Assembly (NCBI RefSeq): GCF_006345805.1
Contig: NC_043007.1
Span: 5,828,001-5,892,000, forward strand
Origin: Octopus sinensis
Lineage: Eukaryota
Direction: 5' to 3'
DNA: 64,000 bases
Part shown: positions 1 through 64,000 of the stretch, piece by piece
Position numbering within the stretch: the first letter of the stretch is position 1
Layout of the letters: every line of letters starts with the position of its first letter
Notes under the pieces: generated by a model
The model's input: only the letters and a program-made list of their open reading frames with translations
Database searches by the model: none
Told to the model about the DNA's origin: nothing
Position numbers and translations under genes: made by a program

Positions 1-129
1 ATACACACATATATATGCACACACATGCATACACATAAATACATGCATATACGCATACACGTGTGCACGTATACATGCATACATGCACACGTACACAACG
101 TACACATCACTAACTCCTCTTTAGAACGA

Positions 130-330
130 AATAGGAAAGATCTACACACATTTTTCTCTAACCTCAGCCTATCTATTACTTTTAAAATTTCCCACAAAAC
201 CACAAATTTTTTAGACGTAACTTTAATCTTAGAAACCTCCCAATATTCGTCATATGAAACCTAACCAATACCTTTAGCACTTAAACATTAATTAAAATCA
301 CCACAAATCCACCTTTGATAATATAGTTAC
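130..330 (+). mobile_element. Degenerate Penelope-like RT fragment
   Basis: Translates to ...LSLSITFKISHKTTNFLDVTL, resembling the PLE RT FLDV motif. Confidence 0.45.
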
Positions 331-1425
331 GGGTATCTCAATTCGTTTATCTGACCTCTCCTCCACTCAATAACCACGCCCCATATTACAACCAAGCATT
401 CGCCGCTTGTGGATTCTTCCAACGAATAAAATACATCACTGATATTAGGCTCAATCAACATATATCTCAAAACATACCACAACCACATGCTACCCATCAG
501 AATCAGAAAAACCACACATATACTATACTAGAACCACGGGAGAACACGCATTAAGACAACTTAGACGCCACACGTATATATATATATAAATCTCGCTCTG
601 CATATTGAAAAAATATTTCACATTTAAGCACTTATGAGGACACACCACATGCGCCACTAATGCCGCCACGATTGCCCCTTCTTTATACGAGAAATGGGAA
701 TATACATAACACAGGGTACTCGACACACAGTAGAAATATTCCCCCTGACGAACTACTCAGTACACAGAATAAGAAGATCATATACACCCAGAATATAATA
801 TAAGATTAGCGCAAACACAAATTTCCATTACGTGACTGTTACCCAAAAGTCAAATTCAAGAGGGTTAACCAGTCGAAAAGATGTCACCCAAGAGTAGCGC
901 ACATTGATTTATCGTTTCCTTTATGAGAATCTCCGAGAATTCAACGAGATTTACTGCTTTTACCAAATGGTGACGACCACAATTCCTCCATTTGATCGGC
1001 TATAAAATAAATGAAGATATTAAAATATTTCTATTTTTCCCTTAACATGAACTAACGTTAGCCTATCACGCAAACAAAGAAATCCTATCCACCAATGCGG
1101 TGCAGAGCACTCATTTTTATCGTTCCACATTTACGTATATTATATATATATATTATATATATATAAGATAATAAATCCAAAAAAATTAAGAGCAAAAGAA
1201 ACAGCGTGAGGGCGTGTGGTAAGTGATCGCAGATTAACGTGTGATGAGATATTTCTTCAAGTATGCAATGAACCATCCCGATCTAGCAATTGAAATCACA
1301 ATCGCCAGATCTTTTGTGCAACACCATATATATATATGCATGCCAACTTCCTAATAAGCTCGTATGTTTGTATGTATAATTTAATAAAATAAATTTTTCC
1401 CAATTAAAAAAAATTGTTTTATTAG

Positions 1426-1533
1426 GCAAATGTAACTCTGCAAGCACATAAATATATGTTGCTCATGGTTGATCCGGACGAATATCCGCATTCTGATATG
1501 GTGTATTCGCATTGGATAAAGACACATATCACC
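1426..1533 (+). CDS. PEBP4-like paralog A, coding exon 2 (ANVTLQAHKYMLLMVDPDEYPHSDMVYSHWIKTHIT); exon 1 is upstream of the window
   Basis: ttttattag acceptor, gtaagta donor, 108 nt, phase 0/0. Encodes the PEBP signature YxLLMVDPD...HW. Homologous exons at 19273, 41190 and 56490. Confidence 0.92.
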
Positions 1534-2377
1534 GTAAGTATAATAGATATTTTTTGGTAACTGTATTATTTTTTTATGCAGATATGTGCATTCGTTACAC
1601 GCAACTGTCAATGTTAGCACCAATATGCGTATATAATTTCACAAATTGCAACGCACCGCGCACACACATACACACACTTACACACACATACACACACTTG
1701 CACACATGCATACACGCAAAGATGCATACACATGCATACAGATGCACATATTCATACACACAAATACAAGCAAATACACACATACATACCAATAATAGCG
1801 AAGAGATTCAAGAAATTGTTTAACTGATAAATCATTACTGAATTTTGAGAAATTTCACTGAAACCTGCGCTAAAACATTATGAAAGAAATCAATATTTCT
1901 GTAATTTACCGGTTTCAACACTTTTAAAACATATTCTTTAATAATGATGATATATAAACTGCTCTGGTTGGTTGAAAATGCTTTAAAATGTGTTGTTGTT
2001 GGTGGTTCAGGGGAAGAGTTAAATAAATATTTACAGTAATGGGGAGGCAATATGTTCGATAATGTTTTCGTTCAATTATTAACAGTAATGTATATAGGAA
2101 TTGAAATTGATAAAATCTGTGTGTCATGTGCAGTGGCTAGTTTTAAATGAATGCATCTTTTCATTATCCGACATTGTGCACGTGTGTGGGTGTGTGTGTG
2201 TGCTTGTATGTGAGTGTATGTGTGTGTAGTAAAATAGTAATACGTGTAAGATCTATGATATATTCAAGTGCGTATATAAATATATATATAAATATATTTA
2301 TGCTATATTATATATATATATATGTGCTATATATATGCTATATATATATATATATTATATATATATTATATATATAT

Positions 2378-2430
<53 letters not shown>

Positions 2431-2465
2431 TATAATATCACATATATGTATGTGCGTATATAGGC

Positions 2466-2550
2466 ATAGGCGTGGCTGCTTGGTAAGAAACTAGCTTCCT
2501 AACCACAAGGTTCCGTGTTCAGTCCCATTGCGTGACAACTTGAGCAAGCT
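2466..2550 (+). mobile_element. tRNA-derived SINE head (a similar one lies at about 2948-3070)
   Basis: A-box-like gtggctgcttggtaag and B-box-like gtgttcagtccc / gggttcaatccc. Confidence 0.55.
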
Positions 2551-2825
2551 TTAGGACAAGGCTCCAACACCGATGCCAACTACTTTGATTTCAGCAGGGT
2601 TGATGATAAGATTCTCTTAAAAAACTATCGAACATTGGTGTCTGTGGAATGATGCTACGATGGATGAAGTATTTCCTGACTGACAGAACTTGACACGTTG
2701 TAGTCGAAGGAGTAAAATCAAGCCCAGCCAAAATTAGTAGTGGCATTCCACATGGCACTGTGTTGGACCCACTTCTTTTCATCATCTACATCAATGACAT
2801 CACTGATATCATCAAGCACAGCATT
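2550..2825 (+). mobile_element. CR1/L2-type LINE RT fragment
   Basis: Translates to ...SGIPHGTVLDPLLFIIYINDI, a degenerate GVPQGSVLGPLLF..YINDL motif. Confidence 0.7.
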
Positions 2826-3489
2826 GTTAGTTGTTGTGTTGCTCGTGTAAATATTAAAATCAGAGGTCATCTCGCCGTAAACATCGCATGTTTTTGTTAA
2901 GCAAATTGTATCAGGGAGTATATTATTCAAACTGTATCTCTCTTTTATAGGCGTATCTCTGTGGTTGAGTAGCATGCTTTCCAACCATGTCGCCTTGGGT
3001 TCAATCCCACTGTGCGGCGCGATGGGCAATTCTCCTTCATTAGAGCTCCGAACCGACCAAAGCCTTGTGTATTATATAATTGCTAATACTGTATTGATAT
3101 CTAAAATAACACATACAACTCAATTATTATTTTCATACAATAAACAAACAGAAGTTTGTGTATGAGATTGATCTTTTATCTCCTTCAATTATTATATGCT
3201 TTTACTTATAACTTACCCACATACAGGGGAAGTAAATCTCTCTATATAATAACACTTTGAATATGGCCCTCGAGAAAGAGTAAAAGTAATTACCCGATCA
3301 ATGACGGGTATTACAGCTACTACTTGAATAAATGAAGATACGTTATTGAATAAATATTACTATTGTGGGTAGAACAACAACAACAAAAACATTTCTATAT
3401 GATTACGTAAGTATATGTTTGTGTGTGTGCATATTTATGTATGGAAGCATGTAAGTATCAATGTATTCTTAATGAAATTATAATTTCAG

Positions 3490-3538
3490 CCCACACAACT
3501 GAAAGCAGGCGTAACAGCAGATAAAAAAGACGTGATAC
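3490..3538 (+). CDS. PEBP4-like paralog A, coding exon 3 (PTQLKAGVTADKKDVI+C)
   Basis: aatttcag acceptor, gtaagta donor, 49 nt, phase 0/1. Resembles the GADLKKG segment of PEBP4. Homologous exons at 26037, 43244 and 63755. Confidence 0.88.
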
Positions 3539-4095
3539 GTAAGTAATATTTTCATTGTTACTCAATAGTGATACATACATACACACATACATACATACAC
3601 ACATACATACACACATACATACACACATACATACATACATACATACATATATGCTATGCATGCGTGCGTGGGCACGCGTGAGGTTATCAATATAATTTGT
3701 GTTCCGTTAAGTAAATAAACAAAAATCTACGCCATACAACACGATCCAGTGAGAGATAAATATCATTGAGTGTGCACAGAATAAAGATTCGAGCTGGTAA
3801 TAGTTTCTTGTTTTGTACCTCCAAGCAATCTCAGGCTCTGAGCGCATGGTTCGTTCTATTTCTGAAGAGAATAGACCATATGCTCAGAGCCTCTCGATTG
3901 CTTGGAGACACAAGGCGTGTTGTAAAAACCTGTTTGTGAAAAGCCTGTCAAGATCAGTGCTTTGTTCGGTGTACCTTCCTGCTATTGCGTACATTAAATG
4001 ATATGTATAAATGGATGTATGCATTCGTGGATGTATACACACACACAACGCGAGCGCACACAGACACTCACACACACACACATATACAAAATAAC

Positions 4096-4137
<42 letters not shown>

Positions 4138-4165
4138 ATATATATATATAAAATTATAATAGATA

Positions 4166-4205
<40 letters not shown>

Positions 4206-4389
4206 GATATATATATACATATATATATATATATTGGTAAAAAAGAAAGATGAATAATCTTGTTGCAGATTAATCAAAAGTTTAACCGATACCTTGGTAG
4301 CAAAAATCACAGCAGAAGAAAGCACGGTTGGAGATAAAACCATTTGGTGTTGCACAACGTGCGGTTGGTGCAGATAATTGAATTTTAAA

Positions 4390-5236
4390 TAATTAGTGAA
4401 TTGAAGAAATGGAGTTGAACGAAGATTGAACGAATCCTTTTATTGCATTCTACACATGTTTCAAAAGCCACAATTTTCCAAATTCTGATTAAATAAGGAT
4501 ACCATATTGTGGCTTTCTCTTCAGAAAAAATAGGAATTCCGTTGGCAGAACAAAACAGAACAGAGGCGCAGCAAAGCAATTTGAACGAGGAGGCTCTTTA
4601 AGAGCCCATGGCTGAACTGATTATCAATGTACGTTGAAATCGGGTGGGTGGGTGCGTTGAAGATATTTACAGGTCAGGCGGCGGTCAAATCCAGTAGGTG
4701 AGAGCAAGGGGTGTGGAGATGTTCTGTGTGACCCAAAACTAAAATTCTGAATATTTAAGAATACTGGGTGTATTTCTTGGGGCGAGACAGAAACTATCTA
4801 GAAGCAGGTATGTGTGTACTGGCCATGTGTGCGCGGCCGTATGTTGGTAAAAGGCGCTACATAATGGTCCACTGCTGAAAAATTCGTCAGGCGGCAGAAA
4901 ATATTTTTTGTGTTCGTGTGTTCGTCTAGGCCTGCTTGTCAAAAAATTAACGTCGTCAAAGAATCCTAAGGGTATATAAAAAATTCCTGCGTTTGCTTCC
5001 AAAACAAACCACCATTCGCCTAATGGGAGTAATTTCCCCTGCAAGGGTTATTCATATATTTCTAAAAAGCTTTTTCAAAAATTATTTCCAAGGATTATTT
5101 CCTGAAGAGAAAGCCACAATATGGTATCCTTATTTAAATCAGAATTTGGAAAATTGTGGCTTTTGAAACATGGGTAGAATGCCAATAAAGGATTCTGTTC
5201 AATCTTCGTTCAACTCCATTTCTTCAATCACTAATA

Positions 5237-5240
<4 letters not shown>
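4390..5240. mobile_element. Element bounded by ~140-bp inverted repeats (about 4390-4530 and 5096-5240), each holding a hammerhead-like motif; Penelope/retrozyme-like
   Basis: The two arms are near-perfect reverse complements, with a CTGAAGA...GAAAC...GTA core inside. Confidence 0.6.
5099..5179 (+). ncRNA. Type I minimal hammerhead ribozyme-like motif (inverted twin at about 4447-4527 on the - strand)
   Basis: ttc-CTGAAGA-gaaagccacaa...ttgtggctttt-GAAA-c atgg g-TA-gaa: stems I, II and III plus an intact core. Confidence 0.6.
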
Positions 5241-5287
<47 letters not shown>

Positions 5288-5292
5288 CTATA

Positions 5293-5330
<38 letters not shown>

Positions 5331-5566
5331 CATATATACATATATACGACGGGCTTCTTTCAGTTTCCGTCACCAAATCCACTCTCACAAGGCTAATATA
5401 TATATATATAAACAGCCCGAAATTACTAAGATGATCCGGTTCCCGACTGAAGATTAGAGGCTTTGAGTGACCCGTCGGTTTTTTTGTGTGTCGTCTCCTT
5501 GTGTGTTTTTTGCGTCTTGTCCCACTTTGTAATTTATATTTATATTAAATCCTATATAGATATATT

Positions 5567-5597
<31 letters not shown>

Positions 5598-5705
5598 AAT
5601 ATATATATATATATATATAACACATATATATATACATATATATGTATATATATATTACATATATATGTCTATATATATATGTATATTATATGTATGTATA
5701 TATGT

Positions 5706-5736
<31 letters not shown>

Positions 5737-5796
5737 TTATATATATATGTATATATATATACATGATATATATATATATGTATATATGCATGTATG

Positions 5797-5831
<35 letters not shown>

Positions 5832-6099
5832 ATATATATATATATATAAAACATGCAGAATACGTGCAAACACGCACGCCACATTACGATCCAATCAACA
5901 CCAAGCCATCTCCGTCCCCAAACACCATGCACACGAAAAATTTAAAATAAATTATATAACACCTGTATTATCCAGCCCAGAGATAACAATCGGGAAGTAC
6001 GTACTTTAAACTTGTTACACAAAAAGTACGAAAAGCTACATGTGCAAAACCATTTAACATCAGAAATGGACGGATCTGTATCCTACGAAAATAAAGACC

Positions 6100-6500
6100 A
6101 TCAAAATAAAGAGCCGGACGTTATTCTTCATGTCCCGCAAATAAAACCAAAAAAAAAGCCTAAATGGACACATGAGGAATATATTTCAATCTTATTTTAA
6201 ACGCTTATTTTAGAGCAGTGTTCTACCCAATGAACGAACACACAACATATACATATAGAATCTGGAGGGAAAATAGCCTAGATAAAGATTTGGATAGAGC
6301 AATGAACCCTAATAAACTAGTTAACATACGAAGATATATTCCCAATGCAAAAAAAAAAAAATCAGAAATATAAACAGAACATTTAAAATGAAAAATACAA
6401 CAGGAAAATGTAGATAGAAGCCACAGAGCAATGCCAAACAATATCATAAGCACTGGGACTGTAAAACACGAAGACAGACGTAACATGTCCAGCAAAAACG
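6100..6500 (+). mobile_element. Degenerate N-terminal fragment of an R4/Dong-like non-LTR ORF
   Basis: KWTHEEYISIL...YRIWRE...NKLVNIRRYI resembles the N-terminus seen at about 14930. Confidence 0.4.
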
Positions 6501-6789
6501 AAGTAGTAGTATATATATATATATATATATATATAGTACAAAGTAAGATAGGGGTTATGAATGTAACCCACTATGGGATATCAGTTATCCAATATTGTGT
6601 TGGTAAAGTACCCAAATTCTTAATACATAAATGCTTTTAATTGCAATGCAATTAATTCATTTATAGTATTAAATGGGTGAAAGTAAAGAAATATTTTTAC
6701 CGTAAATTTATAATACAAATAAGAAAATGGAGAAACAATTCATCTCGTTCATCGTTCATCGTTCATAATATATATATATATATAGAAGT

Positions 6790-6820
<31 letters not shown>

Positions 6821-7013
6821 GTATATATATAGATATAACATATTACAGATACATATGTACAATAAATATAGATACACACACATATATACATATACATATG
6901 TACATATAAATATAGTATAGTAACTATGTATAAATATGTACATATAATTTATATATACATATTTATATATATTATATATCTATATACATATCGTTACATA
7001 TATACATATATAG

Positions 7014-7052
<39 letters not shown>

Positions 7053-7347
7053 ATATAGAATATATATATATATATTTATTATATACAACGTATAGGAGGT
7101 GAAAGCAAAGCGAAACAGTATTTTTTCATTAATGGTTGACATTCGGGTTTTCTTTGGGGTATATAGTCCGGTTGCTTGGGTTGTGCTGGAGATCATCAGG
7201 AAGTGGATGCTTCCTGAAGGGTTTACTGCTGACTCCTGGGATACTACTCTCTTCGTTTTACAGGTCTTGGTTTATGTATTTACTTTTACTGTTGTTTAAC
7301 AGGTGCTATCTGAGAGAAAATGAGTAAATGAGTGAGAGAGTGAAGAT

Positions 7348-7435
<88 letters not shown>

Positions 7436-8084
7436 GAGAGAGAGGAGAGAGAGAGAGAGAGAGAGAGAAACGGTCTACGGCCATTCGATCGCCATCTGCA
7501 CTGATCTCAAGCCTCGACCACGTTTGCCTCTATCACTGTTTCTGTGTAAGTTTCCTGTTGATGTCCTGGTTTAATGTCTCTGCAAAGGATTGTCTTTACA
7601 GACCAGTCAACTATCCCCAATGCTGGTGTATCATTACTCATACTGCAGATCTCCTCACCGGATACTCTTATCCGCCTACTTATTTTTTCTAAGTCAGACG
7701 TAATATTCTCCAGCCATTTTGTCTTTATCCATAACACCTTTGTTTAGGTTTTCATCAATGCCTAGATTTTTGTAGCATTGATAGAGAGAAACTGTTGATG
7801 AAGAGGTTTTGAGTCTGGGAGACTGAATTTCCACGTTCAAATATCAAATATGAACATTCCTTTCGACCAAATTCCATTTCTGTTTCTCAGTGAAAATGTT
7901 AACTTCAACTGTTTTTATGACAATGTAAATATTTTAGCATAAACCTTCAGCCCATCTACAAAGAATTTATGGGTTGCGTTGGTAATTCTTGTAGTTGGAT
8001 GTAGCTTTTATATTTTCGTAGCAGAGATGATGATATATGCATATGTTTATATAAATTATTTTATTTTATTTTCCCTTTCAACAG

Positions 8085-8296
8085 CTTACAAACCCCCTAA
8101 TCCGCACGCTGGAGCCCATCGCTACCAGTTCTTACTGTATCCACAGATACTCGATGCTGTCAAAATAGAACCACAACTGGAATATACTAGATTATTTCAT
8201 ATCGGTGACTTTGAAGTCAAGAACAGTGTATCGTACATATCGAGCTACCAATACGTTATAACTGAAGCAAGGGTGCTTCAACAGCTTCTGATCTGA
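8085..8296 (+). CDS. PEBP4-like paralog A, last exon ((P)YKPPNPHAGAHRYQFLLYPQ...ISSYQYVITEARVLQQLLI*)
   Basis: Polypyrimidine + caacag acceptor, phase 1. Contains the PEBP YxxPxP-GxHRYQF motif. The GPI-like tail of the paralogs is present in a shifted frame (to TAA at 8359-8361). Confidence 0.9.
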
Positions 8297-8382
8297 TCAG
8301 CCAGAGGATTAGTTCTTTCTTTTTGATAATTTTAACATATTTTGACCAATTACTATTGTAAATATTCTACAGAAGAGTATTG

Positions 8383-8474
<92 letters not shown>

Positions 8475-8523
8475 TGTATATGTATATATACAATTAAATA
8501 TATGAAAATATATATATATGAAC

Positions 8524-8536
8524 AATAAACAATAAA
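8524..8536 (+). terminator. Candidate tandem AATAAA polyadenylation signals of paralog A (equivalents near 30357-30382 and 45980-46005)
   Basis: aacAATAAAcAATAAAgtgt followed by T/GT-rich sequence, present downstream of all three visible last exons. Confidence 0.45.
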
Positions 8537-9829
8537 GTGTTATATCTTCTTTTCAATGTTCCTATTTCATTCCGTGTTTTCTTTTCACCCGAACAAGTAA
8601 AGTGTCTGTAGGCAATGTGTTCTGTTGTTAATATTCTTATATTGACTCTCTCCTAGTCCTTCTTTCTCTATACTGAGTCCTGCGCTCCTTTACGTATTTT
8701 CTGCATTTTTTTTCCTTCATTCATTTTCATTTACAAATCCTTTTATTCCAGAGATAATTTATTAACTGTCAGAACTACGAAGGGGTCTGATGTCAGAACT
8801 GTAACGCGGGGTGTTGGCAGAATCGTTAGCAGCCCCCGGATAAAAATCATTTAGCAGCATATTCTCTGTTGTACGTTCTGAGTTCAAACACCACCGAGGC
8901 CGAGTTCCTTTAATTCTTTCAGTGGGGAGGAAGAGTAACTTCTAGTTGAGCACTGGAACTGATGTGATCGACTACACCGCTTCTCCGTAATTCCGGGTCT
9001 TCTGACTTATAGTAAAATGCATTATTATTATTGCATGCTGGCAGAATCGTGAGCGCACCGAAGAAAATGATTGACGGCATTTCGTCCGTCTGTTCCTTCT
9101 GTGTGTCCACCGAGGTTGACTTGCCTTTTATCTTCTTAGTGTCGAGGAAATAACTTCCAGTCGAGCATCGACAAGTTCCCGCCTCTACCATATTTCTGTG
9201 TAGACTCTGTGTCTACAGTAGAGAGGACTATCTGTCAGAATTCATTTTTCAGACAGGCATCAATTCCTTTCTTGACGGGTTTTCATAATAACAGCTGTCC
9301 GGTTTACCTCCAGTTTTACTGTTCCTTTTCCCCACTTCACATTTTACGGTCTCAACAAAACACTGTATAAGAACTACTCAAACACACATTCAGTCCAATC
9401 ATTGCATGAATGGACCCACAACTAAAACCCAACAATGCGACTTGCACGGATATCATCTTATTTCATAAATCACAAAAAAGTGAGCTCTAAAATTACTGGG
9501 TTGGCCGAAATGCTCGTTCGGTTTTTTAAGCGAAAATATGACAAAAGTTTTAAACACAAAGCGATTTATCTAATCAATGATATAATTACCATTTCTTTTT
9601 AATATCATCTGCCATTTTGAGGACTGATCCATACAGACATTCCTCGATTATACGTCGGTTTTCAAAACTACTATATTGTAAAATAGAAATCAAATGAAAT
9701 CATTTTACTCAAATTAAAGTCTGTCCGCCACAAATATTGGAATCGTAAAATCATTAGAAAACCGTTAAAAGCGCATACAATCGTCTTACACATCAATTCA
9801 AAATAAACGATATATGAACATAAATGTTC

Positions 9830-10850
9830 ATAGGAAAGAGAAGTATTGGTCGTTGGGTCTTATTGAGATCCATGGCTCCCTTAATAGCAGGAGAACAGAG
9901 CATTTTTGAGAGGACAACCTCGTGAATTTGGACTGGATTTGGATATACACATTGTTGGCTGTACGACGGATGGTGCTTCTATGATGGTGAAATTTGGAAA
10001 AGAAATAAGGCATGATCACCAACAATGTCTAACACATTACATACATCTGTCTGTGATCGACATTCTCTATCAAAGAAATATTGAAAATATTGCCTCAACA
10101 GATGAGACTGATAAAAAAAGTGAAGAGATCAATTATAACAGACGATAGTGATGATGAAGCTGACATAAGTCCAAAAGACATACTTTTTCAAACAGATTTG
10201 GTTCACGAAATGTCTTGTGTTCCCCAGCTAAAACCTGAATTTAACAAAGTTTTAAATAAAGTAAGAAAAGTTTCAAAACTTTTCCGTAATTCTCCTGCAA
10301 AAAAATGAAATTTTGCAAGATTTTGTTCGAGCGAACTTTGATAACAGGGAATATAAAATTATACTGGATTGCAGAACTAGGTGGAATAGCACATTCCATA
10401 TGCTTGAGAGATTTTTGAAATTGAAAAGCTGCATTCCAAATGCTCTACGAGAAGTACTTTCCACAGATGCCATAGTTAACGAAGAATAGAAATCTCTCGA
10501 TTTACCATATGGAATTCTGCATCCAGTAGAAATTATTTTCAAGGCTATTTGCGCTGAGGATACGGATTTACTGAAAAAGGAATATTCTATAGAATTTTTA
10601 TTGAATAAACTTAATATCGTCGGCAACCCTTTGGCTCTAAATCTTCGTGAAAGACTTATGCATAGATATAATTAGAGAAGAAATGTCGAAAGCTTCATTC
10701 TTGAGAAGTATTTACATATCCCAATGAAGTTTAAAGGTAAATCAAATTTTGGAACTTTTCTTTTTTTAACGTAACAACATTTAAGGAAGTAAGCTGAACA
10801 AACATAAGGAGATTATTTCCTGAAAATGACGCTGAGAACACAATAGAATT
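9830..10850 (+). mobile_element. hAT-superfamily transposase pseudogene
   Basis: Motifs TTDGASMM, CLTHYIHLSV, KVRKVSKLFRNSP and LDCRTRWNSTFHMLERFLKLK, broken by frameshifts and stops. Confidence 0.85.
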
Positions 10851-10899
10851 ATACATACTTACATATACGTACACACGCAACTCTTCCCACATATAAATA

Positions 10900-11500
10900 C
10901 ACCAATACCAGGAACAATTGATAGCTCATAGTGCAAAGGATTCGTGATTCGACAGCTGAGAATCGCCGGTTGAAGGCAGTAGGGCAGTGGAAACAGACAC
11001 GTTCTGTCCTGGAAGGAACTCTGGATCACTGGCCAGAGAGAATTCTCCTTCCTCCTTCGTGCTGTAGCTGACTTTTTGCCAACAGCAAATAACCTTAAAA
11101 TAAAGGGTAAATAAATCTTTGTACACTGAACAACATTTTGCCAGGATACCCCAAGGCACTGAGAGAAGGTCAATTTAAGTGATGATATGACGAGGCCCTT
11201 GCAGAAATTGTCAAGTCGACTGATCTTCAAAGAATGAAGGCTAATAAACACCACCACCGAAGGGAGGACAGACTCTATATCTCTCACCACGTAAAGAAAA
11301 CTTCGTCAACAAGGCCTTTGTCAAGGGATGACATGCGGCCTCATTTCCATTGAAGTCGGCAACCGCAGATTTTCAGCTAAAGCAGTGCACTATGATCTGC
11401 AGAAGATAAGTCTGAAACACAGATAACTAAAGAAAGCCATGAAGGAGACAGTCCCAGAACCTAGAACTAGCTGAAGGTGACTATCTTCGGTAGGGGAAAA
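10900..11500 (+). mobile_element. Degenerate RLE-type non-LTR retrotransposon 3' fragment (HERO/NeSL-like), upstream of paralog B
   Basis: HILPGYPKALREGQF..YDEAL and IEVGNRRF resemble the zinc-knuckle and RLE motifs. Near-identical duplicate at about 34690-35330. Confidence 0.6.
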
Positions 11501-11859
11501 CTAGTTCGGTCCTCGATCACGCACTCGGGCGAAGCGTAAATGCTGAGGGACGAAATGCTTGTGACTCTGTGTGTATGTTTGCATGCATGTATACGCATGA
11601 TAGATATATATCTATAGAGAGAGAGAGGTGCGAGAGAGAGAGAGTGAGAGATATGTGTATGTATGTGTGTCTGCGTGTGCGTATATTATATATGCGTATT
11701 TGTCTATATGTATTTATGTATATATGTATGTAAGCACTTATATATATAAAGGTACACATGCACACACTTTCACGTTAGCAAATTTAAAACATTGATGCAT
11801 CATAATCAAACATAAATACAACCGCGCGCACACTTAGACGCATGCTCACTTGTAGAAGC

Positions 11860-11871
11860 ACACGTATAAAG
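11860..11871 (+). promoter_or_regulatory. Candidate TATA box (cacgTATAAAg) upstream of paralog B; the same motif lies at 35984 (C) and 46832 (D)
   Basis: Conserved TATAAA 153-207 nt upstream of each ATG. The conservation could simply reflect recent duplication. Confidence 0.35.
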
Positions 11872-12017
11872 AACGGATGTGTTAGAAACAAGGAGAGAAA
11901 GATCACGTCAAACAGAAGTCTAGTGTTGACAATTTTGAAGATAAATCAAAGTATATTTATTAAAATAAATACAGAAATATTTGCATCTAAGCTACAAATA
12001 ATCCATTGACAGAAATA

Positions 12018-12212
12018 ATGTTCCTCTGGCATGTTTTCCGAGTGAAGATCCTACTGCTTTCTTGCATGGTCTTTCACAGTTTGGCATACTATGCGAATTA
12101 CCTGTGCTCCAGCAAGGACCAGCTGATTCTTCTTCCTAAGAATATATACAAAAAATGTAATGTCGACCTTAGTGTAGCTGATGTAAAGAAACCGCCAACA
12201 GTGAAAGTTCCG
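12018..12212 (+). pseudogene. PEBP4-like paralog B, coding exon 1 (signal peptide MFLWHVFRVKILLLSCMVFHSLA..., two further Cys, ...KKPPTVKVP)
   Basis: ATG to CCG|gtaggt donor, 195 nt, hydrophobic N-terminus. Homologous to 36191-36385 and 47039-47233. The gene carries a nonsense codon in exon 4. Confidence 0.85.
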
Positions 12213-12906
12213 GTAGGTTATCTATGAATAATACTAACATTTTGTCTGATTTTGGCCATCAATTTGTGAAAAGAAGATGAGTTGATACCATTGTCCCCTT
12301 GCTTGATTGCTTCTTTATCTTATCGATCTGGAAAGGCTGAAACGCAAAGTTGACCTTGTGTGGGGGATTTGAATGTAAATAGTTGGAAAGCATGTTTCCC
12401 GATGCTTTAACAATTCTGCTAGTTCGGCGCCCGAATGGTTTCTAAATTAAGTACAACGCCAGCAGTTTTAAGATGAGGTGATAAGTAGGTGACACAAATT
12501 CCACTACTTGACAGCTGCTTTCATTCATTTCGACACCCAAGTAAATGAAAGGCTAAGTTAACCCTGGCGGGGTTTCTATTCAAAATCTGAAGAGCCGAAA
12601 AAATTGCACGAAACATTTTTTTACCGATGTTCTAAAAATTCTGTCAAAGTGTAAAAATTTCTGCCATTGGTGACAAGCGCTTAAAATGTTGTTGACAGTG
12701 TAAATACGATTGCCAAAGATAGTAGATTTATTTCGGGTAAAAAGAGGAGGAATCTACAAAAATGACAAGTGCAAAATGTCAACAAGAAAACAGGACTACA
12801 GAATAAATAAGTGCTTGATGTTTCTAGCACTTATTCATACCTTTTATTGCAATAGCTCAAGTGAATACAGAAATTGAATAATTCAACGATGTGAATATCA
12901 GTATGT

Positions 12907-13131
<225 letters not shown>

Positions 13132-13684
13132 GAGTGAGAGAGCAGTTCATGCCATCAAAGTGACACTGGGGTAAAATATACGAAGCCCAATATACCCATC
13201 ATGACTACCCGTCTGATAAGGGCACACCAGGCACATGCATCACAACCATATGTGCGCGACATGGTGATCTCATATCAAGATAAACAGCACATGACCTTGC
13301 AGGTGGGGCCCAGTTAGAATTTTCTTCAGGTTGAGTAGCCCATCCCGCTCAAGCGGTCCCTGAATAAGGGTTGTTTAAGGATGTTGAAAGAACCACCCAT
13401 GTTTCCAGAGGTGAATTATTCAAACCCCAAAGAATCCCTCTTAACACATGGCTATGATGCTCCCCCACTACTTCTGCTCGTGATCAGAGAGGCACATATC
13501 GTCAGCCACTAAGGGACATGCTCAACTGGTTAAGGTCAAACAACTGACAAGCAAATCTATGGTATTGAGCAGAATATTTGCTGTAGCCCATCTTTTATAC
13601 CAAGACAAAACAATGTACATGATAACACTTCCAATCAGTTAAGATCAGAAGCCATGAGAGCCATTGCCTGGTACTGCATCAGGG

Positions 13685-13690
<6 letters not shown>
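13132..13690. mobile_element. Interspersed repeat flanked by (TTA)n; partial second copy at about 59925-60105
   Basis: Shared segment gtcagccactaagggacatgctcaactg...caaacaactgacaagcaaatc...ttgagcagaatatttgctgta. Confidence 0.6.
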
Positions 13691-13735
<45 letters not shown>

Positions 13736-13781
13736 CATTATTTATTTTTTAAATTTTTATTATTATTATTATTGTTGTTGT

Positions 13782-13812
<31 letters not shown>

Positions 13813-14924
13813 TTTCTATCAGTAATTACAAATAGAACAGGATGAATTACTTCTTTTCAAGGCCAAGGTCAGCGCTCTCAGTGGTCGCTGGTAGTAGTAA
13901 ACGTATTTGACCTCTGCTGACTCAGAGGGTGCTAAGATTCTTTTGTCTTCTATTGCTGACCTCCTCGCCATCTACCGAATCGATTTCTAAACCTGTAGAA
14001 ATCGATCTATTCACCAAGCTGCTGCTCTTCCCCCAACTATTTCCTTCAACAACCACATATTTATGATTATCTCAAGTACAAGACAAAAGTTGAAAATAAT
14101 AAAGAACATTTAATAAAACCTTTTAATAATCAATGGAAATAGTAATAATGATAATAACAATAGTAGTGATAGTGATGGTGATGGTGATAATGATAAAAAT
14201 AGAAAAATATGCTTCAGCTGCTAATACTACAACTACTACTATTCTGATAGTACATGAATCTGAGGCCCAACTACCGCTACTACCACTATTCCCACCCCTA
14301 TTACTGTTGCTGCTGCTGCCACCACTGCTGCTACTACACATAGATACAACAGTATAGGCAGTAATTCACAACGGCGATAGAAGATTGAAGAAGAGACTGC
14401 CCACTGAAGAAGATTAGAAGTGAGCAAATGGTTCTCTAGAAAGTCGTTCTGCATGGCAGAAAGAGTAGTTACACCTCTTTTAAATTACAACTAACATCGC
14501 TGAGGAAGGCCCGATCAAATACTGCAATTTTCTGTGGTCTGTCCACGAGAACAGCGCTGGAGATTGGTGCCACCCCTGTCCGGCATAGGCCTGTGTAACC
14601 TCTGAGTCTGTTAATATAACAAGAGAAAATAGTAAAAAAATAAAAACAAAAATAATATCAGTGATGATAATAATGATAATAATAGAAGGTAGCGGGTGGA
14701 GTCTCCCCATGTCCTGCTTAATAATACATCTAGTGATGGTGTCAATAAAAACACTGGTAATTGTGCAACCTGATAATCGTTACCTCATATGAGTGACAAT
14801 GGAAAAACAAAATATTGTGAATAACGGTGGTAATGAAACTGAAGCCATTGATGGTGATAGCGTTGTATCCGGCTGTCTCAGACTCTTGACCGGCTCCAAC
14901 CTGTCGATATCCATAACGGGACCA

Positions 14925-16330
14925 CCACACACGACGTAGATGGAGCAAGAAAATTAATGCTGTGGTCATGGAGTGTTACTACCTGAGTAACCCTGTAGAT
15001 TAAAATGGTGCTCAAATTAGGGGTTACCGACAACGCATGTATGATCATTGGAGGGATAAGGGATTTATAGCTTACGGAACAGAGACTATGTGATCAAGCT
15101 AGAGCAATAAAAAGAAACTCGCTGGTTCACCGAAGTAGAGATCGAAGTTATCAAAAGCGAGTCTCGGAAAAACGTAGCAGAGATAACGATGAAAATACAT
15201 TTCTTACTAATAAGAGTAATCTCATAGCACAGGAAAGGAGCAGTGGTAGCTTACTTGATGAGAGACATATAGATGAAAGAAGACAAAAAACTAATGGAGA
15301 CATGACAGATGAACAAAAGACAATCTACCAAAGAATACAGGTAAGACTACAGGAGAACGATAGCGACATTATTTGCAACCTTAAAAAGGTTGATCGATGG
15401 AAATTGAACCAAGAAACCATAAATGTCAATGAAATTCTGAAATACAGCAGTACAAACAACTTCACAGAAACAAATAATTTGATCAAGGCAGCAAGTATTG
15501 TTGTAGCACAAAACGTGAGTGTTGATGCCAAGAAAAAGAAATATAATGGGAGTGACAAAAGAAAAGATCCATGGTGGAAAACAAGAATACAGTCAGACAT
15601 GCTCTGGAAAGAAATCTCTGTGTTAGACCGAAAAAAGAAAAGGGAGCTTAAAAGCGAACAAAAATACAGGACGCTGAAAAGGAAGTATAATATAGAAACA
15701 AAGGGCATGAAAGTAGCAGTGGAGGAACTGAAACAGCGCCTCGTTGCAAAGAAAGCAAAGATGGTAAGATACGACCAAAGAATGAAGGGTTACCACCAGA
15801 ATAGGCTATTCAGAGTAGATCAAAAGAGATTCTATAAAGATATAAATGGTGAGTGTACAGATGAAAAGTTGATACCAGATAACATTGAAAGTCAAAGGTT
15901 TCGGAGTGACATCTGGAGCAAAGACAAGGAGCACATGAAGGATGCTGAATGGTTGCAAGAACTGAAACAAACAGTAGTCTGTCCAAAACAGGCAGAACTA
16001 GTCATTTCAGTAAAGGAAGTGAAGTAAATCAGCAAAAAAAGAGCAACTGGAAGGCCCCGGGACCAGATGGAGTTCAAGGCTACTAGATCAAAAGATTTGG
16101 TGAATGTCATGCACGAATAGCTGCACAACACAACACTTTGTTAAATGCCGACCAAGTACCACCAGAGGGGTTGACATTGGGTAGGACAGTGTTGTGCTTG
16201 AAAAACATCGTAAAAGGCAATACAGTAGACATATACAGGCCAATATCCTGTTTGCCACTTACGTAGAAATTATTGACTGGAATACTCGTAGAATCGATGT
16301 ACGAACATCTGGAAAAAAATGAATTTAAAA
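14925..16330 (+). mobile_element. R4/Dong-like non-LTR retrotransposon, N-terminal to RT part, degenerate
   Basis: RWSKKINAVVMECYYLS; ORF 15302-16027 with DPWWKTRI and QNRLFRVDQKRFYK; then NWKAPGPDGVQGY*IK and YRPISCL with stops. Confidence 0.85.
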
Positions 16331-16529
16331 TGTAGAGCAAACTTCAGCTGAAAATTGCTCAACATCTCAAATTGATGTAACGTTTGCATTGTTCAATTAA
16401 ATGGAGTCACATGCATTACTTTTGTATATCCTTGTTGCTTATTTTGATTATAATCACCTTATTTTAAATTGTATGGATAATACCATACTAAAGTCTGGCG
16501 CCTTCAACTTAAGTACCATATTCATCTGA

Positions 16530-16578
<49 letters not shown>

Positions 16579-16603
16579 AAGAGAGAAGGAGAGCGAGATA
16601 GAT

Positions 16604-16717
<114 letters not shown>

Positions 16718-16734
16718 TACATCTCTATCCAGTA

Positions 16735-16900
16735 TGATATGGACATTGAAAGACGGTAGAATAAGTAAACCCCACATAAAATGGAACATCATTGCTAAAA
16801 CCAGAAAATACAGAGGAACCAAATGTGAATTCTCTGTCATCAAAAAAACTAAATGCCATTCACTCTACAGATAACATCCTAAATATTAGGGATGAAATCT
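16735..16900 (+). mobile_element. Penelope-like GIY-YIG C-terminal fragment
   Basis: [10 protein letters not shown]...[12 protein letters not shown]...KCEF. Confidence 0.5.
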
Positions 16901-19147
16901 CGCCCTGAGACAATATTTCACATTCAACACCAAGTGCGCCCGTAATACCCGCAGGATTGCCCCTTTCCTGTACGTGATATGTGAACATACATAGCATACA
17001 AATTGTACGCACAGAATAAATATTCCCCCATGACGAACTACCTCAGTACACAAGCATATGAACATCACATACACCCAGAATATAATATATTCCTTTCTAC
17101 AGGAGGCACAGGGCTTCAAATTTGTGGGAAGGAGACTAGTCGATCACATCGACACCAGGGTTTCACTGGTACTTAATTTATCAACCACGAGAGGATGAAA
17201 GGCAAAGTCAACCTCGGAGGAATTTTATATCAGAACGTAGCGACGGGCGAAATACCGCTATGTATTTCGTCCAGCGTACTTACGATTCTACAAACTCGCC
17301 GACTTAATATAATATAAGATAATGCAAACAGATTTACCAATCAACATGACTGCTTGCTTAAAATTCAAATCCAAAGGAGATAGCTATTCGAAAGTTATTA
17401 CACCTAATTTTTTTCTTGTTTTCTTTACGATAATCTCCGTGAATTCAACGAGATTTATGTTTTTTTCTTATCTAAAAGGGAGACGAACACCATTCCTCCA
17501 TATGATCGGCTAAAAAAAAGATATCAGTATTTTTTCTTTTTGTTAACATGAAACTAATGGTAGCCTTATTACACAAATAAAGAGATCTATCCTCCAATGC
17601 GGTGTAGAGCACTCATTTAAGCATTCCATATTTACGCATATAACCCCCCACCTCTACCTCCACCCTCAGCCTCAGCCTAACCCACGAGCCTACACTTGCT
17701 TTCCCCACTCTCGCCTCCCGCACATCCCCACACCATCACACCACACAGCACCACACCACATCACATCACCACGCACTCGCTAGCACTGACCACTTCCCAG
17801 CCCCACATCCACACACCTACACACACACGCGCACACGCCAAGGTCAACAGCCCTTTTCCTCACGCACATACATGCTCTCTTATATACACGCACGCGCAGA
17901 TTCGTTTTGGGATCACCACTACTTTATTATCTCCCCATCTTCCTAGCTCTCCTGTGTGACCCATCTGTCCGGCATTCGCCATGATAGATTGCTAGCCACT
18001 ACACATTCTTTACGTTCTCTTCTTCTTTCTTTCTTTGTTCCTTTCTGTGTAAGAGCGTAGGCTCGAAACGTTAGACTTTTTCACTTCCGGACCGTTAAAC
18101 CAATACATCTGTTTGTTTTCTACACCACCTGTCTTCGTCTTTTTGTTTGGTGAATTCTCCCTATATATATATATATTTGGTTTGCCAGATTCTTAGTGTG
18201 AGTTCGTGTGCTGAAGCATATTCTGTTGTGTCTGGAGAGAATCATTCTCTTTTAGTGCCTTATAATTTAACACAGCGGAAAAATACCACTCATTTACTTA
18301 TTTAGAAAAATAAATAAGTAAATGAGTAGAAATTTTACCGGTGAATGTGTTAAATTATAAGGCACTAAAAGACACCTCAGACACAAAAGTGTATATATAT
18401 ATATATATATATATAATGAATTCTCTTGTGAACGACAAATGAGAGTTCAGTAACATAAAAGGTTTTATAATCACGAACGTGTCTCTTGAGGCCTGCTGGT
18501 TCCCCAGCAAATCTTTTGGCAAAGGGATCAAGTTGAGGACTCAGTTTGCTTGAGTGCTTGTGGATTATTTACTGTGTGCTTTCCTGTGTGGAGGGCTAGG
18601 CCCGTTTTTCTTCGAGCCACAAACCCACTATGACAGATTAGGTTTCCCTTTAGAAGAGTAGTGTTTTGCCAGCGTGCCTTCCCATCGAAGAATAAATGGT
18701 TCAACGTTGGTTCTATGTCAGAATGTGTATATATGAATTTTTGCATAATGAGATAAAAAACCAAGGTTGTATAGATATTAGAGCATTTATAGATAGAAGG
18801 TCTTACAGCTGTTTCTAGGATATTAATTAATAATAATGAAGGGATATTATTATTAATTAATAATAATGAAGGGATATTAATTTTAATTAATATTCTAGAA
18901 ACAGCTGTAAGACCTATCTATCCTTCCGGTCTTTCAAAATGTGACCTCGTGTGTGCCGTTGGCGATTTTTTTCCTCTGTCTTTCCTTCTCTGGATCTTTC
19001 CTTCTCATATGTTTCCGAGGAAGAGCTCCGCTCGAAACGTTAAACCCTCCTTCTTTCCTTCTTTCCTGAGCGTCCAATAATACTATATTTGTTCCACGTC
19101 CTCGCGTTGTTGTGTTTTTTTTTGTGCTTTCTTGTTTGGATTAACTG

Positions 19148-19178
<31 letters not shown>

Positions 19179-19272
19179 ATGCCAATATTTCTAATATGTT
19201 CACGTGTGTGTATGTATAATTTAATAGAATAAATTCTTCCTAATGTAAAAATAAACTTTTGTGTTTTATTAG

Positions 19273-19380
19273 GCAAATGCAAATCTGAAAGAAGAACGTT
19301 ATATAATGGTCATTCTTGGTCCAGACGAATGGAAGGAAGCTAATATATCGTCTCCGCATTGGTTGAGGACACACATCAGT
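19273..19380 (+). pseudogene. PEBP4-like paralog B, exon 2 (ANANLKEERYIMVILGPDEWKEANISSPHWLRTHIS)
   Basis: ttttattag acceptor and gtaagta donor, 108 nt, open frame. DPD motif changed to GPD. Confidence 0.88.
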
Positions 19381-19844
19381 GTAAGTATGATAGATACTTT
19401 TGTTAAATGTATCTCTTTATGGATATGTGTGCACTCGTGCATGCAACTGTCAATTTAGCACCAATCTTATGTCCCTACCGTAAGGCTCTACTTCTACAAT
19501 CGCCAGCTTAATTTAATTCGACCTTAGTCAAAAGACACCTATTGTCATATCCTGTTATTTGCATTTGTACTTGTGTAACATTTCTCTCTTTTTTGCGTCC
19601 TTGTTTTCGGATACATTCGCTGCTTTCTCCCAAGGTATCTAATGCTCTTGGCTTAATGTTTCCTTGGGGCTGGCCAGATTCAAGCGATCTCAAGTGTAAG
19701 CAGCTGAAATTGGAAAGATAATCTGGAATTCGACTGAGGAAAGAAAACTCCGTCCTTGTTTTCCTTATATCTTCTGTCTGGATGTTTTGTTGTCCTTTTT
19801 CTGTATCACCTAACTGTCTGGATATTTTCCCTTCTTGTCCAATT

Positions 19845-19875
<31 letters not shown>

Positions 19876-19901
19876 AAGGGTGGAAAGGAACACACGAGTT
19901 G

Positions 19902-22034
19902 ATATATATGAAAAAACAAGTCAAAAATAGAAAATGCTAAGATAATTTTATAATCTGGCTAGAGAATCACGCCAACGAACTACCACACCGCATCAAAAAA
20001 GAATTTGTGATAGAAGGGGTTAAATTCATCCTGGAAAATAACTTCTTCGCCTTCAATGACAACTTCTACCGACAAAAATCGGGGACTGCGATGGGTACAC
20101 GAATGGCCCCCTCCTTTGCCAACCTAGTCATAGGATACCTAGAGATCAGTCTGTATCGTAAGGTTCTAGAAAGATATGGCAGCCCTTTCTCCATCTACAT
20201 AGAAAACAACTGGAAGAGATATCTAGATGACTGTTTCATCTTTTGGCATAAAAATATAGAAAAACTCATAGAATTCCAGAAAATTTTAAACGGACTGGAC
20301 GTAAACATCCAATTCACGATGGAATATAGCAAACAACAACTCCCCTTCCTCGATATCCTCATTAAGAAAGCTAATAATATAATAGAAACAGACATATACT
20401 ATAAGCCTACAGACTCTAAGCAATATCTTCCATTCAATTCATGCCACCCCAGACACACCAGGATGAATATCCCCTTCAATCTAGCAAAAAGGATATGCAC
20501 TATAGTCTCTAACGCAAACACCAGAGACACACGACTACAAGAACTAAAAGATACCCTTATCACCAGGAACTAATCACCTTCACTTATTGACAAGTGCATT
20601 CAACGTGCCCTTCAACTTAACATCAAGGAACTGAGACATCCCAAATCAAAGAAAAACCAAAACCCTTACCATACATCTCCACACACAACCCTCTCAATAA
20701 CGAAGCCTTCGACACCATCCTCCACAACATACCCCTCCTAAAAAAAGACCACAGAATGAACACAATCCTCCAAACACACACGATCATAAAAAGCAAAAGA
20801 CAGCCTAGATCCATGAAAAGTCTCCTTACACAAGCCCGAATTCACTCTTCAACACAGAAGCCGACAGTAAAAAAATGTGGAAGACCCAATTGCGGGATAT
20901 GCGACTATCTAATTGAGGGATCAGAGTTCTCCTTCAAACAAGGACAACGGTTTACAGTGAAAAGCAACTTCACATGTGCTTCGGAGAACCTAATATACTT
21001 ACTAACCTGCTCCGGGTGTCAAGAGCAGTACATAGGCCAAACAAAAAATGGTTTGCGTAAACGAATGGCCCTGCACAGATCCCAGATAAAAATTCCCCAA
21101 AACAGAAAAATAGCTTTTAGCCAACACATAGATATTTGCGCCAACAAAAAAACACCAAACTTCAGAATTTTCCCCCTCTACCAATTTAGGGACGATACAA
21201 CCTCGAGACAACGAATAAGTAAAGAAAATCTCTTTATTACAAAATACAAGCCACTTCTTAACGGGTCTACGACAAACAATTAATATACCTCAACTTTAGA
21301 ATAAAAGAAATATATACACACACAAATATTACACTCCATAGAATCCATTACTAATCAGCCCCATCACAGCTATACTTACACCCATTCATATTCTCCCTTC
21401 TCTGTTTTTTTTTTCTTCTTCTTCTTCTTCTTCTTCTTCTTCTTCTTCTTCTTCTTCTTCTTCATCATCATTATTATCATCATCATCGTCGTCATCATCA
21501 TCACCACCATCATCACAACCATCTTCTCCTTCTCCTTCTTCTTCTTTTCTTCTTCTTCTTCTTCTTCTTCTTCATCATCATCATCATCAACATCGTCATC
21601 TTCTTCTTCTACTTCTCCACCTTCCAACCTTGTCGCTAATGTCTTTCAGTATAACGCCTACGCAAATTCCATAAACAATTCCTGAATTGAACTGCGACTA
21701 CTGTCAGCCACTGACCATTCAAAATACGACCATTAAGGCATTCCCAGATTTCCCCACCCCCTCTCCACATCAGCCTCATTATTCTTCACCTATCCTACCA
21801 AGAACTCAAAACGACCTCGAACACACAAGTGCAAACAAGGGAGTCAGAGAAAGGCAGAATGCTACTTATATATGAACACTACTACAGAAATATTCTTTAA
21901 AAAAAACTTTTCTTCTAATTTTTCTAAATTTAATTATTTAATCGTTACAGTTGAAAAGGTCTCAAAATGACCGAAACCGGTACTGAAAGATTCACTATAA
22001 AATTATCTTAGCATTTTCTATTTTTGACTTGTTT

Positions 22035-22046
<12 letters not shown>
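19902..22046 (+). mobile_element. Penelope-like element (5'-truncated RT + GIY-YIG endonuclease) with a 51-bp inverted terminal repeat, in intron 2 of paralog B
   Basis: ORF 20007-20573 (ENNFFAFNDNFYRQKSGTAMGTRMAPSFANL, RYLDD, LPFLDI) and ORF 20756-21283 (CxxxxCxxC, NLIYLLTCSGCQEQYIGQT). Arms at 19902-19952 and 21996-22046. Confidence 0.92.
21946..21987 (+). ncRNA. Minimal hammerhead ribozyme-like motif (U3-A8 variant) at the Penelope 3' end
   Basis: cag-TTGAAAA-ggtc tcaaaat gacc-GAAA-ccgg-TA-ctg. Confidence 0.55.
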
Positions 22047-22099
<53 letters not shown>

Positions 22100-22239
22100 T
22101 AGGTATGTTTCGACCAAAGATTGGTCCAGGCCATCTCTTACTTTTAATAGCACCACCTGATAGGATTATCTAAATCCTGTTTAAGTCAAGTTTTGTTTAT
22201 GGTCCATTCAAGTAATGAGTTCTAGTTGAGTGAGTTGTA

Positions 22240-22935
22240 TCCATATATGGGTGGCTTATCCGGTTTTCCTTGACGAAATCTGTCCAGACTCCGTTTAAAA
22301 GTGATGAGATCCTTTTCCTCTTTGATCTCTTTCGGGACAATGTTAAACAGGGCAGGGCCTGTTGAGGCAAAGAAATTATGTCAGAGTGTACCTGGATTGT
22401 GATCCTGAATTGAGCTGGGGACGTATGGCCCGTGGTCCCAGCCTTGGATGAACCTTGAAACGACCTTCAGGTCGTTTGGCAATGCTGGCGGTATATTCTC
22501 CACATCGTAAAATAAAGTACCGCTCGTAGTGGCGCTGGAGAGAGTAGAGTTTCAAGGCTTTAAGGCAGTTCCAGTAATCGAGATCAATCGTGCCCTTAAT
22601 ACGTTCAGTGAATGCCCTCTGGGGTGATTTAATTTTCGAGATGTTTTGTTTTGTATGGGGAGACCACAAGGGGAGCAGTATTCGATGTGTGGCCGTACAA
22701 GGGAGGAGAAAAGTGGAATGATGACACCTTGTTCTCTGGACTGGAAGGTTGTTAGGATTCAGGAGCTCACCCTACGCGCTATATCGACCTTACTGTTGAT
22801 ACGGGCACTCCAACTAAGATTGCTATCTACAATTACACCCAGGTGTCTGATATTGTTAGATGCTGTGAGTGGTTCCCCTGAAGGAAGAGAGTATGGCTGT
22901 TTTAGTATAGACTTTCTTCCAAAATGCATCAGAGT
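22240..22935 (-). mobile_element. CR1/L2-type LINE ORF2 3' fragment
   Basis: HLGVIVDSNLSW...WSPH...QRAFTERI...LKLYSLQR. Confidence 0.8.
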
Positions 22936-23240
22936 GGTGTGTTTAATACAAATCAAGAGAAAATAATTGTATTCACGGGACTAGTTTTAGAACTAATCGT
23001 GGGTTTAGTTTTGGTTTATATTTGTTTCTCCAGGTTGTATATAAATTTGTGTAAATTTATCCTCCGATGATCGTAAAATAGTAGAATAGTAAAATTCAAG
23101 AGTTTTGAGACTAAAAACAAGGAAAGTTACTGCTGGTTTGAGTTGAAATCTGCTTCGTTGGCTACTGAGTGGCCGGAACTATGAAAAGAACGTCTTGTCA
23201 CTACGAATGCCGACTACAAGTGTGTGTGTGTGTGTGTGTG

Positions 23241-23284
<44 letters not shown>

Positions 23285-23289
23285 GTATA

Positions 23290-23639
23290 TAATTATTTGG
23301 GCCTCGAGAAACACCAGTGGTTTCCTGAACCCGCATCTGTTTCTAGTCTATATAAACGACATTTCAGGCGTAAAAAAGGACGGCAAAGTGAAAATATTCG
23401 CCGACAACTCTAAGCTCCATAAACTTATCAACGGAGAAGACCAAACTGAATTCCAGTCTGATCTACATGCTGGATGGCAATGAGCAGACAAAAACAAAAT
23501 GCAACTAAACGAGAGATAATCTGAGATGATCCACTTTGGAAGAATTACTATGCTAAAACAACCATATTATCTTCCTACAGGTGACCCGCTCACAGCATAT
23601 GGTAATATCAGAGACCTGGGAGTGACTGTTGACAACAAC

Positions 23640-23640
<1 letters not shown>
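23290..23640 (+). mobile_element. CR1-type RT fragment shared by intron 2 of paralogs B, C (about 41660-42000) and D (about 62170-62510)
   Basis: PHLFLVYINDI...KIFADNSKL...RDLGVTVD; three near-identical copies. Confidence 0.8.
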
Positions 23641-23713
<73 letters not shown>

Positions 23714-23714
<1 letters not shown>

Positions 23715-24734
23715 CTATATATATAAAACTCTAGTTGTGTGAGTGTCTGTCCCCTTCGATTTAGATTCCTAACTCCTCCCACATTTTGCGGTGCACTTTA
23801 ACCAAATTCGGGTATCTTATAGTCGTGATTCATATCGAGCCCGTCTGACTATTAGCGCGCGTCAACTATGAGTCTACGATTTTAAAAATAATTTAACATC
23901 ATTTTTTATTCCATTTTAATGCATAAAATGCATCGTATGTCGATGGCGGCGGAGTTGGCGTCCACGCTCACAGCTGCACCTGTTTGCTTCTCCCCCTTCC
24001 CTCCCTCGTGAAGCTGTGGGGAAGGGAGTGTAAAGAAATCAACGTCGTAATGCGTTGTGAAGGAAACCAGCGTTCTTTTAGAACAACGACTTCATGGCTT
24101 GAAGACACCAAAACAAAAATGGCTAAGAAAGCCCGAATTTATAAGGGAAGTAACTCTCTAAAAATGCTTATATAGTTATTTCCCTTACAAACCCGAGCAA
24201 CGCCGGGCGATACTGCTAGTATATATATAAAACTGTAGTTGTGTGAGTGTCTGTCCCCTTCGATTTAGATTCCTAACTCCTCCCACATTTTGCGGTGCAG
24301 TTTAACCAAATTCGGGTATCTTATAGTCGTGATTAATATCGAGCCCGTCTGGCTATTAGCGCGCATCTACGATGAGTCTACGATTTAAAAAATAATTTAA
24401 CATCATTTTTTATTCCATTTTAATGCATAATTTTTCGTGTGTCGATGGCGGCGGAGTTGGTGTCCACGCTCAAACACCTGCACCTGTGTTTGCTTCTCCC
24501 CCTTCTTCCCTCCCTCGTGAAGCTGTGGGGAAGGGAGTTTAAGGAAATCAACGTCGTAATGCGTTGTCAAGGAGACCAGCGTTCTTTTAGAACAACGACT
24601 TCATGGCTTGAAGACACCAAAACAGAAATGGCTAAGAAAGCCCGAATTGGCATCTATAAGGGAAGTAACTCTCTAAAAATGCTTATATAGTTATTTCCCT
24701 TACAAACCCGAGCAACGCCGGGCGATACTGCTAG
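23714..24734 (+). mobile_element. Two head-to-tail non-autonomous Helitron-like units (23714-24219 and 24220-24734)
   Basis: 5' TC, subterminal hairpin cccgagcaacgccggg, 3' CTAG followed by T. The units are near-identical ~510-bp tandem copies inserted in a (TA)n tract. Confidence 0.75.
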
Positions 24735-24762
24735 TAAATATATATATATATATATATATATA

Positions 24763-25853
24763 TTGAGATCTGGGGACTGTGGTGGCCAGATAAGATGTTC
24801 AACTTCACTAGAATGTTCATTGTGTCATTCAGTAACAACTTTAGCTGTGTGAATTGGAGCATTTTCATCCCGAAAGATTGCGTTTCTCTCCGGAAACATC
24901 TCCGAAGCCATAGGATGAATTTGATCAGATAAAATGCTTAAGGTTTGTGAATTTTGAGGGGAGGAGCAAGTCAAGTATACCAACCCTAGTATTTAACTGG
25001 TACTTTTTCATAGAATCTGAAGGGATGACAAGCAAAGTTGACTACACTGAGATTTAAAATGCCGCTAAGAATTTTGTCTGATGTGCAAACGATTTTGCCA
25101 GCTTGCCACCTTCTTTACAATAATGAGAACATAGCAGACAACACCGAATAATTGGAACGTGTACTCGGTCGGTGGGCAGAAATAAGGTAAAGGATGACTC
25201 GCCTCAGAAAATAACATTCTTCCACTGCTCTAGGGCCCAATTCTGTAAGTTTCTACTCCACTCTAAACGCATTGCAACATTTGTTTTTGAAAGTAGTGGT
25301 CTTGGGATTGCAGCCCTCCGCAGGAATCCGGCTTTGTGCAGCTCCCGCTGGACAGTTTTTGTGGAAACTGGGTTCACAAGGCGGTCATTAAGCTCTGCAG
25401 TTATTTTGGGATGTGTACTTTTCTGATCCTTTCTAAAATTGGCGTAACAGTCCGACGGTCCCACTCTCAAAAATTTTTCGTTTTCTTCCGGAGTTTTATT
25501 TCGACGATGTGGTTTTCCCCTCTTTCTCAAGGGCTGTCATTACTTACGAGGCAGTACTTCTTGATACACCAAACATTTCGGCTGTTTTCGTTACGCTAGC
25601 GCCTGCCATACGAGCACCAACAATTTGACCTCTTTGAAAGTCCGATACATCTGTCATTTTAATGAATTTCAATTACCTTTTTCTGATGACATCTCAAAAG
25701 AAACAGCAATTTTAGCAAAAAAATATTAAGCAACACTAATAATAAATAAAAAAAATCACATAAAAATAAAGAAGCCTTTGTCGGTTTAACAGATATTACC
25801 AAAATTATGATGCTATGATGCTAGGTGTTTCCACTATTTTGTCCTACACCTGT
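24763..25853 (-). mobile_element. Tc1-like transposon remnant (copy in paralog B intron 2)
   Basis: ORF 25204-25530 (VSTKTVQRELHKAG...RLEWSR...WKNVIF), WPPQSPDL motif, terminal tacaggtgtaggacaaaatagtggaaac. Confidence 0.85.
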
Positions 25854-26036
25854 ATATGTACAAGCCTAGATAAGTAACTAAAAGCATGAGAATACATGGA
25901 TAAAAGGTACAAATCTACTAATACATACATAGAAACATAAATGCATGCATAAAGCATACATACATACATACATACATACATACATACATACAATCATACA
26001 TACATACATACATACATACATACATACTAATTTCAG

Positions 26037-26085
26037 CGCGCAGAACTGAAATCAGGCATAACGTCATCATTAAAGGACGCAATAC
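26037..26085 (+). pseudogene. PEBP4-like paralog B, exon 3 (RAELKSGITSSLKDAI+C)
   Basis: aatttcag acceptor and gtaagtg donor, 49 nt, homologous to 3490-3538. Confidence 0.85.
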
Positions 26086-27507
26086 GTAAGTGCTATCTTC
26101 ACTGTTACTCAATCGTGTTACATACTAATACATTCACACACACACATACATACGTACACACTCATACATACATAATACATACATACATACATACATACAC
26201 ACATACATACATACACACATACATACACACATACATACATATATGCATGCATGCGTGCGTGGGCACGCGTGAGGTTATCAATATAATTTGTTGTTCCGTT
26301 AAGTAAATAAACAAAAATCTACGCCATACAAACACGATCCAGTGAGAGATAAATATCATTGAGTGTGCACAGAATAAAGATTCGAGCTGGTAATAGTTTC
26401 TTGTTTTGTACCTCCAAGCAATCTCAGGCTCTGGGCGCATGGTTCGTTCTATTTCTGAAGAGAATAGACCATATGCTCAGAGCCTCTCGATTGCTTGTTT
26501 ATATTTTATATATATATAACCTCATTTATTTCATAGGATGAATTTGATCAGATAAAATGCTTAAATAGACTTGACTGTTAATTCTGCCATGAATAGTCGG
26601 AGGGTCAGATCCAGAAATGAGCACTTTGGCTGCACTCTCTCCTGCAACTTTAGTTTGATGGTACTACATTGTTCCTGGATCTATGGGGATGACATTTTCA
26701 CTTGTACCCATTCGCACAACCTGTCAGGTAATTAGGACAATAGCTTTAACCACCAACTGGTATTTTTATCAAGGCACCATCTCTAGAAAGATTGTCATCC
26801 AAGAGCTGCTCTTCTGCCCATATGTTGGGCCTGTTCCCTTCGCATTTTGTATGTTGAGGACCATGATCATGATTCTCACTAGGAGATAGGTGAGCATCAG
26901 TTGGTCCCGTATCTTCATCCAGATATTGCTCCGGAGATAAGTCCCGATTCACGGTTCATTCGCCTTCAACTCAGGCATAGAGCCGTTGGACACTGACAGA
27001 TTGTCACAACTGTGATTAAGGATTCCTATCTACACCAGTTTTGAAATCAGAGCGTTCCTTCTCTTAGACTGCCAAGCAAGGCTCACGATTTCTGTGTACC
27101 CGTTTTCGGAATGGCTACTGATTCTTCTGCGTTCCTCTGCCCTTTGCTGGGTTTTGTTTTTAATCCCGCAGGGTGTCGAAAATCTACCCTCCTCACCAGA
27201 CAAACTTAGTGGGGTTGCCGGTTATTCACTGACGGCTCAACGATTTCAAAACACCACTTGTTAATCGTTCTACATAATTATCAATCTGGGTAATTATTTA
27301 CTTGTTCACTACTATAGTTTCACTATTATTACTATAATTATATTATTACAATAAGGCCTAGAGGTCCTAATATTTTCTACTCTGATTACTTTAGACAACA
27401 AAAGATGACAGATTATAGTAGAACGGACATGTGGTGTCTACTAATACAGGCCGTTTCATTGGACTGGTAATTGGCAACCCTGGCAGTGAATTGGGGGTGG
27501 ATGGGAG

Positions 27508-28245
27508 CGGATTTTTGAGAGGAGCATCGCCAAGTTGGACACAGCATAGCAGAAATATAGGAACCTATGAACAACAGCTGAAAATTTTAACAAAACTATA
27601 GTAATCTGTTAATAAAACATCACATCGTATTTACGGCGAAGGAATCTATGGAACATCACATCGTAGTTAAGACAGAAAAATCTAGAAATACCTCAAATTT
27701 TTAGCAAACAGAATTCTCTAAAAACATCTGAAATCTTTGAATCTCACACTGTGATATTTCATAATTTGAAGTTAAAGAAAAATGCTTCAAGATTTTGGGG
27801 AAGTCGTTAATTAGCTATCCTATCAACATGACTGCTTACATCAACACTGAAGAGCGAATGGAGAGGAGAGGGCGAAGAGGAAGCAGGTAAGCTCACCGAA
27901 ATTCCAACGTGGGGACAAATTTATGTAGAGAAATCTAGATTTTTGAGAGGAGCGTCACCAAGTTAGACATAACAAAGCGGGCATATATAATCTATGAAGA
28001 ATATGTCAAAGTTTTAAGAAAGCTATAGTAATCTATTTATAAAACATCATATATTTACGATAAAGGAATTTATCAATGGAACTTCACATCGTAGTTAAGA
28101 TAGAAAAATCTATGAATATCTCAAAGGTTTAGAAAATATATAGAGGATACTTTAAAACAACATCTCAAATCTGTGAGTCACACGCAGTGATATTCCTTAA
28201 CACGAAATAATAGAAAGGGCTTACACCTTTTTGAGAGGAGAGTGC
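27508..28245. repeat. Diverged ~430-bp tandem repeat (two units plus the start of a third)
   Basis: gatttttgagaggagc...ctatagtaatct...cacatcgtagttaaga recurs at about 27510 and 27938; ttttgagaggag recurs at about 28228. Confidence 0.65.
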
Positions 28246-28504
28246 AAGAGAAGTGCATATATATGTATGTATACGAACATATACATACATATATATGCAT
28301 ATAGGCACATATTTAAATTAACGATCTTATCCTTATTTATATAAATTCTTATATTTATTTCGTCATTGTATTTACTGTGGTGAAGTTTCAACCATATCGC
28401 ACGAGGAGTTGTAGGCGAGCAATTTAAACTGGTCGTGTGCATACCTGCATATATATGTATGTATACGTTCGTATATGTAAGTATTCGTATGTTGTATGTA
28501 TATG

Positions 28505-28535
<31 letters not shown>

Positions 28536-29696
28536 ATTTATGTTACTATCTGTGTATATTCCACTGACGAGGCAAAGCATTTCTTATGCAAAGTCAGAAT
28601 TCCGGGATCTGGAAATATCCAGTAATTTTTTTGCTAGTTTAATTTGTCTTTTTGTCTTCTCTCCGGATGCTGTATGAACACTTAATGTGGTTTTAGAGTC
28701 GGGAAATCAGAAAATAGAAATAATACTTCACCAACAGATGACGTGCCTAGTGAGCAAAGAGAAATGAATGGATGGCGGTAGTGAAGGCGTAGAGCAAAGG
28801 GATCACATTCGGGTTTACTTTGCACTATGTTAGTCCGACTGCTTTGGGTTGTACTGGAGATCATCAGGAAGTGGGTGCTTCCTGAAGGGTTTACTGCCGA
28901 CACCTAGGATATTGTCCCCTTCGTTCTTTCAGCACAAGGTTTATGCATGCATTTTTGCTGCTGTTGTTTAACAGGGGCACTCTGAGGGAAAATGATTAAA
29001 TGAGTGAGAGAGTAAAAGAAGAAGAGAGAGAGAGTGAGAGAGAGAGAGAGAGACAGTCTACGGCCATTCGAACGCTATCTGCACTGATCTCAAGCCTCGA
29101 CCACGTTTGTCTCTATCACTGTTTCTGTGTAAGTTTCCTGTTGATGTCCTGTTTAATGTCTCTGCAAAGGATTTTCTTTACAGACCAGTCAACTATCCCC
29201 AATGCTGGTGTATCATTACTCATACTGCAGATCTCCTCCCCGGATACTCTTATCCGCCTACTTTATTTTTTCTAAGTCAGACGTAATATTCTCCAGCCAT
29301 TTTGTCTTTATCCATAACACCTTTGTTTAGGTTTTCATCAATGCCTAGATTTTTGTAGCATTGATAGAGAGAAACTGTTGATGAACAGGTTTTGAGTCTG
29401 GGAGACTGAATTTCCACGTTCAAAAATCAAATGTGAACATTCCTTTCGACCAAATTCCATTTCTGTTTCTCAGTGAAAATGTTAACATCAACTGTTTTTA
29501 TGACAATGTAAATATTTTAGCATAAACCTTCAGCCCATCTACAAAGAAAGTATGGGTTGCGTTGGTAAGTCTTGTAGTTGCAGACCCTCGGATATGGCCA
29601 TTCGATTTTTGTAGCAGAAATGATAAGATATGCATATGTTTATATAAATTCAATTTCTGCCACTAATCATTTTTCTTTTCTTTTTCCCTTCAACAG

Positions 29697-29992
29697 CTTA
29701 CAAACCCCATTCTCCGGTTTCTGGACGCCATCGATACTAATTCTTACGGTATCCACATACACGCAATTCTGACATTTTAAAACTGCAATTGACGTTAACT
29801 CGAAGAATTAATGTTACTTATTTTGAAAAATTGAACATGGTATCGCACATAATAAGCTTTCAATACATCATTTCGCAACCAGAAGTTACTTCTGTAAAAG
29901 GAAGCGTTTCAGTCGCTTCTGATCTGATTAACCAGAGAATTAGTTCTTTGTTTATAATAATTTTAACATATTTTGGCCGGTTACTATCGTAA
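29697..29992 (+). pseudogene. PEBP4-like paralog B, last exon with premature TAA (29738-29740) after GRHRY; the frame is otherwise open to a GPI-like tail (...SVASDLINQRISSLFIIILTYFGRLLS*)
   Basis: caacag acceptor. Reads YKPHSPVSGRHRY*FLRYPH; the paralogs have Gln (CAG) at the stop position. Confidence 0.85.
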
Positions 29993-30007
29993 ATAATCTA
30001 CAGAAAC

Positions 30008-30047
<40 letters not shown>

Positions 30048-30049
<2 letters not shown>

Positions 30050-30235
30050 GGGAGGAAGGTTTATGCATTAACTTAGCTTTCTCGTCCATAAAGAGTTTAG
30101 GTTTATGGCGTATCGTCAGATCCCCAAACCTTTTGGCCCGGCCGACAGGATTTTGGGATCTGGTAATACGCCATAAAGTTAAGCTCTTTATGGACGGGAA
30201 ACCGAAGGTAATCCCATAAACCGGCCTTACCCATT
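30048..30235. mobile_element. Palindromic MITE-like element just downstream of the paralog B stop (half copy at about 45775-45850 after C)
   Basis: Imperfect fold-back: ggtttatg..gtccataaagag..ttatggcgtat..agatccc / gggatct..atacgccataa..ctctttatggac..cataaacc. Confidence 0.55.
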
Positions 30236-30318
30236 TTTAATATGTACTGCTCTAAATCTTGGAGTGTGCTTCTACTTTCGGATTAATATTTTTAATAAAC
30301 GATATATATATATATATT

Positions 30319-30351
<33 letters not shown>

Positions 30352-31024
30352 GTGAACAATAAAACAAGAAATAAACAATAAAGTGTTATATCTTCTTTTC
30401 AATGTTCCTATTTTCATTCCGTGTTTTCTTTTCACCCGAACAAGTAAAGTGTGTGTAGGCAATGTGTTCTGTTGTTAAATATTCTTATATTGTACTCTCT
30501 CCTAGTCCTTCTTTCTCTATACTGAGTCCTGCGCTCCTTTACGTATTTCTCTGCATTTTTTTTCCTTCATTCATTTTCATTTACAAATCCTTTTATTCCA
30601 GAGATAATTTATTAACTGTCAGAACAACGAAGGGGTCTGATGTCAGAACTGTAACGCGGGGTGTTGGCAGAATCGTTAGCAGCCCCCGGATAAAAATCAT
30701 TTAGCAGCATATTCTCTGTTGTACGTTCTGAGTTCAAACACCACCGAGGCCGAGTTTAGTGACACACGCGCACCCATATGCACTCAAGCACACACGCGCG
30801 CGCGCAAGTGTTCATGTCTGGGCCTCTGTGTTTGCCTTCCAGCCCAACGCTTGACAGTTGCTGTGATGTTTGCATGAGTTGCAGCAAAGCGATCCTCCAG
30901 TATGACCATCGTCTAATGACTGAAAAAGCATAAACGTGATACGAGCCAAAAGAGGAGCAGGCATATATGACTGATGTAAACCCACCTCTGAGGAAACAAG
31001 ACACCTTTCTTTAGTTTTCTCTGA

Positions 31025-31200
31025 TTATTTGTTCTTGACAGACTTTCGTAATTGCCTCAGCAAGTTTGCATACAACTCTCCATTGATGGTGTGGCCATTT
31101 TGAATATAGTCAACCGACTCAATGCCCTTTACATCCTCAAAACACTGAGGCCGCTCCTTTCCTGCTGATGAAGACGAACTTTTCAGCCCACCCTCATATG
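31025..31200 (-). mobile_element. Mariner-like remnant (terminal repeat joined to a transposase fragment)
   Basis: Minus strand begins tatgagggtgggctgaaaagttc and encodes VDYIQNGHTINGELYANLLRQLRKSVKNK. Confidence 0.6.
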
Positions 31201-31458
31201 AATGTATGCGTGTATGTATGTATGTATGTATATGTTGTACGTATGTATGTGTTGTATGTATGAATGTATGAATGTATGTATGTGTTATATGTGTGTATGT
31301 ACGTATGTATGTATATGTTGTATGTATGTATATGTTGTATGTATGTATGCATGTATGTATGTATATGTATGTATATGTTGTATGTATGTATGTATATATG
31401 TATGTACGTATGTATGTATGTATGTATGTATGTATGTATGTATGTATGTATATGTATG

Positions 31459-31490
<32 letters not shown>

Positions 31491-32428
31491 TGTATATGTA
31501 TGTATATGTTGTATGTATGTATGTATGCATGTATGTATGTATATGTATGTATATGTTGTATGTATGTATGTATGTATGTATATGTTGTATGTATGTACGT
31601 ATGTATGTATGTATGTATGTATGTATGTATGCATGTATGTATGTATGTGTGTATGTATGTGTGTGTATGTATGTATATGTATGTATATGTTGTATGTATG
31701 TATGTATGTATGTGTGTATGTATGTATGTATGTATGTATGTATGTGTGTATGTGTGTGTATGTATGTATATGTTGTATGTATGTATGTATGTATGTGTGT
31801 GTATGTATGTATATGTATGTATATGTTGTATGTATGTATGTATGTATGCGTGTATGTATGTATGTATGTATGTATGTGTGTATGTATGTATGTATGTATA
31901 TGTATGTATATGTTGTATGTATGTATGTATGTATATGTTGTATGTATGTACGTATGTATGTATGTATGTATGTGTGTATGTATGTATGTATGTATGTATG
32001 TATGTGTGTATGTGTGTGTATGTATGTATATGTTGTATGTATGTATGTATGTATGTATGTATGTATGTATATGTATGTATATGTTGTATGTATGTATGTA
32101 TGCATGTATGTATGTATGTATATGTATGTATATGTTGTATGTATGTATGTATGTATGTATATGTTGTATGTATGTACGTATGTATGTATGTATGTATGTA
32201 TGTATGTATGTATGCATGTATGTATGTATGTGTGTATGTATGTGTGTGTATGTATGTATATGTATGTATATGTTGTATGTATGTATGTATGTATGTGTGT
32301 ATGTATGTATGTATGTATGTATGTGTGTATGTGTGTGTATGTATGTATATGTTGTATGTATGTATGTATGTATGTGTGTGTATGTATGTATGTATGTATG
32401 CATGTATGTATGTATGTGTGTATGTATG
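31201..32428 (+). repeat. ~1.2-kb compound (TATG)n microsatellite with recurring variant units
   Basis: Directly visible; it explains the six overlapping 370-500 aa YVCM/HTYI ORFs. Confidence 0.97.
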
Positions 32429-33140
32429 TTGATGAAGATGCTGGAGGTGAGTGGTAGGGATAATGATGATGCTTATAAGATCGACGACGATAACGACAAT
32501 TAAAATAAAATATAAATGGCTTGATAGAATATATTCCATCGAGCCATTCTTCCTTCATTAGGATAACTCCCTCCAGAGTCAGGCCCTGGGAGAAAAAGTG
32601 CCATAACTGTTGCCTTGTGTCATCTGAGAAAAAGAAAAAAATATGGAACTAAAAGAGATATCGTCTGAATATTTCTTTTATAACAAGTCTCCTATAATTA
32701 TGGAAAAAGGAGGTATTTGAAGCCGTGCGTTTTTAGGCGTTATGCTTCTTTACAAAAACAAACTTTAATATAACGCCATTTGTGAAATGATGGATTTCAC
32801 GAAAAAGTACTAAGGGAGGTAACTCTAAATTGTATTTATCGTTCAACATCAGTGACGAGTTTATTTGGATTATTTTAGCATTTATTTTATTTTACTGTAA
32901 ACGTTTAATTTACCTGTCAAATTAGTCGAAAGAATTGCACGTGACGTATTTTTAATTTAGTCGGTTCCTTTAATTTTCCACTGTAAGAATCTAAACACAC
33001 ACACACACACACACAAACCCTCCCTTTCAATCCCTCTCTTTCTATCCCTCTCTTTCATTCTTTTTTCTTTCTTTCTATATATATACATATACATATACAC
33101 ACACACATACACACGCATATATATATATATATATATACAC

Positions 33141-33186
<46 letters not shown>

Positions 33187-33810
33187 ATGTATGTATGTGT
33201 GTGTGTGCGCATGTGTAATAATTATGTACATACGTACACATACATATAAGTGTGTATTATGCTTTGCATATTATGCTTTACGTTTAAAATGATACCAGTA
33301 ATTATAAAATATAATATACAGGAATATAAATTGGGAAAATAGCTCACAGCTGTTTCAGCCAAGAGGTAAAAAATACCTCATTCTACCTTTATTCTTCCAG
33401 TAGACTGAAGTAATAAGTAGATGATATTGAAGTACTTGGGTGTTTCTCTAGGCTTCATCAAAGATTTTATGAAGTACATAAGGTTAAGTTATAAATAAAT
33501 ATAAATATAAAATAAATAAAAAATACACACACATTTAAATACTTATACATATACATAGACATATGCATACATTTATAAATATACATAAATACTTATATAT
33601 ACACTTAAATGTACATAGATATTTATATTTATAAGCATACACAATAATCAATTATTATTAATAATATTAGATGCGTTATATTATTCATATTAAATGAAAT
33701 ATAAACAGAGGTATGAGAAAGTAGTAAGAAGAGTAATTTTGCAATCTGTAAAATCAATATATCTTAAAGTTATTTCAGTTGTGTCAGAACGAAACGGCAT
33801 ACACATGAGG

Positions 33811-33874
<64 letters not shown>

Positions 33875-33884
<10 letters not shown>

Positions 33885-34050
33885 TATTCGAGACAAAACC
33901 ACTATTTTGCAAAACCAACAAGGAAAGACTTAATTAATACATAAAATTTTAATAAATAGTTTTGACTATTTATTAAAATTTTATGTATTAATTAAGTCTT
34001 TCCTTGTTGGTTTTGCAAAATAGTGGTTTTGTCTCGAATAATATTTTATA
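33875..34050. repeat. Perfect inverted repeat with 86-bp arms and a 4-nt loop
   Basis: 33875-33960 is the exact reverse complement of 33965-34050. Confidence 0.9.
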
Positions 34051-34126
34051 ATATTTTACTATAAAATCGATTTAATCATAAATCTGATTTTTTCCCTGTA
34101 AATTTGGATTTATTCCCTAATATTTA

Positions 34127-34167
<41 letters not shown>

Positions 34168-34689
34168 CATAAATACATACATACATACATACATACATAC
34201 ATACATACATACATACACACATATATACATACATACACACTCGCACAAATATATATATATATATATACATACATATATATTTTTCCACTGAAACATATAT
34301 GTACACACGTATTATATGTGTTTAGAGACATGTGTTTAGTAATAATCTTTTTAAGAAGTAAAAAATGTATTCTTGTTTGAAACAAGATAAAGTATAAGCT
34401 TGTAATATATTTTCTGCTGGATTACCATGATCTGAACACAGCTAATTAACTAATAATTTTGACAAAATCTGGTCAGCTAAAACCTTTCCTTTGCGACAGA
34501 GTGTATCGTTTCATAGACGTGTAAGCGGAGGCGCCTGTTTTTGTTTTGCTTTATTCCTTCGTCTGCAAATTGAATCAGACGAGTTTTCTATGGCGGATTT
34601 TTCAGTTTTAATCGTATTATAGAATTCTTCATACAACCTCACTTCATACATACTTACATATACATACACACGCATCTTCCCACACATAT

Positions 34690-35330
34690 AAATACACCAA
34701 TACCAGGAACAATTGAGGGCTCATAGTGCAAAGGATTCGTGATTCGACAGCTGAGAATCGCCGGTTGAAGGCAGTAGGGCTTGCCCACCAGGGTCAACAG
34801 ATGCAGTGGAAACAGACACGTTCTGTCCTGGAAGGAACCCTGGATCACTGGCCAGAGAACATTCTCCTTCCTCCTTCGTGCTGTAGCTGACTTTTTGCCA
34901 ACAGCAAATAACCTTAAAATAAAGGGTAAATAAATCGTTGTACACTGAACAACATTTTGCCAGGATACCCCAAGGCACTGAGAGAAGGTCAATTTAAGTG
35001 ATGATATGACGAGGCCCTTGCAGAAATTGTCAAGTCGACTGATCTTCAAAGAATGAAGGCTAATAAACACCACCACCGAAGGGAGGACATACTCTATATT
35101 TCTCACCACGTAAAGAAAACTTAGTTAACAAGGCCTTTGTCAAGGGATGACATGCGGCCTCATTTCCATTGAAGTCGGCAACCGCAGATTTTCAGCTAAA
35201 GCAGTGCACTATGATCTGCAGAAGATAGGTCTGAAACACAGACAACTAAAGAAAGCCATGAAGGAGACAGTCCCAGAACCTAGAACTAGCTGAAGGTGAC
35301 TATCTTCGGTAGGGGAAAACTAGTTCGGTC
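34690..35330 (+). mobile_element. Duplicate of the RLE-type non-LTR fragment, upstream of paralog C
   Basis: Near-identical to about 10900-11500. Confidence 0.6.
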
Positions 35331-35650
35331 CTCGATCACGCACTCGGGCGAAGCGTAAATGCTGAGGGACGAAATGCTTGTGACTCTGAAATACCTGCTA
35401 ACGAGCTAACGATAGAGAAGTGTTACTAACATTGCTATATTTTGGAATCTTTTGAGTAGATGCTGCAGTTTCTGCATAGAGAAAGGCATCTCTCATGCAC
35501 AATACAGCCATATGTATATGTACATACACACACACACACATGCACATATATATGCATATAAATATATATATATGTGTGTGTGTGCATATATATGTATATG
35601 CATATATATGTATATGTATATATATATGTATAGATATATATATATGTATA

Positions 35651-35691
<41 letters not shown>

Positions 35692-35706
35692 GTATATGTA
35701 TATATA

Positions 35707-35744
<38 letters not shown>

Positions 35745-36190
35745 CATACATGTAAATATATATGTGTGTGTGTTTACATGTGTGCGTGTGTGCGTTTGCG
35801 TGTATTATATATGCGTGTTTGTTTATATGTCTTTATGTAGATATGTTTGTAAGTACTTATATATGTAAAGGTACACATGCACACACCTTCACGTAAGCAA
35901 ATTTAAAACAGTAATGCGTCATAATCAAACATAAATACAACCGCGCGCACACTTAGACGCATGCTCACTTGTAGAAGCACACGTATAAAGAACGGATGTG
36001 TTAGAAACAAGGAGAGAAAGATCACGTCAAACAGAAGTCTAGTGTTGACAATTTTGAAGATAAATCAAAGTATATTTATTAAAATAAATACGGAAATATT
36101 TGCATCTAAACTGCAAATAATCTTTTCGTCAATATCTCCAAAGACAACGATTATAACATCTTCAGTGCTGTAACTCCATTGACAGAAATA

Positions 36191-36385
36191 ATGTTCTTCT
36201 GGAATGTTTTCCGAGGGAAGATCCTACTGCTTTCTTGCATGGTCTTTCACAGTTTGGCATACAATGCGAATGAGAACTTATGCGCCGGGACACAGCTGAT
36301 TCTTCTTCCTAAGAATATATACAAAAAATGTAATGTCGACCTTAGTGTAGCTGATGTAAAGAAACCGCCAACATTGAATGTTCCG
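36191..36385 (+). CDS. PEBP4-like paralog C, coding exon 1 (MFFWNVFRGKILLLSCMVFHSLAYNANENLCAGTQLILLPKNIYKKCNVDLSVADVKKPPTLNVP)
   Basis: ATG to CCG|gtaggt, 195 nt, signal-peptide-like N-terminus. Splices in frame to exons at 41190, 43244 and 45413, giving 645 nt / 214 aa. Confidence 0.9.
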
Positions 36386-38610
36386 GTAGGTTATCTATGA
36401 ATAATACTAGCATTTTGTCTGATTTAGGCCATCAATTAGTGAAAAGACGATGAGTTGATACCATTGTCCCCTTGCTTGATTGCTTCTTTATCTTATCGAT
36501 CTGGAAAGGCTGAAACGCAAAGTTGACCCTGTGTGGGGGATTTGAATGTAAATAGTTGGAAAGCATGTTTCTCGATGCTTTAACAATTCTGCTAGTTCGG
36601 CGCCAGCAGTTTTAAGATGAGGTGATAAGTAGATGCCACAAATTCCACTACTTGACAGCTGCTTTCTTTCATTTCGACACCCAAGGGAATGAAAGGCTAA
36701 GTTAACCCTGGCGGGGTGAAGAGCCGAAAAAGATTGCACGAAACATATTTTTACCTTTGCTCTAAAAATTCTGCCAATGTGTAACAATTTCTGTTATTGG
36801 TGACAAGGGCCCAAAATGTTGTTAACAATGAAAATACAATTAACAAAAACAATAGGAGAATTATTTCGGGTAAAAAGAGCAGAAATCTACAAAAATGACG
36901 AGTGCAAAATGTCAACACGATAAGGTGGCAAGTAAGAAGTAATTCCTCTTGATTAACTCGGAGTATCTTCCACGAAACTCTGGGTGACGCGCATCAAATG
37001 TTAAGTGCGCACTCGTAGTTTGTTGTCTTTTGTTTAGAGTCGTCAAGTCAAAATGGGTTCATTTCGCCTCATCAGACTCGCTGTGTTTATATTTTGTAAA
37101 GACAACGGAGGAGAGTGATTTCCTCCTCCCTTCAACTGTGTACTTTAAGCATTTGATGTGGGCATTGTTCGAGAACATCCTTAACCAAATCCTTTTAACC
37201 GCGTCCAACACAACTTTCTTTACCATAGCCATTTAGTAGAAGTAGGTTAGTCGCCTTTTCTTGTTAATAGAAAGCAGTGGGCCGATCTTACCTTATAGAC
37301 TGGGATGACGGCCGAATCTGTTTTACATGTGATGGCATACATTCGATAGAAACTCACAAATCAGGAAAAAGAGGAATACAGAATAAATAAGTGCTTGATG
37401 TTTCTAGGACACGCCCGACATTGCCAAGACTCCAGAATCGGTAGAGCTTGTCCGGAGCAGACGGTGCTTCTTAACCCCTGTTGTACCGAAAGAGACCAAG
37501 GTCCATTTGGTCGCTTTGAGCAGCAGAGTAAAATCGAAAGTGCATACACTACAATCTGGTCTCGTATTTCCTGAAATATGACCCTGTAGTCAGGTGGTTC
37601 TGCATAACCGCGTGATGCAGACATTAACTATTTCCGCAAGTGTAGTGTTTTCACTTCCTGCTCTGGGTCACCAGCTGTATTTCGTCAAACTCTTCTACAC
37701 TGAAACAGCTTGAGGTGCAACCAGCACCTGGAATTCAGTTGTCATCATCGTACGATTTTGTTGTGAAATGGACTTAAGTTCTACTTCAGTCATAGAACTA
37801 AACACGACCTTGAAGGTGTTACGCTGGTCACTAACCTTCATTATTTGTCGTCTTTAATTAAACGACATCATTGCAAAATGCCGAGACATTTCATGTGGTT
37901 ATGCTCACTGCTCTAGGTTGCTTCTTTCTGTAAATGAAAAGCCACTGTCCAATGGTGTCTTCCTCTCGTCCAGGATGGCACGGCTGATCATACTTCTTAA
38001 AAACGTTTGTTGATTTGAACTGGAGTGGGATACTGCAACTTCTCATCTTCTTAAGACAGATGAAATACCACCAGGCATTTCGCCCGGCGTGCTAACGTTT
38101 CTGCAAGCTGGCCGTGCTAAGCAGTCAAGATATTGTTAGTTATCACAATCACCATTTGATGTCTTTGGCAAAGACATTTAGCTTTTATGAAATGATTCAA
38201 TACGTGTAGCAAACGAATAGGTATTTGAGGGTAAAAACAAATCTCTGCTTTGACACTGGTGACACTGTAACATTGGCGAACGCTTTCATAGTTCACAATG
38301 ATAAATTCAGTTCTTTCGGTGGGTGCAAGAAGGGCGGGCGCAAAAGAGTGACTTACTCTGATGTTGCACGGCGATCGGCGTTTCACTGGTGTCCCTAAAA
38401 ACTATTATGGGTTTCAAGACCCGAACATAATCGTAACAAGTACAGATAAGTATATCAAGTGACGGGTACATTTCCATGCTAGCATGGGTTATTTATTTAC
38501 CCACCTTTCTCTCTGTATCCCCCCTCTTTCTATATATATATTTTAAAAAATATATACATGTGTTGCTGTGTGTGTCAGTATATGTATATATGTATCCGTA
38601 TATATATATG

Positions 38611-38713
<103 letters not shown>

Positions 38714-38715
38714 CA

Positions 38716-38995
38716 GGTGGAGGCGCAATGGCCTAGTGGTTTGGGCAGTGGACTCGCGGAAGATCGCGGTTTCGTTTCCCAGACCGGGCGGTATGAGTGT
38801 TTATTGAGCGAAAACAACTAAAGCTCTGCGAAGCTCCGGCGGGGAATGGTGGCGACCCCTGCTGTACTCTTTCGCCACAACTTTCTCAAACTCTTTCTTC
38901 TGTTGGTCTGCTCGCTTAGCCAGTGGGGTGGCGTTATTTGAAGACTAAGACAATGCGAAGCGCATTGTGACCAGCGATGATCACGGTGATATTAG
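38716..38995 (+). mobile_element. tRNA-derived SINE (paralogous copy at about 49573-49855; a further family member on the - strand at about 50940-51145)
   Basis: gcaatggcc(t/c)agtggtt A-box-like and ggtttcgattcc B-box-like motifs, with a shared body. Confidence 0.7.
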
Positions 38996-39959
38996 ACAGA
39001 ATGGGATAACCAACCCAAGACTGTGAGATGTTTTCAGGACATTTATTATGAAATAGTCTTACTGCTGTTTCTGGAATATTATGGATATCCCTTCATCAGA
39101 AAAAATATCAGAGTTCGAGTTGCTGTAGAAAAATAGGGAATATGGAGAGAAAAAAGGGAATGAAGATATGATGATCTCTGAAGATGATATGTTAAGGTCT
39201 AAACGGCTGATATCAATCATGGAATGCATATTCAAATTCAAGTTGCCTACTTTAGTGAACGTTGCCTTCTTTATCACACCACCACCACAACGATTAATGC
39301 GGTCTTTGCGAAATAGGTTGTAGCCAGCTATGCTGAACCCCGCTTCACACAGTTAGGCATGTGTCCATATTTCTTTGATTGTAATGAAATCGGGGTCGAT
39401 ACCTTTGGCGTAAGATGTACTTTGTTGCACAAGTTATGAGCATTCAAGGACAACAGTTTGTACCTTGATTTCAGTTTACTACGATGTGAAGAGAATGGCG
39501 GGTCGTTCCTATTTTTTCCCGACAGTCTCGACAGTCTTTTCATTGCCAACTGTTGTGGTCACTGTGTGTTCACACCAGCTCGTATCTCTTCCCTATGTTT
39601 CACCATCCTTAATATACAACCCATGGTCGTGTACGCTGAAGCTTTCATGTTGTGCTAAGTTGATATTTAAGGAAGCCACATCACGTAGCTTTGGATGTAC
39701 ATCAGGTGGTAGGCCAGAGCCTATTCTAAAGGTAATCCTATTTTCACGCCTAACTTTATCAGAAGCTAAAAGGTATGAAAATGTCTCAGAAGAGTTTGAA
39801 AAAGACAGCCTGATTAGTCTGAGTTTTGGACCTGATCGACCAAGGCGGAGAGCACCCTTCGGGGAACACAGCCTAGGTCTTTGAATGAGCTGGTAGTAAC
39901 TGCCAGAAGGTCAGCTATATTCTCTCGTACCCCAATGACAATTACTTCATTGCTGACCG

Positions 39960-40455
39960 ACACGCCAGAATGGATATCCCCTTCAACCTAACACAAAGGA
40001 TATGTAACATTAGTTTCTAATGCAAGTACCAGGGACACACGACGATATGAACTAAATGATACACTCATCACCAGAAACTACCCACCTTCACTAATTGACA
40101 TATGCTTCAACGTGCCCTTCAACTCAACAAATTTAAGAAGGATTTACAACCAAAAGCCCTACCATACATCTTTTCTCACACAACTCTCTTAACAATGAAG
40201 CCTTCAACACCATCTTTCACCCCCCCCCCTTGCTAAAAAAGGACCACAAAATGAATTTAATCCTCCAAACACGCCATCATAAAAAGCAAGAGACAGCCCA
40301 AATCTATGAAAAGTCTACTAACACAAGCCCGAAAACGTTCAACAACACTGAAGCTGTCAGTAAAAAAATGCCGACAATCTAACTGTAGGATATTCGTCAA
40401 TTTAATTGAGGGATCAGAGTTCACCTTCAAACAGGGACGTTTCATAGTGAACATA
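39960..40455 (+). mobile_element. Penelope-like fragment related to the 20-21 kb element (duplicate at about 55220-55712)
   Basis: Matches about 20450-20965 (atccccttcaa...gatacactcatcaccag...gagggatcagagttc). Confidence 0.75.
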
Positions 40456-40975
40456 GAAGAATAGTGTTTTGCCAGCGTGCCTTCCCATTGAAGACGACGT
40501 ATGAGTATTCGGGTTCGGGCGAGCGACCGGAACAAATGATTTGTTTATAGAGATAAGATATTTCTGTGCCATGCATTTACTCAAATCGATGTTGTCTGAA
40601 TAGGGTCACAGTGTGCCACGTGGAAGGTGTCGAAGTGATCGCAGTGTAACGTGAGGTGAAATATTCTCCTCAAGAACAAAACGCTCCACAACATCTAGCA
40701 AGTGAAATCAGGATTGGTAAATCTTCTGAGCAACATCTTAACCATACATACACACTCAATAACACTATAAAATGGTCGAAATCTTTCCACAAGAACTTAG
40801 TTCAATTTGAAAACCCCACCAAAATGGACGAAAGCGCTAATATGTAGGATATATGATGTAAGTTATATGATGTATAAAAACATATAATATACAAATAAAT
40901 ATCTGTAACTACAAAACCATCCGAATTTCTGGGTACCTCGTTTCTTCTAAAATACCTGTACATCATCTCCAAACC

Positions 40976-41010
<35 letters not shown>

Positions 41011-41035
41011 AAACATTACGTTATATAATTATTTA

Positions 41036-41095
<60 letters not shown>

Positions 41096-41189
41096 ATGCC
41101 AAATTCCTAATATGTTCACGTGTGTGTATGTATGATTTAATATAATAAATTCCTCCTAATTAAAAAAAAAAACTTTTGTGTTTTATTAG

Positions 41190-41297
41190 CCAAATGCAAG
41201 TCTGAAAGCAGAATTTTATTTACTGGGCCTGTTTCATCCAGAGGCATACAAGGAAGCTAATATAGTCTACCCGCATTGGATGAGGACACATATCAAT
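41190..41297 (+). CDS. PEBP4-like paralog C, exon 2 (PNASLKAEFYLLGLFHPEAYKEANIVYPHWMRTHIN)
   Basis: ttttattag acceptor and gtaagta donor, 108 nt. DPD replaced by HPE, HW retained. Confidence 0.9.
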
Positions 41298-42002
41298 GTA
41301 AGTATGATAGATATTTTTATGAAACGTATCTTTTTATGCAGATGTGTGCATTCGTGCATGCAACTGTCAATTTTAGCACCAAAATGCATAGATAATTTCA
41401 CAAATTCGAACGCACCACACACATGCACACACGCATACAAGCAAACAGGCATACACATTCCCATTCGTATGTGTGTGTGGGAGGCAGCGTGTATCGAACC
41501 TGCATTATCAGTATCCCCTGTTTATTCACGTTCGTTTAATTTAATTTAATTTAATTTATTTATTTTTTTTTATCTACTTACTTTCTCATTTCTTTTTTGA
41601 TTTGCATTTATCTAATTCAATTTAATTTATTATATTTTGTTTATGTATATAATTATTTGGGCCTTGAGAAACACCGGCGGTTTCCTGAACCCGCATCTGT
41701 TTCTAGTCTATATAAACGACATTTCAGGCGTAATAAAGGACAGCAAAGTGAAAATATTCGCCGACAACTCTAAGCTCCATAAACTTATCAACGGAGAAGA
41801 CCAAACTGAATTCCAGTCTGATCTACATGCTGGAAGTCAATGAGCAGACAAAAACAAAATGCAACTAAACGAGAGATAATCTGAGATTATGCACTTTGGA
41901 AGAATTACTATGCTAAAACAACCATATTATCTTCCTACAGGTGACCCGCTCACAGCGTATGATAATATCAGAGACCTGGGAGTGACTGTTGACAACAACC
42001 TC

Positions 42003-42096
<94 letters not shown>

Positions 42097-42097
<1 letters not shown>

Positions 42098-43088
42098 TGA
42101 GATCTGGGGACTGTGGTGGCCAGATAAGATGTTCAACTTCACTAGAATGTTCATTGTGTCATTCAGTAACAACTTTAGCTGTGTGGATCGATGCATTATC
42201 TTCCTGATAGTTTGCGTTTCCCTCACGAAACTTCTCTGAAACCATAGAATGAATTTGATCAGATAAAATGCTTAAATAGTCTTGAGTATTAATTTTTACT
42301 TGAAGGGAAACCATTAGGCCGGCAGATTTACAAGATATAGCCCCGTCCCAAGTCATCAGAAATCTTCCTCCATGTTTAACTGTTCGAAGATGGCAGTTTG
42401 GGTCAATGATTATTTTGGCTGTCTCCACATGTCTACTCGGTTGGTGGAAATACGGTAAAGGATGATTCGTCGGAGAAAGTAACATTCTTCCACTGTTCTA
42501 GGGATCAATTCTGTAGGCTGTTACTCCACTCTAAACACTTTGCAACATTTGTTTTTGAAAGTAGTGGTTTCTTGGCTGTAGACCTGGCGTGAAATCCGGT
42601 TTTTGTAGAAACAGGGTTCTCGAGGCGGTCATAAAGCTCGGCAGTAATTTTAAGAGCTGTGCTTTTGAAAGCTATTCTGACAATTCACGGAACATTAATA
42701 AAGTCTGAAAGATTTGGTTTTCGCCCGGTGTTTGGTTTCGGCGAGGATGTTCTTTTCCTCTTTCTCAAAGGCTGTCATTATTTACGAGGCAGTACTTCTT
42801 GAGACATCAAACATTTCGGCTGCTTTCGTTATGCTAGCGCCTGCCATGTAGGCACCAACAATTTGACCTCTTTGAAAGTCCGATACATCTGTCATTTTAA
42901 TGAATTTCAATTACCTTTTTCTGATGACATCTCAAAAGAAACAGCAATTTTAGCAAAAAATATTAAGCAACACTAATAATAAATACAAAAAAAACATAAA
43001 TATAAAGAAGTCTTTGACGGTTTTACAGATATTTCAAAATTATGATGCTATGATGCTAGGCGTTTCCACTATTTTGTCCTACACCTGT
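42097..43088 (-). mobile_element. Tc1-like transposon remnant (paralog C intron 2)
   Basis: TVKHGGRFLMTW, YQEDNASIH and WPPQSPDL motifs; same insertion as at 24763 and 62548. Confidence 0.85.
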
Positions 43089-43243
43089 ATATGTACAAGC
43101 CTAGATAAGTAACTAAAAGCATGAGAATACATGGATAAAAGGTACGAATCTACTAATACATACATAGAAACATACATGCATGCATACATACATATAATAC
43201 ATAAGTATATTTCATAATATATATATATATATTATAATTTCAG

Positions 43244-43292
43244 CGCACAACCCTGCTAAAAGGCATAATACCAGCATCACGCGACGCAATAC
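43244..43292 (+). CDS. PEBP4-like paralog C, exon 3 (RTTLLKGIIPASRDAI+C)
   Basis: aatttcag acceptor and gtaagta donor, 49 nt, phase 0/1. Confidence 0.87.
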
Positions 43293-45412
43293 GTAAGTAC
43301 TATTTTCACTACGTTATTTACATTATTTACATTCGATGGATATTTGCCCTCATTTTGTTTGTTGTTAAAATATGACGTTTCTGCTGATATACCCTCAGCC
43401 TTCATCAGGTGTCTTGGGGGAATTTCGAACGTGGGTTCTCTATTATTATTATTATCATTATTATTATTACTATTATCATCATCATTATTATTATTAGTAG
43501 TAGTAGTGCTAGTAGTATTAACATCCGTTTTCGCCGTACTCCGGGCTTCCTCGGAAGCGGGGTGGTTCGTATCCTGGTTTATGCTGGTTACACTGTTAGT
43601 CGTACGGGTGTGCTACATGTGCTGTCCCGTTCGGTGTTAGTGTTGCCGCTGCATTGACTTTATGCTATGATTATACATATTTAGGTTGTAAGAATTAAGT
43701 TTTCGCTGATTCGATGAAGTAACAACAGATTCTATTTTGGGCGGAGAGGAGGAGGATTCTTTCTGAGTAGATTTATTGACGATTGAATGCTAAATATTAA
43801 CTAAACAACAAATATTCTATACACACACACACACACACACACATATTTTTGTACGTATGTGCATGTGTGTGTAGGAGGAGGAGAAGAAGAGAGTAGAAGA
43901 AAAAGAAGGTGGGGGAGGAGGGAGAAGAAGAGGGGGATAGGAGAAAGGATGAAAAGGGAAAAGAACGAGAAAGCGAGAACGAATACTTGGAAGGGAAAGA
44001 CGTGTAATGTGGGGAATAAGGAGAGCGATCCTACAATCGCCAGGATCAAATTACAACGGACAAGTGAAAAGGAAATGCTGGCGTAGATCCTTAAATATCT
44101 GGTGATATAATAACGAAAGATAGCGAACTTGTGGTTGAGTGGCGCAGGCCCGGTCGTCATCCGGAGACTACTTGTACACAAAGCCAGAAGCAGAGAAGGT
44201 GATGGGATGAGGAGGCAAACCGAACGGTGATTGAATGCCGAATCAGGCGTGAACCCAGTAGAAGGGGATTCCGAACGCGAATGAAAGCGAAAGTGAATGA
44301 AATAGGACTCTTCGAAATAAGTGAGCAGGCAAGTGCAATAGGAGCCAAAGAGTGGTTAACAGACATGGAAATTGAAGAGATGAAAAGGAAATGAGAAAAT
44401 AGAAATAATACTTCACCAACAGATGACGTGCCTAGTGAGCAAAGAGAAATGAATGGATGGCGGTAGTGAAGGCGTAGAGCAAAGGGATCACATTCGGGTT
44501 TACTTTGCACTATGTTAGTCCGACTGCTTCGGGTTGTACTGGAGATCATCAGGAAGTGGGTGCTTCCTGAAGGGTTTACTGCCGACACCTAGGATATTGT
44601 CCCCTTCGTTCTTTCAGCACTAGGTTTATGCATGCATTTTTGCTGCTGTTGTTTAACAGGGGCACTCTGAGGGGAAATGATTAAGTGAGTGAGAGAGTAA
44701 AAGAGGTAGAGAGAGGAAGAGAGAGAGAGAGGTAGAGAGAGGAGGTGAGAGAGAGAGAGAGAGAGACAGTCTACGGCCATTCGAACGCCATCTGCACTGA
44801 TCTCAAGCCTCGACCACGTTTGTCTCTATCACTGTTTCTGTGTAAGTTTCCTGTTGATGTCACGACTGGCTTTAATGTCTCTGCAAAGGATTTTCTTTAC
44901 AGACCAGTCAACTATCCCCAATGCTGGTGTATCATTACTCATACTGCAAATCTCCTCATCGGATACTCTTATCCGCCTACTTTATTTTTTCTAAGTCAGA
45001 CGTAATATTCTCCAGCCATTTTGTCTTTATCCATAACACCTTTGTTTAGGTTTCCATCAATGCCTAAATTTTTTAAGCATTGATAGAGAGAAACTGTCGA
45101 TGAACAGGTTTTGAGTCTGGGAGACTGAATTTCCACGTTCAAAAATCAAATATGAACATTCCTTTCGACCAAAATTCATTTATTTCTGTTTCTCAGTGAA
45201 AATGATAACTTCAACTGTTTTTATGACAACGTAAATATTTTAGCATAAACCTTCAGCCCATATACATTATGGGTTACGGTGGTAAGTCTTGTAGTTACAG
45301 ACCTCGGATGTGGCCATTCGATTTTTGTAGCAGAAATGATAAGATATGCATATGTTTATATAAGTTCAATTTCTGCCACTAATCATTTTTCTTTTCTTTT
45401 TCCCTTCAACAG

Positions 45413-45705
45413 CTTTCAAACCCCCTTCTCCGGTGGGTGGACTCAATCATTTTCAGTTCTTGATGTATCCACATACACGCAATGCTATAGCGTCCGTCCC
45501 TAAGCTGGCATCAACTCGACGAATGGATATGGCTATCTTTGAAAGAGAGAACAACATAAAGCACATAATGAGCTTTCAATACACCATTTCTCTACCAGGA
45601 TCACCTACTGCAGAAGAAGCATCAACAGCTTCTGATCTGATCAACCAGAGAATTAGTCCTTTATCTATTTTAATTTTAACATATTTTGCCCAGTTACTAT
45701 ACTAA
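45413..45705 (+). CDS. PEBP4-like paralog C, last exon ((P)FKPPSPVGGLNHFQFLMYPH...AEEASTASDLINQRISPLSILILTYFAQLLY*) with GPI-anchor-like signal
   Basis: caacag acceptor, 293 nt, open frame. Ends in small residues (ASTAS), a polar spacer and a terminal hydrophobic stretch with no cytoplasmic tail. Confidence 0.9.
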
Positions 45706-45720
45706 TTAATCTACAGAAGA

Positions 45721-45769
<49 letters not shown>

Positions 45770-45925
45770 TAGATCCTGCAATGCGCCATAAACTTAAGCC
45801 CTTTATAGACGAGTAACCTAAGGTAGTCCCATAAACCGGCCTTCCCCACTTTTAATATGTACTCCTCTAAATCTTGGAGTGTTCTTCTACTTTCGGATTA
45901 ATATTTTTAACAAACGATAAATATA

Positions 45926-45965
<40 letters not shown>

Positions 45966-47038
45966 TTATATATATGAACAATAAAACAATAAATAAACAA
46001 TAAAGTGTTATATCTTCTTTTCAATGTTCCTATTTTCATTCCTTTTTTTCTTTTCACCCGAACAAGTAAAGTGTGTGTAGGCAATGTGTTCTGTTGTTAT
46101 CAAGTAAAGTGTGTGTAGGCAATGTGTTCTGTTGTTATATATTCTTATATTGCACTCTCTCCTAGTCCTTCTTTCTCTATACTGAGTCCTGCGCTCCTTT
46201 ACGTATTTCTCTGCATTTTTTCCTTCATACATTTTCATTTACAAATCCTTTTATTCCAGAGATAATTTATTAACTGTCAGAACAACGAAGGGGTCTGATG
46301 TCAGAACTGTAACGGGGTGTTGGCAGAATCGTTAGCTGCCCCCGGATAAATATCATTTAGCAGCATATTCTCTGTTGTACGTTCTGAGTTCAAACACCAC
46401 CGAGGACGAGTTTTCCTTTAATCCTTTCAGTGGGGAGGAAGAGTAACTTCTAGTTGAGCACTGGAACTGATGTGATCGACTACACCGCTTCCCCATAATT
46501 TCGGGTCTTCTGCCTTATAGTAAAATGCATTATTATTATTGCATGCTGGCAGAATCGTGAGCGCACCGAAGAAAATGATCGTCGGCATTTCGTCCGTCTG
46601 TTCCTTCTGGGTGTCCACAGAGGTTGACTTTGCCTTTCATCTTCTTAGTGTATTATTTATGTGTGTTTGTCTATATGTCTTTATGTAGATATGTATGTAA
46701 GCACTTATATATGTAAAGGTACACATGCACACACCTTTACGTAAGCAAATTTAAAACAGTAATGCGTCATAATCAAACATAAATACAACCGCGCGCACAC
46801 CTAGACACATGCTCACTTATAGAAGCACACGTATAAAGAACGGATGTGTTAGAAACAAGGAGAGAAAGATCACGTCAAACAGAAGTCTAGTGTTGACAAT
46901 TTTGAAGATAAATCAAAGTATATTTATTAAAATAAATACGGAAATATTTGCATCTAAACTGCAAATAATCTTTTCGTCAATATCTCCAAAGACAACGATT
47001 ATAACATCTTCAGTGCTGTAACTCCACTGACAGAAATA

Positions 47039-47233
47039 ATGTTCTTCTGGAATGTTTTCCGAGGGAAGATCCTACTGCTTTCTTGCATGGTCTTTCACAG
47101 TTTGGCATACTATGCGAATGAGAACTTATGCGCCAGACCACAGCTGGTTATTCTTCCTAAGGAAATATACAAAAAATGTGATATCGTTCTTAAGAAAGAA
47201 GATGTAAAGAAACCGCCAACAGTGAAATTTCCG
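47039..47233 (+). CDS. PEBP4-like paralog D, coding exon 1 (MFFWNVFRGKILLLSCMVFHSLAYYANENLCARPQLVILPKEIYKKCDIVLKKEDVKKPPTVKFP)
   Basis: ATG to CCG|gtaggt, 195 nt. PTVKFP resembles PEBP4 PIVKFP. Confidence 0.9.
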
Positions 47234-49443
47234 GTAGGTTATCTATGAATAATACTAAAATTTTGTCTGATTTAAGCCATCAATTTGTGAAAAGTCGATG
47301 AGTTGATACCATTGATTGCTTCTTCATTTTATCGATCTGGAAAGGCTGAAACGCAAAGTTGACCTTGTGTGGGGGATTTGAATGTAAATGTTTGGAAAGC
47401 ATGTTTCCCGATGCTTTAACAATTCTGCTAGTTCCCCGCCAGCAGTTTTAAGATGAGGTGATAAGTAGGTGCCACAAATTCCACTACTTGACAGTTGCTA
47501 TCATTTATTTCGACATCCAAGGGAATGAAAGGCCAAGTTAACCCTGGCGGGGTTTCTATTCAAAATCTGAAGAGCCGAAAAAGATTGCACGAAACATATT
47601 TTTACCGATGCTCTAAAAATTCTGTCAACGTATAAAAATTTCTGCCATTGGTGACAAGGGCCCAAAATGTTGACAATGAAAATACGATTAACAAAAACAG
47701 TAGGAGATTTATTTCGGGTAAAAAGAGGAGAAATCTGCAAAATGTCAACACGATAAGGTGGCAAGTAAGAAGTAATTCCTCTTGATTAACTCGGAGTATC
47801 TTCCACGAAACTCTGGGTGACGCGCATCAAATGTTAAGTGCGCACTCGTAGTTTGTTGTCTTTTGTTTAGAGTCGCCAAGTCAAAATGGGTTCATTTCGC
47901 CTCATCAGACTCGCTGAGTTTATATTTTGTAAAGACAATGGAGGAGAGTGATTTCCTCCTCCCTTCAACTGTGTACTTTAAGCATTTGATGTGGGCATTG
48001 TTCGAGAACATCCTTAACCAAATCCTTTTAACCGCGTCCAACACAACTTTCTTTACCATAGCCACTTAGTAGAAGTAGGTTAGTCGCCTTTTCTTGTCAA
48101 TAGAAAGCAGTGGGCCGATCTTACCTTATAGACTGGGATGACGGCCGAATCTGTTTTACATGTGATGGCATACATTCGATAGAAACTCAAAAAATCAGGA
48201 AAAACAGGAATACAGAATGAATAAGTGCTTGATGTTTCTAGGACACGCCCGACATTGCCAAGACTCCAGAATCGGTAGAGCTTGTCCGGAGCAGACGGTG
48301 CTTCTTAACCCCTGTTGTACCGAAAGAGACCAAGGTTCATTTGGTCGCTTTGAGAAGCAGAAAAGTATCGAAAGTGTATACGCTAAAATCTGGTCTCGTA
48401 TTTCCTGAAATATGACCTTGTAGTCAGGTGGTTCTGCATAACCACGTGATGCAGACATTAACTATTTCCGCAAGTGTAGTGTTTTCACTTCCTGCTCTGG
48501 GTCACCAGCTGTATTTCGTCAAACTTTTCTACACTGAAACAGCTTGAGGTGCAACCAGCACCTGGAATTCAGTTGCCATCATCGTACGATTTTGTTGAGA
48601 AATGGACTTCAGTTCTACTTCAGTCATAGAATTAAGCTCTACCTTTAAGGTGTTACGCTGGTCACTAACCTTCATTATTTGTCGTCTTTAATTAAGCGAC
48701 ATCATTGCAAAATGCCGAGACATTTCATGTGGTTATGCCCACTGCTCAAGGTTGCTTCTTTCTGTAAATGAAAAGCCACTGTCCAATGGTGTCTTCCTCT
48801 CGTCCAGGATAGCACGGCTGATCATAATTCTTAAAAACGTTTGTTGATTTGAACTGGAGTGGGATACTGCAACTTCTCATCTTCTTAAGACAGACGAAAT
48901 ACCACCAGGCATTTCGCCCGGTGTGCTAACGTTTCTGCAAGCTGGCCGTGCTAAGCAGTTAAGATATTGTTAGTTATCACAATCACCGTTTGATGTCTTT
49001 GGTTAAGACATTTAGCTTTTATGAAATGATTCAATACGTGTAGCAAACGAATAGGTGTTTCAGGGTAAAAACAAATCTCTGCTTTAACACTGGTGACACT
49101 GTAACATTGGCGAACGCTTTCATAGTTCACAATGATAATTCAGTTCTTTCGGTGTGTGCAAGAAGGGCGGGCGCAAAAGAGTGACTTACTCTGATGTTGC
49201 ACGGCGACCGGCGTTTCACAGGTGTTCCTAAAAACTATTATGGGTTTTAAGACCTCAACATAATCATAACGAGTACAGATAAGTATATCAAGTGACGGGT
49301 ACATTTCCATGCTGGCATGGGTTATTTATTTCCCCACCATTCTCTCTCTCTCAGACCTCTCTCTCTCTTTATCTCTCTATCTCTCTCTATATATTTTTAA
49401 ATATATACATGTGTTGGTGCGTGTGTCAATATATGTATATATG

Positions 49444-49522
<79 letters not shown>

Positions 49523-50472
49523 TTTATATATATATGTATATATATATATACATATATATATGTATATTAAACAGGTGGAGGCGTAATGGCCCAGTGGTTA
49601 GGGCAGTAAGATCGCGGTTTCGATTCCCAGACCGGGCGTTGTGAGTGTTTATTGAGCGAAAACACCTAAAGCACAACGAGGCTCCGGCAGGGGATGGTGG
49701 CGAACCTCTTTCGCCACAACTTTCTCGCACTCTTTCTTCGAATTACTGTTGGCCTGCTCGCTTCATTTGAAGGCACAGACAATGCGACGCGCATTGTGAC
49801 CAGCGATGTGTAACAACATCTGATAGCCTGGTCGTTCACGGTGATCACGGTGATATTAGACAGAATGGGATAACCAACCCAAGACTGTGAGATGTTTTCA
49901 GAACATTTATTATGAAATAGTCTTACTGCTGTTTCTGGAATATTATGGATATCCCTTCATCAGAAAAAATATCAGAGTTCGAGTTGCTGTAGAAAAATAG
50001 GGAATATGGAGAGAAAAAAGGGAATGAAGATATGATGATCTCTGAAGATGATATGCTAAGGTCTAAACGGCTGATATCAATCATGGAATGCATATTCAAA
50101 TTCAAGTTGCCTACTTCAGAGAACGTTGTCGTCTTTATCATTTAGCCAAGATCACCCTGTATATAATCGTCCGCGCGTGTTTGTGTGGATGTATTTTATA
50201 CGTGAATGTATCACGAAACATTTATACACACACAAATATAAACACAAATATATGCACATTTACTTATGTATGTATAAAAACGATCATGCGTATATCTATA
50301 CATATGTATATCGAGTTTATGAGAGGTATAGGTATCCAGAAGACCCAAAGAGTGTCGGGTTACGCTAAGTAAGTTCTATGGCTAGAGCGTGCTAGAACTC
50401 TTGGTTCGATAATAATACGAGTGAGAAGTCTAACGTGGGTCTTGTATTAGCATGCATATATATATAAATATA

Positions 50473-50567
<95 letters not shown>

Positions 50568-51736
50568 TAGACAGAAGGAGATAACAAATTCAAGGCTATG
50601 AGGAGTTTTCAGGACATTTATAATGAAAAAGTCTTACAGCTGCTTCTGGGATATTATGGGTATCCCTTCATCAGAAAAAGTTCGAATTACTGTGGAAAAG
50701 ATAGAGAATATAAAAGGAAATGAGAGAATGAAAGTAGAAATAAGATATATATAAGGATATTGTAGTTGCAGTTGTTGCTTGTTTGTTAGTTTGTTGAGCA
50801 CAGCGGTCTTCGTCCCTTTAGTGGAAGAAGTCCGAAACGTGGTGCTTAGCTATTCGCAAGACCCGCAGAAGGGAAAGCAGTTCAAATCCCGACACCGAGA
50901 GCATCGACGGATGGATGAATGCGCATCCAGGCTCAGCGGTTGCATAGGAAGTCGGGGACAAGAAACAGGAAGAAAGAATGAAAGTTGGGGCGAAAGAGTA
51001 AAACAGGGTTCGGCACCACACCCAGCCGGACCTTCAAGGAGCTTTAGGTGCTCTCGCTCAATAAACACAGACAACGCCCGGTCTGGGAATCGAAACCGTG
51101 ATCCTCTGACCGCGAGTCCGCTGCCCTAACCATTGGGCCATTGCAATTCCACTTGTAGTTGCAGTTCCATTATCCGAGGAAAATGGTGTGTAGAGGTGGT
51201 AAAAAAGTTTCCTGTATATGATGTGTAAGTTCCAGTAGCAGTTCATGTTTAGTCATTTCAAAGCATGGAACCGTGGAATCAGTGTTGCTCGGTCGAAAGG
51301 GTTTTGTGGTGAGAATGAAAATATAAGAATGTGTTGGAAGTATTTATGGATAGATGGCGGGAAGAGAGATGTGTATGATTGGAAAGAGGAGATGGGTGAA
51401 ATCTAAAACAGGAAGAGAAAATGAGAGGAAGAGAGAAAAAATTATAAAGGGAGGGAGACAAAAGATTAAAGAAAGCGAGAAGGAAGTGAGAGAGGGAGTG
51501 TTAGTGGTCAAGATAATGTGATGGGAGCATGGAAGAGGTGTGAGGAGGGAGAGGAAGAGATGAGAAGGTAAGGAGCAAAGGAATGTGAGATACATGAGTA
51601 GGGGTGATATGGCAGAGCTGCATGAAGGGATGGGTAGAGAAAGGGTGAGGATGGGGTGATACCGAAATGGGTAGCAGTTATGGTAGCAAAATCTGATGTG
51701 GAGGCAAGAATACAAGGATGTCAAATTACTATAAAC

Positions 51737-51954
51737 CAGTGCTTTTCAAACTTTTTGCTGGAGCGGAACCCCAGGAATCATTCCACTGGGTCGCGGAACC
51801 CCTGTGCAATAATTTAATACTCTTATGCACACATATCTGCACAGGAGAATTAAAAATTACTGCCGATTTTAGCAGTTTTGTAACTTCTTGCGGAATCCCT
51901 GGACTGTACTGGCGGAACCCTAAGGATTCGCGGAACCCAGGTTGAAAACCACTG
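51737..51954. mobile_element. hAT-type MITE, 218 bp
   Basis: TIRs cagtgcttttcaa / ttgaaaaccactg, perfect 8-bp TSD CTATAAAC (51729-51736 and 51955-51962), internal gcggaaccc repeats. Confidence 0.9.
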
Positions 51955-52379
51955 CTATAAACAGACGTGTGTGATAGGTTCGTGATAGGTAGGGTTTGGG
52001 AGGAAAGAATTTATATTTGTGAATATACACATACACATGTATATAGACTATTACATACACCTATACATACACGCGCATATATACAGATGCAAGCTCACGC
52101 GCATCCATAAATGTACTCGTACTCGCATATGCGTGTGCATACACGTATATATACATGCACACGCGCATAAATGCGTGCAATTGCACACATATTTACAGTC
52201 ACACGCATGAGCGCAAACAGGTACATATACACACTCATTCATATATATTTGTATATATAAATGCACGCACAAATCCATACATGCGCATACACGAACATGG
52301 GTACACAGACACACACACACAGTCAGGAAAGTGAACAATGTATGAATCATGACATACATGTGCGCATGCGTATGCAGGA

Positions 52380-55215
52380 GAAATCAGGTGTTGTGTTGCT
52401 ACCTTCAGGCAGCATAGAGGTATTAAAGAATGCAATGTCTCTGCAACTAACAACTCATGCAGGTAGTTTGTTCCATGTTTCAGCAAATCTGAGTGTGAAA
52501 AAATGTTTCCGAAAGTAATGGGAGTTATGCCCTTTTCTGACTTTGTAGGTATGCCCACGTGTGTTGACACATGGAGCTCAAAAACCTGCTCATTGTGATT
52601 CCTGGCACGATGGTTGATAATTTTGTGGGAGCTTACCAAGTCAGTTGCCAGACGTCGGAGCTTCAAGGTATCTAGGCCCAAGGAAGCAAGGCGTTCAGAA
52701 TATGGCAGATGCGTGATGGAGGGTATTCGCTTGGTTGTACGCCTCTGAACAATTCCAGGAGGTCAACATCCTGAGCAAGACAGTGGTTCCAGACTGGTAA
52801 TGCAAGTTCCGAGTGTGGCCGCCCTATAGCCATATATAGCTGGGGAGCGGCTGACAAATGTCTTGCTGAGTGATGCCAAGACACCGTCGGTCTTCTTGAC
52901 AATTTTAGAAATGTGCTTTGTCCATCGCAATTCGCTACCGACAGTAATGCCTAGTTCACGCTCACAAAAATACTTGATATTAGTGTTGTGGAGAGAGTAT
53001 GTGCACGCTGAGCTTTTCCTCCCAAATTGTTAGTGCGGTACACTTGCCCACAGCCAGCTTCAGCTGCCAGTCCGTGGTCCATGGTTGCATTGTTTCCAGG
53101 TCCGATTGCATGAAAGATCTATAGTGTTCAAGATCTGTCCTTTTTATCTCAAGGTACAGCTTGATGTAATCTGCATATTTCAGCACTGCGGCATTCTTTT
53201 TGTTGGCATCTATGTCATTAATGTATGCAAAAAACAAAAAGGCACCAAGAACAGATTCCTTTTGTATGCCAAATACCTCAGGGTGAACAACGCTGTACTA
53301 GAAGCGGGACTACCACTTTTCGGCTGAGATTGAAGGACTCCAGCCTGTTAAAAAGATCATCGTTCACGACCGGATAAGGTTGTGAGAAATGCAGAAGTGC
53401 CAGAGTGTTACAGGATTCCATCTGTCTGGCAATGCAGCTAGCAAGACTGATTGGACGATAGTTGATGAGTGACATACGGTCACGCATTTTGAATAGAGGA
53501 ATAACACTGGCAGTTTTCCACTGCTCCGGAGTAGCACCTTTGTTAAGATAGAAATGAAAGGAGATTGAAATCTGGTGAAGAAGAAAGTACCCACTACGGT
53601 ATATAACACCATCAAGCCCAGGAGGGACATAAGTTGCGCTTATTCCGAAGGAGACGTCGCAGCAATGCAGGTGTAAATTCCATAGTTGTTGTGGATTTTG
53701 TGCCAGACGTGGTGGAAATGGTAAGTTTTGGTTTTCAATCGTACAAATGCCTTCATAGCCTTCAGCAATGAGTTTTGTGCATTCTTTGGGATCGTTAGTA
53801 GTCTGGCTTGTTTGTGCATTGTGAAGAGGACCAACAATTGAGTGAGGTCTCTGCTTTGAACGTACATATTTCCAGAACACCTTACTGTCAAGGTTGCCTG
53901 CTCCGCGCTGCTCAAATTCAAGCACTGCCTTTTTGTCACCTCCTTGAGATGATTGGATTATTTATTGCGCTTTTACCTATTTATATCTGATTTATGCAGT
54001 TTGTATTCCCCTTCAGCATTACGTCATTCTTTCCTGGCAAGGCTGACTGCTGAAGTCTTCCAAGTTGCACTTTTGGGATGTTTTTTGTGCTTACATGATA
54101 CTGATGCTGCACATGCTGTCCATATTGAGTTCAAGATGTTCTGAAGTATAGTGCTCACATCTCCAGAGTCGTAAAATTCCAGCCATTTTGGCCTCTGTAG
54201 CTCGATGCATTAAGAGTTCCTGTCTACTTTATTCCAGTCGACGCGAGCATTTTGGAGATGGCTGTGGTTTTTGTTACTGCCCATCAGGGACAGATTGGCA
54301 ATGCTCATAGCATGACCAGAGTCACCTAACGGTTCCTCAGTAGTAATACTAATAGCCATTTCAGGAGTAGCGATAAGGAGTAGACCCAAAGTATTGTCAC
54401 CTCCACTTGGGGAGTTGACTAATTAGACCCAGTTCGAGTACAGCACTAGCTCAATGAAATCATTTGCATTTCGCAGCTAATGAAAGATATCCCAATCAAT
54501 CTCAGGGTGATTTAAGTCACCTGCAATAAAACGTAAGTGGCTGTTTTCCTGGCGGCAGTTCTCATAATATTACAAAGTTGTGTGTCCCGATGGTAACTTG
54601 GTGGAGAGGTAAACAACTCCAAGTAGAAGTGCTGACGTGGTCAAACGTAAAAATACTTCTCGTGATTGGTTCAAATCAATGCAAGGAATTACTGAAAAGT
54701 TTGAACGAGCATAGACCATCACATCGGCACCACAACGATGAATGCGGTCTTTGCGAAATAGGTTGTAGCCAGCAATGCTGAACCCCGCTTCATACAGTTA
54801 GGCATGCGTCCATATTTCTTTGATTGTAATGAAATCGGGGTCGATACCTTTGGCGTAAGAATCAAAAGAGATGTACTTTGTTGCACAAGTTATGAGCATT
54901 TAAGGACAACAGTTTGTACCTTAATTTCAGTTTACTACGATGTGAAGGGAATGGCGGGTCGTTCCGATTTTTTCCGACAGTCTTTTCATTGCCAACTGTT
55001 GTGGTCACAGTGTGTTCACACCATCTCGTATCTCTTCCATATGTTTCACCAGCCTTAATATACAACCCATGGTCGTGTACGCTGAAGCTTTCATGTTGTA
55101 CTAAGGAAGCCACATCACGTAGCTTTGGATGTACATCAGGAGGTAGGCCAGAGCGTATTCTAAAGATAATCCTATTTTCACGCCTAAATTTATCAGAAGC
55201 TAAAAGGTATGAAAA
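52380..55215 (-). mobile_element. Degenerate CR1-like LINE (APE endonuclease + RT) in paralog D intron 1; only its 5' part survives in C (about 39280-39900)
   Basis: AGDLNHP, NTLGLLL, FWKYV, PPGLDG, WKTASVIPLFK, NYRPISL, YINDI...YADYIKL, LKLRRLATDL. Confidence 0.85.
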
Positions 55216-56349
55216 TGCCTCAACCTAACAGAAAGAATAGGTACTATTAGTTTCTAATGCAAGCACCAGGGACACACGACGATATGAACTAAATGATACA
55301 CTCATCACCAGAAACTACCCACCTTCACTAATTGACATATGCTTTCAACCTGCCCTTCAACTCAACATCCAGGATCTCAGACATCCCAAATTTAAGAAGG
55401 ATTTACAACCAAAAGCCCTACCATACATCTTCTCTCACTCAACTCTCTTAACAATGAAGCCTTCAACACCATCTTTCACCCCCCCCCCTTGCTACAAAAG
55501 GACCACAAAATGAAATTAATCCTCCAAACACACCATCATATAAAGCAAGAGACAGCCCAAATGTATGAAATGTCTCCTAACACAAGCCCGAAAACGCTCA
55601 ACAACACTGAAGCCGTCAGTAAAAAAATGCCGACAATCTAACTGTAGGATATGCGTCAATTTAATTGAGGGATCAGAGTTCTCCTTCAAACAGGGACGTT
55701 TCATAGTGAACATAGAAGAGTAGTGTTTTGCCAGCGTGCCTTCCCATCGAAGACGACGTATGAGTATTCAGGTTCTGGCGAACGACCGGAACAAATGATT
55801 TATTTATAGAGATAAGATATTTCTGTGCCATGCATTTACTCAAATCGATGTTGTCTGAATAGGGTCACAGTGTACCACGTGGCAGGTGTCGAAGTGATCG
55901 CAGTGTAACGTGAGGTGAAATATTCTCCTCAAGAACAAAACGCTCCACAACATCTAGCAAGTGAAATCAGGATTGGTAAATCTTCTGAGCAACATCTTAA
56001 CCATACATACACACTCAATAACACTATAAAATGGTCGAAATCTTTCCACAAGAACTTAGTTCAATTTGAAAACCCCACCAAAATGGACGAAAGCGCTAAT
56101 ATGTATGATATATGATATAAGTTATATGATGTATAAAAACATATAATATACAAATAAATATCTGTAAATACAAAACCATCCGAATTTCTGGGTACCTCAT
56201 TTCTTCTAAAATACCTGTACATCATCTCCGAACCTTCTAATATATGTACACACATATATATGTATATATATTTAAAACATTACGTTATATAATTGTTGAT
56301 AATATATATATATATATATATTTAAAACATTACGTTATACAATTATTTA

Positions 56350-56395
<46 letters not shown>

Positions 56396-56489
56396 ATGCC
56401 ACATGCCTAATATGTTCACGTGTGTGTATGTATGATTTAATAAAATAAATTCTTCCTAATGTAAAAAAAAAACTTTTGTTTTTTATTAG

Positions 56490-56597
56490 CCAAATGCAAG
56501 TCTGAAAGCAGAATATTATATACTGGGCCTGTTTCATCCAGAGGCATATAAGGAAGCTAATGTAGTCTACCCGCATTGGATGAGGACACATATCAAG
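56490..56597 (+). CDS. PEBP4-like paralog D, exon 2 (PNASLKAEYYILGLFHPEAYKEANVVYPHWMRTHIK)
   Basis: ttttattag acceptor and AAG|gtaagta donor, 108 nt. Confidence 0.9.
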
Positions 56598-56807
56598 GTA
56601 AGTATGATAGATATTTTTATGAAATGTATCTTTTTATGCAGATGTGTGCATTCGTGCATGCAGCTGTCAAATTTAGCACCAAAATGCATATATAATTTCA
56701 CAAATTCGAACGCACCACACACATGTACACACGCATACAAGCAAACAGGCATACACATTCACAGAGATGCACATATCCATACACGCAAACACACACATGC
56801 ATACATA

Positions 56808-58404
56808 CAATGTTCAGCACGGCATCGTTTTCGTCAGAAGTAGGTGTTTTATTTTCTATAATTTTCGCAGACCATAAATATCATATCAATTGTTATTGTC
56901 TGAGATTTTGGTGTAATTTGAGAGGATAATAGAAAAGTTATGCATGATTTAGTGATTTACTGAAAAACAAATGGCGGCCAAAATGATTAGAACGGTTGCT
57001 TATACTCAGTGTTTTAGTATATTTAACCGGCGAACTCTAATGTTTTGAATTTGTTTACGTGACGGTTCGTTTACTAAACATTAGTAAGAGTATCTGCAGC
57101 GTACTTTGTTAATATAATGCCACTTACTCCGTTACCAATTCGTCAGCAGATTATTAAGCTTCGAAAGAAGGATAATTTAAGTATTGGATCTATTGCAAAG
57201 ATTGTTAACAAGTCAAAAAGTGTAGTACACGGTATTCTTAAGGTTGACGATGATTGTGGTTCATGTGAAGCAAGAAAGTCTACAGGTAGGCCAAGAAAAA
57301 CGACCAGGAGAGAAGATCGTGCTATGGTAAATTTGGTTAAAAAGCACAGATTTTAAACTGCTGCTGCTGTTTCTTCGGGATATGAGCATTGTACTGAAGA
57401 AAACTTTATTTCGAAAAACTGTGTCTCGTCGTGTAGTTGAACATAACCTACAAGCAAGAGCACCTGCAGTGAAGTCAGTGATCATCTCCAAGAATAAAAA
57501 GTGTCGTCTTACCTTTGCAACCGAACATGTGTTGTGGTCTCAAGGAAAATGGCAAACGGTGCATTTCCGTGATGTATCTAAGTTGATGTTATTTGCCTCA
57601 GATGAGAAAAGCTACGTTTGTCGAAAAGTAGGTGAAAAATTGTCGCCTTAATGCCTAAAGACTAGTGTTAAATTCGGTGGGGGAAGTGTCATGGTTTGGG
57701 GGATGATATCTGGAGATGGTGTGCGCCCTATGGTGCGATTACATGGAAAGGTAAATGCAGGAGTTTATAAACAACTTGTAAAAGATCATGTCTTGCCTTT
57801 GCTAAGAAATTCAACTAAGCGACCACCCATATTTATGCAGGACAAAGCCCCATGTCACATGGCTAAAGTGGTCATGAACTTTCACAAGGCTGAAAAGATT
57901 ATTGTTATGCATTGGCCTGCTCCAAGCCCAGATCTTAATCCTATTGAAAATGTTTGGAATATTCTAGGAGAACGTTCGAAAGCCAGAAATCCTAAAACAA
58001 CCGAGCAATTATGGAATGTCCTTCAGGAAGAATGGAATAAGATCACCCAGCAAGAAATTGAAAATTTATTTCCTCATGCAGTCGAAGATGTCAAAGTGTG
58101 ATTGAAGCTAAAGGGCTTCACACTAAATATTAAATAATTCCAGTATTCTCTATCATTTTTGATTATTTTGTAATTTTTTTCAACCGTTCTGATAATTTTA
58201 GCCGCCATGGGTTTTGCAGTAAATCACTAAATCATACATAACTTTTGTATTATCCTCTAAAATTACACCAAAATCTCAGACAATAATAATTCATGTCCTC
58301 TTTATTGTTTGTTTAAATTATAGAACATAAAACAACTTTGATAAAAACTTATACTTTATTTTCTGACGAAAACAATGTCGTTCTGAACATTTTGGCCGCA
58401 CTTG
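56808..58404 (+). mobile_element. Near full-length Tc1-family transposon with ~200-bp IR/DR-type terminal inverted repeats; transposase pseudogene at about 57117-58133
   Basis: TA-flanked. Arms about 56808-56998 and 58181-58404 are reverse complements. Motifs GRPRKTT, VMVWG, FMQDKAPCH and SPDLNPIENVW, with stops and frameshifts. Confidence 0.92.
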
Positions 58405-58993
58405 TATATATAGTGAAGAGATTCAAGAAATTGTTTAACTGATAAATCATACTGAATATTGAGGAATTTCAATGAAACCTGTGCTTAAACATTATGAAAG
58501 AAATCAAATATTTATGTAATTTACCGGTTTCAACACTTTTAAAAAATATTATTTCTAATTAATGATGTTGCAATAATTTCTTGATTATATAACTAGCTCT
58601 TGTCGGTGATAATGCTTTAATTTCGTATGTGGTTCGTGATAGTATCAGGGGATAGTATCAGTTAAATATTTACAGTAACGAGGGAAGCAATATATTGAAT
58701 AATTTTTTCGTTCAATTATTAACAGTAATGTATATAGGAATTGAAATTAATAAAATCTGCGTGTTTATGTGCAGTGGCTATAAATTATTGAATCTTTTCA
58801 TTTACCCGACGTTTTCCATGTGTGTCTGTGTATAGTAAAATAGGAAAACGTGTAACATCTATAATATGCTTATATATATATATATATATGAAGTATATTT
58901 ACCACTTAAATGTGGCTAACCCGTATGGCTGGATGCTACTATAGTAACTCCAGCTGGCTATTGACGCACTGTCTGTGAGATTTATTATTATTG

Positions 58994-59057
<64 letters not shown>

Positions 59058-59811
59058 TTTTTTTTTCTTCTTTCAAATTTGCTTCCATTTCTTGCCGAGT
59101 GTCTTCCCGACTTCTAGGGCAAAGAAACTCATAGTATACATTGGTAGTCATTAAACCAAACTCAATAGTTCGTTCTCCTGGGGCTAAATTACAGCAAAAT
59201 TCGTCCTAAACCAAGGCTACCATGTTATGTTCTGTAAAAGTTTGAATAATTTCATGGCAGTTCAAGCTTACAATTGATTTAAGCCAGGCGTCCACTGAAT
59301 AAATTGTTTCAGTTGAAGGCTTTGTGAAATGAGCTCATTTCTAGAACACAACTAAATGGGAAGGAACACCAGTGAGTTTAAGTGGAAAGTAAACAACGCA
59401 GTCCAGATAATCTTGAGAATTGCTCGCTAAGTTTTGAGGATAAGATCGAAAGTTTGTGGTACATCAGCTTTTATATTCCCAGCATCCTGTAATGTTAGCC
59501 AATGGTCCTTTTTCACCTGCCCGGTCGAATACATATATTTGCAACTTCAATCTTTAATATGAAAGTAAGTTCGTTCGCTGTAATCTACTAATGTCACGCT
59601 AGCAAAGTAGATCAACGCCTTCTTGAAGCATTAGGAAGCGATCAACATGCGAAGTGGTCACTCCATTGTCCATGGAGTTGGTGAAATGACGGAAGGCGGT
59701 TCTTACTGAAATTTCTTCTGTTGGTTTTGGAAATCAGATTCTTCATGTTCTTAATATAGCAGCAGCCAAATTTCAGGACATACTATTGAATTATTTTGTG
59801 GATATAGTAGC

Positions 59812-59868
<57 letters not shown>

Positions 59869-60109
59869 CGTTTAGTAGTTGTTGTTGTTGTTGTTGTAAT
59901 ATGTATGTATTTACACACACATGTAGTACTTCTGCTCGTAATCAGAGATACACATACATATAGTCAGCCACTAAGGGACATGCTCAACTGTTGAAGGTCA
60001 AACAACTGACAAGCAAATCTGGAATTGAGCAGAATATTTGCTGTAACCCATCTTTTATACCAAAACCAAACAATGTACATATCACATGAAAGCCACTGCC
60101 TGGGCATTT

Positions 60110-61435
60110 ATATTATTATTATTATTATTATTATTACTTTATTTTTCTTCTTTCAAATTTGCTTCCATCTCTTGCCGAGTGTCTTCCCGACTCCTAGGGC
60201 AAAGAAACTCATAGTATACATTGGTAGGCCATTACACCAAACTCAATAGTTCGTTTTAAGTTAAATTAAAATACATGAGCAGCAACAGTTCTCACATCGA
60301 CAATGCTCTTCGCAATACGTGTGATGCACCAGTTAAGACAATCTTTTGCACTTCTTGCAGGGATGGTAAGCCAGGGATCATTCTCATATAATTTTCGGTT
60401 CCCTTCTTGATCATTCCTAGTGCTCCTACGATCACTGGTATTGTAACCGCCTTGAGATGCCACGTTTTCTCAATTTCAATGAGTAGGTCTTTATTGTTTT
60501 GGTCTTTCACAACAATATCTGGTTTATTGGCCTTGATGGTTCGGTCTGTATGTACTGGAAAGTCCCACAGAATGGTTACATTTTCTCCTTCAGTTACAGC
60601 CTCAGGGTGGTGATTATACCACTTGTCGGCAGTTTTGATATTGTAATGCCGACTTATTAGCCAGTGGAGATATTGGCCAACTCTGTCATGTCTTAATTTA
60701 TACTCCACTGGAGCTAAGACTTTACATCCAGAGATTAGGTGGTCCACTGTTTCAATCATGTCGTTGCAGAATCGGCATTTTGGGTCTGCTCCATTTTTCA
60801 TCACATTGGCCTGGTAGTTCCGGGTTAATAGGCTTTGATCTTGAGCAGTCAGGATGAAACCTTCGCTCTCTGCTTTTAGCCCTGAGCTCCGTAGCCACTG
60901 ATGGGTTTGCTTCTGGTCAACATCAGCTTGTTTGCTGCGGGTCACATATTTGCCGTGCAGAGGTTTCTCCTCCCACCTATCAGCCAATTGCTCGTGCGCT
61001 TTTTTCGTTGCCATCATTTTCACCTTCTTTGCAACAATAACTGCCGTACTTCCCTCGGGTTGTTCTGTTTGGGTATCCTGCACGAGATCAATAGCAAATT
61101 TTTTGCTTTCCTTTATAATAGAATGAAGCTTCTTTCGTCTCTCGTGATTTTCCACGAGCTTTAGCATCCAGTCATTCGGCATTTCGAGATATTTGGCCAG
61201 TCCAATTGTGGTTGTTTTGTAAGCTAGTTCAAATTGGATCAGGCCTCGACCTCCTTGAGCTCTGGGAAGGTAAAGGCGATCTACATCTGCCTTTGGGTGG
61301 TGCATCCTATTACAACTCAGCAGCTTGCGTATTTTCCTATCTATATTCTTTACTTCACTCCTATTCCAGTTCAACACATTGTAGCTATAAGTAACAACTG
61401 GAACTGCTAAGGAATTTATAGCTAACACCTTGTTC
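60110..61435 (-). mobile_element. R4/Dong-like non-LTR retrotransposon 3' portion (RT C-terminus, CCHC knuckle, RLE); its 3' end is also duplicated at about 59045-59175
   Basis: 378-aa ORF 60292-61428 (RLYLPRAQGGRGL, CRFC...ETVDHLISGC, RHDRV, NKPDIVV) followed by a (TAA)n tail. Confidence 0.92.
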
Positions 61436-61498
61436 AGATTTCAGGACTGCACGAACTCTCCTATAACATTCCTTGCATGAACTCTCCTATAACATTCC

Positions 61499-61661
<163 letters not shown>

Positions 61662-62508
61662 CGATCGATTCAAGATGTTTCGAAATAATTGCTGTGATTA
61701 ATAATTCTCGAATATTCCATCTTCCATCTTTCATCTGTGATATAATATATAGATATATATAGTAAATATAAAACACAAAAAACTCAACAACGCTTTCTTT
61801 CATATTAATTGTACTTCGAGCAGAGTTCTTTCGTCACACTTCTGTAATCTCATCAGTGGTCCCTTGCTTTCTTCTTGCTCTTTTGTGTCGCTCCATCTTA
61901 ACGACCTGCCATTTTGTATTCCTGTTGTATGTGTCTTTAATTCGCATGTGTATATCCCTGTGTATGTCTAGGTTCACTAAGTGTGTGTGGGAGGCAGCGT
62001 GTATCGAACCTGCATTATCAGTATCCCCTGTTTATTCACGTTCGTTTAATTTAATTTTATTTTATTTATTTATTTGTTTTTATCTACTTACTTTCTCATT
62101 TCTTTTTTTATTTGCATTTATCTAATTCAATTTAATTTATTATATTTTGTTTATGTATATAATTATTTGGGCCTTGAGAAACACCGGCGGTTTCCTGAAC
62201 CCGCATCTGTTTCTAGTCTATATAAACGACATTTCAGGCGTAATAAAGGACAGCAAAGTGAAAATATTCGCCGACAACTCTAAGCTCCATAAACTTATCA
62301 ACGGAGAAGACCAAACTGAATTCCAGTCTGATCTACATGCTGGACGGCAATGAGCAGACAAAAACAAAATGCAACTAAACGAGAGATAATCTGAGATTAT
62401 GCACTTTGGAAGAATTACTATGCTAAAACAACCATATTATCTTCCTACAGGTGACCCGCTCACAGCGTATGATAATATCAGAGACCGAGGAGTGACTGTT
62501 GAAATCAA

Positions 62509-62547
<39 letters not shown>

Positions 62548-62550
<3 letters not shown>

Positions 62551-63571
62551 AGATCTGGGGACTGTGGTGGCCAGATAAGAATTTCAACTTCACTAGAATG
62601 TTCATTGTGTCATTCAGTAAGAACTTTAGCTGTGTGAATTGATGCATTATCGTCCTGTCCTGAAAGTTTGCGTTCGCATCTAGAAACTTCTCTGAAGCCA
62701 TAGAATGAATTTGATCAGATAAAATGCTTAAATAGTCTTGAGTATTAATTCTGCCTTGAAGGGAAACCATTAGGCCGGCAGATTTCCAAGATAGAGCCCC
62801 GTCCCAGGTCATCAGAAATCTTCCTCCATATTTAACTGTTCGAAGATGGCAGTTTGGGTCAAATGATTCTTTTGGCTGTCTCCACATGTCTACCCGGTTG
62901 GTGGGCGGAAATAAGGTAAAGGATGATTCGTCGGAGAAAGTAACATTTTTCCACTGTTCTAGGGATCAATTCTGTAGGTTTTTACTCCACTCTAAACACT
63001 TTGCAACATTTGTTTTTGAAAGTAGTGGTTTATTGGTTGTAGACCTGGCGTGAAATCCGGCTTTCTGCTGCTCCTGGCGAGCAGTTTTTGTAGAAACAGG
63101 GTCCTCGAGGCGGTCATTAAGCTCGGCAGTAATTTTGAGAGCTGTGCTTTTGTGAGCTTTTCTGACAATTCGCGGAACATTAAGAAAGTCTGAAAGTTTT
63201 GGTTTTCTCCTGGTGTTTTGTTACGGCGAGGATGTTTTTTTCCTCTTTCTCAAAGGCTGTCATTACTTACGAGGCAGTAATTCTTGAGACATCAAACATT
63301 TCGGCTGCTTTCGTTATGCTAGCGCCTGCCATGTAGGCACCAACAATTTGACCTCTTTGAAAGTCCGATACATCTGTCATTTTAATGAATTTCAATTACC
63401 TTTCTCTGATGAAATCTGAAAAGAAACAGCAATTTTAGCAAAAAATATTAAGCAACACTAATAATAAATAAAAAAAACATAAATATAAAGAAGACTTTGA
63501 CGGTTTTACAGATATTTCAAAGTTATGATGCAATGATGCTAGGTTTTTCCACTATTTTGTCCTACACCTGT
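62548..63571 (-). mobile_element. Tc1-like transposon remnant (paralog D intron 2)
   Basis: Near-identical to 42097-43088. Confidence 0.85.
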
Positions 63572-63754
63572 ATATGTACAAGCCTAGATAAGTAACTAAA
63601 AGCATGAGAATACATGGATAAAAGGTACGAATCTACTAATACATACATAGAAACATAAATGCATGCATAAAGCATACATACATACATACATACATACATA
63701 TAATACATAAATATATTTCATAATATATATATACATATATTATACTAATTTCAG

Positions 63755-63806
63755 CGCTCAGAGCTGCAACAAAGTGGCGTAACACCAGCATCACGCGACT
63801 CAGTAC
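63755..63806 (+). CDS. PEBP4-like paralog D, exon 3 (RSELQQSGVTPASRDSV+C); last exon expected beyond the window
   Basis: aatttcag acceptor and gtaagta donor, 52 nt (one extra codon, frame preserved). Confidence 0.87.
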
Positions 63807-63965
63807 GTAAGTACTGTTTTCACTACGTTATTTACATTATTTACATTCGATGGATATTTGTCCTCATTTTTGTTGTTGTTAACACATCGTTTCTGCTGTT
63901 ATACCCTGAAGCCTTCATCAGGTGTCTTGAGGGAATTTCGAAACTGGGTTCTCATTCCTAAGGTA

Positions 63966-64000
<35 letters not shown>

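What the first reader, a model, noticed from the sequence alone, without database searches (positions are those of the whole stretch)
41190..45460. Stepwise rewiring of the PEBP ligand pocket across the array
Established: the DPDxP and GxHR motifs and the HW His line the conserved anion/ligand-binding pocket of PEBPs. Seen: A has MVDPDEY / GAHRYQF (canonical), B has ILGPDEW / GRHRY, C has LFHPEAY / GLNHFQF and D has LFHPEAY. The HW is kept in all four. C changes both motifs together yet remains fully open, which suggests a new ligand specificity rather than decay. The His-rich pocket of C (HPE, HW, NH) could bind a metal or a different small molecule (speculative).
Basis: partly seen in the sequence, partly recalled or inferred. 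Interest (0 to 1): 0.72.

Follow-up and report, generated by a model that had tools for sequence, protein, structure and literature searches.

The report
Octopus PEBP array with rebuilt pocket
An octopus tandem gene array encodes fast-evolving, probably surface-anchored relatives of PEBP4, and one intact, spliced copy has replaced four of the five pocket residues that are almost invariant in this ancient family, so it probably binds something new, though a metal site is unlikely.

Summary
The motifs are real. The window holds four tandem, four-exon PEBP4-like genes from an Octopus. Copy C (36191-45705) is an open 214-codon gene with a signal peptide and a GPI-type tail. Its last intron is spliced out in contigs of two independent runs, so it is transcribed. 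C keeps only 1 of the 5 near-invariant charged PEBP residues (D70>H, D72>E, H118>N, R119>H; H86 kept). Exons evolve far faster than introns (exon 4 core 31-37% versus 4-6%; omega about 1.8, p 0.003-0.01), which points to diversifying selection rather than decay. Best reading: a positively selected, cell-surface, non-canonical PEBP binding protein. Ligand and tissue are unknown, and C itself could not be folded.

The parts
36191..36385 (+). Copy C exon 1: signal peptide (about residues 1-23), Cys pair, N-terminal part of the PEBP domain; mosaic, 5' half D-like and 3' half B-like
   Evidence: hydropathy peak in windows starting at residues 9-13; 14 vs 1 and 15 vs 2 informative sites
41190..41297 (+). 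Copy C exon 2: HPEAY in place of DPDxP (His 41235, Glu 41241) and HW (His 41274)
   Evidence: last 30 nt seen joined to exon 3 in runs X5 and X1
43244..43292 (+). Copy C exon 3 (49 nt, phase 0 to 1)
   Evidence: joint 43292>45413, GT..AG, in X5 and X1
45413..45705 (+). Copy C exon 4: GLNHF in place of GxHRY (Asn 45445, His 45448, Phe 45451), rest of the domain, and a GPI-type tail (small residues near Ser188, spacer, 17 uncharged residues to the stop)
   Evidence: 0 other letters over 45413-45575 in spliced X1 record 1
1426..1533 (+). Copy A exon 2 (DPDEY, HW); exon 1 lies upstream of the window
   Evidence: Pfam PBP E 0.0056, below the curated cut-off
3490..3538 (+). Copy A exon 3
   Evidence: identical in translation to O. 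vulgaris P0001 residues 27-42
8085..8361 (+). Copy A exon 4 (GAHRY): all five charged residues kept; the frame stops at 8294-8296 after a frameshift near 8271, and the tail continues out of frame to 8361
   Evidence: Pfam PBP E 0.0013
12018..12212 (+). Copy B exon 1
19273..19380 (+). Copy B exon 2 (GPDEW, HW)
   Evidence: 100% identical in translation to parts of P0008 and P0010
26037..26085 (+). Copy B exon 3
29697..29992 (+). Copy B exon 4 with in-frame TAA at 29738 after GRHRY: probable pseudogene or null allele
47039..47233 (+). Copy D exon 1
56490..56597 (+). Copy D exon 2 (HPEAY, HW)
63755..63806 (+). Copy D exon 3 (52 nt, one codon longer); exon 4 is beyond the window

Best explanation
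C is an expressed member of an octopod tandem array derived from a secreted PEBP4-like parent. Shown: intact frame, splicing of exons 2-3-4, loss of 4 of the 5 charged signature residues, and accelerated protein evolution across the array. Inferred: the protein enters the secretory pathway, is tied to the outer membrane by a GPI anchor, and keeps the PEBP beta-sandwich. Its pocket no longer does the family's anion-binding (or proposed catalytic) job. D70, H118 and the Y120 hydroxyl are lost and the rim becomes aromatic (Tyr at 74 and 84, Phe at 120, His at 70 and 86), while the D72-R119 bridge is swapped conservatively for E-H, which would keep the loop in place. It most likely works as a non-catalytic surface binder of a different, less anionic ligand or partner. 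Copies diversify by duplication, gene conversion and positive selection, with turnover (B dead, A tailless), as recognition or defence families do.
For: Splice joint in 2 of 4 laid runs (two studies), not listed in the two large genomic-looking runs. Intron 3 divergence 3.8-6.3% versus exon 4 core 31-37%. Four-fold sites B-C 2 of 52 and C-D 0 of 40, versus codon positions 1+2 at 24% and 11.5%. Codon-model omega 1.82 on the mature domain; omega = 1 rejected at p 0.003-0.010 in 4 of 4 tests. Signal peptide C-D 0 changes in 24 codons. P71, W87, F123 and 20 other columns invariant. The hydrophobic tail is shared with O. vulgaris P0001 and Argonauta P0003 and absent from the parent P0007. Models of P0003 (pLDDT 78) and P0001 (pLDDT 80) have PEBP folds as top hits. 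Pocket and salt-bridge roles from PMC3338619, PMC8793217 and PMC10848944.
Against: C itself was not folded. No ligand, tissue or protein evidence. No GPI or signal-peptide predictor was run. Gene conversion is present: it can homogenise introns and bias omega upward. Pairwise Nei-Gojobori tests were mostly not significant (C-B p 0.075, C-D p 0.094, A-C p 0.60; exon 4 core dN/dS 0.93). The pocket changes are not in excess of background (P = 0.39). The P0001 fold matches are weak (best E 0.008). The HPE codons were not themselves displayed in the spliced contigs.
Confidence: 0.5

Rival explanations
1. The pocket is irrelevant in C. The fold serves as a scaffold for protein-protein contact, for example protease inhibition or cell or gamete recognition. 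Selection acts on surface loops and the pocket residues simply drifted.
For: Pocket sites changed at the background rate (P = 0.39). The highest dN/dS is in exon 3 and mature exon 1, not exon 2. A PEBP-family protease inhibitor complex is solved (1wpx). A parent-like PEBP4 is listed in the O. vulgaris posterior salivary gland proteome (PMC7693380 Table S5).
Against: H86 is kept in all four window copies; the D72/R119 pair changes together and conservatively; site 70 takes D, N, G and H across copies, as a specificity site would.
Confidence: 0.2
2. Relaxed constraint: C is a young, still transcribed duplicate on the way to pseudogene, like B.
For: B has a stop and A a frameshift; conversion can mimic selection; no C-type protein was returned by four database searches.
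Against: Neutral decay predicts omega near 1 and exon divergence equal to intron divergence, but the observed values are about 1.8 and 5- to 8-fold higher. About 25% nucleotide change from B leaves no stop in C, and the scaffold is invariant. A C-like exon 4 with only 6 other letters in 240 is present under another organism label (X8).
Confidence: 0.15
3. One reading: His70, His86, Glu72 and His119 form a metal site (Zn or Cu) on a secreted or surface protein.
For: Three His and one Glu lie at the signature positions; the location is extracellular.
Against: By family structure the residues fall in two places: 70, 86 and 118 at the rim, 72 and 119 on the shoulder. The rim has His-His-Asn and has lost its Asp. 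The review PMC8793217 does not use the word 'metal'. The geometry could not be measured here.
Confidence: 0.08
4. If PEBPs are enzymes (PMC8793217), C has a rebuilt active site with a new reaction, as a GPI-anchored ecto-enzyme.
For: The signature sites stay polar and ionisable (H, E, H, N, H) rather than random.
Against: The enzyme idea is itself unproven for the family. Loss of D70, H118 and R119 fits a pseudo-enzyme better, as with mL38.
Confidence: 0.07

Closest known systems
Octopus PEBP4-like parent (O. bimaculoides XP_014771394.1 = P0007; O. vulgaris/sinensis LOC115215108 = P0011)
   Same: Signal peptide, Cys pair, same domain layout; 32-35% identical to C.
   Different: Keeps all five charged residues and 9 of 11 human pocket residues; no hydrophobic tail; in O. 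vulgaris it is on a different contig (118.9 Mb) from the array models (99.98 Mb).
Argonauta hians GAB1609584.1 (P0003) and O. vulgaris CAI9729628.1 (P0001)
   Same: Aromatic residue at site 74, hydrophobic C-terminal tail, same clade as A-D (100/99).
   Different: P0003 keeps all five charged residues; P0001 has N70 and L86; neither has the H70/E72/N118/H119 set. Both are unnamed automatic models.
Mitoribosomal mL38 and plant PYBHB
   Same: The only two groups that PMC8793217 (section 6) names as having multiple replacements of the five residues, read there as new functions.
   Different: These are not tandem, secreted or tail-bearing; yeast mL38 still needs its Asp/Arg pair (PMC10848944).
Expanded or secreted insect PEBPs (whitefly 202 genes, 127 in tandem clusters; mealybug 46 secreted; fly A5)
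   Same: Lineage-specific tandem expansion and secretion of PEBPs (passages).
   Different: Independent expansions; the passages read do not describe GPI-type tails, loss of the signature or positive selection (whole texts not read).
Human PEBP1/RKIP pocket
   Same: Motif register allows the mapping of sites 70-123.
   Different: C matches 3 of 11 mapped pocket residues; models of relatives end in a strand and tail rather than the helix that carries Y181.

Membership tests
PEBP/RKIP/FT/YbhB family (Pfam PF01161) | Sequence homology to the PBP domain | tested here: met
   Met through a chain: P0007, P0011 and P0003 pass the Pfam cut-off; joined C scores 115 bits over 166 of 172 positions of their profile, best shuffle 3.0. 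C's single exons gave no Pfam hit.
PEBP/RKIP/FT/YbhB family (Pfam PF01161) | Five near-invariant charged residues (D70, D72, H86, H118, R119) | tested here: not met
   C keeps 1 of 5; A 5 of 5; B 4 of 5; D 1 of the 3 visible (definition).
PEBP/RKIP/FT/YbhB family (Pfam PF01161) | PEBP beta-sandwich fold | tested here: inconclusive
   C could not be submitted as a spliced protein. Proxies: P0003 top hit 1beh, E 7e-6; P0001 top hits mL38, CEN, FT and PEBP1, best E 0.008.
PEBP/RKIP/FT/YbhB family (Pfam PF01161) | Anion or phosphoryl ligand binding in the pocket | not testable with these tools
   Needs a binding assay; predicted to be lost.
PEBP4-like secreted subgroup | N-terminal signal peptide and descent from a PEBP4-named gene | tested here: inconclusive
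   Hydropathy peak in the first 23 residues, read by eye, no predictor. The parent is named PEBP4 by NCBI and a parent-like protein has human PEBP4 as Swiss-Prot hit. No tree with vertebrate PEBP4 was built.
GPI-anchored proteins | Signal peptide, small-residue omega site, spacer and terminal hydrophobic stretch without cytosolic tail | tested here: inconclusive
   Last 17 residues: 0 charged, 12 hydrophobic; Ser-Thr-Ala 26 residues from the end; tail shared with P0001 and P0003. The rule is recalled and no predictor or experiment was run.
His-cluster metal-binding site | Three or more ligands converging in one site | tested here: inconclusive
   Mapping to the published pocket list puts only two His at the rim and the third at the salt-bridge position; no coordinates were available.
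Pseudogene | Frame break or silence, neutral evolution | tested here: not met
   C is open, spliced, and omega is above 1. Met for B (stop at 29738).

The most novel reading that the evidence does not exclude
Octopods have turned PEBP into a GPI-anchored, positively selected surface repertoire in which each copy carries a different pocket (D, N, G or H at site 70; H or L at 86; H or N at 118), and the C/D type has a newly built His/Glu site for a metal, a new small-molecule class or a new reaction. Exon mosaics, and possibly splicing across copies (automatic model P0010 joins a non-B exon 1 to B's exons), would widen the repertoire. It would be a natural mutant series for finding what the ancient PEBP pocket does.
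Probability: 0.15. Interest if true: 0.75.

Novelty: new variant of a known kind. Interest (0 to 1): 0.5.

Why it matters
The function of the PEBP pocket is still open, and multiple losses of its five signature residues were reported for only two groups (PMC8793217). Here an intact, transcribed animal copy has lost four of them, beside sister copies that keep five or four and a canonical parent: a natural series for ligand or activity tests. It also flags an unannotated, fast-evolving, probably surface-anchored octopod gene family, a pattern typical of defence, chemosensory, reproductive or venom-gland genes. Tandem and secreted PEBP expansions are already known in insects, so the array as such is not new.

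Tried and rejected
No whole genome is held for this window, so the rest of the array and D's exon 4 could not be read. A conserved stretch at 45200-45300 first looked like exon 3 but has stops or the wrong phase; the spliced contigs skip it. Searches for a C-type protein returned none: C exon 4, longer proteins, 0 of 72 candidates; profile of exon 4s, 6 hits, one of them an unrelated fish repeat protein (P0002) that I dropped; 7 of 1942; 2 of 163. These blanks are weak evidence. ESM Atlas gave no usable hit for C exon 4. Exon-only profiles against PDB sequences gave only non-significant hits. No RNA holder is listed on record for the stretch; runs X9-X24 hold next to none of its words, which proves nothing. 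Contig depth was not used to rank expression. The first codon-model script failed to read omega and gave a void test; it was redone. The venom-evolution paper PMC7656900 has no PEBP term in its main text. Earlier scan notes: none. No complex prediction was run because no partner is indicated.
Full report
Setting. The window is eukaryotic, AT-rich and full of microsatellites and transposon remnants. Self-comparison shows a tandem array on the + strand. Named database proteins match window exons at up to 100% (O. sinensis XP_036362932.1 and O. vulgaris CAI9729632.1 against B's exon 2), so the source is an Octopus close to these species. No whole genome was available.

Gene models. Each copy has four exons of 195, 108, 49 (52 in D) and about 293 nt with AG/GT ends and matching phases. 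C runs 36191-36385, 41190-41297, 43244-43292 and 45413-45705 and gives 214 codons without a stop. A lacks exon 1 in the window and D lacks exon 4. B has TAA at 29738, directly after GRHRY. The O. sinensis automatic model of B (P0010) uses another last exon inside intron 3, which fits the same stop but may not be independent. A's frame ends at 8294 after a shift in a short G run near 8271, and the tail seen in B, C and P0001 continues in another frame; this may be a real loss or a sequencing error. C begins with a hydrophobic stretch and ends in 17 uncharged residues preceded by small residues. By recalled rules this is a signal peptide plus a GPI signal; no predictor was run.

Transcription. 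Eight runs of four studies hold the exon 4 stretch, none on record as RNA. Four were laid on 43240-45720. The joint 43292>45413 with GT..AG ends, exactly the predicted intron, is in one contig each of X5 (depth 4660) and X1 (depth 13.6), and is not listed for X4 (about 76% read) or X8, which look genomic. In both, the loose end before exon 3 is the last 30 nt of C's exon 2, which differs from D, B and A at 1, 5 and 6 places. The loose parts are 108 nt (the length of exon 2) and 152 nt. X1's contig has no other letters over 45413-45575, so GLNHF is in the spliced form. The HPE codons and exon 1 were not displayed, so their presence is inferred from length. Contig depth cannot rank genes, and tissue is unknown. 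X1 also holds another spliced paralogue with a D-like exon 3 end, 18 other letters and 12 gaps in exon 4; X4 holds a similar variant. X8 (another organism label) has a C-like exon 4 with 6 other letters in 240; whether GLNH is kept there was not shown, because the table was cut.

Relatives. The searches returned only octopod relatives, apart from one unrelated fish protein that I dropped. They fall in two clades (100/99): a canonical parent without tail (P0007, P0011, P0006) and a tailed group (Argonauta P0003, O. vulgaris P0001, A-D). The tail and an aromatic residue at site 74 are therefore probably older than the Octopus-Argonauta split, though P0003 is a long branch of unsure place. O. vulgaris models add two more exon 2 types (INPDEF with LW; IDADEF with HW), so the array has at least six copies. 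No C-type protein was returned. P0007, P0011 and P0003 pass the Pfam PBP cut-off, and P0007 hits 26 distinct PDB sequences led by PEBP-family chains. AlphaFold models of P0003 and P0001 (pLDDT 78 and 80) match PEBP folds, strongly for P0003 (E 7e-6) and weakly for the truncated P0001 (E 0.008). C itself was not folded.

The pocket. PMC8793217 (abstract and sections 5 and 6 read) defines five near-invariant residues, three at the cavity rim and two in a salt bridge above it, and names only mL38 and plant PYBHB as groups with multiple replacements. PMC10848944 (passages) confirms the Asp-Arg bridge. PMC3338619 (passages) lists 16 pocket residues of human PEBP1, including D70, H86, H118 and Y120 but not D72 or R119. 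Mapped by motif register, not by superposition, C has H70, E72, H86, N118, H119 and F120: 1 of 5 kept. Of 11 mappable pocket residues the parent matches 9, A 5, B 4 and C 3. So most remodelling (sites 74, 84, 108, 112) predates C and already affects A. The rim of C holds two His and an Asn with no acid, and the third His replaces the bridge Arg opposite a Glu. This argues against a His-rich metal pocket and for a retained bridge with a more aromatic, less anion-friendly cavity (inference).

Stepwise? The tree is (A,(B,(C,D))), in array order, which gives the idea some support. But site 70 is GAT in A, GGT in B and CAT in C/D: two separate single changes from Asp, not a path. P0001 has Asn there and loses H86. 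B is broken, and C's exon 1 is a B/D mosaic. The pattern is a radiation with conversion and turnover. With 37% identity between A and C, four or more changes in five sites has probability 0.39, so the pocket is released from constraint but not shown to be specially targeted.

Selection. Intron 3 (44790-45412) differs by 25 of 590, 37 of 585 and 23 of 613 sites between A, B and C, while the exon 4 core differs by 61, 67 and 57 of 182. Four-fold sites differ at 2 of 52 (B-C) and 0 of 40 (C-D), against 24% and 11.5% at codon positions 1 and 2; for pairs with A the four-fold counts are small and higher (3 of 16, 3 of 18, 2 of 9). C-D non-coding divergence is 264 of 5721 against 36 of 352 in exons. 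A one-ratio codon model gives omega 1.82 for the mature domain, and omega = 1 is rejected at p 0.003-0.010 in all four tests, with kappa on a grid in the null. Against this: of five whole-pair Nei-Gojobori tests only B-D reached p < 0.05, exon 4 core dN/dS was 0.93 by that method, some intron flanks are as diverged as exons, only four partial sequences were used, and gene conversion can inflate such tests. I read the sum as good but not final evidence of diversifying selection.

How it most likely works. A secreted PEBP4-like parent was duplicated to a new locus, gained a GPI-type tail and expanded in tandem. Copies are displayed on a cell surface and diverge fast in the mature domain while the signal peptide stays fixed. 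C has given up the anion-binding signature and probably binds another ligand or partner without catalysis (0.5). Rivals: protein-contact scaffold with a drifting pocket (0.2), decay (0.15), metal site (0.08), new enzyme (0.07). A parent-like protein (69.8% to P0007) is listed in the O. vulgaris posterior salivary gland proteome (PMC7693380, passages and one supplement row; the file was cut when stored, so array members may be in the part not seen). This is the only tissue hint, and it concerns the parent.

Novelty. Searches for PEBP with octopus (2 holders, 1 listed, on a sea slug), with cephalopod (0), with salivary gland (none of the 20 listed of 204 held both PEBP and octopus), with GPI (20 of 62 listed, listing only) and for six accession numbers (0) found no description of this array. 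The library lacks most subscription papers, and supplements were mostly not seen. Tandem and secreted PEBP expansions are known in whitefly, mealybug and flies (passages of PMC5157087, PMC13732444, PMC10510153 and PMC7414772). PMC7656900 was term-searched only. Interest 0.5.

Noticed in passing
window 8258-8361: Copy A's tail is out of frame after a short G run; the out-of-frame part matches P0001's tail in length. Either a natural switch from anchored to secreted or a homopolymer error.
   Followed up: partly
window 36191-36385: C exon 1 is a mosaic: 14 of 17 informative sites group with D in the 5' half and 15 of 19 with B in the 3' half; break near 36292-36299.
   Followed up: yes
P0010 and P0008 against window 19273-28904: Automatic models join an exon 1 that is not B's to B's exon 2 (P0010), or chain exon 2 of A and B (P0008); P0010 ends in an exon inside B's intron 3 (28821-28904). 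Annotation artefact or splicing across copies.
   Followed up: no
run X1 record 5 and X4 records 13 and 15 on window 45357-45596: Further paralogues not in the window: one spliced, with a D-like exon 3 end and 12 gap positions in exon 4; another with 18 other letters and no gaps.
   Followed up: no
window 45658, 45665, 45496: Variants in public runs change tail residues (Pro>Ser, Ser>Phe) and Val146>Ile; the first two are in about half the depth of X5 and all of X4 and X8.
   Followed up: partly
window 20007-21283: Reverse transcriptase plus GIY-YIG fragments (Penelope-like element) in B's intron 2; a similar stretch lies at 39959-40438 and 55209-55697.
   Followed up: no
window 23281-26103, 41641-43310, 61978-63824: A shared composite insertion in intron 2 of B, C and D (96-98% alike in its first 400-570 nt), with a 500-nt tandem duplication in B (23716-24744).
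   Followed up: no
window 31197-32429: A 1.2-kb TATG satellite next to a mariner transposase fragment; it creates six long spurious ORFs.
   Followed up: partly
window 57691-58101 and 60292-61428: Tc1-type DDE_3 fragment and a LINE-type zf-RVT fragment in D's intron 2.
   Followed up: no
P0003 (Argonauta): The tailed Argonauta copy keeps all five charged residues but breaks the PP motif and the Gly of GxHR, a different route of pocket change.
   Followed up: partly
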